A stretch of 59,934 nucleotides of DNA, filler included. It is 3 parts of 3 records of this genome, joined end to end, with 100 filler letters (N's around TTAATTAATTAA, not from the genome) between each part and the next. Parts side by side here need not be neighbours in the genome. Positions count along the whole stretch, not along the records: positions 31,172 to 53,317 come from SRR22947725_805; 2 more parts are not named here. One strand, written 5' to 3'. Of the stretch, positions 1 to 59,934 are shown piece by piece. Each line of letters opens with the position of its first letter. Positions within the stretch are counted from its first letter, which is position 1. The translations under genes and the position numbers were made by a program. The notes below the pieces were generated by a model that had not been told where the DNA came from, made no database searches, and saw nothing but the letters and a program-made list of their open reading frames with translations.

Positions 1-1202
1 AAATAAGCTAAAACATCTTTTATTTCTTTTCTCTGGTAAAATGAAAGTCCTCCATACACTCTATATGGAATATTTCTTTTTCTTAATGAATCTTCAAAAG
101 CCCTAGATTGAGCATTTGTTCTATATAAAATAGCAAAATCTTTATTTTGTAACTGTTGAGAATTTTTATTTTCAAATATAGAACTTGCTACAAACCTACC
201 TTCTTCACCATCTGTTAATAATCTGTTGACTTTAATCTTACTTCCTTCATCATTATCAGTCCAAACAACCTTTTCTAATCTTTTTTGATTTTTTTCAATT
301 AAGCTATTTGCTGCTTTTACTATATTTTTAGTAGATCTATAATTTTGCTCCAATTTAAATAATTTAACATCATCATAATCTTTTTGAAAATTTAAAATAT
401 TATTGATGTTTGCACCTCTAAAACCATAAATACTTTGAGCATCATCTCCAACAACACAAATATTTTGAAACTTATCAGCTAGAGCTTTTACAATTAAATA
501 TTGAGAATGATTTGTATCCTGATACTCATCTACCAAAACATACCTAAACATGTTTTGATACTTTGACAATACCTCAGGAAATCTAGATAATAATTCGTTT
601 GTTTTTAATAGTAAATCATCAAAATCCATTGCGCCAGATTTGAAACATCTATTTACATACTCTGAATATATATCAATAAGTCTAGGTCTACGAGCTTGTC
701 TATCTGCCTCAATTAGTTCATTGTTAGAATTGTAAGCTTTAACTGTAATCAAACTGTTTTTATAGCTAGATATTCTAGAGTAGATCTGCTTATATTTATA
801 AATTTCTTTATCAAGATTTAATTCAGAAATAATTGAAGAGACGAGCTTTTGAGAATCTTGAGTATCATAAATAGTGAAATTTGTAGGATAACCCAATTTA
901 TCTGCCTCAATTCTTAAAATCTTAGCAAATACAGAGTGAAAAGTTCCAATCCATAAATTTTTAGACTCATTATCATCAAGCATAGAGGATATTCTTTCCT
1001 TCATTTCCTTGGCTGCTTTATTTGTAAAGGTTAGGGCTAAAATATTAAAGGCATCTACACCTTTACTCATCAAATAAGCAATCTTGTAAGTTAAAACTCT
1101 AGTCTTACCTGATCCTGCACCAGCTATAACAATCATTGGTCCATCGGTCTGTAATGTAGGCTCTAATTGAGAAGGATTTAAATTCTGTAGTAAATTGTTC
1201 AA
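1..1202 (-). CDS. pcrA: ATP-dependent DNA helicase UvrD/PcrA, 5' part; runs off the window
   Basis: Not in the ORF track. Manual translation from TTG at 1202 gives MNNLLQNLNPSQLEPTLQTDGPMIVIAGAGSGKTRVLT (Walker A). Later motifs TFTNKAA, GTFHS, LVDEYQDTN, VGDDAQSIY and LEQNYRST are SF1A helicase signatures. Confidence 0.93.
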   Translation of the reverse strand, partial: MNNLLQNLNPSQLEPTLQTDGPMIVIAGAGSGKTRVLTYKIAYLMSKGVDAFNILALTFTNKAAKEMKERISSMLDDNESKNLWIGTFHSVFAKILRIEADKLGYPTNFTIYDTQDSQKLVSSIISELNLDKEIYKYKQIYSRISSYKNSLITVKAYNSNNELIEADRQARRPRLIDIYSEYVNRCFKSGAMDFDDLLLKTNELLSRFPEVLSKYQNMFRYVLVDEYQDTNHSQYLIVKALADKFQNICVVGDDAQSIYGFRGANINNILNFQKDYDDVKLFKLEQNYRSTKNIVKAANSLIEKNQKRLEKVVWTDNDEGSKIKVNRLLTDGEEGRFVASSIFENKNSQQLQNKDFAILYRTNAQSRAFEDSLRKRNIPYRVYGGLSFYQRKEIKDVLAY

Positions 1203-1330
1203 TTATTAAATTTTAAAAGTGAAATTAGATAATGTATTGGATATAATAATAATTTATGTTTAATAATTATAAACAATTTAATATGAATTAAAAATAATGA
1301 GTTAAGTAAAAAAATATTATTTTTATTTCA

Positions 1331-3436
1331 ATGAATTCTAACTTACTAAATACTCCAATTGATTATTTAAAAGGGCTAGGTATTAACAGGTCTGACTTAA
1401 TAAAAAAAGAATTAAAAATCTTTAATTACAAGGATTTAGTTAATCTATTCCCTAAGAGATACGTAGATAAGTCTAAATATTATAAAATTAAAGACCTTCC
1501 TAAGTTTAGTTGTGATGTTCAAATAATAGGTGAAATTTCAGAAATTAGTGAAATAGGTATAGGAAGAAAAAAAAGATTAATTGCACAATTTACTGATGGA
1601 GAAGATGAAATTGAACTTATTTGGTTTAAATCTTTAAAGTGGTTAAAAAAAAGTTTGCTAATAAACACCAAATACATAATATTTGGGAAATTAAATTTTT
1701 TTGCTAGTAAAATATCCATTCCGCATCCAGAAATTGAACTGTTTAAAGCTGACACTCTAAGCAAAAGGGTTAAAATTCAACCTATTTATCCATCCACTGA
1801 AAATTTGATAAAAAAAGGAGTTACTAATAAAGTCATTTCTAACCTAATGAAATCCTTACTTTATGATTTAAAATTAAATTTTAAGGAGACTATTCCAGAT
1901 TATTTAATTAAAGAATTGAAATTACTTGACAAAAATACATCAATTTATAACATTCATTTTCCAAAAAATAACGAATTATTGGAAGATTCAATTAGAAGAT
2001 TAAAATTTGAAGAATTACTTTACCTACAGTTACAGTTATTAAAAAAAAATATTAATAGAAAAGATAAAATTAAAGGTTACAACTTTAGTGTTGTTGGAAA
2101 ACACTTTAATAAATTTTATAATGAAGTACTGTCCTTTGAATTAACTAATGCCCAAAAGAAAGTTTTAAAAGAAATTCGAAATGATTTAGGTAGTAATGCA
2201 CAAATGAATAGACTGCTTCAAGGTGATGTAGGTTCTGGTAAAACTATAATTGCTTTTATGTCTATTTTAATAGCATTAGATAATGGCTATCAAGCATGCT
2301 TAATGGCACCGACTGAAATTTTGTCAGTACAGCATTATGAAGGTTTTATTAAAATGTCTAAGTTACTTAATATCAATATAGTAATACTTACAGGATCAAC
2401 TAAAGCTTCAATAAAAAAAGAAATCTATAAGTCGCTAGACAGTGGTGAAATAGACATTATCGTAGGCACACACTCTTTAATTCAAGACAAGGTAAAGTTT
2501 AAGAATTTAGGCCTAGCCATAATAGACGAACAACATAAGTTTGGTGTTGCTCAAAGAAGTAAATTATGGGCAAAAAGCACCATTCCTCCGCATATACTAA
2601 TTATGACCGCAACCCCAATTCCTAGAACACTAGCCATGAGCGCATATGGAGATCTTGATATATCATTAATTGACGAGCTACCACCAGGAAGAAGAGAGAT
2701 AACAACCGTTCATAGATTTGACAGCAACAGATTGAGTGTTTTAAAGTTTATTAAAGAACAAATAAATGAAGGTCGGCAAATATACATTGTATACCCTCTA
2801 ATCGAAGAAAGCAAAAATATGGATTTCAAAGATCTTATGGACGGATATGAAAGTCTTTCTAGAGAATTTAAACAGCCTAAATACCAAATATCTATTGTAC
2901 ACGGAAGAATGAAAGCACAAGACAAAGAGTTTGAAATGAAAAGATTTGAAAATAAAGAAACTCAAATACTTATAGCCACAACAGTAATTGAAGTTGGTGT
3001 AAATATTCCAAACGCATCTGTAATGATTATTGAAAGCTCAGAGAGGTTTGGACTTTCTCAATTACACCAGTTAAGAGGTCGTGTTGGAAGAGGAATTCAC
3101 AAAAGCTACTGCATATTAATGTCTGGAAACAAATTAAGCAATGAAAGTAAACTAAGACTCAAAACAATGACACAAACCAACAATGGGTTTACAATCGCAG
3201 AAAAAGATCTAGAAATTAGAGGTCCAGGTGACATAATGGGAACTCAGCAAAGTGGAGTAATTGATCTTAAAATAGCAGATTTAATCTCAGATCAAAAAAT
3301 ATTAACTTACGCTAGAAAATTTGCAAGACAAATTTTAGAAGATGACAAAAACCTATCCAAAGAAAAAAACAACAAACTTTTAAACACATATAACCACTTA
3401 GTTAAAAATAAAGATCTTTGGAGTTATATAGGATAA
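1331..3436 (+). CDS. recG: ATP-dependent DNA helicase RecG
   Basis: Motifs MNRLLQGDVGSGKT, DEQH, MTATPIPRTL, QLHQLRGRVGRG and DLEIRGPG; N-terminal wedge domain. Confidence 0.97.
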   Translation: MNSNLLNTPIDYLKGLGINRSDLIKKELKIFNYKDLVNLFPKRYVDKSKYYKIKDLPKFSCDVQIIGEISEISEIGIGRKKRLIAQFTDGEDEIELIWFKSLKWLKKSLLINTKYIIFGKLNFFASKISIPHPEIELFKADTLSKRVKIQPIYPSTENLIKKGVTNKVISNLMKSLLYDLKLNFKETIPDYLIKELKLLDKNTSIYNIHFPKNNELLEDSIRRLKFEELLYLQLQLLKKNINRKDKIKGYNFSVVGKHFNKFYNEVLSFELTNAQKKVLKEIRNDLGSNAQMNRLLQGDVGSGKTIIAFMSILIALDNGYQACLMAPTEILSVQHYEGFIKMSKLLNINIVILTGSTKASIKKEIYKSLDSGEIDIIVGTHSLIQDKVKFKNLGLAIIDEQHKFGVAQRSKLWAKSTIPPHILIMTATPIPRTLAMSAYGDLDISLIDELPPGRREITTVHRFDSNRLSVLKFIKEQINEGRQIYIVYPLIEESKNMDFKDLMDGYESLSREFKQPKYQISIVHGRMKAQDKEFEMKRFENKETQILIATTVIEVGVNIPNASVMIIESSERFGLSQLHQLRGRVGRGIHKSYCILMSGNKLSNESKLRLKTMTQTNNGFTIAEKDLEIRGPGDIMGTQQSGVIDLKIADLISDQKILTYARKFARQILEDDKNLSKEKNNKLLNTYNHLVKNKDLWSYIG

Positions 3437-3448
3437 ATAATTAAAACT

Positions 3449-4663
3449 TCAATTTCCTTGCATAAATCTTATAGTATCATCAAACTCATTAATAAATTCA
3501 ATATATTTTTTTCCAGTCGCAGGACCATTAAATCCAGTATGAATTTTAATAACATCTTTGTTTTTATCTAAAAAAATTGTGGTAGGATATGAAATTATAT
3601 TATTAAGCATTGGAAATTTTTCTAATGCCTTTCCCTTATCTGAACTCCCATATTGAGCTAATAAAATAGGATAATCAATTCCTATCTGATTTTTTAATTT
3701 TAATATGCTACTTAATGCATCATCTTTAGTTTTTGCATACTCAAAAGCCAAAGCTACAAACTCAATGTCATTAAGTTTATTTTTATTCAGATAATCAACA
3801 TAGAATTTAGATTCATCAAGGCAATTAGAGCACCAGCTACCCATTAATTGTATAACCATAGACTTACCATCAAAAATATCATCATCAATTGATATTAATT
3901 TACCGGCAGTGTTTTCAAATGAAAATTCAAACTTTTGGTTTTTACTCTGTAATGAAGTTAAACTGTACTCATTTGATAGCTCAAAAATATTATCTAAAAC
4001 ACCCTCTATTATTGTTTTAGAGTGGTTTCCCGAGTACATAATCCCATTTATACTGTCATTGCTATTATTCAACTCAGCTTCTAAAAGATAAGCTCTTGAG
4101 CCGTTAAATGTTGATAAAACTATCTTACTATCTTTATAACCACCATGCATATATCCATAATCTCCAGTAGATGTTCTAAAAGTTGCACTAATTTCATTAT
4201 GCCCTATAGGATTAAATATACCTAAAGAGAGGGATGCATTATCCATATTAGGGTTAAAAGTAAACCTCCATCTGTTTAGTGTTAATTTTTCATTATTTTC
4301 AAAGTCAATATTAAAACGTTTATTACTATTGTATGAAGTAAAGGGTACAGATCTATCTAAACTCTCAATAACAAAAACACCATTAATTTTATTGTCGTCC
4401 AAGATTCCTTTAATGTATCCCTCAAATACTTTTGATCTAATAAAAATTGAGTCCTTTAAGTAATCTATTGAAAAGCCAACAATCTCAGATGAATTTTGAA
4501 CGACTAATGTACTGTCATTAGTTACTGAAAAATTAAATGGCAGATATTTATTATTTTCAACCTCTAGCTTACCTACATAATCTCCTTGCAGCAACCTGTC
4601 ACTAACCTCTGAATTACAAGAAATTATAAGAACCAAACCAATCATAAAAAGAGAAAAACGCAT
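3449..4663 (-). CDS. TlpA-family thiol-disulfide oxidoreductase lipoprotein
   Basis: C-terminal thioredoxin fold with GSWCSNC and SYPTT. The lipobox (LIISC) favours the ATG at 4663 over the track start at 4723. Confidence 0.8.
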   Translation of the reverse strand: MRFSLFMIGLVLIISCNSEVSDRLLQGDYVGKLEVENNKYLPFNFSVTNDSTLVVQNSSEIVGFSIDYLKDSIFIRSKVFEGYIKGILDDNKINGVFVIESLDRSVPFTSYNSNKRFNIDFENNEKLTLNRWRFTFNPNMDNASLSLGIFNPIGHNEISATFRTSTGDYGYMHGGYKDSKIVLSTFNGSRAYLLEAELNNSNDSINGIMYSGNHSKTIIEGVLDNIFELSNEYSLTSLQSKNQKFEFSFENTAGKLISIDDDIFDGKSMVIQLMGSWCSNCLDESKFYVDYLNKNKLNDIEFVALAFEYAKTKDDALSSILKLKNQIGIDYPILLAQYGSSDKGKALEKFPMLNNIISYPTTIFLDKNKDVIKIHTGFNGPATGKKYIEFINEFDDTIRFMQGN

Positions 4664-4740
4664 CAATATTTTTATTTTAAATAACATAAAAAACTTATAA
4701 TTAAAAAACTTAATCAATTTCATTACAAACTTAGTATTAT

Positions 4741-4748
4741 TATATTTG
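4741..4748 (+). promoter_or_regulatory. Bacteroidota -7 promoter element (TATATTTG) upstream of pheT
   Basis: Matches the TAnnTTTG consensus and ends 18 nt before the ATG. Similar elements precede several other genes in segment 1. Confidence 0.6.
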
Positions 4749-4766
4749 TATTCTTAAATATACATA

Positions 4767-7193
4767 ATGAAAATATCTTACAACTGGATAAAGCAATTTA
4801 TTAACATTAAAGACAATTCTGAAGAAACTGCAAAACTTCTAACTGAACTTGGACTTGAAGTTGAGGGTATTTCTAAATTTGAATCCATAAAAGGGGGTTT
4901 AAAAAATGTAGTAATTGGTAAGGTTATTTCTTGCGAAAAACATCCTAATGCAGATAGACTTAAAATAACTTCTGTTGATATAGGTGAAAATAAGAATCTT
5001 CAAATAGTTTGTGGTGCTCCAAATGTTAAATCTGGTCAAACTGTTGCTGTGGCAATGGTCGGAGCAAAACTTTATTTCAATGATGAAGAAATAACGATTA
5101 AAAAAAGCAAAATAAGAGGAGAAAGTAGTCAGGGTATGATATGTGCAGAGGATGAACTTGGCTTAGGAAATTCTCATGATGGAATTATTGTATTTGAAAA
5201 AGCGCATAAACCAGGAACTTTAGTCAATAAAATATATGAGATTGAGAACGATGAAGTTTTTGATATAGGCTTAACTCCAAACAGAGCTGACGCTATGAGT
5301 CACCATGGAGTTGCCAGAGATTTAAGAATTGGGTTAGCTCAAAAGGGGATTAAATTAGAACTAATAACCCCATCAGTTAGTGATTTTAATATTGATAATA
5401 GAGCAATAAGTTTAAAACTGGATGTTAAAAATTCAATTAAAGCACCTAGATACTGTGGAATAGTAATTAACAACATTACTGTCAAAGAATCTCCTGAATG
5501 GTTAAAAAACAGATTAAAATCTATTAACCTCACACCTATAAATAATATTGTTGATATAACAAATTACGTTTTACACGACTTAGGTCAGCCTTTACATGCT
5601 TTTGATTACGACAGCATTGTCAATAATAAAATCGAGGTTACAACATTAAAAAAAGGCACAAAATTTACTTCTTTAGACGGAGTAGAAAGAGAATTAACTG
5701 ATTCAGATTTAATGATATGCAGTGGGGATAAACCATTATGTATGGCTGGAATATTTGGTGGTTTACATTCAGGAGTTAACACTTCAACCAAATCCATATT
5801 TTTAGAAAGTGCTTACTTCGATCCAATTTCAATTAGAAAATCTGCAAAATATCATGGACTTAATACAGATGCATCATACAGATTTGAAAGAGGAGTTGAT
5901 CCTAATATTACAAAATACGCCTTGAAAAGAGCTGCAATTTTAATTAAAGAAATTAGTGGAGGAGTTATTTCTAGTGAAATCGAAGATTTATACCCAAAAA
6001 AGTTTAATGATTTTGAGGTGCTATTAAATTATGACCAAGTTGATAAACTTATAGGTCAAAAAATTGATCACGAAACAATAAAGGAGATTTTAACTTCATT
6101 AGATATAAAAATAAATAGTATAACAGAAACAAGATTAGGACTCAGCATTCCTTTTTATAGAAATGATGTCCAAAGAGAGGCTGACGTTATCGAGGAGATA
6201 TTACGAGTTTATGGTTACAATAACATAAAATCAAATCACAAACTCAACTCTTCTATTAGTGATATTAAACTTTTTTCAGAACACAATGTTCAAAATTCAA
6301 TAAGTGATGTATTAGTTTCTCAAGGTTTTTATGAAATAATGACAAACTCATTAACCTCTCCCGCTTACAGTAATTTAAGTGAAGATGATATGATTGAAAA
6401 TGATATTAAAGTATTAAACTCACTTAGTTTAGATCTTTCTGTATTAAGACAAAACATGATGTTTTCTGGACTTGAAGCTACTTCCCATAATATAAATCGA
6501 AAACAATCAGATTTAAAATTATTTGAATTTGGTAAAACTTATAAATTAATCAATCAAGATAGGATTGAAGCTAAAAAACTATCTCTTTTCATCACTGGTG
6601 ATTTATCTAAGAAAAATTGGAATTCGGATAAAGTTAAATCTGATTACTACTACACTAAGGGTATAGTTAAATCAATACTTGAAAGAATAGGGATAAAAAA
6701 TACTTTATCAAAACCAACTACACTTTCTAATTTAGCAGATGGTGAATCATTGTTTTTAGGTAAAAAAGAAATTGTTACCTACGGATCAGTTAAACAAATA
6801 ATCTTAGATAGTTTTAATATAGATCAAGAAGTGTTTTATGTTGAATTCAAATGGGACTCAATTATTTCGATGACTAATAACAAACCTATTCATGTAAATG
6901 AAATACCTAAATTTCCTGAAGTTAGCAGGGATTTGTCCTTACTATTAGATAAGAATGTAGATTTTGAATCAATTTACAATAGCTGTATAAAAATTGATAA
7001 AAAATTAATAAAAGATGTTAGCTTATTTGACGTGTATGAGGGTAGTAAATTACCTGAAAACAAAAAAAGCTATGGAGTTAGTCTAAATATTTCTAGTAAC
7101 GAAAAAACATTATCAGACAAAGAAATTGATAATTTAATGAACAAGATAATTAAAAACTTAAATTCAAATTTTGGTGCTGAACTAAGAAATTAA
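4767..7193 (+). CDS. pheT: Phenylalanine--tRNA ligase beta subunit
   Basis: MKISYNW start, KHPNADRL, tRNA-binding OB fold (CGAPNV), TPNRAD, RFERGVD and a C-terminal FDX-ACB domain. Confidence 0.98.
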   Translation: MKISYNWIKQFINIKDNSEETAKLLTELGLEVEGISKFESIKGGLKNVVIGKVISCEKHPNADRLKITSVDIGENKNLQIVCGAPNVKSGQTVAVAMVGAKLYFNDEEITIKKSKIRGESSQGMICAEDELGLGNSHDGIIVFEKAHKPGTLVNKIYEIENDEVFDIGLTPNRADAMSHHGVARDLRIGLAQKGIKLELITPSVSDFNIDNRAISLKLDVKNSIKAPRYCGIVINNITVKESPEWLKNRLKSINLTPINNIVDITNYVLHDLGQPLHAFDYDSIVNNKIEVTTLKKGTKFTSLDGVERELTDSDLMICSGDKPLCMAGIFGGLHSGVNTSTKSIFLESAYFDPISIRKSAKYHGLNTDASYRFERGVDPNITKYALKRAAILIKEISGGVISSEIEDLYPKKFNDFEVLLNYDQVDKLIGQKIDHETIKEILTSLDIKINSITETRLGLSIPFYRNDVQREADVIEEILRVYGYNNIKSNHKLNSSISDIKLFSEHNVQNSISDVLVSQGFYEIMTNSLTSPAYSNLSEDDMIENDIKVLNSLSLDLSVLRQNMMFSGLEATSHNINRKQSDLKLFEFGKTYKLINQDRIEAKKLSLFITGDLSKKNWNSDKVKSDYYYTKGIVKSILERIGIKNTLSKPTTLSNLADGESLFLGKKEIVTYGSVKQIILDSFNIDQEVFYVEFKWDSIISMTNNKPIHVNEIPKFPEVSRDLSLLLDKNVDFESIYNSCIKIDKKLIKDVSLFDVYEGSKLPENKKSYGVSLNISSNEKTLSDKEIDNLMNKIIKNLNSNFGAELRN

Positions 7194-8809
7194 TTATCAT
7201 ACATTTTGTTTCTTAATTCTTTAATTTTATCATCCTGCATATACTCATCAAACTTCATAAATCTGTCAATAACTCCATTTGGTGTTAGCTCTACTACTCT
7301 ATTAGCAATTGATTGAGCAAATTGATGATCATGCGTTGTAAACAAAACTGTTCCTTTAAATTTACTCAGAGAATTATTAAAAGCGGTTATACTTTCTAAA
7401 TCAAGATGATTAGTTGGTTCGTCTAACATTAAAACATTCGCTCTAAACATCATCATTCTAGATAACATACATCTAACTTTTTCACCTCCAGATAATACGT
7501 CGCATTTTTTCAGAGCCTCTTCTCCACTAAAAACCATTTTTCCTAAGAAACCTCTAAGATAAACCTCTTCTCTTTCCTCTTCAGTTGTAGCCCACTCTCT
7601 CAACCATTCAACTAAACTCAAATCCTTATTAAAAAACTCATGATTATCAATTGGTAAATATGATTGTGAAGTTGTAATACCCCAATTAAATTTTCCAGTG
7701 TATTTATTTTCACTTGAATTAATTATTTCATAAAAAGCAGTAGTCGCTCTGGAATCTTTAGAAAAAATAACAACCTTATCACCTTTGGCAATATTTATAT
7801 CAATTTTATCAAAAAGTTTATTCTCATCTAGAGAATAAGAAAGGTTCTCAATATTTAATATCTGATCACCAGCAACCCTATCCCTTTCAAATATTATTGC
7901 TGGATACCTTCTACTTGATGGTTTAATTTCTTCAATATTCAATTTATCAATCATTTTTTTTCTACTAGTAGCCTGCTTACTTTTGGCTACATTAGCACTA
8001 AACCTAGCGATAAATTCTTGTAGTTCTTTCTTTTTTTCCTCTGCTTTTTTATTTTGTTGAGTACGCTGACGCAATGCTAACTGAGATGATTCATACCAAA
8101 AAGTATAATTTCCAGAATAATGAGATATTTTATTAAAATCTATATCTGAAATATGTGTACATACAGAATCTAAAAAATGTCTATCGTGAGAAACTACAAT
8201 AATACAATTGTCAAAATTTGCTAGAAAATTTTCTAACCAGAGTATAGTTTCATAATCTAAATCATTTGTTGGTTCATCCATTATTAAAACATCTGGATTA
8301 CCAAATAGAGATTGAGCTAGTAAAATCCTAACTTTTAACTTAGCATCAACATCCTTCATTAAAATATAATGAAGATTTTCCGAAATACCTAAATTTGACA
8401 ATAAAGCTGCAGCAGAGCTTTCTGCATTCCATCCATCCATTTCTTCAAACTGCTGTTGCAATACACCAATTTTATCTGCATTTTCATCATTATAATCAGC
8501 ATATAAATTATCCATCTCAATTTTAACATCATACAAAGGCTTATTACCAATAATTACAGTGTCTAAAACATTTTTATCATCGTAAATATTATGGTTTTGT
8601 TCTAAAACAGACATTCTTTTTCCAGACTCTAAGTGTACATATCCAGATGTTGGATCTTGCTTTCCAGCTAAAATTTTTAAAAAAGTTGATTTTCCAGAAC
8701 CATTTGCTCCAATTATCCCATAACAATTGCCATTGTTAAAAGATGTATTTACATCATCAAACAAAATTCTTTTACCAAACTGAACTGAAAGATTCGAAAC
8801 AGATAACAT
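7190..8809 (-). CDS. ABC-F family ATP-binding protein (YbiT-like)
   Basis: Two ABC cassettes (GANGSGKST...DEPTN; LSGGE...DEPTNHLD), no TM segments, and an inter-domain linker. Confidence 0.92.
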   Translation of the reverse strand: MLSVSNLSVQFGKRILFDDVNTSFNNGNCYGIIGANGSGKSTFLKILAGKQDPTSGYVHLESGKRMSVLEQNHNIYDDKNVLDTVIIGNKPLYDVKIEMDNLYADYNDENADKIGVLQQQFEEMDGWNAESSAAALLSNLGISENLHYILMKDVDAKLKVRILLAQSLFGNPDVLIMDEPTNDLDYETILWLENFLANFDNCIIVVSHDRHFLDSVCTHISDIDFNKISHYSGNYTFWYESSQLALRQRTQQNKKAEEKKKELQEFIARFSANVAKSKQATSRKKMIDKLNIEEIKPSSRRYPAIIFERDRVAGDQILNIENLSYSLDENKLFDKIDINIAKGDKVVIFSKDSRATTAFYEIINSSENKYTGKFNWGITTSQSYLPIDNHEFFNKDLSLVEWLREWATTEEEREEVYLRGFLGKMVFSGEEALKKCDVLSGGEKVRCMLSRMMMFRANVLMLDEPTNHLDLESITAFNNSLSKFKGTVLFTTHDHQFAQSIANRVVELTPNGVIDRFMKFDEYMQDDKIKELRNKMYDN

Positions 8810-8953
8810 ATATAAATAATTTATTTTTTTGCAAAAATATAAAATCTAAACACTAAAAACTTAATCTTGATAAATTAAATAGATGTAATTTAACAGGTAA
8901 TTAACACAAATAAAGATCTTGTATATATATTTTTGATTAATTATATAAATACA

Positions 8954-10393
8954 GTGAAAAAAATTTTTACCTTTTTTTTAGCCTTTGTACTTCTTTATGG
9001 ATGTAAAGACATTAAAGAAACAAACCATAGTTTTATTGGTGGTGAAATTATAAATCCCAAAGATACCAAACTAACTATTTTTAAGTCAAATACTATAGTT
9101 GATACAATTAGATTAGATTCGGAAAACAGGTTTTTATCTAAAATTGAATCGACTAAATCTGGATTTTATGGCTTTTCACACGGAAATGAATATCAATTAA
9201 TTTTATTAGAACCTAATGATAGTATCACCATCAGAGTTAACACCTTAGATTTTGATGAATCTTTGTCTTTTAGTGGTATTGGATCAAAGAAAAACAATTA
9301 CTTAATTAGCTTGTTTACTAAATACGAAAACTCAAAAAGAAATAGCTCTAATTTGTTTAAAGCTAAGCCAAAAGAATTCAAAAAAGCAATTGATTCATTA
9401 AAAAGAGATGAAATTAACTTACTTAATAAATTTATCTCGGGTACTAATTTAACTTCCCAATTATTTGAGGAGATTGCTACAAATACAATTAATCATATTT
9501 TTAACGCTAAAATAGAGGCCTACCGTTTTATTGAAGTCAATAGAAATGAGACAATTTACCCTGAAAATTTTTATGACTTTAGAAAAAACATAAATTATAA
9601 CAATATTTATTTTGAAGAATTCTATCATTATTATAATTTTTTATTTCCTCATTTTGACAATTTAGCATATGAAAAGTTTATAAAAACACACAACAAAAAA
9701 TCATTTAATAAAGATAATGTTGATTATAATTTAATAAAGTTAGAACTAATTGATAGTCTTGTTCAAAATAGAGAAATTAAATCTAGACTAACTTCATTCA
9801 TTGCAAGAAAATTTCTATCGTTTTGCAAAAAACAAGTAGAAGCTAACAAAATATATAATTATTATTTGAAGATTAATAAAACAACTAACAATGACTCTAA
9901 AAACTATCAGCAAAAAAGAGTAATTAATCTATATAACAATTTAAAGAAACTAAAAAAGGGAAATAAATTACCAATTATTGAATTAATCGATTCCAAAAAA
10001 AATTCTGTAAACATAAATAAACTAATTACAGACAAAACATTAATTTATTTCTGGAGTAAAAATTCTAAAAATTCTTACAAATATAGCCATGATAAAGTAA
10101 AAAAATTAAGAGCTATATATCCTAATATAAGTTTTATTTCTGTAAATATAGATAAGATCAGAACTGAAAAGTGGTTAGATAAATTAACAATCAACTCTAG
10201 TTATTGTGATTGTAATGGGTGTAAGAGCAAGAATACATATGTAAATGAATTTAAATTACGCAATCCTGATATCGCAAAAAAACTTCTTGGTATACAATAT
10301 ATTAGAAAAACAATAATAGTAGATTCAAAAATGAATATAATTGAATCAAATGCAAATCTCTTTAGCGATAATTTAGAAAAAATTATTAATTAA
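8954..10393 (+). CDS. Lipoprotein with a degenerate C-terminal thioredoxin-like (TlpA-like) domain
   Basis: Lipobox FVLLYGC, likely GTG start at 8954 (track start 8933). The C-terminal LP..ELID...TLIYFWS...FISVNID pattern resembles TlpA but has no CxxC. Confidence 0.6.
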
Positions 10394-11043
10394 TTCCCTT
10401 TTTTGTAATCACTCAGAAATTTTTCTAATCCAATATCTGTTAAAGGGTGTTTTAATAAGCCTGCGATGGAACTCAAAGGACCTGTCATAACATCAGCACC
10501 TATTTTTGCACAATCAATTACGTGCATTGTATGTCTTACTGAAGCTGCTAGAATTTCTGTAGTAAATCCATAATTATCATAAATTAATCTTATCTCAGCG
10601 ATTAAATTTAAACCATCGGTAGATATATCGTCTAATCTTCCAATAAATGGAGAAACATAAGTAGCACCGGCTTTTGCAGCTAATAATGCTTGCCCAGCTG
10701 AAAACACTAAAGTAACATTAGTTTTAACTCCTTTATCACTGAAATATTTTGCCGCTTTAACACCATCTTTTATCATAGGTAACTTGACTACAATCTGGCT
10801 ATGTAAATTGGCCAGCTCTGTACCTTCAGTAACCATATTATCAAAATCTGTAGCAATAACTTCTGCCGAAACATCACCATCAACAATTTCACATATATCT
10901 TTATAGTGTTGTAAAATATTATCTCTTCCAGTAATACCTTCTTTAGCCATTAATGACGGGTTAGTAGTTACTCCATCTAAAACACCTAAGTTTTGAGCTT
11001 CTTTGATTTGATCTAAATTTGCTGTGTCTATAAAAAATTTCAT
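10390..11043 (-). CDS. tal: Transaldolase / fructose-6-phosphate aldolase family (TalC-type)
   Basis: [22 protein letters not shown] (catalytic Lys), NVTLVFS and [11 protein letters not shown]. Confidence 0.93.
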
Positions 11044-11134
11044 CTGTTGATTTTTAGTTTAATCAAAACTACAATAAATTAAGTTTTTAAAAATAAAATT
11101 GAAATAAATATATTAACATACTAAAATAATCGTT

Positions 11135-11932
11135 TTAATAACTTCTCATTATTAAATTTTCAAAAACTTTTTGCGGAAGAAGAAGTTTTAAGTAAGGAGC
11201 TATTTTCTCTATAAATGAACCTGCTATGTATTTTTTTTTTGGATTTTTAGAATTTATAATTTTAAAAATTAATTTTCCAATTAGCTTAGGGTCTGCCCCT
11301 GCATCAACGTGATTATTCATTAATCTTAGAGCTTTAGAGTAATTAAAATAATAGGGGGAGGATTTTTCAGATGATGCGTGGTATCTTCTTGATGCTATGT
11401 TAGTAGAAAATTCACCTGGAGCTACTGTGACTACTTTTATGTTAAATGGTTTAGCTTCCATATTTAAAGTTTCAGAAACTAAATCTAAAGCAGCTTTACT
11501 TGCACTATAAACAGACCTGTAAGGTGTACCAACATATGCTGCGAGTGATGTAATATTAATGATCAATCCACTTTTTTTAGATCGCATAATGGGAAGAACT
11601 TTTTTTAAAATATTTAATGGACCAAAAAAATTAGTTTTAAAATTATTCTCAATTTCTATTTCAGGGATTTCTTCCAATGGACCTGTGATGCCTACCCCAG
11701 CATTATTAATTAAAACATCAATACTACCTTCGATTTTAATTATTTCATCAATGCATTTATCAATACTAACCGAGTTGTTTACATTTAAACTTAATAATTG
11801 AAAATTTGAATCAATATATTTGGAAGGATCTCTACTTGTACCATAAACTTTAAAGTTTTTGTTACATAACAAATCTCCAATTGCTTTTCCTATTCCGGAG
11901 GAAGCACCTGTGATTAATATAACTTTTGACAT
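11135..11932 (-). CDS. Short-chain dehydrogenase/reductase
   Basis: TGASSGIG, NNAG and the YxxxK motif YSASK. Confidence 0.92.
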   Translation of the reverse strand: MSKVILITGASSGIGKAIGDLLCNKNFKVYGTSRDPSKYIDSNFQLLSLNVNNSVSIDKCIDEIIKIEGSIDVLINNAGVGITGPLEEIPEIEIENNFKTNFFGPLNILKKVLPIMRSKKSGLIINITSLAAYVGTPYRSVYSASKAALDLVSETLNMEAKPFNIKVVTVAPGEFSTNIASRRYHASSEKSSPYYFNYSKALRLMNNHVDAGADPKLIGKLIFKIINSKNPKKKYIAGSFIEKIAPYLKLLLPQKVFENLIMRSY

Positions 11933-11967
11933 CTGGTAAAATTATAATGGGAATATATAAAAAAAAA

Positions 11968-12061
11968 GGCAAGCTACCTACATCACACTGCTACAACCGT
12001 ATACCTTTGCTGTGTTCCCACTCTGGAGGATTAAACAGGAGCTAGTTGTGTAGGACTTGCC
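11968..12061 (-). ncRNA. ffs: Signal recognition particle small RNA (4.5S)
   Basis: The minus strand reads GGCAAG...CCAGAGTG-GGAA-CACAGCA...CTTGCC. The termini pair, domain IV has a GGAA tetraloop flanked by CAG/AGCA, and a U-run follows. It is a GC-richer island in AT-rich intergenic DNA. Confidence 0.88.
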
Positions 12062-12139
12062 GATGTAAATATACAAATGATTTATAATTGGTTAAGATTT
12101 TTTTAAGTTAATTTAAATAAATAAATTGCCAATATTCTA

Positions 12140-13177
12140 ATGATTATGACTTTAAAAATATTTCAAAATTTTCTACTATTATTTTTAATTAATTGTGGTA
12201 ATGTTGAAAATTCTAATTTAGATATCACCACCAATTTAAAAAATAAGATGAAAATTGACGAAACCTTTGTTTTCTCAATCAACGAAGCATCAGATTCTAT
12301 TAAGGTATTTAACAGAGGCAATTTAATTTACAATAATAAAAAAAGAGATAAAAAAAGTATCGAGATTGACTTAAAGAACTTTAGATTAGGCAAAAATAGC
12401 CTCAAAGTGATTTCTTATCATAAAAGTAACATTAAATCTAAAAATATTGATTTTATTGTTCTAAATGACAAAACTCCAGAAATTTACAACTATAAGATAA
12501 TCAATACATACCCACATAAAATTAATGCTTACACTCAAGGTTTAGAATTTAATAATGGATATTTATATGAAAGTACAGGAAAATATGGTAAGTCAAAATT
12601 AAAAAGAGTCAACTTTAAAACTGGCGACTCATATGAAGAGGTTAATTTATCAAACAAATATTTTGCTGAAGGAATAACTATCATTGATAATAAAATAATC
12701 CAACTTACTTGGAGAGAAAATACTGGTCTTATTTATAATCTACAAACATTAGATTTAATTGGTGATTTTAAATATAATAAAAGCAAGGAAGGTTGGGGAT
12801 TGTGCAATGATAGAAATAAAATATTTAAAAGTGATGGAACTGAAAATATTTGGATATTAGATTCAAAAACATTTGATGAAATTGATAATTTTCAAGTTTA
12901 CACAAATAAGGGGAAAGTTAATGGGCTAAACGAACTAGAATGGGTTAACGGAAAAATTTATGCTAATCGTTACGGCTTTAATGGAGTAGCAATTATCAAT
13001 CCAAATAATGGGGCTGTAGAAGGGGTGATTGACCTTTCAAGTTTAATAGAAAAAGTACAAAAACATGATAATTTAGATGTTTTAAACGGTATTGCATATA
13101 ACAATGTAACTAAAACCTTATTTGTCACTGGAAAAATGTGGAATAAGATATTTGAAATTGAAATTTTTAAAAAATAA
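12140..13177 (+). CDS. Glutaminyl-peptide cyclotransferase (beta-propeller type), probable lipoprotein
   Basis: Motifs YPH..AYTQGL, YESTG.YG.S, FAEG, EGWGL, LNELE and DVLNGIAY. Confidence 0.92.
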   Translation: MIMTLKIFQNFLLLFLINCGNVENSNLDITTNLKNKMKIDETFVFSINEASDSIKVFNRGNLIYNNKKRDKKSIEIDLKNFRLGKNSLKVISYHKSNIKSKNIDFIVLNDKTPEIYNYKIINTYPHKINAYTQGLEFNNGYLYESTGKYGKSKLKRVNFKTGDSYEEVNLSNKYFAEGITIIDNKIIQLTWRENTGLIYNLQTLDLIGDFKYNKSKEGWGLCNDRNKIFKSDGTENIWILDSKTFDEIDNFQVYTNKGKVNGLNELEWVNGKIYANRYGFNGVAIINPNNGAVEGVIDLSSLIEKVQKHDNLDVLNGIAYNNVTKTLFVTGKMWNKIFEIEIFKK

Positions 13178-13179
13178 AG

Positions 13180-14772
13180 ATGAAAAAGATATTTTCATTA
13201 TTGTTAAATATTATTATTATTATTTTCTGGAGTTCTTGTAGAGATGATTTTAATTTTAACATTACAGAAACTCAATTACAATTCTCAAAGGATACTGTCT
13301 ATTTAGATACTGTTTTCTCAAATATTGGATCTAGTACTTACAATTTAAAAGTTTATAATACTTCAAATGAAAATATTTTAATCCCTTACATAAATCTAGA
13401 AAATGGACAAGACTCTTACTATAGGTTAAATGTTGATGGTATGTATGAAAATCAGGGAAACGTTAGTAATTACTTTGAAAATATTGAATTACTTGCCAAT
13501 GACAGTTTATTTATTTTTATTGAAACTACAATAGATATAAATAATTTACCAAGTGAATCAAATCAATTTTTATACACTGATAAAATAAAGTTTGATACAG
13601 GTTATAATCTACAAACAGTAGATTTGATAACATTAGTTAAAGATGCAGTATTTATTTATCCAAATAAATACACTGACAGTAGTACAGGAGAAACAATAAT
13701 TGAAACATTAAATTTTGATATAAACAATGATGGTATTTCAGACGAAACAAATATTCAAGGACGATTTTTATCGGAAAACGAATTAAACTTTACAAATGAA
13801 AAACCATATGTTATTTATGGATATGCAGGTGTGCCAAGTAATAGTATTTTAACAATAGATAAGGGTGCTAGAGTTCATTTTCATTCCAACTCAGGGATAC
13901 TTGTAACTAGTGAAGGATCTATACAAGTTAATGGCGAATTTAGTCAAGATCAAGAAGTATTAGAAAATGAAGTTATTTTTGAAGGAGATAGGCTTGAAAA
14001 TAGCTTTGCAAACACACCTGGTCAATGGGGCACTATTTGGCTATTTAGTGGAAGCACCAATAATATTATAAATTTCTCTACAATAAAGAATGCAACTATA
14101 GGTATTTATGCAGAGAATCAATTAAATACCAATACCAATCAGCTAACCATAAATAATTCTAAAATATATAATTCAAGTAATTTTGGAGTTTTAGCAAAAT
14201 CCTCATCTATTACAGCTAGTAATTTAGTTATTAATAAAAGTGGACAATCTTCATTTGCTGCTACTTACGGAGGACAATATGAGCTAAATCATTGTACTAT
14301 AACAAATTTTTGGAATAATAGTTTTAGACAATTTCCAAGTTTATTAATAAACAATTATTGGATTGACAGTAATGGAAATGTACTAAATAACTCAAACTTA
14401 AATTTTAATATTAACAATAGTATTATTAGTGGTAATGAAAACATTGAATTTTTAATTGAACAATTTGATGATTCAAATCTGAATTTTAAATTCAAAAATT
14501 GTATGATGAAGTTTAATGACTACAATGAGATATTTACAGGACAAAACAATTATGACTTTTTAAATTTAGAAAAATATGAAAATATTTATCTGAACTTAAA
14601 TACAGATTTTAAAAATGAATATAATAATGAACTATTTATTTTACAAAATTCTGAAGTTATTAATCTGGGAGATCAGCAATTAGCAGCTATTTACCCACTA
14701 GATTTACTTAATGTAAATAGAGAAAATTCGCCTGACTTAGGCGCCTACCAACACGTCATAATAGAGGATTAA
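13180..14772 (+). CDS. Conserved flavobacterial lipoprotein with Ig-like and parallel beta-helix regions
   Basis: Lipobox FWSSC, FSKDTVYLDTVF, FEGDRLE...PGQWG and C-terminal PDLGAYQ. Asn-rich repeats suggest a beta-helix. Confidence 0.65.
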   Translation: MKKIFSLLLNIIIIIFWSSCRDDFNFNITETQLQFSKDTVYLDTVFSNIGSSTYNLKVYNTSNENILIPYINLENGQDSYYRLNVDGMYENQGNVSNYFENIELLANDSLFIFIETTIDINNLPSESNQFLYTDKIKFDTGYNLQTVDLITLVKDAVFIYPNKYTDSSTGETIIETLNFDINNDGISDETNIQGRFLSENELNFTNEKPYVIYGYAGVPSNSILTIDKGARVHFHSNSGILVTSEGSIQVNGEFSQDQEVLENEVIFEGDRLENSFANTPGQWGTIWLFSGSTNNIINFSTIKNATIGIYAENQLNTNTNQLTINNSKIYNSSNFGVLAKSSSITASNLVINKSGQSSFAATYGGQYELNHCTITNFWNNSFRQFPSLLINNYWIDSNGNVLNNSNLNFNINNSIISGNENIEFLIEQFDDSNLNFKFKNCMMKFNDYNEIFTGQNNYDFLNLEKYENIYLNLNTDFKNEYNNELFILQNSEVINLGDQQLAAIYPLDLLNVNRENSPDLGAYQHVIIED

Positions 14773-14776
14773 TCTA

Positions 14777-16048
14777 TTAAGAAAATAGAGGGAATTTACT
14801 CATCATAGAATTTACCTCTTTACAAATATCCTTTAATTTAGTTTCATTATCAAAATTCATTATTGCCTGATCTATAAAATTCACAATTTTCAACATATCA
14901 TTTTCAACAAGTCCTCTTGTAGTAATAGCTGCAGTCCCCACTCTAATGCCTGAAGTTATAAATGGAGATTTATCATCAAAAGGAACCATATTTTTATTTA
15001 CTGTAATATCTGCTAAACCTAAAGCATACTCAGCTGTCTTACCATCAATATTTTTATTTCTAAGGTCAATTAACATCATGTGATTATCAGTTCCGTTTGA
15101 AATAATATTATATCCTCTTTTAATAAACTCATCAGCCATTACATTAGCATTTTTTTTGACTTTTAAAATATAATGCATAAAATCATCTTGAAGGGCCTCT
15201 TTAAAAGCTATAGCTTTAGCAGCTATTACATGTTCTAACGGACCACCTTGATTACCAGGAAATATAGCTAAATCAAGTAAGGAGGACATTTTTTTTAATT
15301 TTCCACTTTTAAATTTAACTCCAAAAGGATTTTCAAAATCTTCACCCATTAGAATTAACCCTCCTCTAGGTCCCCTCAAAGTTTTATGAGTTGTAGTTGT
15401 TACAATGTGACAATATGGAATAGGATCATTTAAAATACCCTTTGCAATTAAACCTGATGGATGAGAAATATCTCCTAGTAATATTGCACCGACACTATCA
15501 GCAATTAATCTAAATCTCTCATAATCAATATCTCTTGAATAAGCAGAAGCACCAGCAATAATTAGTTTAGGTTTTTCTTTAGTAGCAATTTCTTGTATTT
15601 TGTCATAATTTAAAACACCTGTATTCTTATCAACTCCATAAAAAACTGGATTATATAGTTTTCCAGAAAAATTAACAGAGGAACCGTGTGTTAAATGTCC
15701 TCCATGTGAAAGATCAAAACCTAAAATTTTATCACCAGCATTCAAACAAGCAAAAAATACTGCAGAATTAGCTTGACTACCTGAGTGGGGTTGAACATTA
15801 GCCCAACATGCTCCAAAAAGTTCTTTAGCTCTTTCTATAGCCAATAACTCTATTTTATCTACAACTTCACAGCCACCATAATACCTCTTTCCAGGGTAAC
15901 CCTCTGCATATTTATTAGTCAATACAGAACCAGTAGCTTTCATTACACTATCACTAGTAAAGTTTTCGGATGCGATAAGCTCAATACCTTTAGTCTGTCT
16001 AGTCTTTTCTTCATTAATTAAATCAAAAATTATTTTATCTTTTGACAT
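14777..16048 (-). CDS. glyA: Serine hydroxymethyltransferase
   Basis: [22 protein letters not shown] and [14 protein letters not shown] (PLP lysine). Confidence 0.98.
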
Positions 16049-16114
16049 AGAATCAATTATTATTTATTACAATCCAAAAATAAACAAATGATAAGTTTAA
16101 TAATGCAAAAATCC

Positions 16115-16122
16115 TATATTTG
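16115..16122 (+). promoter_or_regulatory. Bacteroidota -7 promoter element (TATATTTG) upstream of smpB
   Basis: Exact TAnnTTTG match in the divergent glyA/smpB intergenic region. Confidence 0.55.
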
Positions 16123-16168
16123 GTATCTTAGTTATTAAAAACTAATTAACAATAACCAGTTTTATAAA

Positions 16169-16630
16169 ATGAAGAATAAAATAAATATTACAAATAAAAA
16201 AGCAAAATTTGAATATGAGATTTTAGATAAGTATAATGCTGGAATTGTACTAACTGGGTCAGAAATTAAATCAATACGGCTTGGAAAAGCATCAATTGCT
16301 GAGAGCTTTTGTGAATTTAATGATTCTATCGAACTATTTATTGTTAATATGACAATTGAGAACTATTCATTCTCTTCTGCTTTTAATCAAATCCCTAAGT
16401 CAACCAGGAAGTTATTATTAAATAAAAAAGAGCTTTTAAAGCTCAATAAAAGTGTCAAAAATTCTGGTCTTACAATAATACCTCTAAGGGTATACTTGAG
16501 TGACAAGGGATTAGCTAAGATTGAAATAGCTTTAGCTAAAGGAAAGAAACTTTATGATAAAAGACAAACTTTGATCGATCGAGATAACAAAAGAAATCTT
16601 GATCGAATTAAAAAAGAAAATAAAAATTAA
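16169..16630 (+). CDS. smpB: SsrA-binding protein
   Basis: NKKAKFEY, AGIVLTGSEIKS, RKLLL and KGKKLYDKR. Confidence 0.97.
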   Translation: MKNKINITNKKAKFEYEILDKYNAGIVLTGSEIKSIRLGKASIAESFCEFNDSIELFIVNMTIENYSFSSAFNQIPKSTRKLLLNKKELLKLNKSVKNSGLTIIPLRVYLSDKGLAKIEIALAKGKKLYDKRQTLIDRDNKRNLDRIKKENKN

Positions 16631-17268
16631 TTTTTTTCTTTCAATAAAGGCACAAATTTAAACTCACCAAATTCATTTTTTTTAAATTTTTTTTCTGAAA
16701 TTCTTGTTATTAAAGTCATTATCTGAGTTTTTTCTCCAACTGGAATTACAAGTTTTCCGCTAATCTTTAGTTGATTAAGCAAATTCTTAGGAATAAATGG
16801 TGCTCCTGCAGTAACTAATATGGAATCGTATGGCGCTTCACTTTCGTAACCTCTATAACCATCACCAAAAATTAATTTTTTTGGATGGCAACCAATTTTT
16901 GGTAAAAATAAACTTGTTTTTTTGAATAATTCCTTTTGTCTTTCGATAGAATAAACAATAGCTCCCAATTCACATAATACAGCTGTTTGATAACCACTAC
17001 CGGTTCCAATCTCTAATATTTTATCTCCTTTTTTTACATTTAATAGTTCAGATTGAAAAGCAACTGTGTATGGTTGGGATATTGTTTGTCCAGCTCCAAT
17101 GGGAAAAGCTTTGTCTTGATAAGCATGGTCAATAAAACTAGAGTCCATAAATAAATGTCTTGGAATTGATTCAATAGCATTTAAAACACGTAAATCTAAT
17201 ATACCTTTACTTTTTACTTCTGAAGCTAGTTTATTTCTTAATCCCTTATGTTTGAATGTGTCTTTCAA
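16627..17268 (-). CDS. pcm: Protein-L-isoaspartate O-methyltransferase
   Basis: QTISQP, ILEIGTGSGYQ, APYDSILVTAGA and FVPL. Confidence 0.95.
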   Translation of the reverse strand: MKDTFKHKGLRNKLASEVKSKGILDLRVLNAIESIPRHLFMDSSFIDHAYQDKAFPIGAGQTISQPYTVAFQSELLNVKKGDKILEIGTGSGYQTAVLCELGAIVYSIERQKELFKKTSLFLPKIGCHPKKLIFGDGYRGYESEAPYDSILVTAGAPFIPKNLLNQLKISGKLVIPVGEKTQIMTLITRISEKKFKKNEFGEFKFVPLLKEKN

Positions 17269-17359
17269 GTTTATAAAAGTAAAGATATTTGCATTAAAAT
17301 TCTAAGTTATTTATGCTTATAAAAATATTACATTTGTATTAGATTTTTAATATATACAA

Positions 17360-18250
17360 ATGCAGAAAAATATTGTCGTCATTGGAGCAGGAACCATGGG
17401 TAATGGTATTGCTCATACATTTGCACAAAACAACTTCAAAGTTGAACTAGTAGATGTAAACATCAAGTCATTAGACAAAGCAATTCAAACAATATCTAAT
17501 AATTTAGATAGAATGATAATTAAAGAAAAAATATCAGATTTAGAAAGAAGAAACACTCTAAAAAATATCACTAAAAAAACTACAATAACTAGCACCTCCA
17601 AAAACGCGATACTAGTTATTGAAGCAGCTACTGAAAATTTAGAATTAAAACTTCAAATATTTAAAGATTTAGACAAACATTACGATCAAAGCACAATTTT
17701 GGCCTCAAATACCTCTTCAATTTCTATAACTCAAATTGCTTCATCTACAAAAAGACCGAATAAAGTTATAGGGATGCATTTTATGAATCCAGTTCCTTTA
17801 ATGAAACTCGTTGAAGTCATTAAAGGTTATGAAACTGATTTAGAAACATTAGAGTTTATTAATAATATTACAAAAAAAATTAATAAAACAGCAGTTGAAG
17901 TAAATGACTATCCAGGTTTTATTGCCAATAGAATTTTGCTACCAATGATTAATGAAGCTATTGAATCTCTACATCATGGAGTTAGTTCAGTAAAAAATAT
18001 TGATGAAATAATGAAATTAGGAATGGGACATCCAATGGGTCCACTACAATTGGCAGATTTTATAGGTTTAGATGTTTGTCTGTCTATATTAGATGTAATG
18101 TACGAAGGCTTCAAGAGTCCAAAATATGCAGCTTCACCACTACTTAAAAATATGGTATTAGCAGGTAAATTAGGAATTAAATCAAATGAAGGTTTTTATG
18201 ATTATTCCAATAACAAAAAAGCTGAAGTCGTTTCTAAACAATTTCAATAA
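17360..18250 (+). CDS. hbd: 3-hydroxybutyryl-CoA dehydrogenase
   Basis: GAGTMGNG, ASNTSS, GMHFMNP, PGFIANR and HPMGPL. Confidence 0.92.
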   Translation: MQKNIVVIGAGTMGNGIAHTFAQNNFKVELVDVNIKSLDKAIQTISNNLDRMIIKEKISDLERRNTLKNITKKTTITSTSKNAILVIEAATENLELKLQIFKDLDKHYDQSTILASNTSSISITQIASSTKRPNKVIGMHFMNPVPLMKLVEVIKGYETDLETLEFINNITKKINKTAVEVNDYPGFIANRILLPMINEAIESLHHGVSSVKNIDEIMKLGMGHPMGPLQLADFIGLDVCLSILDVMYEGFKSPKYAASPLLKNMVLAGKLGIKSNEGFYDYSNNKKAEVVSKQFQ

Positions 18251-18255
18251 TAATT

Positions 18256-18903
18256 ATGAGTATAAATAAACAAATAGATTTAATTAATGAACAAATTGGA
18301 AAAAACGTCTCTCTTGTTGCTGTTTCAAAAACTAAATCTGAATTAAAAATTAAAGAAGCATATGATAGCGGCCAAAGAGTTTTTGGTGAAAATAAAGTTC
18401 AGGAGCTGGTTTCAAAACAAAACAATTTACCTAAAGATATTAGTTGGCATATGATTGGGCATTTACAACGTAATAAAGTAAAATACATAGCTCCGTTTAT
18501 AAATTTAATACACGGAGTTGATAACATTAAGTTATTGAAAGAGATAAATAAGCAAGCCAGAAAAAATGACAGAATAATTGATTGTTTAATTCAAGTAAAA
18601 ATTTCTAGTGAAGATAGTAAGTTTGGTATTGATTATAAACAAGCTAATGAATGGTTAACAACAGACTTACTAATAGATTTTAAAAATATTAGAATAACAG
18701 GTTTTATGGGGATGGCAAGTAACACGAATAATGAATTAAAACTAACAAAAGAATTTAGTAAATTGAATAATTTCTTTAATAAACATCAAAATACAAACAT
18801 AAAGATATTATCGATGGGCATGAGTAACGATTATCTTTTAGCAATCAAAAATGGCAGTAATATGATTAGAGTTGGAAGCAATATCTTTGGAGAAAGAAAA
18901 TAA
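18256..18903 (+). CDS. yggS: PLP homeostasis protein YggS
   Basis: LVAVSKT, FGENKVQE, WHMIGHLQRNK, LSMGMS and RVGS.IFG. Confidence 0.96.
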   Translation: MSINKQIDLINEQIGKNVSLVAVSKTKSELKIKEAYDSGQRVFGENKVQELVSKQNNLPKDISWHMIGHLQRNKVKYIAPFINLIHGVDNIKLLKEINKQARKNDRIIDCLIQVKISSEDSKFGIDYKQANEWLTTDLLIDFKNIRITGFMGMASNTNNELKLTKEFSKLNNFFNKHQNTNIKILSMGMSNDYLLAIKNGSNMIRVGSNIFGERK

Positions 18904-18912
18904 AAAATTATC

Positions 18913-20274
18913 ATATACAGTATTGTAGATATAGAGACAACTGGTGGCAAATTCAATGAAGAAGGAATTACAGAAATTGCTATCTATAAATTTGATGGGA
19001 CTGAAATAATTGATAAATTTATTTCATTAATTAATCCAGAAAAAAATATTCAACCTTTTGTAGCTAATCTAACTGGAATAAATAATAAAATGCTACGTAA
19101 TGCTCCCAAGTTTCATGAAGTAGCTAAAAGAATATTAGAAATAACTGAAGACACTATATTTGTAGCTCATAATACTTCATTTGATTATAGAGTTTTAAAG
19201 ACCGAATATAATAGACTGGGTTATAATTTTAAAAGAAATACCTTATGCACTTTAGAATTGTCTAAAAAATTAATTTTAGATGTAAATTCATATAGCTTAG
19301 GCAAGCTAACCAAGCAGTTAGGTATTCCTCTTACACAAAGACACAGAGCAAGCGGCGATGCATTAGCTACAGTCAAATTATTTAAGCTACTACTAGATAA
19401 AGATTTAGATAAAAATATTATTATAAAAAATATTAAAAATACTAGTAAATCTAATTTACCTAACAAACTAAATGAAATTTTAGATGAATTACCAAGTTCA
19501 ACAGGGATATATTATTTACACAATAAAAATTCCGAAATAATATATATAGGTAAAAGCAAAAACATAAAAAAAAGAGTTAATCAACATTTTACTGGAAAAG
19601 ACCGTAAGTCACAAAAGTTACAAATTAACACAGTTACTGTCAGTTACGATGAAACTGGAAGTGAATTAATAGCTTTACTTAAAGAGAGCAATCAAGTTAA
19701 ATTACATAAACCTATTTTTAACAGAAAGTTACGCAAGACTATATATCCTTACGGACTTTATAAAAGTATTGATAAAAATAATTATATAAATCTAAGTATT
19801 TCTAAAATTAGTTCTGGTAGAAATCCTTTAACAACATTTAAAAATATTAATAATGGATTCTCTTTTTTAAACAAACTAATAGATAAAAATGATTTGTGTC
19901 AAAAACTCTGTGGAGTATATAAGTCCAACAATAATTGCTTTAGATATTCAATAAATGAATGCTATGGTGCATGCATAAATATTGAAAAACCTGATCAATA
20001 TAACGAAAGAATTCATAAAGCTATTAAATATCTAAATTTTGAAAATAAAAATTTTGCTATAATAGATAAAGGACGAAATATCGATGAAAGTAGTTTTGTT
20101 TTAGTTGAAAACGGCTTGTTTATTGGTTTGGGATATTTTAATTTAAACTTTCAAATAAATAACATAAAGGTTTTAAAGAAAATTATAATTTCAATGGAGC
20201 ACAATAAAGACAATCAACAAATAATTCAAAGTTTTTTAAGAAAAGCCAAAGGAATTAAGATTTTAAATTATTGA
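18913..20274 (+). CDS. DnaQ-like DEDDh exonuclease fused to a UvrC-like GIY-YIG domain
   Basis: The frame is open 59 codons upstream of the track ATG (19090) and supplies the ExoI motif IVDIETTG. It also contains VAHN..FD, HRA.GDA and GIYY...IYIGKS. The start is apparently ATA at 18913. Confidence 0.85.
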   Translation: MYSIVDIETTGGKFNEEGITEIAIYKFDGTEIIDKFISLINPEKNIQPFVANLTGINNKMLRNAPKFHEVAKRILEITEDTIFVAHNTSFDYRVLKTEYNRLGYNFKRNTLCTLELSKKLILDVNSYSLGKLTKQLGIPLTQRHRASGDALATVKLFKLLLDKDLDKNIIIKNIKNTSKSNLPNKLNEILDELPSSTGIYYLHNKNSEIIYIGKSKNIKKRVNQHFTGKDRKSQKLQINTVTVSYDETGSELIALLKESNQVKLHKPIFNRKLRKTIYPYGLYKSIDKNNYINLSISKISSGRNPLTTFKNINNGFSFLNKLIDKNDLCQKLCGVYKSNNNCFRYSINECYGACINIEKPDQYNERIHKAIKYLNFENKNFAIIDKGRNIDESSFVLVENGLFIGLGYFNLNFQINNIKVLKKIIISMEHNKDNQQIIQSFLRKAKGIKILNY

Positions 20275-21185
20275 TGATGAATAAATATCTTATATCAATT
20301 CTTGGGCCCACGGCAATTGGTAAAACAAAATTAGCCATAGAATTAGCAGAAAAATATGGCACAGAGATAATATCAGCTGATTCTAGACAGTTTTACAAAG
20401 AATTGAATGTTGGGTCAGCTAAACCTTCAAATGTAGACTTAAATAGGGTTAAACATCACCTAATAAATAATAAAAGTGTGAAGGATAGTTATTCTATAGG
20501 TGATTTTGAAAAAGATGCTCTTAATAGCATTTCAAAAATTCATAAAAAAACAGATTTAGCAGTTCTTGTAGGTGGATCTGGATTATATTTAGATGTTATT
20601 AATTACGGATTAGATCAAATCCCCAAAAGCGATGAAAAAGTTAGAGACTTTTTAAATAATGAATTTAAAATAAGAGGTCTTAAACATATGCAAAATGAGT
20701 TAAAAGAAAAGGATTTAATTTCTTTTAAAAATATTGATTTAAATAATCATAGAAGAATTATAAGAGCATTGGAGGTCACTATTTCTAGTGGTAAGCCATA
20801 TTCTTCTTTCCTGAAAAAAGATTACACTGTACGTAATTTCAAAAAAATACAAATTGGACTAAGAGATGAACGAGAGATGATATATGAAAGGATAAATACA
20901 AGAGTTGACAATATGATAAATGAAGGATTAATTAAAGAAGCTATTGATTTAATTAGTTATAAAAATCTTAACAGTTTAAATACAATAGGTTACAAAGAAA
21001 TTTTTAATTTTTTAGATGGAAAATCAAATTTAGATCAAGCAATTAATGAGATTAAAAAAAATACAAGAAGATTTGCAAAAAGACAAATGACATGGTTTAA
21101 CTCCAATAAAGATATAACTTGGTTTAAAACAAACTATAAAATTGAAGATATAGTTAAATGTATAGATAACTTAATTACTGACTAA
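20274..21185 (+). CDS. miaA: tRNA dimethylallyltransferase
   Basis: GPTAIGKT, ISADSRQ, VGGSGLY and TRRFAKRQ.TWF. Confidence 0.97.
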   Translation: MMNKYLISILGPTAIGKTKLAIELAEKYGTEIISADSRQFYKELNVGSAKPSNVDLNRVKHHLINNKSVKDSYSIGDFEKDALNSISKIHKKTDLAVLVGGSGLYLDVINYGLDQIPKSDEKVRDFLNNEFKIRGLKHMQNELKEKDLISFKNIDLNNHRRIIRALEVTISSGKPYSSFLKKDYTVRNFKKIQIGLRDEREMIYERINTRVDNMINEGLIKEAIDLISYKNLNSLNTIGYKEIFNFLDGKSNLDQAINEIKKNTRRFAKRQMTWFNSNKDITWFKTNYKIEDIVKCIDNLITD

Positions 21186-21872
21186 TCTAAACCCTTCACC
21201 ATGAATATTGATAATCTCAACGGACTCATCATTTTTCAGATATTTTCTTAATTTAGCTATATAGACATCCATACTTCTAGAAGTGAAATAGTTATCATCT
21301 CTCCAAATTTTGGTTAAAGCTAATTCTCTTGGCATAAGATCATTTTTATATAGTATCAACATTTTTAATAATAAATTCTCTTTGGGAGATAGCTTAACAG
21401 GAGTATTATCTAAATAGGATAAATGTCTTAATTTTGAATTGAGATGAAAACTACCAAAATTAAATTCAAATTCAGATGTTTCAACAATTGAAGTTCTAGT
21501 ATTTCTATTAATAATAGCGTTGATTTTCATTAACAAAACCTCACTATCAAAAGGTTTTTTTAAATAATCATCAGCACCAACTCTATACCCCTTTAATACA
21601 TCTTCTTTTAAAGATTTCGCTGTTAAAAATATAATTGGAATGTCAGGGTTCTTTTCTTTAATTTCCTTTGCTAGAGTAAAACCATCTTTATATGGCATCA
21701 TAACGTCAAGAATACAAAGATCAAAATCATTCTTTTTAAACTTTTCAAATCCTTCCATTCCATTTTTAGCATGAGTTACGTCATAATTATTTATAATTAA
21801 ATAATCTCTTAAGATAATTCCAAAATTTTGGTCATCTTCAACTAATAAAATTCTATTATTTGTATCATTCAT
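21171..21872 (-). CDS. OmpR-family response regulator (RprY-like)
   Basis: Receiver domain (LLVEDD, LDVMMP, FLTAK, KPF) plus a winged helix (RSMDVYIAKLRK, HGEGFRL). Confidence 0.92.
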   Translation of the reverse strand: MNDTNNRILLVEDDQNFGIILRDYLIINNYDVTHAKNGMEGFEKFKKNDFDLCILDVMMPYKDGFTLAKEIKEKNPDIPIIFLTAKSLKEDVLKGYRVGADDYLKKPFDSEVLLMKINAIINRNTRTSIVETSEFEFNFGSFHLNSKLRHLSYLDNTPVKLSPKENLLLKMLILYKNDLMPRELALTKIWRDDNYFTSRSMDVYIAKLRKYLKNDESVEIINIHGEGFRLVSN

Positions 21873-23499
21873 ATTGTATTGTATTATTGTTGCTAACTGG
21901 TATTTTTATTTCAAAGGTACTTCCCTTCCCTACTATACTATTTACGGATATTTCACCTTTATGATAATTTACTATCTTTTTTACATAAGCTAAGCCCAAA
22001 CCGTGACCTTTAACATTATGCAAATCACCAGACTGTTCTCTGTAAAATTTATAAAATATTTTTCTTTGAACATCTTTGGACATTCCTCGACCATTATCAG
22101 AAATTGACAAAATAATATCTTTTTCATTTAATATTTTATCTATATTTCTAGTTGATATTTTTATTATCGGGTTGTTATCAGAATATTTAATTGCATTATC
22201 AATAATATTAATTATAGCATTAGTAAAATGCGTTTGATTAGCTTTAATAAATGAATATTTTGAGTTTAAATCTAATTCTATCTTTCCATTTTTATTTTTC
22301 ATTATCAAATCCAAATGTCCTACTGCATTATTTATTAGATTATGTAAATCCAAATTAGTTTTTTCAATATCTAATTCATTTTTGTCTAACCTTGATATTC
22401 TTAAAACATTTTCCACTTGATCATTCATTCTATTATTTTCATCTTTAATCATATTCAAATAACCAATAACTTTATCTTTATTTCCAATAATTTTAGGGTT
22501 CTTAATTGAATCTAAAACTAAATTAATTGTAGCAATAGGAGTTTTAAATTCATGTGTCATATTATTTATGAAGTCAGATTTAATTTGAGCTATTTTTTTC
22601 TGTTTTAATAACTGTGAAATTGTACTTACATAAACAATTACAATAATTAGAGTAAATATTACAGATAAAATAACTACTTCAAAATCAAAGGAGACTAATG
22701 AACTGGAAGATAACAATTGATTTCTCAAATTTGGAAAATAGATACTCAATTTAAAATCACTATTATCTTCATTGTCCTTAAATAAAGTAGTTGTAAAAAT
22801 TTTATCCTGACCTTCATTAGCATAAAAATCAAAATTTGATGACTGTACTCTTGTTAAAAGTTCGTTATCAAAAATTCCAAATTCGTAATTTAAATTTATT
22901 TTATTATCAAGTAAAGCATTGTTCAAAAGAGACTCAATCTCATCAGATGAAACTCTTCTGTGAATTGGGTTTCTTTTAGCTAAATCTTTGTAAGCAGTTT
23001 CAAATAGAATTTCTTTACTTCTTGAAATTTCTCCAATTCTTAAAAGCAGTTGTTCGGGAGTATATTGTCTAATATCCTCTGGGTCTGAAAGACTAAAAAA
23101 GTTTTTTTCTCTTTCATTAGATATTCTAGTAATATTAATACTATCAATATTGATATCTAAAAACGAAGGCAACTTCAAACTTTCTTCTATGATACCGTTT
23201 CTATAAATAATAGTTTCGTTAGATCCGTTGTTTTCACTAATAAAATATAGGTTATTAATTGCTGTAGTATCTATATTAACTCCTGAGTTAATTAATTCAT
23301 TAAACTTATATACGTATTCAGAGTATTCTCTTTTTTCAATATCGTCTGAAACTGATGTCAAGACTTTGCTTATACTTAAAGTAAACTCTTCTCTATTTTT
23401 ATCAAGATTGCTCTTAATAAAATAAGTCTGAACAGCAATAATCCCAGAGAGGGATAAAGTCATCGAGATCAATATTAATATGAAAAATTTCTTGTTCAT
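21865..23499 (-). CDS. Two-component sensor histidine kinase (RprX-like)
   Basis: Two TM segments, H-box NNMTHEFKTP, N-box DNAIKY and G-boxes DNG.G and GHGLGL. Confidence 0.92.
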   Translation of the reverse strand: MNKKFFILILISMTLSLSGIIAVQTYFIKSNLDKNREEFTLSISKVLTSVSDDIEKREYSEYVYKFNELINSGVNIDTTAINNLYFISENNGSNETIIYRNGIIEESLKLPSFLDINIDSINITRISNEREKNFFSLSDPEDIRQYTPEQLLLRIGEISRSKEILFETAYKDLAKRNPIHRRVSSDEIESLLNNALLDNKINLNYEFGIFDNELLTRVQSSNFDFYANEGQDKIFTTTLFKDNEDNSDFKLSIYFPNLRNQLLSSSSLVSFDFEVVILSVIFTLIIVIVYVSTISQLLKQKKIAQIKSDFINNMTHEFKTPIATINLVLDSIKNPKIIGNKDKVIGYLNMIKDENNRMNDQVENVLRISRLDKNELDIEKTNLDLHNLINNAVGHLDLIMKNKNGKIELDLNSKYSFIKANQTHFTNAIINIIDNAIKYSDNNPIIKISTRNIDKILNEKDIILSISDNGRGMSKDVQRKIFYKFYREQSGDLHNVKGHGLGLAYVKKIVNYHKGEISVNSIVGKGSTFEIKIPVSNNNTIQYE

Positions 23500-23557
23500 A
23501 TATCTAAATTAACATTATTAATGTTAGGGTATATACATTTAACCATAAGTTAACAAA

Positions 23558-24136
23558 TTAATTATCTAACATCTGCGAGTGAATTTTTATAATATCGTTG
23601 TTTAAATTATTATTTAGATTATTATAAATTAAAAAATCAGAAATTCTAATTATATCTAAATCAACAGTCTGATTTTTCATAATATTTGTAATTGATTCTC
23701 TTTTCATACCTCTTTCTAATAACCTAGATATTTTTAATTCAGTATCAGAAATTACACCAATTATTTTATCAAATTTGTCTATACTATCGTTTTCATAAAT
23801 AATTGCAGATTCATAAATAGTATAATTAGATTTTTGATTCTGTAACCAGGCATTATAATCTAAATTAACAAAAGGGTGTACAATTGAATTAATCAATCTT
23901 AATTTAGATTTATTATTAAAAACAATTTTTGAAACAAGTTTTTTGTTTAATTCATCTCCAATATAACAATCATTACCAAAGTTATTAATCATTGAAGTTT
24001 TAACATTAATGTTAGTGCTCATAATGATATTCGCTCTGTCATCAGAATTATAAATTGGCACTCCTAATTTTGCAAACTTATTAGATATATAAGATTTTCC
24101 ACTACCTATTCCACCTGTTATCGCTACTTTTTTCAT
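23558..24136 (-). CDS. coaE: Dephospho-CoA kinase
   Basis: AITGGIGSGKS, NSIVHP and ESAI. Confidence 0.93.
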   Translation of the reverse strand: MKKVAITGGIGSGKSYISNKFAKLGVPIYNSDDRANIIMSTNINVKTSMINNFGNDCYIGDELNKKLVSKIVFNNKSKLRLINSIVHPFVNLDYNAWLQNQKSNYTIYESAIIYENDSIDKFDKIIGVISDTELKISRLLERGMKRESITNIMKNQTVDLDIIRISDFLIYNNLNNNLNNDIIKIHSQMLDN

Positions 24137-25077
24137 TTTAAAAAAACATATTGAATCTCATTATTATTCAAACGAAGGTTTTTAATAAGTTTTGGTTGAT
24201 TTATAACTTCAGCAGTTAATTTTCCATCATTACTAATTTTATTAAAATCACAAATAATTTTAAAGTCTTTGGATGAATATTTTTGGTAATTATCTAGACT
24301 AACAGTGAATGAAGCCTTAATTGTCTTTGGATAATAATTAATATTTATTTCTGTTGGAATATTTATTATTGAAATAGGGAGATCTAGAACAGATTCAGTA
24401 GACTTTTCAACATCAATAAACACTTTTACTGATTCATTTGAATATTTTAAATTAGTCGTATTTGAAATATCAAGCTCTAAATCTTGATTAACACTAGATT
24501 TTAGATTATCAATAATTAATTCCTTAGTATTAATAATATTTATTGAGTTTAAAGCTATTTCAGAGCCAATCACAGAAATGGAATCTGGCAACAGTTTAAA
24601 ACTTTTAAAATACTCAAATCCTTGTGAAAAACTTATAGAGGATTTCAAAACAACAGGAACATTTTTCGTCCCTAACTTATCATAATTAAAAAACAAACTG
24701 TCAAAATTAATTGAAATCAATTCAAAACTAGGATCAATAAAATTATCAATTTGTGTATAGTTTTTTGACTGAGTTATAACATAAGATTGTGAATTATCAA
24801 AAATATCATCAGTAGATATATTTATAGTTTGATTAGATAAATAGTATTTAATAAAATCAAAGCCAAAAGAGGAAACAGTTAATTTTAAACTATCAACAGA
24901 TTGATTAATTATGATTTTATCATCAGGAATATCAGTTAAATTAATTTTATAACTAATATTCTTAGTGTAAACTTTAGTTAACTTAACCACGGTGGAAAAC
25001 AGAATCGAAATCAATAAAAAAATAAAAAAATTATTGAATGTTTTATAGTTAAATATATTTGATTTATCAATTTTCAT
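24133..25077 (-). CDS. YbbR/CdaR-like membrane-anchored protein
   Basis: N-terminal TM followed by beta-rich repeats (K.VPV, PDSI.V.G, YPKT); typical position upstream of coaE in Bacteroidota. Confidence 0.7.
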   Translation of the reverse strand: MKIDKSNIFNYKTFNNFFIFLLISILFSTVVKLTKVYTKNISYKINLTDIPDDKIIINQSVDSLKLTVSSFGFDFIKYYLSNQTINISTDDIFDNSQSYVITQSKNYTQIDNFIDPSFELISINFDSLFFNYDKLGTKNVPVVLKSSISFSQGFEYFKSFKLLPDSISVIGSEIALNSINIINTKELIIDNLKSSVNQDLELDISNTTNLKYSNESVKVFIDVEKSTESVLDLPISIINIPTEININYYPKTIKASFTVSLDNYQKYSSKDFKIICDFNKISNDGKLTAEVINQPKLIKNLRLNNNEIQYVFLK

Positions 25078-26089
25078 TTTTCATTATTTTAAAAAAATAA
25101 GAAGGGAATTTATCTTCTATATCTTTATTTGAATATAACATAATAATATTTGATTTAATAAACCCTAAACCATATCCTATAAACTGAATTAGAGAAGTTA
25201 AAATTGAATAAAACCCAACAAGAATGCTTTTATTATTAATTAGTGAATTGAAAAAAATTAAAAATAAATACAACAATACTGTATACAACGGTAAATATAA
25301 TTTAAAGAAATATAGAACAATACTTAAAATTAAATAGATGGTGAAAAAACTTGGAAGCCAAAAAATGATCTTATTTGATGCTGGATGCCACTTATTAATG
25401 ATAGGTCGAACCATACCAAATTTAAAAACTTGATTAAAAAATGCAATAATATTAACTCTTCTTTTATGAAAAACTTTGACATTATTATAAAGTGCGGAAC
25501 TTAAACCTAGTTTAGAAATTCTTAGAGATAAATCAGGATCTTCACCAGGGTGAATATTACCAAACCCATCAGTTAGTTCAAAAGTTGTTTTTGAAATACC
25601 CATATTAAAACTTCTGGCTTGAAAATTTTTATATTTTGATCTATTTCCACGAATACCACCTGTTGTTAAGAGAGATGTCATTGTGAAATTGACAGCCTTT
25701 TGAAAACTTGTGAATGAATGGTGTGAATCATCTACTCCACCAAAGCAATCAACATATTTATGATTAATATTTGTAAAAAAATTAGATAAGTAGTTTTTTG
25801 GCAATATACAGTCTGAATCTAATATTATAAAATAGTTACCCATTGCTTTTTTCATTCCAAAATTTCTTGAATCTCCTGGACCAGTATTATTTTTTTTGAA
25901 GTAAGAAATATTCAAATAATCACTATAATTGGAAATTATCTTATCCGAACATCTATCAGATCCATCTTCGATTATAACGATCTCAAAATCATAATTTCCG
26001 TCTAAATTATTTAAGCTTTCTAGTAACTCGTTAATTTCATCAGGACGATTATAAACGGGTATTATAAAAGAAACATTGATAATTGCCAT
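25067..26089 (-). CDS. Glycosyltransferase family 2 with C-terminal TM helices
   Basis: SFIIPVYNR, EDGS, LDSD and GED motifs. Confidence 0.9.
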   Translation of the reverse strand: MAIINVSFIIPVYNRPDEINELLESLNNLDGNYDFEIVIIEDGSDRCSDKIISNYSDYLNISYFKKNNTGPGDSRNFGMKKAMGNYFIILDSDCILPKNYLSNFFTNINHKYVDCFGGVDDSHHSFTSFQKAVNFTMTSLLTTGGIRGNRSKYKNFQARSFNMGISKTTFELTDGFGNIHPGEDPDLSLRISKLGLSSALYNNVKVFHKRRVNIIAFFNQVFKFGMVRPIINKWHPASNKIIFWLPSFFTIYLILSIVLYFFKLYLPLYTVLLYLFLIFFNSLINNKSILVGFYSILTSLIQFIGYGLGFIKSNIIMLYSNKDIEDKFPSYFFKIMKNEN

Positions 26090-26093
26090 ACAA

Positions 26094-26101
26094 CAAATGT
26101 A
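26094..26101 (-). promoter_or_regulatory. Bacteroidota -7 promoter element (TACATTTG) immediately upstream of the GT2 start codon
   Basis: The minus strand reads TACATTTG-ttgt-ATG. Confidence 0.5.
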
Positions 26102-26127
26102 GGAAAAGGATAAAGAAATAAACTATA

Positions 26128-26940
26128 TTATTCTGTTATTGAATCCATTACAGAATCACTAACTCCCATGTTGCTAAAACCACCATCATTATATAAATTT
26201 TGTAATGTAACTCTTTTGGTTAGATCACTAAAAAGTGTAACGGTATAGTTTGCACAATCTAAAGCAGTTGCATTTCCTAATGGTGACATTCTCTCTGCGT
26301 AAGTAATAAAACCATCAAATCCTTTAACTCCACTTCCAGCTGTAGTAGGGGTTGGAGATTGTGAAATAGTGTTGACTCTAACTTTTTTATCTTTTCCAAA
26401 GAAATATCCAAAACTACGAGCTATACTTTCTAAAAAAGCTTTATTGTCAGCCATATCATTGTAATCTGGAAAAACTCTCTGAGCAGCCATATAGGTTAAT
26501 GCTACGATACTACCCCATTCATTCATAGCATCTGCTTTGTAAAGAGTTTGCATAACCTTATGAAATGACATTGCAGACACATCAGTTCCCTTTTGAGTCC
26601 AATCATATTTTTGATCAGTATAATGTCTTCCTTTTCTTACATTTATTGACATACCTATGGAATGCAAAACAAAATCAAGTTTACCTCCTAATATTTTTAT
26701 AGATTCTGAAATCAAATGCTCTAAATCTTCAATTGATGTAGCATCAGCTGCTATAACCTTTGAACCAGTTTTTTTAGCTAATTTATCAATCTCTCCCATT
26801 CTCATAGCTACTGGTGCGTTTGATAAAACAAAAGTACCTCCTTCTTCATGAACTCTTTCAGCGGTTTTCCAAGCTATAGAATTATGATCTAATGCTCCAA
26901 AAATTATACCTTTTTTTCCTTTTAAAAGATTGTGTGACAT
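26128..26940 (-). CDS. fabI: Enoyl-ACP reductase FabI
   Basis: The likely start is MSHNLLKGKKGIIFGAL at 26940, with TATATTTG at 26955-26962. Motifs SIAW, LHSIG, Y..M...K and RVNTISQ. Confidence 0.92.
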   Translation of the reverse strand: MSHNLLKGKKGIIFGALDHNSIAWKTAERVHEEGGTFVLSNAPVAMRMGEIDKLAKKTGSKVIAADATSIEDLEHLISESIKILGGKLDFVLHSIGMSINVRKGRHYTDQKYDWTQKGTDVSAMSFHKVMQTLYKADAMNEWGSIVALTYMAAQRVFPDYNDMADNKAFLESIARSFGYFFGKDKKVRVNTISQSPTPTTAGSGVKGFDGFITYAERMSPLGNATALDCANYTVTLFSDLTKRVTLQNLYNDGGFSNMGVSDSVMDSITE

Positions 26941-26965
26941 ATTATAATTTTTTACAAATATAAGA

Positions 26966-28618
26966 TTAATTGAGTAATTGTTTGGCGTGTGCAACGGCAG
27001 ATATAGAAATATTATCACCCTCGAGCATTTTTGCAATTTCAACAATTCTATCTTGATTATTTAATTTAATTAAATTTGTTGTAGTAGAATTATCCTTTTC
27101 TGTTTTATAAACTTTAAAATGAGACTCTCCTTTTGCTGCAATTTGAGGCAAATGAGTTATTGTAAATATTTGCATACTAGAACTCATTTCTCTCATAATA
27201 TCTCCAATTTTATTAGAAATTTCGCCTGAAACACCTGTGTCTATTTCATCAAACATTAATGTTGGTAGTTTTCTATAGTTAGCAATAATAGATTTAATAG
27301 CTAGCATAATTCTAGATATTTCTCCACCTGATGCAGATTGTTTTAGAAGTTTGAAATCCGAACCTTTATTTGCACTAAATTTAAATTCAAGATTATCAAA
27401 ACCATTACTCAAAAACTTGTCTTGAGAATTAATTTCAATTAAAAACTCAGCACTTTTCATACCTAAGTCATTTAGTATTTCTTTAAGACTAATAACTAGT
27501 TTAGGGATAGAATGTAACCTATTTGCAGAAAGTCTTTTTGCCAAATCTAACAACACAACTTTTAACTCAGAAACCTTTAAACTCACTGAAGATATTTCGC
27601 TATCGATATTATTTGACATAGAAACCTTTTTAATCAAATCCAATTGGACTTCCATTAAATCATCAATATTATCAACAGAATGTTTTCTTAAAACATTATT
27701 GACTTTTGATAATAAATCACTGACTTCAGATAATTTTCCAGGGTTATTGGTAAGGTTATTATTAAAGTTGTCTAAATCTGCAGAAACATCATCTAAGTCA
27801 ATATAAATAGAGTTAATTCGATTGTATAGACTTAAGAAAGTATTTGATTTGGCAGATAAGTTCTTTAAATTAAGCTTTAGTTTATTGACCAAGGATATTA
27901 TACTATACTCATTATTATTAAGAAGTGAAACACTGTGGTTTAAATCGATTTTTATTTCCTCGAAATTTGATAAATCTTTATAAGAATTTTCTAAATCATT
28001 TAAGTTAACATCAGAAATGTTTAGCTCATTAATTTCCTCAAGTAAATGGTTGTTATAATCATAAGCTTTTGAGAGTTCAGATTTAGTTTGTTTAAGTGAA
28101 TTTAATTCTGTCAAAAGAGATTTATATTCAGAAAATTTAAATTTATATTCTTGAAGGATTTTAAAATTATCAGCTACTGAATCAATGACATCAAATTGAA
28201 AATCAACATTAACTAAATCTAAATTTTGATGTTGAGAATGAATATCAATTATATATTTACTAATTGAAGCTAGTTGATTTAAAACAACTGGCGAGTCATT
28301 TACAAAAGCCCTGGATTTTCCTGACGGTAAAATTTCTCTTCTTATAATTGTGTCTGTATCATAATCAAGATTGTTTTCTGAAAATATTTTTTTTAAATTA
28401 TAATTTGCTAAATCAAATGTAGCTTCAACAATACATTTTTTATTCAAATTATTTATAAATGAGCTATCAGATCTTTTACCTAACACAAGAGACAATGCAT
28501 TTATTAAAATTGATTTACCAGCACCGGTTTCTCCAGTGATAATTGTTAGACCATTATTAAAATCTACATTTAAATCTTCAATTAATGCGTAATTTTTTAT
28601 AGATAGGTTTTTTAACAC
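26966..28618 (-). CDS. recN: DNA repair protein RecN
   Basis: TGETGAGKS, coiled coil, SGGE.SR, FDEIDTGVSG and ITHLPQIAA. Confidence 0.96.
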   Translation of the reverse strand: MLKNLSIKNYALIEDLNVDFNNGLTIITGETGAGKSILINALSLVLGKRSDSSFINNLNKKCIVEATFDLANYNLKKIFSENNLDYDTDTIIRREILPSGKSRAFVNDSPVVLNQLASISKYIIDIHSQHQNLDLVNVDFQFDVIDSVADNFKILQEYKFKFSEYKSLLTELNSLKQTKSELSKAYDYNNHLLEEINELNISDVNLNDLENSYKDLSNFEEIKIDLNHSVSLLNNNEYSIISLVNKLKLNLKNLSAKSNTFLSLYNRINSIYIDLDDVSADLDNFNNNLTNNPGKLSEVSDLLSKVNNVLRKHSVDNIDDLMEVQLDLIKKVSMSNNIDSEISSVSLKVSELKVVLLDLAKRLSANRLHSIPKLVISLKEILNDLGMKSAEFLIEINSQDKFLSNGFDNLEFKFSANKGSDFKLLKQSASGGEISRIMLAIKSIIANYRKLPTLMFDEIDTGVSGEISNKIGDIMREMSSSMQIFTITHLPQIAAKGESHFKVYKTEKDNSTTTNLIKLNNQDRIVEIAKMLEGDNISISAVAHAKQLLN

Positions 28619-28644
28619 ACGAAATAATTATTAAATAAAGTTAA

Positions 28645-29532
28645 TTAAAATTTTATTTTTCTCCATTTATTAGAATGCATTGGAGCTAATTTTGATAATG
28701 TAGAAGATAAATTAGTTATTTCAACACTAGGTCCATCACTAAAAATATCTTGAATTTCATCAGCTTTAGTATCAAAAAAAACTTTCATAATATAAGAATT
28801 AGGTCTTCTACTATTCATTCTCTCTAGTGAAATAATAGATTTGCTAATGTTTAATTTTGATTTTTTTGTATCATCATACATTTTATCTAATCCATTTAAA
28901 TGGTAATTATATAAAACATTACTAAACTCTTTAAAGGTTGGAGATAAAATATTGTCAATTAAGTAATATCTGTTTTGACGACCATCCTTAGCGTTCCATC
29001 CAAGATAATTAGTACGACTAGAATAATCTAAAATACTTCTAGCTTGTTGGTAATGTCGTTTACCTGAATTTAACTCAAAAGTATCAGAATCAATTCCTAA
29101 AATTATATATACATGAAAAGAAAGAACAGAAATTAAATTTGATTCAAATTGATTAGGATTAAAGATGAAATTTTGAAATTCCTGGTATTCAAATGAAAAA
29201 TCTTTATCTATGTAATTATAAACTGTAGATTCATAAGATGAATTAAATATAGGTCTAGAAGATTGAATTTGTATTGTGCCCTGAAAAATATTATTATCGT
29301 AATTACTAATATTTATGACCATTGAGCAATTAATTCTTTGCTTAGAAGCGTAAGAGTTTTTACTCCAGTTAGTATTGTTTATAAAGTCAGATATCTGATT
29401 TTCTAAAGTCTTGAATATTTGAAAATTTTCATCGCCAGTTTGGGTTGCATTAACAACAACATTGCAGTTTAACTCCTGTCCAAATGAAGTAAAAGAAAAT
29501 ATTATAAAAATGTATAAAACTATTTTATTCAT
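28645..29532 (-). CDS. porD: DUF4835 family / T9SS PorD-like protein
   Basis: Signal peptide followed by QELNCNVVVN and QSSRPIFNS.Y. The coaBC-DUF4835-recN order is typical of Bacteroidota. Confidence 0.75.
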   Translation of the reverse strand: MNKIVLYIFIIFSFTSFGQELNCNVVVNATQTGDENFQIFKTLENQISDFINNTNWSKNSYASKQRINCSMVINISNYDNNIFQGTIQIQSSRPIFNSSYESTVYNYIDKDFSFEYQEFQNFIFNPNQFESNLISVLSFHVYIILGIDSDTFELNSGKRHYQQARSILDYSSRTNYLGWNAKDGRQNRYYLIDNILSPTFKEFSNVLYNYHLNGLDKMYDDTKKSKLNISKSIISLERMNSRRPNSYIMKVFFDTKADEIQDIFSDGPSVEITNLSSTLSKLAPMHSNKWRKIKF

Positions 29533-30733
29533 TAATTAATTCAATTATTTTATTAATGATATCAAAGGAAACAGATTTCTTATCTTTTAACGGGAAATTA
29601 ATACTTTTATTATCTTTAGAAATGATGGTAATTTTGTTGGTTTCGACTCCAAAACCAGCACCTTCATCATTTAAGGAGTTTAAAACGATTAAATCTAAAT
29701 TTTTATTTTTTAGTTTAAGCTTAGCATTTTCAATTTCATTTTCAGTTTCTAGTGCAAATCCAATCAAAAGTTGATTATTTTTATGCTCACCTAAGTATGA
29801 TAGAATATCTTTTGTCTTTTCAACTTCTATAGAAAGAGTTTGATTAGATTTTTTAATTTTATTATTAAAAGTTATTTTAGGTTTAAAATCTGCTACAGCT
29901 GCTGACATGATAATCACATCAGAGTTACTAAATTTAGCTATAACTTTTTCATACATTTCATCAGAAGAAGTTATAAGTGTAAGGTCAATAGATAAGTCAG
30001 AAAGTTTTTGATTCGTAGGTCCACTGATAAGAATGACTTTAGCACCTAATTTAGAAGCAGTTTCTGCTAATGCAAAACCCATTTTACCACTAGAGTGGTT
30101 TCCGATAAACCGAACAGGATCAATGGATTCAAAAGTTGGTCCAGCTGTGATTAGAAAAGTTTTGCCATTTAGAGGTAGTGGTTCAGAAAAATTAGTTTCA
30201 ATAAAACTAATAATTTCCTCAGGCTCTGCCATTCTACCTTCACCAACTAAACCACTAGCTAATTCACCAAAAGCTGGAGGTATTAAAAAATTACCGTAAG
30301 AAATTAACTTAGAAATAGACAACTGAGTTGAATGATGTTTATACATATCTAAGTCCATTGCAGGAGCAAAAAAAACTTTACATTTTGCAGATAAGTAAGT
30401 GGCGATTAATAGATTGTCACAATTACCATTAGACATTTTAGACATTGAATTAGCAGTAGCGGGACAAATTATCAATAAGTCGGCCCAGATTCCTAATTCA
30501 ACGTGATTATTCCATAATTCATCGTCTTCATCAGTTGTAAAAGAAGATAAAACTGGATTCTTTGATAATGTAGATAATGTTAATGGGGTTACAAACTCTT
30601 TAGCAGCTGGGGTCATAACAACTTTAACTTGACAACCACACTTAATAAAAAGTCTAACTAAATTAGCAGTCTTGTAAGCGGCTATACCGGCGGTAACACC
30701 TAGTAAAACTTTCTTTCCGCTTAAAACTGACAT
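29525..30733 (-). CDS. coaBC: Phosphopantothenoylcysteine decarboxylase/ligase
   Basis: GIAAYK, PATAN, PAM, TAGPT.E.IDPVRFI.N.SSGKMG and GFALET. Confidence 0.97.
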
Positions 30734-30737
30734 TAGA

Positions 30738-31070
30738 TTATTTTTCTAAAGATTCCTCAGAACTATTTCTATGATAAATTTTATCTTCAAGCCACTCTTG
30801 AATAGCTAAAGCATGTGGCTTTGGCAATCTTTCATAAAATTTAGAAACCTCTATTTGTTCTTTATTTTCAAATATTTCTTCTAAACTGTCATTATAGGTA
30901 GCGAACTCTTCTAGTTTATCAATTAATTCAGTTCTAATATCAGAATTAATTTGTTCTGATCTTTTTGAGATAATTGAGATAGCCTCATATATGTTATCTG
31001 TTGACTTATCAATAATATTTCTATCATAAGTCTCTGTATTTACTGGTGCTTTTACTTTTTTTAAATCCAT
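30738..31070 (-). CDS. rpoZ: RNA polymerase omega subunit (Bacteroidota type)
   Basis: NIYEAISII.KR..QIN and EIFENKEQIEVSKFYERLPKP; lies upstream of coaBC. Confidence 0.9.
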   Translation of the reverse strand: MDLKKVKAPVNTETYDRNIIDKSTDNIYEAISIISKRSEQINSDIRTELIDKLEEFATYNDSLEEIFENKEQIEVSKFYERLPKPHALAIQEWLEDKIYHRNSSEESLEK

Positions 31071-31071
31071 T

Positions 31072-31171
31072 NNNNNNNNNNNNNNNNNNNNNNNNNNNNN
31101 NNNNNNNNNNNNNNNTTAATTAATTAANNNNNNNNNNNNNNNNNNNNNNNNNNNNNNNNNNNNNNNNNNNN
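31072..31171. other. Artificial contig-joining spacer (N44-TTAATTAATTAA-N44)
   Basis: Exactly 100 nt with stops in all six frames. An identical copy lies at 53318, and composition and taxonomy change abruptly across it. Confidence 0.98.
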
Positions 31172-33060
31172 GATTGCTGAAGACGTGGCTGAAGCAGCCG
31201 TTGACCACCAAAGCGGACATCGAGAAGCGACTGGATGTGGTCGAGGTGCTGATGGCTGATGGTTCTGCCCGCGCAGACCTGAGGGAGGTGCAATTTCGAG
31301 GGGTGCCGGATGTGCATCGGCTGGGCCGCCGGCTGGATACGAGAGCAGCGACGCTGAAGGAGCTGTGTGATCTGCATCGGATGTGCACGCGTTTGCCGGG
31401 AGTGGTCCATGTGCTGAAGGATTGCATTAACGCCGCGGCGAACGATGAGGGCTGCGCGAAAGCTCAGCTCATTCGGGATTCATACATCACGCCGTTGGAG
31501 CAGGCCAGCAACAGGGAGCACCTGGGCAAGTTTCAGGAGCTCGTCGAGGCCGCAGTCGACTTTGAGCGTATCCCAGAGGAATATCTCATCAACTCCCAGT
31601 ATGATGCCGAGCTTGGGGAAATTCAGGGGAAGCGCGAGGCGGTGGAGCGGGAGATTGAGGGGCATGCGGTGCAGGCGGCATCCGACCTTGGCCTGGAGCT
31701 GGGCAAGACGATCAAGCTGGAGTGGCACAAGATGTCAAACCAGAAGCTTCGGTGCCTGAGAATAACAAAGAAGGAGGAGATGGCGGCGCGGAGCTCGATG
31801 AAGTCGTTGAGGTTTGTCGAGCTTGAGACGAGGAAGGACGGCGTTAAATTTACCAATGACCGACTCCGCGCCGCAGCTGAGCGCCTGCACGAACTCAGTA
31901 TCGAATACGACCGAAAGCAGGCCAAACTCGTGGCGCAGGTGGTGGAGGTGGCGGCGACCTTCTCGCCGATATGGGAGAAGGTGGCCGGGGTTGTTGCCGA
32001 GCTCGACGTGCTCAACGGCTTTGCCGTGCTCGGCGCGTCAGCTCCGATCCAGTACGTTCGCCCTGTGCTCGTCGATGACGAATGTGGCAGCGCGGATGGA
32101 GAAAACAGGAGCGCGATCGTTCTGAAGAAATCGAGGCACCCGTGCGTGGAGGCGCAAGACTCGGTGAGCTTCATCCCGAACGACGTGTCCTTGACAAAGG
32201 GAGAGTCGTGGTTTCAGATCATCACGGGTCCCAATATGGGAGGAAAATCTACGTTCATCCGCCAGATTGGCATGTGCGTGCTGATGGCGCAAGTAGGGTG
32301 CTTCGTTCCCTGCGAGAAAGCCACCATCTCCATCCGCGACGCCATCTTTGCCCGTGTCGGCGCTGGCGACTGCCAGCTGCGCGGCGTCTCCACCTTCATG
32401 GCCGAAATGCTAGAGACGGCATCCATCCTCAAGGGCGCCACGGACAAATCCCTCGTTATCATCGACGAGCTCGGCCGGGGAACTTCCACGTGGGACGGCA
32501 TGGGCCTGGCGTGGGCCATCAGCGAGCACCTTATGGAAAAGATTGGGGCGGCGACCCTGTTCGCGACCCACTTCCACGAGATCACGGCGCTCCGGGGCAG
32601 CGTTGGCGTGAAGAACTTGCACGTCAAGTCGACCATCGACGCGGCTCGCGGCGGGCTCACGATGCTCTACCAGGTCCACGAGGGTTCCTGCGACGAGTCG
32701 CTCGGAATCCACGTGGCCGAGTTTGCCCGCTTCCCCCAGAAGATCATCGACGACGCCAAGGCCAAGGCCCTTGAGCTAGACGGCACCATGGATATAGACA
32801 TCTACGAGGCCACCAAGAGGGACGCGGATGGGGGCGACGGGGGCGACATGGGCGACGAACGGAAACGCGCCCGTGGTCCCCCGGCTTCCGACGAGGACAT
32901 CAAGCGTGTTCTGCTGGAGTTCGCCCGGGTAGATTTCCGAAAGAACCAAAGCCAAGGCAACGGTCAGGCCCTAGCGGATCCCGAGCTTGTCCAGGCCTGG
33001 AAAGCCAAGCTCGAGGCTGTCGTGGGTACCGGTGATGGGCCGGCGACGAAGCGGTTTTGA
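31172..33060 (+). CDS. MSH2: MSH2 C-terminal half (lever/clamp and ATPase domains III-V); 5' end cut by the contig edge
   Basis: LLKTWLKQPL, RHPCVE, ITGPNMGGKSTFIRQ, GVSTFMAEMLET, DELGRGTST and FATHFHE are eukaryotic MSH2 signatures. Confidence 0.93.
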
Positions 33061-33262
33061 AAACAATCATGCAAGTCCCTCGTTCGCAGAAAGAGCTCGC
33101 GCGCATGCGCAAGCCACTGTCTCACTCAAAGTCTGACGCATCTTGCAAGAAGAAGGCGCAGGTGAGCAATCTCGGCAAGGCAAAGCGGAAGTCTGCCACG
33201 ACGACGAATGCGGGAGTCAAAGGTGCCGAGACGCTGCACCACCCAATCTCAAGCACACGTAC

Positions 33263-34240
33263 CTGCTCCAAGGTATACCGCCCATGATGGCTGGCATCAC
33301 CTAACACGTCCGCAAACCCAATCACACCCGCCAGCGCGCTGGCTGCCTCCTTACGGTCCACAACCACCTCCCGTCCCCGCTCAACCCCACCCTTCCCGTC
33401 CACCAGCAGCCGCCCCACATCGTGCTCAAGATTGGAAACCTTAAAAGCCGCCCTCGCCCTCTTTGACACCAAGATACCGTTGCAGTTTGCAAACAGATTG
33501 ATCAGGGTACGCCCATCCTTGGACGGCGAGACCTGAGCCCCGTCCCCCGTTTTGTCCGCAGCCACCATGACGTCCTCACACACCACCACCTCCTTCGGTC
33601 CGAGCTGTGTCAGGCACGTCTCAAGCGTGCAGAACTGCGCATCGTCCACAAACTCACACGCCCCAAGTCTGTGCGAAAACGAATCGATGTACGCAAAACC
33701 CACCGTCCGGAGCGCGTGGGTCGCATCGTACTTGACCGTGACCGCCGCCACGATCGGATGCTCGTCCAAGAACGCATTCGGATTCGCGCAAATCTGCTCC
33801 TCCATGAACGGGTCAAGACGCCCGGGGCTACTCGCACTCACCAGCCCGAACCCAGACGGCCCCTCCTGCCAGTACTCCACCCTGTACTTGACCGCATCCG
33901 CACTGCTGGGCACCAAGAGCTCCTTCAAGATGATCGGAAGCAGCTGATGCGTCAGGGTGATGCTCGGCAGGGGCCGCCCACCACCGTTGACGTGAACCAC
34001 CTGCGCAACCGACTTGTATAGGATCCTCGACACGATATATGGCTCGTCGTCATATCCATGCACAGATATATACGATTTTCGGTCAAAGAGACGGATGACG
34101 GGAGCCCCACTGGACGATTCCGAGTCGATCGAAATCTTGCTGTAAAATCGGACAAACGCCTTGGCGTCTATCTTGTCCAGCCCACCACCCTGCGGCTCTT
34201 TGTTCGGTGTACTCAACACCACAGGGTTGGGCACCGTCAT
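33263..34240 (-). CDS. MSH2: MSH2 N-terminal half (mismatch-binding domain I and connector domain II), ending at a 5' splice site
   Basis: AFVRFY, IRLFDRKSYISVHG, YRVE, SSPGRL, VGFAYID...LGACEFVDDAQFCTLETCLTQLGPKE and AASALAGVI match the MSH2 N-terminus. Homology stops at GRYTLEQ, coinciding with CAG|GTACGT at 33263/33262. Confidence 0.85.
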
Positions 34241-34374
34241 GGAAAGGAACGAGATGGGCCGAGAGAGAAAGAAAATTTGAATTCGTTTCCTTCACGGACA
34301 GACTCGGTGGAGAGTACGTGTAGAGTACGGGGCGGGCGCGGTGCAGCTTCCTGGACTTGGACACTGAAACCCAT

Positions 34375-35547
34375 ATGTCCTCCACGCCGGGGCCAACGGG
34401 GCCAACAGGGCCAGCGGGGCCAGCGGGGCCAGCGGGGACGGGGACGTGGCCCGACCCGTCCAAAGCGGCATGGTCGGGCAGGTCTTCGGACGAAACGGGA
34501 CGTCAGAGGAAACGGCAGCGACAGGAAGTCCTGCTAGAAAGCTGTCTGCGATCCGTCCGCCACGTACGCAACGATCGGGGCCACGAGCAGCCGCCCGAAC
34601 CGGGTGGGCGTCGTGTGTCGGCGGGGGACGTACAGGACAGGCGCCGTGCACTGAAGCGGATCATTGACGAGGCGTTGGTCGAGGAGGCCGCCTCCCGTCG
34701 AAAGGTGCACGTGGCAAGGGTGCGGGGTGATAACGTCGTGGGGGCGTCATCGGGTTCGTCGTCCGGACGGCCGTCGGGTGGATCCGTCTTCGGCACGGGG
34801 CCGCGTGAAGTTGGGCAGCCACAGCATGCCGGTTTCCACGCTCAGCCCCCGTATCGGGAAGACTCACTGCAACCGGAACAACCGACACGCCAAGACCAGG
34901 GCCCTCAAGACGACGGGGAGCTTCGTTTGACGGATGAGGAGTACTTGGAGATGATCCTGCGGTTGGAGGAGGAGCTGTACCAGGATTTCCATGGGATGGG
35001 AGAGCGCGGCGACCAGCAGTGTTGGGATGAAATGGAAGATATGGACGCGGCAGAGATCGATGCGATGGTGGAGGCGCATCTCGGCGGGGGACCTGTGAAC
35101 GTCAACGGCTGCCATTTGAGTAGGCCGGTCCAGGAGGGGGTGCTGTGTCCGGTCTGTCGACAGGCCTGGCTGCATGCCCATCCCAACAACCCGTACTTCT
35201 TTTATTGTCCCGCATCCACGTCTGGAACGCCGGCCCCGCGGCACGGATATGACGCCGGTGGACCCCTGCCGCCAGCATCTCTCGAGACGGACGCGCTGCT
35301 CCAGTCTTCGCATTGCGCGATGGATCTGTCGTCAGAAGGGATCACGTTGGATCGCGTGGGCGTGCGGGTGCGAGTGTGCGAGCATGGGCACGAAGCCACA
35401 GGGTGTGGTGGCATGTTGCGCTTTGAGATGCGGGAGGGCGGTGGTTGCAGGGATAGATTGGCCATTCCTGGGGCCCAAAGGCCGCCGATGCCACGGATGC
35501 TGGTGGCCATCTGTGATGGATGTGGGTGGTGCGACGTGTGTCTCTGA
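34375..35547 (+). CDS. RPA-interacting protein (RPAIN/RIP)-like, with a C-terminal Cys/His zinc-binding region
   Basis: N-terminal 'ESCLRSVR' helix, acidic 'EEYLEMILRLEEELY' centre, and CPVC...C...H...GC...CDGC C-terminus. First ATG is at 34375. Confidence 0.7.
   Translation: MSSTPGPTGPTGPAGPAGPAGTGTWPDPSKAAWSGRSSDETGRQRKRQRQEVLLESCLRSVRHVRNDRGHEQPPEPGGRRVSAGDVQDRRRALKRIIDEALVEEAASRRKVHVARVRGDNVVGASSGSSSGRPSGGSVFGTGPREVGQPQHAGFHAQPPYREDSLQPEQPTRQDQGPQDDGELRLTDEEYLEMILRLEEELYQDFHGMGERGDQQCWDEMEDMDAAEIDAMVEAHLGGGPVNVNGCHLSRPVQEGVLCPVCRQAWLHAHPNNPYFFYCPASTSGTPAPRHGYDAGGPLPPASLETDALLQSSHCAMDLSSEGITLDRVGVRVRVCEHGHEATGCGGMLRFEMREGGGCRDRLAIPGAQRPPMPRMLVAICDGCGWCDVCL
34390..34434 (+). repeat. 9-bp tandem repeat x5 encoding (Gly-Pro-Thr/Ala)5
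   Basis: gggccaacg gggccaaca gggccagcg gggccagcg gggccagcg. Confidence 0.9.
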
Positions 35548-35552
35548 TGAGG

Positions 35553-35583
35553 AGAGGAGCAGAGGAGCAGAGGAGCAGAGGAG
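35553..35583 (+). repeat. 8-bp tandem repeat (AGAGGAGC) x~4 downstream of RPAIN
   Basis: agaggagc agaggagc agaggagc agaggag. Confidence 0.9.
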
Positions 35584-35664
35584 GGTGCTTGTCGTGTCGC
35601 TGGGACCGGTCGCCGACCTGCCCCACCGCTCCGGTTGTCTTCATTCACATTTGTCGTATCATCA

Positions 35665-37185
35665 ATGTCATTGACATTTATAAGCACGCCTTTTGCGCTG
35701 GCGATGAATGCCATGTCTCGTCCCCCAAACACGGGGCGACGGGATGCATCTTGTCTTGACTGCCGAATGCACGTGTTTCCCCCGAGTGCGTTCGTTCGAC
35801 GATACCGTCATACTAGGGATGGCATGCGTCATACCATGTCCATTTCTTCCGTGACAGCGAACGCCATTAAGGCCCAGTCGGGCGGCAAGAAATCCGCTCG
35901 GTCCTCAAAGAGCCGTGCCGTGCCCCCCCTGCCCCTGCCTGCGGCGAATGACACCAATACCCAGCAGACCATCTCGCATTCCTTCACGATCTCGGGGGTG
36001 GGACTGCACACGGGCGAGACGACGGTGGTCACGGTGAGGCCGGCACGTTCGAACGAGGGGCGGTACTTTGTTCGGGTTCCAGAGGGCACGAACGCGGGCA
36101 GGTACTCGCCACCCAAGCCGCAGTTTGTCCGGTCTGAACAACTGGATATAAATTACGGGGCCGAGGATGGGCTGGACGCGGAGGAACGCGCGCAACTGTT
36201 TTTGCAGTACATGAGTGAGCAGGGAGACCAGGGGGACGAGGAGTTTGGGGACTACCTGCAGAGGAACGTGCCAGATTTGCTGCAGGATACCTTGATATTT
36301 GCTAGTATGGATAAAGGAGTCGAGGAGCCGACCTCTAGGGGGGCGGATGAGGAAGTTGTGGAGGCCGACATCGGGAGGGCCGAGGTGTACGGCGAGACGA
36401 CGACATTGCTGCGAAGTGCGAGTGGAAACAGCTATATAATGAGCCCGGAGGCGCTTTTGTCGGCATTGGAGGCGTGCGGGGTGGATAATGCGAGGATCGA
36501 GGTCGAGGGGGGCTCAGAGGTACCTGTGGCAGACGGGTCGGCGTTGACATGGGCCCTGGAGGTGCAAAAGGCGGGGGTGCGGGCGTGTGACGGCGGCTCG
36601 GATGCCGAAAATACCGCAAAACAGGGGCATGTGAGACAGATGGTCACTGTGAGCGGAGGGGCAAGTCGGCCAGGGGCGTTTGTGAGCTTCTATCCCTCTG
36701 CGACAGGCGACATCGCCGCCGACGCTGACAGTGGGGCGTCCGAGATCGGGACAGCCATTACCGCTGGGGTCGATTTCTTCGACGATGCTGCGTCGTCTGT
36801 GGGTCGCCAGTGGGTGACGTGGAAGACGTCGGACGCATCCCCTGCTGACGACTTTGCCGGCCACTACCGATGGGCTCTGGCCCCGGCACGGCCAGTGTTC
36901 CCGTCATACGAGGCAGTGGAAGAGCTGTATGCAGATGGCTTGATTCAGGCCGGACCGGATGGATGCTGCGTGATCGCAGAGGGGGACGGCTGGTACGATC
37001 CGAATCTGGTGCGCTTCCCGCTGGACGAAGCCGCCAGACACGCCGCCCAGCGGTTGATCGGGGTGCTGTCCCTGTGTGCGACACCGGGAGGACGGGGACT
37101 CCCATGTGGACACGTCGTGGCCTTCGATGCGACCCCCGAAATGATGATTTCCTTCGCCTTGAAGCTCAAGGCCGCGCACCAGTAA
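35665..37185 (+). CDS. LpxC-fold protein (UDP-3-O-acyl-GlcNAc deacetylase-like), probably catalytically inactive and organelle-targeted
   Basis: QQTI....SGVGLHTG, V.VRPA, LLSALEACGVDNARIEV, EVPVADGSA, APAR and RFPLDE.ARH. The N-terminus is Ser/Arg-rich like a transit peptide. The start is uncertain (ATG 35665, 35704 or 35836). Confidence 0.8.
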   Translation: MSLTFISTPFALAMNAMSRPPNTGRRDASCLDCRMHVFPPSAFVRRYRHTRDGMRHTMSISSVTANAIKAQSGGKKSARSSKSRAVPPLPLPAANDTNTQQTISHSFTISGVGLHTGETTVVTVRPARSNEGRYFVRVPEGTNAGRYSPPKPQFVRSEQLDINYGAEDGLDAEERAQLFLQYMSEQGDQGDEEFGDYLQRNVPDLLQDTLIFASMDKGVEEPTSRGADEEVVEADIGRAEVYGETTTLLRSASGNSYIMSPEALLSALEACGVDNARIEVEGGSEVPVADGSALTWALEVQKAGVRACDGGSDAENTAKQGHVRQMVTVSGGASRPGAFVSFYPSATGDIAADADSGASEIGTAITAGVDFFDDAASSVGRQWVTWKTSDASPADDFAGHYRWALAPARPVFPSYEAVEELYADGLIQAGPDGCCVIAEGDGWYDPNLVRFPLDEAARHAAQRLIGVLSLCATPGGRGLPCGHVVAFDATPEMMISFALKLKAAHQ

Positions 37186-37401
37186 TTCTCATACACGATT
37201 CCTTCGCAAATTTCGTCCTATTAGGTACGTTACCACCTCTCAAAACGCGTTTTCGTGGTCTCCGCGTACCGGAGGGCGCACCGTGGGTCCAACAGCGACG
37301 AGAACGGAATTTGTTGATCGGTAAAAGTTTTCGTCCAGTCGTCTCTACGCCGCCGTAACCGCCACCGGATCGTGCTAAATCCCACCTTGTATTCATATGA
37401 A

Positions 37402-38055
37402 ATGTCTTGGACGCAGCAATATCCGCGTTTCCCGTACGCTCACGTCGTTTCGTTCTCGTCCGTAGGCCGTGATCAATCAACACCGGTTCAACACAGGATG
37501 GAGAAAAACCCGTGGTACAAGAACGTGGAGGGCCCATTCTTGCAGTGGAAGGGACCGGTTGGCATCAAGGAGGACGGAGGCGGCTGCACGCGCGCCCAGG
37601 GCCGGGTGGGAAATATGGTCGTGCACAGGGCCGCGTTCAACAAGAACGCTGCGGCGATCAAGAAGGCCGTGGAGAGCGGCGAGGACGTCAACGAGGTGGA
37701 GGGTGCGGGTAACACGCCGCTTCATTGCGCCGCCTATGCCGGATGGGAGGAGGGCTGCGAGCTGCTCCTCTCCCTTGGAGCCAAGGTGAATGCCTCGAAC
37801 AACGCCGGGGACAGGCCGTGGCACTGGGCGCAGAACATGGGCCAGAAGGGCGTGATGAGCCTGTTGGAGAAGGCTGGCGCGTCCAGGGAGCACGGAAAGG
37901 TGCTGGTGCAGGATCATGTGCCCAAGGTCAAGGACTTTTACCAGAAAGAGTGCTGGGCACACCATCCCAAGCCGCACGCCGACTACATGGAGTGGAGATT
38001 GAAGCAAGACAAGGCGGCGGAGGCGGAGAGGAACAAGTTGATCCCAGGCATGTGA
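37402..38055 (+). CDS. Ankyrin-repeat protein
   Basis: GNTPLHCAA...ELLLSLGAKVNASNNAGDRPWH. The start is uncertain (ATG 37402 or 37615). TGTAA, the chlorophyte poly(A) signal, lies at 38062-38066. Confidence 0.8.
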   Translation: MSWTQQYPRFPYAHVVSFSSVGRDQSTPVQHRMEKNPWYKNVEGPFLQWKGPVGIKEDGGGCTRAQGRVGNMVVHRAAFNKNAAAIKKAVESGEDVNEVEGAGNTPLHCAAYAGWEEGCELLLSLGAKVNASNNAGDRPWHWAQNMGQKGVMSLLEKAGASREHGKVLVQDHVPKVKDFYQKECWAHHPKPHADYMEWRLKQDKAAEAERNKLIPGM

Positions 38056-38095
38056 GCCGAATGTAACAGAGAACGAGAACGAGAACGACTATCCA

Positions 38096-39366
38096 CTACA
38101 GGCTCTGTTCCAATGCCCCTCGCGGAGGGGTGGCTGGTCTGCCCCCCATAGAGAAATTAAATCTCGTCTTCCTCTCCGCTGGCTTCAAGATCTGGAACGA
38201 GCACATTAGTGTCTCGTCCACGCTCATCATCGCCCCAGCATTATCAAACTCGCCGCAATAATTCGGTGCCGAGAAAATTGTCACCAACTGCCTCCTGGCG
38301 AAGAACTCGTACCCGTCCTCCACCACCTGGTGCGCCCTGCAAACCAGGTCCAGGTCGTGACGCTGCAGGAACTCCGTAACTGCATCCGATCCAAACGTGT
38401 ACGACACGCCCCTATCGTTGTCGCCCCAGCCAACCGTGGCCCCGTCCGGATCCGACCACAGCAGGTCGCAAAGCAGGCCCTGGTCAGGGACATCTGTGGG
38501 CCGTGTGATCCTCTTGATCTGGTCCAGATTTTTGAGCTCGGGCGACAGCCCTCCGTGCATACACAATATCTTCTCGTCAATCAAGGCGCTCACCGGAAGG
38601 CAGTTGAAACAGTCCGTGAACGTCTTCCACAGCCGGACGTTGAACCGGCGTTTGCACTCGTCATAAAAACCGTAAATCCGGTTGATCGATGCGCACTCGT
38701 GGTTCCCACGCAGCAAGAAAAAGTTCTCCGGGAATTTGATTTTGTACGCAAGCAGCAGGCAAATGGTCTCCAGACTCTGCCGCCCTCTATCCACGTAGTC
38801 GCCCAGGAAAAGGTAGTTTGCCTCGGGTGGGAACCCCCCGTACTCGAACAGGCGGAGCAAGTCAGAGTACTGCCCGTGAATATCCCCGCATATCTTGATG
38901 GGTGCTTCTAGTTCTAAGAGATTCGGCTGGCTCATGAAGATCTCCTTGGCCGTGAGACAAAGCTGGCGGATTTCCGCCTCTGTCAGCGGAACCAGCTTGC
39001 CCGGCCTGCCGCTCTTGACATCGAGAAGCCTCTCGATGATGCCATCGAGCACCGCGTTATCCTGCAAATCGTTGAAGGAATGGGCCGTGGTTAGATTGGG
39101 TGGCCCGGCGCGGTCGAGGCGGGCGCTCGGCATGGCTGGGAAGGGGGTGTTTCGAGGCCGCCGGCCCTCCACCCATGGAGCGCGTGATACGGCATCCCAC
39201 GATTCATGCGTTTCACATGTACCAGTCGGGGCACGGCGGGACCGGTGGAAGGCCCGAGACAGCGTGGGAAGGGGGAGGTGTCGTCGAAATTTTGGAGCGC
39301 TCATGCCGCGGCCTCCAGCCCTCGAAAGGGGACAGACAAGGACTCCTATGTGTATCCACGTACCAT
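38096..39366 (-). CDS. PP1: Serine/threonine protein phosphatase PP1 catalytic subunit; join(39366-39364, 39061-38096)
   Basis: GDIHGQ, GDYVDRG, LRGNHE, HGG and SAPNYC. Splicing ATG|GTACGT...CTAAC...TTGCAG|GAT yields [14 protein letters not shown], a typical PP1 N-terminus of a 322-aa protein. Confidence 0.92.
39062..39363 (-). other. Spliceosomal intron directly after the PP1 start codon (302 nt)
   Basis: GTACGT donor, CTAAC branch point about 30 nt before the TTGCAG acceptor. Confidence 0.75.
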
Positions 39367-39572
39367 ATGTTCCTATAGATAGCGAGAGAGTCGATATCCG
39401 ACGGCTCAGGAGGCTGCAGAGACACTCCCACGTTCGTGCGGCGAGACGGGGTAATTCGTTGAGATGGACGTTGCTTGTGCCGATGTCAGGTTGAGATGTG
39501 AAATTCTAGAACGCATACGCGTGAAATTTGAGTCTCAAACGCGGGAAGATGCCCCGAGTTTCAATATTCGGC

Positions 39573-42500
39573 TTACCTCGAGGAAGGCAGCCACCTCGAG
39601 TTGGCATCGTGGGTCGAGAGCAGGGGTACGTTCTCCGCCATGCATTCCTTGATCACGGCAGCCTCTACGGCGCGGGCCGTCGAGCTGCTTACGATGACGT
39701 AGAGGAACTCAGCATCGGGGTCGTGGACCTGGGAGCTGGCGGCACTGCCAGGCGAGCGGTGCGTGAGGATTCGTTCTCTAAGTTGTCCGGACGAGCCTAC
39801 GTAGAATCTGTTGTCTCGGGGTCTGCGAGCGATGTAGACACACGAGCGATTCGTGGTGTGGGTGCCGGGGAGGGTTCCCTTGGGGACGAGGTGGACGTCG
39901 GGGACGGTGGTCGCCAGACCATCTCGCTCTGGGCCGCTCAGGCTGTCCAGGACGTGCTGGCAGGTGCGTTGGAGGAGCGGGGACAATTTTTCTAGGGAAT
40001 CAAACGGGCTCGATGAGCCGGTATTGCGGGGTGCCGTGGGCGCGACGCGGGGTGCCGGGTGGTCGTCGCCACCAGGCCCGTTGGAGCCGCGTTGGTAGAG
40101 GGCGGCGGCCCGTTTGAGTGTGTCATGCGGCAGATTGCACTCACGCGCCACCTCCAAGGCGAGGCTCTCGGTCGAGGTTCCTTCCACCATTCGCCACGTG
40201 GGCCGCCTGCCATGCCTGCCATCGTCCACCACCTCCATCTTCATCTTTGTCGTGTTCTCGGAGAGTTCCAGGTCCATGTGTAGGAGGTCGTGCAGATGAG
40301 TGGCGAAGGCGCCAATGCAGCCGGCCTTGTCGAGGGCCTCGAGCATCGCGCCGGCAAGGGCGGCGCCGGCCCTTGCCTCGGTGCCCTTGCCCAGCTCGTC
40401 GACCAGGACGAGGCTCTTCGAGGTGACGTCCTGAAGGACATACTTCATCTCCATCATCTCCACGGCAAAGCTCGAGCGTCCCTCGAGCGGCGAGTCCGAG
40501 GAGAAGTTACGGAGCATGAAGGCATCGATGTAGGGGATTTGGGTGGCGGCCTCGGCGGGGATGGCGAGGCCGCAGGCGCCCAGAAGGGCACAGGCGCACG
40601 TGGAGCGTAGCATGGTGGACTTTCCAGCCATATTCGGGCCGGTGACGAGAAACATGCCGTTCATGTCGAACGAGTTTCGCACGACGCGGGGGTCAATGCC
40701 ACCCGGCCCACCTAGCCAATATGGCCACGCCGCTTTGAGGTTTAACGAATTCTTCAACACACCCTCCCCTTTGGAGTCGAAGCCCACGAGATTGGGCAAA
40801 TCCCAGGACCTTCGCTTCGATTCTCGGACGTGCGCCTCCAGAACGCATGCGATCAGAGAGAAGGAGGCCGCGCCGACCAGCTCAGGGATGAAAGGCGACA
40901 CGGATGCCGCCAGCTCTCGCAGCTGCTCCCGGACAGCGTCATGTGCAGCCACGCATGAGCGACGATACTCATCCTGCGCCTCTTCCAGTGCCAACGTGGA
41001 GTAGACCGCCGTCTCCACCTTACCGTTGCGATCGCGTGGATGCAAAAGGCCGAGCACTGATGCCTTGTCTGCGGACATCTTCGTCCCCCTCGGGAGCTTG
41101 ATCCACGATGCGTTGTTGTTTACGTCATACGCAAGGTAGGGGTCTTTGCCACTGGAGCTTGAGAATGTGGCCGCCTCTCTCGCCAGCGATACGCAGGCGT
41201 GCGCCTCGATCATGACCCTGCTCCACGCCTGTTCCACCTGACCGACCGCCAGGGGAATGGTGGAGTCCTTAACTTTTCCTTTGTATTCCTCATTCGAAAG
41301 CTTCATTCTGGTCAACACCTCTGCGATCCCCGCAAACTCCGATGGGATATTGGCAGATGTGGGCGGCTTGACGGCCGCCTCCACGACGTCGTCCACCAGG
41401 GCCCTCACCTCTGCAAGCTTGACGGCGAGCTCGTGCGCGGCAAGCCGCACGCCCGTCTCAGACGCCACCGCCACCAAGACGTTGTCGCACATGTCAGCCA
41501 GGGCGGGCGAGTCGCATGCTGCCCCGACCACCGAGCACAGATCCTTCAGTTCGTTAAAAAAGTCCGCATTGCCCTCCCGCTTCTTCAGCTTAAGCACCAC
41601 ATTCGCCGGTGACATGGCCACGAAGTTGGGCAGCGACCCGTGATCCTTCCACAGCTCCCTGCAAGCACGGTGCAGAGACATGGCCACGTGCGGCTCGGGT
41701 GGCATGAGGAGCAGCGACCGAAGCCACCTTCTCGCCGCCAGAGGCGCACCCGCAGGTAAAGCGTAGTCAAGGAGACTAGGCACGCCTCTCGTCTTGTGCA
41801 ATCCCAAGTTTGACGCCGTGGAAAAGTACAACGGCCGTGGGCGTGTCTTTGGGCTGCTACTGGGCAGCCTGCGAAACTCAGCGTCCGCTGGCATCCCCTG
41901 TCCAAGGTACGGAGTGCATGAGTTTGTGAGTTCGTGAGTGCACGAGTGCGTGAGTTTGTGCGTGATTCACTGTCGCCGGGTCTGGGCACGGATGACGTTC
42001 AACACCACGCACCAGGTGCATCTTGACCCGCTCAAGCATCCCCACCACGGCGTCTGAATCCGAGTACTTCACAATACTTGTCCCCTGCGTTCGAAATACG
42101 CTCCCCATCCGCTGCTTCCACTCCACCTCGGGCACAGAGTCTCGTAGCCGCGTGTCTGCGTCCGCGAGCAATGGCGGCGAATGCAAGTACAACGGGGGCA
42201 CAAGCCCGCCCTCGTGCAATCTTGAATATACCGCATCCTCTGTAAGCCCCTCTGTCGTCCGAACCGTCATCAACTCGGCGTCAACCTCGATCACCGAGTA
42301 CCCTCCCACCGCAGGGGAGATGCCCAGCAACGGCGGGGTCTTCTCCACGGGAATATTCACCTCCTCGTCCACCATATTGTGAAGAAAGTGCGGCATTGCA
42401 GGCGTAACAATAGCCGCAATATACCGCTCTTTCGGCGCTCGCCGCATCGTCCCGTAATTGTACGGCTCGGGAGCCTCCTCGCAAACCACCACCGACAGAC

Positions 42501-43232
42501 CGTTCTCAACGAGATCCCCGACGGTGCGCCGCAGGTTCCCCCGAGGACACCCTGCACGCGGAGGGTTCCCCTCCTTCCCCATGGGATTCAGACCCGCGTG
42601 CTGCACCAGCAGGATGGCGTCGATCCCAATCGCCTCAAAAAACTCCCCCACGCGGCACAGGATGACCTTGTCCTGGCGGACGAGCAAACGACGAGTAAAC
42701 GACGAGTAAACGACGAGCAAAAAATGAGCTAGCAGACGCGCGTTCGAGAGGGCACGGTCTCATCAGGGCACGGGACCTCGAGAGCGCCAGGGCCCACGAG
42801 TGAATGGGACCCCCGCCTGGCGAGCTTGATACATACCGGGTGCTGTAGTTTGGTCTCATAGAAGAAGGAATACGACGGTGGCCTCGCGGGCAGCGGCGCC
42901 CCATCGTCACATCTCGCCTTTGTGCGGCCCCTTCCGCTCAGGGGAAGGCCCAGCCCCAGCGGGACGGACGTATCGACAAACTGCAGCAACCGCTTTGCCG
43001 ACGGCCTGTCGACCGACTGGAGCACATCATCCCAATACTGCTTGTGGCTCGCAGACTTGTCAGACGTCCATCCCTTGACAGCCTGTACGGCTGGAGTGAT
43101 GTGGAGCGCACGACGAGACCGGCCACCGTCCTTTCCTGGCACGGCGACCGAGCGAAGAAGTCCTCCAAACCGGAACCGCGGTGGCCCGATGCTCGAGCTC
43201 GCACCCCTCGCGAGCTCGACAAGCATTGCCAT
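39573..43232 (-). CDS. MSH1: Organellar MutS homolog 1 with C-terminal GIY-YIG domain; join(43232-42837, 42672-42013, 41897-39573), 1126 aa
   Basis: LCRVGEFFEAIGIDA..LVQHAGLNP and PRAGCP..NLR (domain I); TGPNMAGKST, SSFAVEM and DELGKGT (ATPase); SCVY...FYVG (GIY-YIG). Two phase-0 introns join three track ORFs in frame. Confidence 0.92.
41898..42012 (-). other. MSH1 intron 2 (115 nt) containing an 8-nt periodic ACTCAC array
   Basis: CTG|GTGCGT ... GACAG|GGG; removing it restores the frame. Confidence 0.8.
42673..42836 (-). other. MSH1 intron 1 (164 nt) containing an 11-nt tandem repeat
   Basis: CCG|GTATGT ... CGCCAG|GAC; removing it gives KLQHP-DKVILCRVGEF. Confidence 0.8.
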
Positions 43233-43474
43233 GTGTTGATATGGCTACGTATCGACCGCGAGGGCCTATGCTTCAAGAGAGAGAGAGATTCCCCGTTGGT
43301 TTCGGCACTTACAAAAAAGTGTGACTGCAGCCAGGTCGCTCTCTTTGACGCATTCATCCCCTCCACAGTTCACCCGTGGTTTCTAATACGCCTGTATCTA
43401 CCAGTACATATCGCGGAACGGTCCGAAACGCTGTATTCAGCTGTCGAGTCGCGATCGTAGTGTGAGTGACGAGA

Positions 43475-45655
43475 ATGGCTCCTCCCACGACCTCGATGTC
43501 CGTCGGCGCCGACGGTGTGGCGGTGCTCACACTGTCCAACCCACCCGTGAACGCGCTTCACCCGTCGGTTCTCGAGGCGCTGTTTCGCAACCTGCAGAGC
43601 GCGCAGGCCGACCCGGCGGTGCGGGCCATCGTCATCACCGGGGCGGGTTCCAATTTCTGTGCTGGGTTTGACATTAATCAGTTTCAGCAGGGGGGAAGCA
43701 ACGGTGGCATCGATAACGATGCTCTGAATTCGGCGTTTGTGAGCCTGCTGGAGGACGGTGCGAAGCCCTCCGTGGCGGCGATCGATGGGGTCGCGCTTGG
43801 GGGTGGCTGCGAGGTGGCGCTGGCGTGCAACGGCCGACTGGCCAGCGTGAAAGCGTCGATGGGGTTGCCCGAGCTGCAGCTTGGAATTATTCCCGGGTTT
43901 GGCGGGACGCAGAGGCTGCCTCGGGTGGTCGGGGTGACGAAAGGGGTGGAGATGATCCTGAAGAGTCAGCCCATCCGTGGGGGAAAGCAGCTGTTGGAAA
44001 GCGGGCTGGTGGACGCCGTCGTGGAGAGTGGATCGGATCTCCTGGCGCAGGCCAGACGGATGGCCATCAGTATCGCGGATGGCAAGGCGGCTCGCAATAA
44101 GTCGCTGTTCCGGACGGATCGCCTGGAGCCGTACGACCAGGCGGTGGCTGTATTGGACTTTGCCCGCGCTCAGGCCTCCAAGGTGGGGCTTCAGCACCCG
44201 CTGCTCTGCCTCGATGCGATTCAGCACGGGTTAGAGCATGGTGGTCTCGCGGGGCTCAAGAAGGAGGGAGAGAGCTTTGTGCGCGCTTCGTCACTGGACA
44301 CCCACAAGGCGCTGGTGCACATCTTCTTCGCCCAGCGCGCGACGAAAAAGGTTACAGGTGTTACAGACAAGGGGTTACGTCCGCGGACATTGAAGAAGAT
44401 TGCCGTCCTCGGGGGTGGGCTCATGGGCTCGGGGATCGCGACGGCCTGCGTGCTGACTGGACATCGGGTCATCATCAAGGAGATCAACGAGAAGTTCATG
44501 CAGGGCGGGCTGGATCGCGTGAAATCGAACATTATGTCGAGGGTTAAGAAGGGCAAGATGCGGAAGGAGGTAGCCGAGGGAGCTTTGGCACTGCTGTCGG
44601 GGACCACAACGTATGACGAGTTTAGGGACGTCGATATGGTGATTGAAGCGGTTATTGAGGACATCGGCTTGAAGCAGAAAATCTTCGTTGACCTGGAGAA
44701 GGCGTGTCCGAGGCACGCGATCCTGTCGACAAACACCTCGACGATCGACATCGAAGTCATCGGGGCCAAGGTGCCGCAGGCGCAGGACCGTATCGTCGGG
44801 GCCCACTTTTTCTCCCCCGCGCACGTCATGCCGCTCTTGGAGATTGTGCGATCATCGAAAACCTCGCCACAGGTCCTGCTGGACACCATCGCCTTCTCGT
44901 CCAAGATCAAGAAGACACCGGTGGTTGTTGGCAACTGCACCGGCTTTGCCGTCAACCGCGTCTTCTTTCCGTACACGCAGGCGGCCTGTCTGCTTGTGGA
45001 CATGGGATTGGATCCGTACATGGTTGACAAGGTCATTGCCGGGTTCGGGATGCCCATGGGACCGTTCCGGCTTAGCGATCTGGTCGGTGCCGACATCGGA
45101 CTGCACGTGGGAAAGAATTTCCTCGACTCGTTCCCCGAGCGTTGCTACCCGGCACGCATTATTCTGCTGTTGAATGAGCACAAACGTCTCGGAGAAAAAA
45201 CAGGATCCGGGTTTTACAAGTTTGGCCCGGGGAGGAAGGCCGGGCCGGACCCAGCGCTCGCCGACATCTTGCGGGCGAGCCGCGAGGGCGCCGACCTGAT
45301 GGACGTCGCCAAGCAGCTCACAGCCGGCATGTCCAGTAAAGATATTGCAGAATTCATCATGTTCCCGGTCGTCAACGAGGGATGTAGGGTTGTAGCGGAG
45401 GGCATCGTGGACAAGCCGGCCGACCTGGACATTGCCAGCGTGATGTCAATGGGGTTCCCGGCGGCGCGAGGTGGCCTCATTTTCTGGGCCGATCTGTGTG
45501 GAGCCAAGTATATTGCGGACCGCCTACAGTCCTGGGCGAACGCGCTCAGGCCCAAGGGGCTGGCAGGGTTCTTTGAACCATGCGACTACCTCAAGGCCTG
45601 CGCCTCGTCTGGCACCAAGCTGAGCGCCGGCGTCGGCGCGATGTCTCGACTCTAA
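43475..45655 (+). CDS. Peroxisomal fatty-acid beta-oxidation multifunctional protein (MFP2/AIM1 family)
   Basis: Enoyl-CoA hydratase (NPPVNAL, ALGGGCE, GLPE..LG..PG.GGTQRL) plus HAD domain (GGGLMGSG, HFFSP). Ends in the PTS1 signal SRL. Confidence 0.95.
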   Translation: MAPPTTSMSVGADGVAVLTLSNPPVNALHPSVLEALFRNLQSAQADPAVRAIVITGAGSNFCAGFDINQFQQGGSNGGIDNDALNSAFVSLLEDGAKPSVAAIDGVALGGGCEVALACNGRLASVKASMGLPELQLGIIPGFGGTQRLPRVVGVTKGVEMILKSQPIRGGKQLLESGLVDAVVESGSDLLAQARRMAISIADGKAARNKSLFRTDRLEPYDQAVAVLDFARAQASKVGLQHPLLCLDAIQHGLEHGGLAGLKKEGESFVRASSLDTHKALVHIFFAQRATKKVTGVTDKGLRPRTLKKIAVLGGGLMGSGIATACVLTGHRVIIKEINEKFMQGGLDRVKSNIMSRVKKGKMRKEVAEGALALLSGTTTYDEFRDVDMVIEAVIEDIGLKQKIFVDLEKACPRHAILSTNTSTIDIEVIGAKVPQAQDRIVGAHFFSPAHVMPLLEIVRSSKTSPQVLLDTIAFSSKIKKTPVVVGNCTGFAVNRVFFPYTQAACLLVDMGLDPYMVDKVIAGFGMPMGPFRLSDLVGADIGLHVGKNFLDSFPERCYPARIILLLNEHKRLGEKTGSGFYKFGPGRKAGPDPALADILRASREGADLMDVAKQLTAGMSSKDIAEFIMFPVVNEGCRVVAEGIVDKPADLDIASVMSMGFPAARGGLIFWADLCGAKYIADRLQSWANALRPKGLAGFFEPCDYLKACASSGTKLSAGVGAMSRL

Positions 45656-45733
45656 TACGGATGGAATGTAGAGATATGACACAAAAGAAAACGATTCATT
45701 CACCGACCCCCACGAACGCCTCCTCTGAGGGCA

Positions 45734-46766
45734 TCAGGCGTCATCATCGGCGCCCTCTGACGGGGATCCGCCAAACGACAGGCTCTGCAGCGCACTCTGC
45801 GCACTCAGATACTTGAGCGTGTTCTCCAACAGCTCTTTTTCCACCTTGAGCCGGTTGAGACTCGAGTTCTCCTCCAAGATTGCCTGCTGCTGGATCGGAG
45901 ACCCAGCGAACAAACTCGCAATCCAAAAGCTCAAGTCCCTGCTGCTGAGCGTCTCCAGCTCTTTCGGCTCCAAAAGCTCCGGATCCGCGTCTGGGATATC
46001 CTTCAGCTTGGTGCTGATCTTGACCACGTCCCGGAACAGCTGTGCCACCTCATCCCTGAGCTCCTTCGCTTCTGCCTCGTACGCATCCGTGCCCGGCTCC
46101 TCATCCTCCAGGTATTCCACCTCGCACACCAAGATCGGCTTTTCCTCGACCACGTCCTTTATCCTAAAACGCTCCCGACCGACGTTCTCAATCAGCATCC
46201 GCCCATCGTCCATCGTCGAGTGCTCCCGAATCTCCAACACCGTCCCAATCGACGCCAGACCTCCCGCCTGCTGGTCGTAATACGCCATACCGAACCGACG
46301 AGTCCCCTTCCATGGCTTGTCGTCCGCCACCAAACCCTGATCGATCGTCGCATCCCCGTCCAATAGCGTGCTGAACAGCACCCGATAGCGTGCCTCTGTA
46401 CCGTGACGTGGAGCGATAGCGCAAGTGAGCCGCGTCTTGCCCGGATGTTTCGGATGTTTCGGGTGTTCCGGGTTGACCGAGAGGGAGTGGCGACGTATGG
46501 ACACGGTCGTCGGGCGCCGTCGCCCGAGACCTCCAAAGTCCACCCACGAACAGACAGAAACTCCAACGCAAGCGAGGTAACGTACCGAAGATATGCAGCG
46601 GGCACTGAGATGCCGGTAAAGCGACCATGCCGAGCGGGAAAATGGGCAAGAGCTCACTGCTGGCCCGGCACCGCTGCTGTGTGGCCCTAATTCCTTGGGC
46701 CCGTCCAAAATTCCGCTGCCTCAAGCAAAACTGGGAGGCATGGAGCCGTGACGACATTGTCGCCAT
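45734..46766 (-). CDS. Lon peptidase N-terminal (substrate-binding) domain protein, plastid-type; join(46766-46586, 46395-45734)
   Basis: LPIFPL...PLHIF|EARYR is restored by removing a 190-nt GTACGT...GCTCAC...ACAG intron. Also RRFG and G.ERFRI; transit-peptide-like N-terminus. Confidence 0.85.
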
Positions 46767-46868
46767 GATATTTATATTTAATGAATACTGCCGTGCAAGG
46801 TCGTACTACGAGGAGGAAGGAAATGTGGCCCAGAAGGTTTTTCTTCAGGAGAGGAGCTCGCCGGTCCT

Positions 46869-46901
46869 CCTGTACAGGTGTCCGAACACCTGTACAGGTG
46901 T
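46869..46901. repeat. Perfect hairpin and palindrome in the intergenic region
   Basis: CCTGTACAGGTGT-CCGA-ACACCTGTACAGG forms a 13-bp stem (46869-46898). It overlaps the 16-bp palindrome ACACCTGTACAGGTGT (46886-46901). Confidence 0.9.
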
Positions 46902-46913
46902 GCGTCCGGCGGT

Positions 46914-48726
46914 CTAATCCTCCCGTTCGTTGAGGGCATCGTAGCATGCGTCCATGTCATACCCTTTCGACGACGGCGACCTGGTCGCTTTTGGAGTCGG
47001 CGGCATCCTCGGTACGGCGGCAGCCTTGACCTGTCCGGCACGCTCACTGCCAGTGTCGTCAGGCTGGGTCTCCACGTGCTGATACTGTACACCGGTCATC
47101 TCATCCGGATTTCCACCACGAAGTAGGTGCTTCGGAACAAACGTCTTGCCCACAATCATGCTATTGTCGCTCCCGCCCCCGCCACCCCCGCTGACAGCCA
47201 TGTCGCGGATGTTCTCCTTGTTGAAGGTGATCCGGAACGAATGTACGTCCTCCGTCTCGCTGAGAATCTTCCCAGATCTCATGTCGACCTGCCTCGGGAC
47301 GAGTCGCTCCTCCACAAAATGGGCGACGTTGAACCCTCGGTCAGTCAGGATGTCAATCAGCATGTCCACGGCAAGGTGCGACCTCAGCAGCAGCGGGTGT
47401 CGCGACCTATACTCTGCGTGTCCAGCCATACTGCACTGTTTCAGGACAGGCATCACCTCAGTATCAATCAGGCTGATGATGTCCGTGAACATCCGGTAAT
47501 GGCGCCGGCAGTCTGGTGCGTGGAGGCGAGTGTGGAAGGAGTGAGGGTGGGCGCTCAGTAGGGAAATCCGAAAGGGCACAAGCACCACCGCCTCAATACG
47601 TACACATGTCCAAGCGAAACACAAGGCGCTGCCGCGCCACCCTGACCAGGTCCCTGGCCAGGGGCAAGTGTCGGATGCTCGCGTAGGTCTTTTCGTCCAG
47701 ATCCAAGCTCGACTGGTAGCGGAGCTCGCGGTTGATCTGTGCCCGGCAGTCCTGGAGGCTTCCCATCGCATCGATCAGGGAGAAGGGAAAGTATGACTTG
47801 AGGCGCAGGATGGTGTTGTAATGGCTCTTGAAGACCTGGTACCGGCGCTTGCACAGCGCCTGATTCACGTCCGTCGCACGCACGTTCCACACATCCCCCG
47901 TGCCCGCGTCCTTCACCCGCTCATTATGTAAACTTGTCAGCTCGGCCCGTTTCATCTGTCGCCTAACACTCTCTGCCTCGTCCACGTACAGGATCACCAC
48001 CTTGAAACTCGGCCTCGGACTCCGCCACTCGTCTGCATCCGGGTCCTCCGCAAACCGCAGGTGCCGTTCCATCAACTTGTCGTACAGCAGCTTGACAAAG
48101 TCTACCTGCGTCGCCGTCCGAGGAAAGCCGTCGATGACCACGCCGTGTCCGTCGTTCATCTCCGGGTTGAGAATGGAATCCAGAAGCGCATCGAGCACCA
48201 TGGCATCCGGCACCAACTCCCCGCGATCCACGAAAGATTTGATCTCTGGAGAATTCAGCAGCTGCGACATCCCCACCGAGCGGGAGAGGCCCCGCGAGCG
48301 CATTATGAACGGCACATTCGTCCCCTTGCCGGAACCGGGCGCGCCGTTGAGCCAGACGATTTCCCGCGGGCTCACATACTTGCCACCAAATCGGTCCTCC
48401 ATCGCCTTCCAAGAGGCGTCGAACACCAGCTGAGCTTTGAGAGACGTCTGTTCCAGGGCGCTGAGCGTGCTCCCCGGCACCGGGGTCTCTTCCTTCTTTG
48501 ACGCCAGGGCCGTCGACAGAGGGATCCCTGCGCTGGAACTCGCCTGGCCCTCGATCCCATGATTCTCCTCCCCCCGCCCGCTCTCATCCCCGCTGTTTCC
48601 ATTCTCGCTGCGCTCGTTCACGGCGTGCTGAAACCTTGGCTGGCTGGCCGCGTCCCAAATCCCTCCACCCAACGCCGTGACCGCTCGTCTCTGGTGGAGC
48701 GTCCGCCGAAGAATACCAAGTGCCAT
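46914..48726 (-). CDS. Adenylate kinase-like protein with a long C-terminal extension; join(48726-47604, 47512-46914)
   Basis: P-loop NGAPGSGKGT, GELVPD and IDGFPRT..Q. A 91-nt intron (T|GTACGT...CCAG|AC) joins two track ORFs in frame. The N-terminus looks like a presequence. Confidence 0.8.
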
Positions 48727-48978
48727 GCTACAAATAAAGATATATGATACGGTGTCCACGAAGCGACGCCCCGCGTTTGCCTCTCCGTCGCGGTGCGGTC
48801 AAAACAGAATATTTTCGGTTTGGCCGCTGACGCCCTCCCTTTCGCTATTCGGTGTTGGGGCTGCCAGATACGTGGCGTACTCTCGTATTCATACCTTTCT
48901 GCGTGCATGCGCGGGCGAGGCGAGCAGGGCAGCCGTACACGCGAGCGGTGAGGAGCGTTGAGGAGCTCCGTCCCAGCC

Positions 48979-51900
48979 ATGCAGTCAGGATGCACCATCG
49001 ACGTCTCTGCCGGGCTGTTGGAGCGGATCCGTGCCGCGTGGCGGTTGGATGAGGGCGTGTGTGGGTCTGATATGGACACAGAGGAGGCTCCTCACGGTTC
49101 ACAAACCCTGCCGACCGCGTCGAGCGGCGACTGGATGGGAGCGCAGCTCGGGGAGGCCCTGGTTCTGACCATGGAGGAGCTGGAGAGCCAGGGCTTTCAG
49201 CCTGCGTGCGTGCAATCGGCGGTTCTCTCAGTTCTTAGTCGGCTGGAATCCCGTCTGAATCGTCAAGAGGCCGTATGGGATCTATTTCACGACGAGCAGC
49301 GTGGGGGTGTTCGGCGGGGGGTGGCCGGTTTGGCCGGTATGTTGCGTGAGGCGGCGCTGAACTATCTATTGGCGAGGCTTGATCGCGATCAACTGCCCGA
49401 GTACTACGCGGGTACGAGCCGCATGGTGGACCAGGGGCGAGTGGTGTCGGTCGGGGCGCGCAAAAATCCGGTGGAAGGGCGTGCCTCGGAACAATCGGCC
49501 GAAGAGGTGCGGCGGGAACGAGATGCGCAGGAGGCACGGCGGAGACAGCAGGAGATCGAGGCACAAGAGGCTTCCAAGAGGCTTGAGGAGCTACATGCGC
49601 AGCAGGAGGCGGAAGAGGCTGCCCGGAGAAAGGCGTGGATCTTGCAGCAGGCGATGTCCAGCGAGGACGACAATGGTGATGATTGGGATGCCTCGGAGGA
49701 GGAAGCGAGTGGCGACAGTGATATCGAAGATTGGGAGCTATGGGGGTCGAGGGAGGAAATCTCCAAGAAGCGCGAGGAAAAGGCCAGGCGGGAGTTGCGG
49801 CGGGAGGACAAGTTGGTGTTGATTGCAAGGGAGATGCGAGGGGCAAAGGCGGGGGTGGCCAAGGCGAAGCGAGAGGGGGATAAGGCCGCCCTCAAGGGAT
49901 TTGGCGTCGTGATCGGGAGATTGCGACGGGAAATGGGGGAGTTGGGAATCAATGACGAGGAGCTGGATGCGGTCGAGGTCGATTATGAAGGCCAGTCGGA
50001 AGGCGCTGGCCAGTCTTCTTCCCCCTCGCCATTGCCGGAGTCGTCTCCGTCTTCGCCGTCATGCTCTTCTTCATCTTCAGGGGACGCGTTCGGTCTGGAC
50101 ATGTTCGAAGAGATGGGCGCATCGGAACCGGCGGATGCCACAAAGGTCAACCCCCTGTATGCGTGCATTGTGAGGCAGCTGACCGAGAGGCGAGCGGTGC
50201 AGGCCCCGGGGAAGGCGGCCGGGAATGGCAGGCACGGCGCCAAACAGCAGACCAAGCATCAATTGAAGGAAAATAAGAGGCGCATGGATGCTCGGAAACA
50301 CCCCAAGGCTCTGCTGCAGCAGCTGGCACAGCGGGAGGGGTGGGGGGCCCCGAGGTTTGAAAAGCTGCCGAGCGGTGGGGAGCGGAATCCACAGGGGGGC
50401 ATCCGCTTCCAGGCGTTGATCGACATAAAAGGATCATCTTCCAAGGCGAATAAGGCAAACACGCGTCTCGGCGTTCATCGTTTCGTCCTCTCTCCCGAGC
50501 TGGACGGCTGGAACACCGTCACCGAGGCGCAGGATGCCGTCTCGACAAAGGCGCTGATGGATCTGTTCGGGGCCTCGGCGGCACAGGCTGCGCTCGTTGA
50601 TTGGGATCTACTGAAGGCTCCATTTGATGACTTTGTCATGGAGGTGGCCCTTTGGGAGGGCGATTGCGGGTTGGCGGCAAAGGAGGACATGTCAAGGGCC
50701 CGCAGCGAGTTCGTTGCTCGGGCGCTCTCCGCGTCGAGACTTCGTCTCGCGTGCTCGTTTGAAGGCGATGGTGCAAGGGAAGCCCTGAAACAGCAGCATG
50801 CCGTGATGGATGAGGCGATGACGCGTGCCATGGCGCAGAGGAAGGACCAGCTGGCACGCCCTAGCGTCTCCGCACAAAGTGAGGCCCTAGCCTCCGAGTT
50901 CCGCGACTGGAATTCGTCAGATATCGGAAAATACTGGAGAGAAAAGCGCGACGGGCTGCCAGTGACCCAGATCCGGGACGAGCTACTGCGGGTCCTTGGG
51001 GTTCACGACGTCGTCCTGGTCAGCGGGGAGACCGGAAGCGGAAAGACGACCCAGGTGCCGCAGATGCTCTTGGACGGTTGTCTTGAAACTTTTCGAGGGG
51101 CGCAATGCAGCATTGTATGCACTCAGCCCCGTCGTATCGCGGCCATCAGTGTCGCAGACCGGGTGTCGGAAGAGCGAGGCGAGGCTGGCCCGGGCAAAAA
51201 GGGATCGGCGGTTGGGTACTCGGTAAGGTTTGACTCGGCAACCAATGCGACAACCAGGCTGGAGTTTTGCACGACAGGCATCCTACTTCGGAGACTTTCA
51301 TCGGACCCAGCTTTGCTCAAGCTCTCACATGTGGTCGTGGATGAGGTCCATGAGCGCACCATGCAGAGTGACTTTCTGATCGCGATGCTACGCGACCTGG
51401 TAGGGAAACGGCGTCGAGCAGGCTTGCCCCTGAAGGTGATCCTCATGTCTGCCACGATGAACACGGAGGTCATCGCCGACTACTTTGCTGGGTGCCCTGT
51501 GCTTGGCGCGTCGGGGCGGACGTTCCCCGTCCAGCATCTGTTCCTTGAGGACGTGTACGAGGCCACGGGATACGTACTGGACGCCGAGTCTTCGGCCAGC
51601 CTCAGGGACTATCAGTCGCTGCGGGACGGCCAGAAGAAGCTCGAGAACTCGGCTGGCTCCAAGAACAAGGCCCTGCTCAAGTCAAATTGGGGTGACCAGA
51701 CCTCCGACGTGATCCTCAACCCCAACGTAGACGCCGCATCCTTGGCTGCCATGCTTGACAACGACCAATACAGTCCGTCCACTGTGCGCAACATGTCCCG
51801 GGTCAATGAGGAGCGCATCGACATGGACCTGGTGGAGCACGTCGTCCTCCACATCCACAACACGCAGGACCCGGGCGCCATCCTCGTCTTCGTCCCGGGC

Positions 51901-53317
51901 ATGGCAGAAATCGACAGCCTAACGAGACGCCTTGTATCTCAAAGGTGCCTCAAGGGACATGTCGTGGTGCCTTTGCACAGTTCCATCTCGCCCAAGGACC
52001 AGAAGAGCGCCTTCAAGCTCCACGGTGACGGCGTTCGGAAGATTGTCATCAGCACCAATATCGCAGAGACGTCGGTGACCATTGAGGATGTCGTGTATGT
52101 CATAGATACCGGCAAGCACAAGGAGCGGCGGCACGACGCGTCGCGCTCCATGTCCATGCTCGTGGAGGACCTGGTGTCCGTCGCCAATGCCAATCAGCGC
52201 AAGGGTCGTGCGGGCCGCGTGCGGGAGGGCACCTGCTACGCCCTGTACACGCGACAATGTTACGAGAAGCGGATGAAGAAGTATCAAACCCCGGAGATCA
52301 TGCGCGTTCCCCTCGAGGAAATGATCCTGCAGATCCACCACCTGCGGCTCAGCTCCACTGCCGACGAATTCCTGGCCAAGGTGCTCCAGCCGCCGCACAA
52401 GAAAGCCGTCGAGGGTGCCACAGGCAACCTCATACAAGCCGGCGCCCTCACGAAAGCAGAAGAGCTCACGGCCCTCGGCAGCCATCTCGCGGCGCTGCCT
52501 GTCGACGTCAACATTGGTAAGATCCTCATCATGGGGGCGCTCCTGCAGTGCCTGTCGCCGGCCCTGAGCATCGCCGCCTGTCTTTCCCACAAGTCTCCAT
52601 TCGCGGCGTTCCAAGACAAGGAAGATATCAGGGCGGCCAGGGCGCCGTTCGTGTCCAAGGATCGCGATCCGAACCGTTCAGTCGCCGCCGGGCAGCAGTC
52701 GGACCACCTCGTGCTGGCTGCCGCCCTCCAGGGATGGATCGACGCCAAAGCCTCGGGTGGCATGTCCATGGCGTCAAAGTACGCGAAGAATCACCGGCTT
52801 TCCATCCCCAACGTGAACACCATCATGGACATGCGGGATCAGTTTGCCGGCATGCTCGAGTCGGCCGGGTTGGCCCAGCGTGGGGACGAGGCCCACGCGC
52901 CCGTCAAGGGACAAGGGTGCAAATGGTACGACGACGAGCACTGCCCCCAAAACACCCACAAGTCTTCTCCAGAGGTCATTCTGGCTGTGCTCGTCGCCTC
53001 CCTGTACCCGAGCATCGCGCTTGTGGACGAGGTCGTCCAGGGCTGTGCCCCGACGTGGCATGACGGGCAGGGATCCGTCAGCATCCATCCAACGTCCATG
53101 CTCTCGGACGTTTCAGCCGCAGCCTTGCTGCGGCCGTTCGTGGTATACAGCGAGAAAATGAAGACGAGCAGGGTATTTTTGCGCGACTGCAGCGTGGCCT
53201 CCCCGCTGCCCATCCTCCTGTTTGGGCGACAGGTGGTCGTGGACCACCGCTCGAGCGTCGTCGTCGTCGACGGGTGGATCAAACTTAGAGTCACCGGTCG
53301 CTGCTCGGCCCTACTCA
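48979..53317 (+). CDS. DEAH-box RNA helicase (DHX29/DHX57-like) with a dsRBD-like region; 3' end truncated at the contig edge
   Basis: GETGSGKTTQVPQ, CTQPRRIAA, DEVHER, MSAT, STNIAETS.TI and QRKGRAGR, followed by HA2 and OB domains. The 5' end may have an unseen upstream exon. Confidence 0.9.
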
Positions 53318-53417
53318 NNNNNNNNNNNNNNNNNNNNNNNNNNNNNNNNNNNNNNNNNNNNTTAATTAATTAANNNNNNNNNNNNNNNNNNNNNNNNNNN
53401 NNNNNNNNNNNNNNNNN
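53318..53417. other. Artificial contig-joining spacer (N44-TTAATTAATTAA-N44)
   Basis: Identical to the spacer at 31072; genes on both sides are truncated. Confidence 0.98.
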
Positions 53418-54101
53418 AAACTCTGCTCTATAGTTTTTTCTAAAATTTTCTACTCCAGACTGGTCCAAGATCACCTCGGATGCTGGAGTTAAAGTCACGG
53501 ACTTTATCTTATCTTTTCCTATTTGAGTATTTTGATCAAATGAGCGAATGGTTTCTAATGTATCTCCAAACAAATCCAAGCGGATCGGTTTCTTGTAGCT
53601 TGGTGGGAAAATATCAATTATCCCACCTCTTAATGAGTAATCACCTGGCTCCATAACAGTTGCACACTTTGAAAAACCCATTCGAACCAAATACGCCGTT
53701 AAATTATCTAAATTTACTTGCGTACCAACATTAAGAGTAAAAACCGTTTCTCTGATTGTTTTAATTGATTGAGTTTTTTGAGTGATGGCCGCTACAGTAG
53801 TCAGCACAACAAAAGAATTAGCTTCTTCTCTCGTAAGCTTTGACAAGGTAGAAATTCGTTTAGATACAATAGTTAAGCTTGGCGACACACGATCATAAGG
53901 CAAACAATCCCAAGCTGGAAACTCAAGAATTTCAAAGCCTGCATTATAAAATTGCAAAGCTTGTTTTGTCTCCAACAGCCTCTTGTCATCTCTACAAACG
54001 TGAATTGCTGTTTTTCCAGAATTTACCTCTTTAATTATTAAATCAGCATCAAATCCCTCTGGCGATCCACTGATTTTTATAATGTTATTATTTTTATTCA
54101 T
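53418..54101 (-). CDS. mfd: Transcription-repair coupling factor, N-terminal part (truncated by the contig end)
   Basis: SGSPEGFDA, FPAWDCLPYDRVSP, PGDYSLRGGIIDIF and RLDLFGD.LETIRSFD, in an alphaproteobacterial style. Confidence 0.92.
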
Positions 54102-54241
54102 CGTTGTGCATTAAGGGATTACAATGCTGTGTCAACATCGCTTATTTTATTTTATATTTATCTGATTTATTAGTGTATTAAAATAACAGTTGATAAGTTA
54201 GTATTTTCAATCTTTTATAAAACCAACACTGTGAGGGATAA

Positions 54242-55243
54242 ATGGGCCTAGAACATAATCAACAGAACGCGCCAAGGTTTAGACGTTTACGTCAAAACTC
54301 ATCAATACGATCACTCATACAAGAAAAGACACTTTCAGTAAGTGATTTAATTTGGCCGATCTTTGTTATTGAAGGTCAAAACGAGGCAATCGATATTCCG
54401 ACTATGCCTGGGGTGCAGAGGCTCACTATTGACAAAGCTATTGAAGCAGCAAAATTTGCAAAAAAAATGGGTATACCTGCTTTGTGTATATTTCCATGTG
54501 TAGACATCAAACTAAAAAGTGAAATGTGTGAAGAAGCTTGGAATACAAACAACCTTTCGAACAGAGCTGTAGCTGCTATAAAATCTGCTGTTCCTGATAT
54601 TTTAATTATGACCGATATCGCCTTAGACCCCTACAATATAAATGGGCACGACGGAATCGTTAAAAATGGCATTATAGTAAATGATCAAACGGTTGAGGCA
54701 CTGGTAAAGATGGCAATTGCTCAAGCAAAAAGTGGTGCAGATATTCTAGGACCCTCCGACATGATGGATGGTCGAATTGGCTCCATAAGGACTGCATTAG
54801 AGAGTTCTGGTTACTATGACGTAATTATCCTAAGTTATTCAGCAAAATACGCATCAGCTTTTTATGGCCCTTTTCGAGATGCTGTTGGTGCATCAAATTT
54901 ATTAATCGGTGATAAAAGAACCTACCAAGCTGATCCTTCAAACTCTGATGAAGCGCTTAGACTTGTTGCCAGGGACTTAGCAGAAGGTGCTGACATGGTA
55001 ATGATAAAACCAGGTATGCCTTACTTAGACGTGTGTAAAAGAGTTAAAGATACTTTCTTGGTTCCTACCTTCGCCTATCAAGTATCAGGTGAGTATGGAA
55101 TGTTAATGGCTGCATTTAACTGCGGGATGCTTGAGGAAGAAAGTACTATGCTTGAAAGTTTATTATCTTTTAAAAGAGCTGGTTGTGATGGTGTTTTAAC
55201 ATATTTTGCTCCCAAGTTAGCAAAGATACTTAATGAGCTCTAA
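54242..55243 (+). CDS. hemB: Porphobilinogen synthase (Zn-independent type)
   Basis: R.RRLR, DIALDPY..NGHDG (no Cys ligands), PSDMMDGR, SAKYASAFYGPFRDA, MIKPG and AYQVSGEY. Confidence 0.97.
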   Translation: MGLEHNQQNAPRFRRLRQNSSIRSLIQEKTLSVSDLIWPIFVIEGQNEAIDIPTMPGVQRLTIDKAIEAAKFAKKMGIPALCIFPCVDIKLKSEMCEEAWNTNNLSNRAVAAIKSAVPDILIMTDIALDPYNINGHDGIVKNGIIVNDQTVEALVKMAIAQAKSGADILGPSDMMDGRIGSIRTALESSGYYDVIILSYSAKYASAFYGPFRDAVGASNLLIGDKRTYQADPSNSDEALRLVARDLAEGADMVMIKPGMPYLDVCKRVKDTFLVPTFAYQVSGEYGMLMAAFNCGMLEEESTMLESLLSFKRAGCDGVLTYFAPKLAKILNEL

Positions 55244-55334
55244 ATATTAAAATAACTTTATTAAGTGACAAGCGCCAGTTTCCTCTATAAATTTAAAATT
55301 ATTAACTAGAAAAAAATTTATTAAGTCAGATTAA

Positions 55335-55892
55335 ATGAAAACCTTTGATAGAAGAAAATTTTTTGTTTTATTAAGTTCCGCTGGACTACTAAGCGCCTGT
55401 GGTGTGAAAAGTAAACTTTTGGACACAGTGTCAATAGACAACCAAGTTGAGAACACACTTCAATTCTTGTATAACAAATGGCCAGAAATAAAAGAACTAT
55501 CAGATAAAGCGTTTGGCCTTCTAGTAATACCTAAAGTATCAGAAGCTAGCTTAGTCTATGGAGGGTCTTACGGTAAAGGAGCATTATTAATTGAAGGAAA
55601 ACCAATTGATTACTATTCCTTTGTGGGCGGGAGTTGGGGTTTAAATTTTGGAGTACAACAATACTCACAAGTTCTTTTATTTATGACTGATGAAAGTTTA
55701 ACTAAATTCAAAAATTCTTCAGGTTTCAATTTAAGTGCTGAGTTTACTTATGCGCTGCAGACAGATGCATATACTTTGGGTGTTGACATAATGTCTAGCG
55801 CAGCGCCAATTATACCCATTGTTTTTGCTCAAGGTGGGCTTATCGGAGGTATAAGTTTAGAAGGAACAAAGTATAATAAATTAACTAAATAG
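55335..55892 (+). CDS. Ysc84/SYLF-like lipid-binding lipoprotein with a Tat-type signal
   Basis: DRRKF twin-arginine, lipobox LSAC, GGSYG.G.L, S.GL..G.Q and GL..G.SLEGTKY. Confidence 0.8.
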   Translation: MKTFDRRKFFVLLSSAGLLSACGVKSKLLDTVSIDNQVENTLQFLYNKWPEIKELSDKAFGLLVIPKVSEASLVYGGSYGKGALLIEGKPIDYYSFVGGSWGLNFGVQQYSQVLLFMTDESLTKFKNSSGFNLSAEFTYALQTDAYTLGVDIMSSAAPIIPIVFAQGGLIGGISLEGTKYNKLTK

Positions 55893-55899
55893 TAGGTTT

Positions 55900-56778
55900 T
55901 TATTTACTTAACTTATTATTTAATCTTTTAATCAATGAGGATGTGTCCCAACGTCCACCTCCTATATTCTGCACTTCCTTGTAAAATTGATCAACCAAAG
56001 CTGTCACGGGAAGACTTGCCCCATTTTCCTCAGCTGTAGATAAACAAATACCCAAATCCTTTCTCATCCAATCCACAGCAAAACCGTGATCAAACTTATC
56101 AGTACTCATCGTTTCGTGTCTGTTAACCATTTGCCAACTTCCAGCAGCACCAGCAGAAATGACGTCCACTACTTCTTTAACATCTAACCCAGCTTTTTCA
56201 GCAAAATTTAAACCTTCTGAAAGCCCTTGCACTAATCCAGCTATACATATTTGATTTACCATCTTAGTTAATTGCCCGGCTCCTGAGGGGCCAAGTAACT
56301 TACAAACTTTAGCATATGAACTAATAATTTTTTCTGCTTTGATATAAGTATCAGGGTCGCCACCACACATTACTCCAAGTTGGCCATTAATAGCTCCTGC
56401 CTGCCCACCTGAAACCGGTGCATCAATAAACTCCACACCAAACCCTTTTGATATATTAGCTAATTCACGAGTTACTTTTGCTGACACAGTTGTGTGATCT
56501 ACAAAAATTGTTCCTGGTTTCATACCTTTGAAAGCTCCGTCCTCTCCTAAACATATTTCCCTAAGATCATCGTCATTCCCGACACAGGCCATTACGAAAT
56601 CAGCTCCAATGGCCACCTCTCTTGGTGATTTGTAAGCTTTACCTGTGAATTGTGACTCCCACTCTTCTGACTTATTAGAAGTTCGATTATAAACGCTTAC
56701 TTCATGACCAGAGTCTGATAAATGACCCGCCATTGGAAAACCCATAACTCCTAAACCTATAAAACTTACTTTTGCCAA
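55900..56778 (-). CDS. NAD(P)-dependent beta-hydroxyacid dehydrogenase (3-hydroxyisobutyrate dehydrogenase family)
   Basis: FIGLGVMG, DAPVSGG and GAGQLTKMVNQ; TTG start preceded by an AAGGAG ribosome-binding site. Confidence 0.9.
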   Translation of the reverse strand: MAKVSFIGLGVMGFPMAGHLSDSGHEVSVYNRTSNKSEEWESQFTGKAYKSPREVAIGADFVMACVGNDDDLREICLGEDGAFKGMKPGTIFVDHTTVSAKVTRELANISKGFGVEFIDAPVSGGQAGAINGQLGVMCGGDPDTYIKAEKIISSYAKVCKLLGPSGAGQLTKMVNQICIAGLVQGLSEGLNFAEKAGLDVKEVVDVISAGAAGSWQMVNRHETMSTDKFDHGFAVDWMRKDLGICLSTAEENGASLPVTALVDQFYKEVQNIGGGRWDTSSLIKRLNNKLSK

Positions 56779-56857
56779 AATTATCTCCTTGAGTGTTTGA
56801 ATTTTTTAACTCTTCATTGTATCGATATATAATATCTTGGTTTAGTGGTGGGTAGTA

Positions 56858-59326
56858 ATGTTGTCAATTTTTAGATGGTCATTAAGAGCTTTTCTTGTTC
56901 TCTTGTTCATTTTCATTATCTCAATCTCTACAAGTTATTATTTAATTATTAGATCAATCCCAGAGTTTAATGCCGAGTACTCCCTCGATGGACTTAAAGA
57001 TCGAGTAGAAATAACTCGGGATAGATCAAGTATACCACATATAATAGGTTCAAATGATAATGACATTTTTTTTGGCCTTGGGTTTGTTCATGCGCAGGAC
57101 AGACTATGGCAGATGATGTTAATGAGACGAACTTCTCAAGGAAAGTTAAGTGAAATATTTGGACAAAAAACGGTTAAAACTGATATTTTAATGCGCGAGT
57201 TGGGAATTTATCAGTCGGCAAAAAAATCACTACAAATTCAAGATTCCGATACTCTTTCTGCTCTAGTAGCATATTCGAATGGGATAAACCGCTGGATAGA
57301 AACTGTAAATAATAAGGCCCTAGGGCGAGGTGCACCAGAGTTCTTTTTATTTAAAAAAAAAATATCACCATGGGTTCCTGAAGATAGCATAGCAGTTCTT
57401 AACTTATTATCTTTTCAACTATCTACTAATATTCAAGAAGAGATAATCAGAGCGCTAGCTTCAGAACGTTTAACTATAAAGGAGTACACTCTCTTATTTG
57501 GAGACAGCCCTCCAAAAGAACTTAAACTCTCAATGGATCATTCTCGAATTAAAAAAGGAGTAAAAACTACTCTTAATCCACTCAAAAATGCATTACAAAA
57601 AAACAAAGGTTTTCAGTTAAACAATAAGGCCATGGGAGGTGGCTCAAACGTATTTGCCATTGGACCTACAAGGTCTGTGTCTAAGTCTACTCTTCTAGCT
57701 AATGATCCTCATTTAAGTTTAACTGCACCTTCAATTTGGTATCTTGCAAGACTAGGATTAAAGAGTGGTGACGCTATAGGGGCTACAATTCCAGGCATTC
57801 CTTCAATTTTAAGTGGAAGAACAGATAAAACAGCTTGGGGCATAACCAGTGCGTATGTAGATGATCAGGATATCTTTTTAGAAAAACTTAATCCTTTAAA
57901 TAACAACCAATACGAAACCGAGTTTGGAAGTCTAGACTTTGAATTGAATGAAACAATAATTAAAGTAAAAGACTCTCCCGATGTTACCGTCACAATAAAA
58001 AAAACTCGTAATGGACCAATTTTATCAGGAAACCAATTTAACATAAGGCCAGTCGTTCCTGAAGGATACTTAGCTTCCCTTAGTTGGACAGCTTTATCCA
58101 CAAAAAACACCTCACTTCAGGCAGCAATACGGATAATGAAGGCCCAAGACGTTAAGGGAATATTAAATGCTGGTTCGGAGTTTTACGCGCCTGCGCAAAA
58201 CTTAGTTGCAATTGACAAAACTACTATCGCTATAAAAACAATTGGGAAAATTCCAAAGCGGACAGCAGGACACACTACGAATGCTAAGACCCCGTCCGAA
58301 GGATGGATTTCTCAAAACCGATGGAACGGATATTTCTCTTATTCGTCAAATCCCGAAAACATATCTCCTAAATCAGGAACTATTATTAATACTAATAATA
58401 GATTGGTTAATTCTAAATTTCCAAATCACATTACTTATGACTATGGAGACACACAAAGAGTTATTCGATTAAAAGAACTGATATCAAAACGGCCAATCCA
58501 TACTAAAGAGAGCCTAATTGAGTATCAACAGGACATTGTTAGTGTTACCGCTCAAAATATTTTACCAATTGTGGCAAGCTCTCTATGGGCAAAGAAGGCC
58601 AAGACTACTGATCATAAATTCTCTACTTTAGAAGTAATAGGTTTGGACTTACTGGCAAACTGGACAGGAGAAATGTCAAAGTACCAACCTGAACCTCTAA
58701 TCTATGTGGCTTGGATGAGAAATTTACAGATGAGTATTGTTCAGGATGAGTTGGGTAACCTGAGCAATCAATTTCAAAAATTTAATCCTGACTTTATTAA
58801 AAGAGTATTTCTAGAAAAATCAATAGAAAATTCTTGGTGTAACCTTTTGGTAACAAACGAAGTTGAAACATGCCAAGAAATCGCAGAAACCTCCTATAAA
58901 GTTACTATAGCACAATTAGCTAAAACTTATGGCTCTTCAATAACTGACTGGCAGTGGGGAATTGCTCACACATCCTTACACAAACATTCAACATTAGGGA
59001 CAACACCACTGCTAGATCTTTTTTTTAATATTAAGCATTCAGCCAGTGGTGGAGAAAATACCATACAACGCGCTGCTATAAGCAATCATGGAGAAAATCC
59101 TTACGAGAACATACAAGGGCCTGGATATCGCGCTATATACGACTTATCAGACCCAGATAGTTCTCTTTATATAATTTCAACAGGTCAATCTGGAAATGTA
59201 TTTTCTAAGCATTATGACGATTTAAATTCGCTATGGAGTAGAGGTGAATACATTACTATGTCCTTAAATCTCAACACTGTTAAAGCTGGATCAAAGGGGT
59301 TGACAGTTTTAATTCCAAAAAATTAA
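56858..59326 (+). CDS. Penicillin acylase family (Ntn hydrolase, peptidase S45) with N-terminal membrane anchor
   Basis: RD...PHI, GFVHAQDRLWQM, GGG-SN (catalytic Ser), LANDPHL and TGQSG...S.HY.D. Confidence 0.9.
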   Translation: MLSIFRWSLRAFLVLLFIFIISISTSYYLIIRSIPEFNAEYSLDGLKDRVEITRDRSSIPHIIGSNDNDIFFGLGFVHAQDRLWQMMLMRRTSQGKLSEIFGQKTVKTDILMRELGIYQSAKKSLQIQDSDTLSALVAYSNGINRWIETVNNKALGRGAPEFFLFKKKISPWVPEDSIAVLNLLSFQLSTNIQEEIIRALASERLTIKEYTLLFGDSPPKELKLSMDHSRIKKGVKTTLNPLKNALQKNKGFQLNNKAMGGGSNVFAIGPTRSVSKSTLLANDPHLSLTAPSIWYLARLGLKSGDAIGATIPGIPSILSGRTDKTAWGITSAYVDDQDIFLEKLNPLNNNQYETEFGSLDFELNETIIKVKDSPDVTVTIKKTRNGPILSGNQFNIRPVVPEGYLASLSWTALSTKNTSLQAAIRIMKAQDVKGILNAGSEFYAPAQNLVAIDKTTIAIKTIGKIPKRTAGHTTNAKTPSEGWISQNRWNGYFSYSSNPENISPKSGTIINTNNRLVNSKFPNHITYDYGDTQRVIRLKELISKRPIHTKESLIEYQQDIVSVTAQNILPIVASSLWAKKAKTTDHKFSTLEVIGLDLLANWTGEMSKYQPEPLIYVAWMRNLQMSIVQDELGNLSNQFQKFNPDFIKRVFLEKSIENSWCNLLVTNEVETCQEIAETSYKVTIAQLAKTYGSSITDWQWGIAHTSLHKHSTLGTTPLLDLFFNIKHSASGGENTIQRAAISNHGENPYENIQGPGYRAIYDLSDPDSSLYIISTGQSGNVFSKHYDDLNSLWSRGEYITMSLNLNTVKAGSKGLTVLIPKN

Positions 59327-59330
59327 TACG

Positions 59331-59934
59331 TTAATAAAACTTACTGTAGAAAGTTTTCTTTTGTTCCTTAGACCAATTAACACGTATAACTAACCGATTA
59401 TCTTGGGAAACTTCAGAAATCACTTTTATATTCTTATATAACCATACTCTTTCAGACCAAGCACTTAACAAAATGTCCACATTATCAATAAAAAAATTCT
59501 TCATAATTTTGTCTAGAATTCCTTGAAGCAAATTATCTAACCCCATTTTTTTTTCTGCTGAAACTAGATAAATATCCTTTTTTCTTTCTACCACATTTTG
59601 TAACCTACCTTGATCTTGCTCATCGAGAAGATCAGTTTTGTTCCAAACCTCTATGATATCTTTATTGTCCAAAGCACCTAAATTTTCTAAGATATCAACG
59701 ACATTTTTGAATTGGGAATCTGCTTCTGGATGAGCAATATCTCGAACATGAAGGATCATATCCGCGTTTGTGACTTCTTCTAAGGTTGCACTAAATGCAG
59801 CCACAAGTTCAGTAGGTAAGTCTGAAATAAAACCAACCGTATCACTTAAAAGCACATCATGCCCACCAGACAAAGTTAAATTTCTAATAGTAGGATCAAG
59901 TGTTGCAAAAAGTTTGTCTTCAGCCAACACGTTG
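59331..59934 (-). CDS. hflX: GTPase HflX, C-terminal part (5' end beyond the window)
   Basis: LFATLDPT, SDTVGFI.DLP..LVAAF.ATLEE, NKTD and VSA. Confidence 0.93.
   Translation of the reverse strand, partial: NVLAEDKLFATLDPTIRNLTLSGGHDVLLSDTVGFISDLPTELVAAFSATLEEVTNADMILHVRDIAHPEADSQFKNVVDILENLGALDNKDIIEVWNKTDLLDEQDQGRLQNVVERKKDIYLVSAEKKMGLDNLLQGILDKIMKNFFIDNVDILLSAWSERVWLYKNIKVISEVSQDNRLVIRVNWSKEQKKTFYSKFY

Follow-up and report, generated by a model that had tools for sequence, protein, structure and literature searches.

The window, that is, the whole stretch of DNA analyzed (59,934 bases), is made up of three contigs at positions 1–31071, 31172–53317, and 53418–59934, which are joined by spacers of the form N44-TTAATTAATTAA-N44 and have GC contents of 27.1, 60.4, and 36.2%, respectively. 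The two halves of a gene encoding MSH2 lie in the middle contig, at its left end. Judged by its proteins, this contig is eukaryotic and green-alga-like, and the nearest named MSH2, that of Picochlorum sp. BPE23 (P0006), matches the C-half at 64% identity and the N-half at 41%. The closest genome, that of a bacterium (G001, 1.1 Mb), gave MutS matches of bacterial type only (42 and 27% identity) and is thus uninformative on the algal contig. A eukaryotic contig and a bacterial nearest genome together point to an assembly of mixed origin, in which the green-alga-like contig lies beside contigs of very different composition, bacterial ones among them. A pattern scan of genome contigs with the N-half returned 286 matches and no relatives, and a scan of metagenome contigs with P0009, a gene model 99% identical to the C-half, gave a best identity of 74% (loci L003 and L004) among at least 80 loci. 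The features at the locus, each with its basis in parentheses, are as follows.

31172–33060, + strand: 3' part of MSH2 exon 2 (open frame, human MSH2 match, Pfam domains, P0009)
33069–33249, + strand: first 60 codons of the downstream gene Y, MQVPRSQKELARM...HHPI (alignment to L004 7575–7754)
33242–33249, no strand: probable false inverted join, 8 nt, CCCAATCT (ends of independent contigs)
33242–33262, − strand: predicted start of the MSH2 intron, 21 nt, GTACGTGTGCTTGAGATTGGG (readings in P0126, P0127, and P0128)
33263–34240, − strand: MSH2 exon 1 (326 codons, human MSH2 match, MutS_II, L004 match)
34241–38278, − strand: upstream neighborhood of MSH2 (L004 colinearity, Pfam, independent contigs)

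The C-half is an open frame of 628 codons at 31174–33057 on the + strand, with its stop at 33058–33060. At 31172, two bases that close an Arg codon precede LLKTWLKQPL, the exon being cut there by the left edge of the contig. The C-half matched residues 342–853 of human MSH2 with an E-value of 2.1e-137, compared with 5.9e-62 for bacterial MutS, 7.9e-52 for MSH3, and 1.5e-50 for MSH6, and Pfam placed MutS_III (5.6e-21), MutS_IV (1.4e-10), and MutS_V (2.5e-77) in it. TGPNMGGKST and VIIDELGRGTS were read in its translation, and human MSH2 has identical residues at the aligned positions; we take them to be the Walker A and B motifs of the domain V ATPase.

The N-half occupies 34240–33263 on the − strand, with its ATG at 34240–34238 and 326 open codons ending in ...TLEQ. 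It aligned with residues 19–291 of human MSH2 (E 2.2e-24), all six of its PDB matches were MSH2, and Pfam found MutS_II (E 1.9e-07). MutS_I was undetected by Pfam, even though the alignment to human MSH2 begins at residue 19; several green-algal homologues likewise carry no precomputed PF01624 match. The frames and the two human MSH2 alignments agree with the first-pass annotation, which had described the C-half on the + strand and the N-half on the − strand as open and without overlap in protein coordinates.

Residues ∼292–341 of human MSH2 have no counterpart within the window, and a search of 33061–33262 for the ∼45 missing residues found no frame resembling MRLDSAAQKAL. Gene models of the C-half from other assemblies are 663–668 aa long and form a cluster of 28 members at ≥90% identity, on contigs of up to 416,472 bp; both models whose sequence was read (P0009 and P0010) begin at MRLD. 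P0009 extends the C-half by 40 N-terminal residues (MRLDSAAQKAL...MGKR), in line with the earlier proposal that the missing segment lies just beyond the contig edge.

Homology of the N-half stops at ...TLEQ, and the next bases on the − strand are GTACGT (CAG|GTACGT). The reading LEQ|VRV is common to three independent gene models, P0126, P0127, and P0128, and the GTACGT donor, which the first-pass annotation had called a phase-0 donor, is therefore real and conserved. On this reading of the gene models, the phase-0 intron after LEQ would be real and conserved. P0126 (362 aa, from six contigs; sources NCBI, JGI, Logan, and ENA) aligned with the N-half of the window without any difference, and so did the seven codons that follow (LEQ|VRVLEIG). 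After VRVLEIG, P0126 continues with MAGLTQWLAL (MAGLTQWLALANSH) and the window with WCSVSAPLTP (WCSVSAPLTPAFVVV), the latter being antisense of gene Y. The P0126 sequence past LEQVRVLEIG is presumably the remainder of the intron. In P0127 (93% identical) and P0128 (85%), LEQ|VRV is likewise followed by intron-like sequence, different in each. The window diverges from every other assembly 21 nt into the intron, and its departure from P0126 at that point bears out the earlier placement of a breakpoint inside this intron. No exact match to the window's read-through ORF, P0125, was found in the protein collection. The use of this hexamer by three other introns, as claimed in the first-pass annotation, was not confirmed by a pattern count: CAGGTACGT occurs once in the window and GGTACGT five times against 2.8 expected, a number that 20 of 100 shuffles reach.

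Over the C-half, the related metagenome contig L004 (12,241 bp) has an identity of 74%; the N-half matches its positions 4379–5419 at 51%. L004 runs uninterrupted through the LEQ site in one frame, ...ALEQYMPEKYMRVD...KRLLKTWLKQPL (GRFALEQYMPEKYMRVDAAAQKAL...MGKRLLKTWLKQPL). An in-frame stop at ∼6110 and ∼90 bases that are extra relative to the window (∼6103–6194) were seen in the L004 MSH2; this segment is probably an intron of L004's own at another site. L004 and the window share the same upstream neighbors of MSH2 and the same gene Y. Compared with L004, window exon 1 and its upstream sequence form one block, and exon 2 with the start of gene Y forms another, which is turned. In L004, MSH2 lies on one strand. 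Two homologues of full length are each a single chain, of 999 aa in P0011 and 940 aa in Picochlorum P0006.

Gene Y is small and conserved. It begins with a start codon 8 nt past the MSH2 stop (window protein MQVPRSQKELARMRKPLSH...HHPI), and its counterpart in L004, at 7575–7754, lies directly 3' of the L004 MSH2. A Pfam search of the L004 gene Y (L004 7575–7901) found no family. In the window, gene Y breaks off at ∼33249, at the putative false join. In four of four runs, a contig departs from the window at 33249, each time into an identical string of 30 letters, TTTCCCCGATGATCAACGCGCTGCCGGATC (beginning TTTCCCCGATGATC), and these keep the frame of gene Y, reading FSPMINALPD (...HHPIFSPMINALPD) where L004 has SPMIDSLPD (...HHAFFSPMIDSLPD). 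The spacer at 33061–33262 does not consist of an intron remnant and a 3' UTR: 33069–33249 is gene Y, and the intron is confined to 33242–33262. Run X8 carries insertions of 10 nt at 33058 and 6 nt at 33212.

The arrangement of the locus was compared with independent sequencing runs, of which 19 of the 21 listed contain all or part of the stretch. Four were compared over 31172–40000, namely X1, X8, and X9 (DNA, from three studies) and X14 (poly-A RNA). The DNA runs contain 0.83–0.91 of the stretch's sampled words, 0.91 being the best of any run. The run data are Logan contigs rather than reads, and Logan drops rare variants. In each of the three DNA runs, one contig joins 31172 to 33242 with the two pieces on opposite strands of the window, and between them lie exactly 198 letters that are absent from the window (X1 record 1, X8 record 16, and X9 record 23). 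X8 record 16 (6,649 nt, depth 82) runs from 35136 down to 33242, through the 198 letters, and on through 31172–33249; unlike the window, it extends 2,470 nt past 33249, and it includes the N-half, the C-half, the stop, and gene Y. Since 33242 is joined through 198 nt to 31172, the N-half, intron, and C-half are colinear on one strand in these contigs. The sequences thus indicate that MSH2 would be one colinear gene giving one polypeptide, as in all three DNA runs and L004 and not as in the window contig. Among the matches listed for the four runs, none crosses 33242–33249 in the manner of the window, and the bin depths at 33242–33249 equal those of the diverging contigs. A joint from 32588 to 36707 in X1 (side 21, depth 4) was treated as noise.

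The same contigs bear on the origin of the N-half, which might be a duplicated fragment while a complete + strand MSH2 continues to the left of the contig edge. The C-half does extend left of 31172, as the 40 additional residues of P0009 show. What lies 198 nt to the left of 31172, in reverse complement, is the window's own sequence, 33242–35136 in X8 record 16 and 33242–35582 in X1 record 1; thus, the N-half is the gene's own exon 1, with no second copy. Together with the single N-half match that tblastn gave in the window, this makes a duplication exceedingly improbable.

The distance between the two exons can be read from these contigs. LEQ is separated from 31172 by 219 nt, of which at least 118 belong to exon 2 as counted from the MRLD ATG, which leaves no more than 101 nt for the intron. 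Judging by relatives, it would be ∼83 nt if the six usual codons precede MRLD in exon 2. Exon 1 ends in ...TTGGAGCAG, and exon 2 would begin ahead of ATGCGC, which encodes the first residues of MRLD. Splicing of exon 1 to exon 2 is predicted from the genomic sequence; in the poly-A RNA run X14, no contig linked exon 1 to exon 2.

We considered whether MSH2 is normally split in this species, its opposite-strand transcripts being trans-spliced or its two chains working as one protein. In the window, each half is an intact open frame, and separate models of the N-half (245–383 aa) and of the C-half (663–668 aa) exist in many assemblies, as such a gene would have them. The intron, however, explains the separate models: those of the N-half run through GTACGT into the intron, and the C-half models P0009 and P0010 start at the first ATG, that of MRLD. 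The longest contigs of N- and C-half models have equal lengths in two cases (33,662 bp for P0126 and P0141; 54,534 bp for P0128 and P0140), which suggests that the two models sit on the same contigs. Moreover, the independent contigs place the halves on one strand, 219 nt apart, and the join of the window, which truncates gene Y, does not recur in other contigs among the matches listed. The earlier idea of an inversion that requires trans-splicing or a two-chain MSH2 did not hold up, the opposite-strand layout being reproduced in none of the four independent runs, and we regard a naturally split MSH2 as having next to no probability.

The upstream neighborhood, at 34241–38278, contains an unnamed ORF, a gene with an LpxC domain, an ankyrin gene, and the end of a PP1-type phosphatase gene, and 35263–38278 is colinear with L004 3162–1. 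Independent contigs, overlapping or abutting, cover this block, X1 to 35582 and X8 to 35136 and then from 35138 onward. By sequence comparison, the block appears to go with exon 1 and hence to be inverted relative to 31172–33249 in this contig.

Several side observations were made in and beyond this block. A 9-nt repeat at ∼34380–34440 encodes a Gly-Pro-Thr/Ala run, and its copy number varies between runs; X8 is without 9 nt at 34408, and loose ends of other contigs accumulate around ∼34380–34440. The LpxC (UDP-3-O-acyl-GlcNAc deacetylase) domain lies in an open frame at 35551–37185 on the + strand (E 6.4e-34) and is conserved and syntenic in L004. Over the purine-rich, low-complexity segment 35549–35583, the summed contig depth reaches 7,422 in X9, with small indels between runs; this is probably a motif common to many organisms. 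At 39576–41966 on the − strand, a 797-codon open frame carries MutS_V (6.6e-41) and then a C-terminal GIY-YIG domain (6e-05), and it represents a second MutS homologue on the algal contig. Its architecture, MutS_V with a C-terminal GIY-YIG domain, matches that of plant-type organellar MSH1.

A second junction at ∼38280 was suspected since 38207–38986 matched L004 9330–10322, and it was rejected. One contig each in X1, X8, and X9 crosses 38280, the ORF there is a PP1-type phosphatase, and the identity to L004 9330–10322 is 38–58%, compared with 98% for L004 1–183; accordingly, there is no second junction. We read L004 9330–10322 as a likely paralogue, L004 merely ending inside the orthologue.

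The ends of the independent contigs define the break in the window. Their + strand pieces stop at 33249 and their − strand pieces begin at 33242, and thus the 8 nt CCCAATCT can be assigned to gene Y as well as to the intron, as a microhomology. In the true sequence, the joined points would be 2,276 nt apart (198 + 2,078), with the second segment inverted. In a study of chimeras formed during multiple displacement amplification (MDA), 406 of 475 chimeras were inverted, the joined points of 337 of these 406 were <10 kb apart, and the junctions showed 2–21 nt of complementarity (Lasken and Stockwell 2007, PMC1855051). The window's join fits the pattern of MDA inverted chimeras. An amplification chimera and an assembler or library-preparation chimera are equally possible. 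The left end of the contig is 198 nt from the position of the join's partner; if the cause were a simple assembly-graph artefact, the contig should end at the partner itself.

The join could also be a real inversion, a microhomology-mediated fold-back that is confined to the source cell or strain and disrupted gene Y as well as MSH2, the latter within its intron. An 8-nt microhomology is also compatible with cellular microhomology-mediated repair. The deposited contig does contain the join, and no run contains more than 0.91 of the sampled words. Such an inversion would, however, destroy two conserved genes at once, and there is no sign of decay: the halves are open, and the alignment with P0126 shows no difference in the N-half. 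Among the matches listed, the three DNA runs, from three studies, have only the colinear form. In addition, an inverted join over 2.3 kb with an 8-nt overlap has the geometry that is most frequent among amplification chimeras (PMC1855051). We therefore consider a real inversion unlikely, its chances being slim yet better than those of a duplicated N-half or a naturally split gene. If true, an uncultured marine picoalga would have given rise to a natural mutator lineage deficient in mismatch repair, seen in one assembly.

With a probability that we put at roughly 0.93, the inverted join at 33242–33249 is an artefact of this contig and MSH2 is really colinear. The true order, on one strand, would be the upstream genes, exon 1 (326 codons), the intron, exon 2, and gene Y, with exon 2 consisting of ∼40–46 codons outside the window followed by the 628 codons at 31174–33057. 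The segment 31172–33249 would have been fused, in reverse complement, to sequence that truly ends 198 nt upstream of 31172, presumably either because the template was switched while the whole genome was amplified or the library prepared, or because the assembler erred. An assembly or amplification chimera had been offered by the first-pass annotation as an equal alternative to the split gene, and colinear contigs in three of three DNA runs now support it; the colinear order of N-half, intron, and C-half, which the annotation had set against a split, is what these contigs contain.

An MSH2 encoded on opposite strands of a nuclear genome would have been remarkable; what we find instead is probably a contig-level artefact. 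No claim of trans-splicing or of a two-chain MutS-alpha/beta subunit should rest on this contig. For quality control, the first 2.08 kb of the 22-kb algal contig are to be regarded as inverted relative to the rest, and any MSH2 or gene Y model derived from this contig is truncated. In reality, the gene would be a green-algal MSH2 of the ordinary kind, with a single short intron.

One comparator was the nuclear genes that are genuinely split or trans-spliced. The likeness lies in the look of the window contig only, with its intact halves on opposite strands and a splice donor at the break; they differ in that independent assemblies place both halves on one strand here. The likeness to the MDA inverted chimeras described in PMC1855051 is closer to the particulars of the join, namely the inversion, a distance of 2,276 nt, which is below 10 kb, and an overlap of 8 nt, which falls within 2–21 nt, although an assembler or library-preparation chimera would look alike in a finished contig. 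Compared with eukaryotic MSH2, the domain order II-III-IV-V is matched, with MutS_I undetected by Pfam in the window's N-half, and the best PDB matches of both halves are MSH2 chains (human MSH2: 2o8b and 8r7c). The independent contigs would give one chain of ∼1,000 aa, with no substantive difference from the known protein; at the level of the gene, the alga has a short intron after ...TLEQ that L004 is without.
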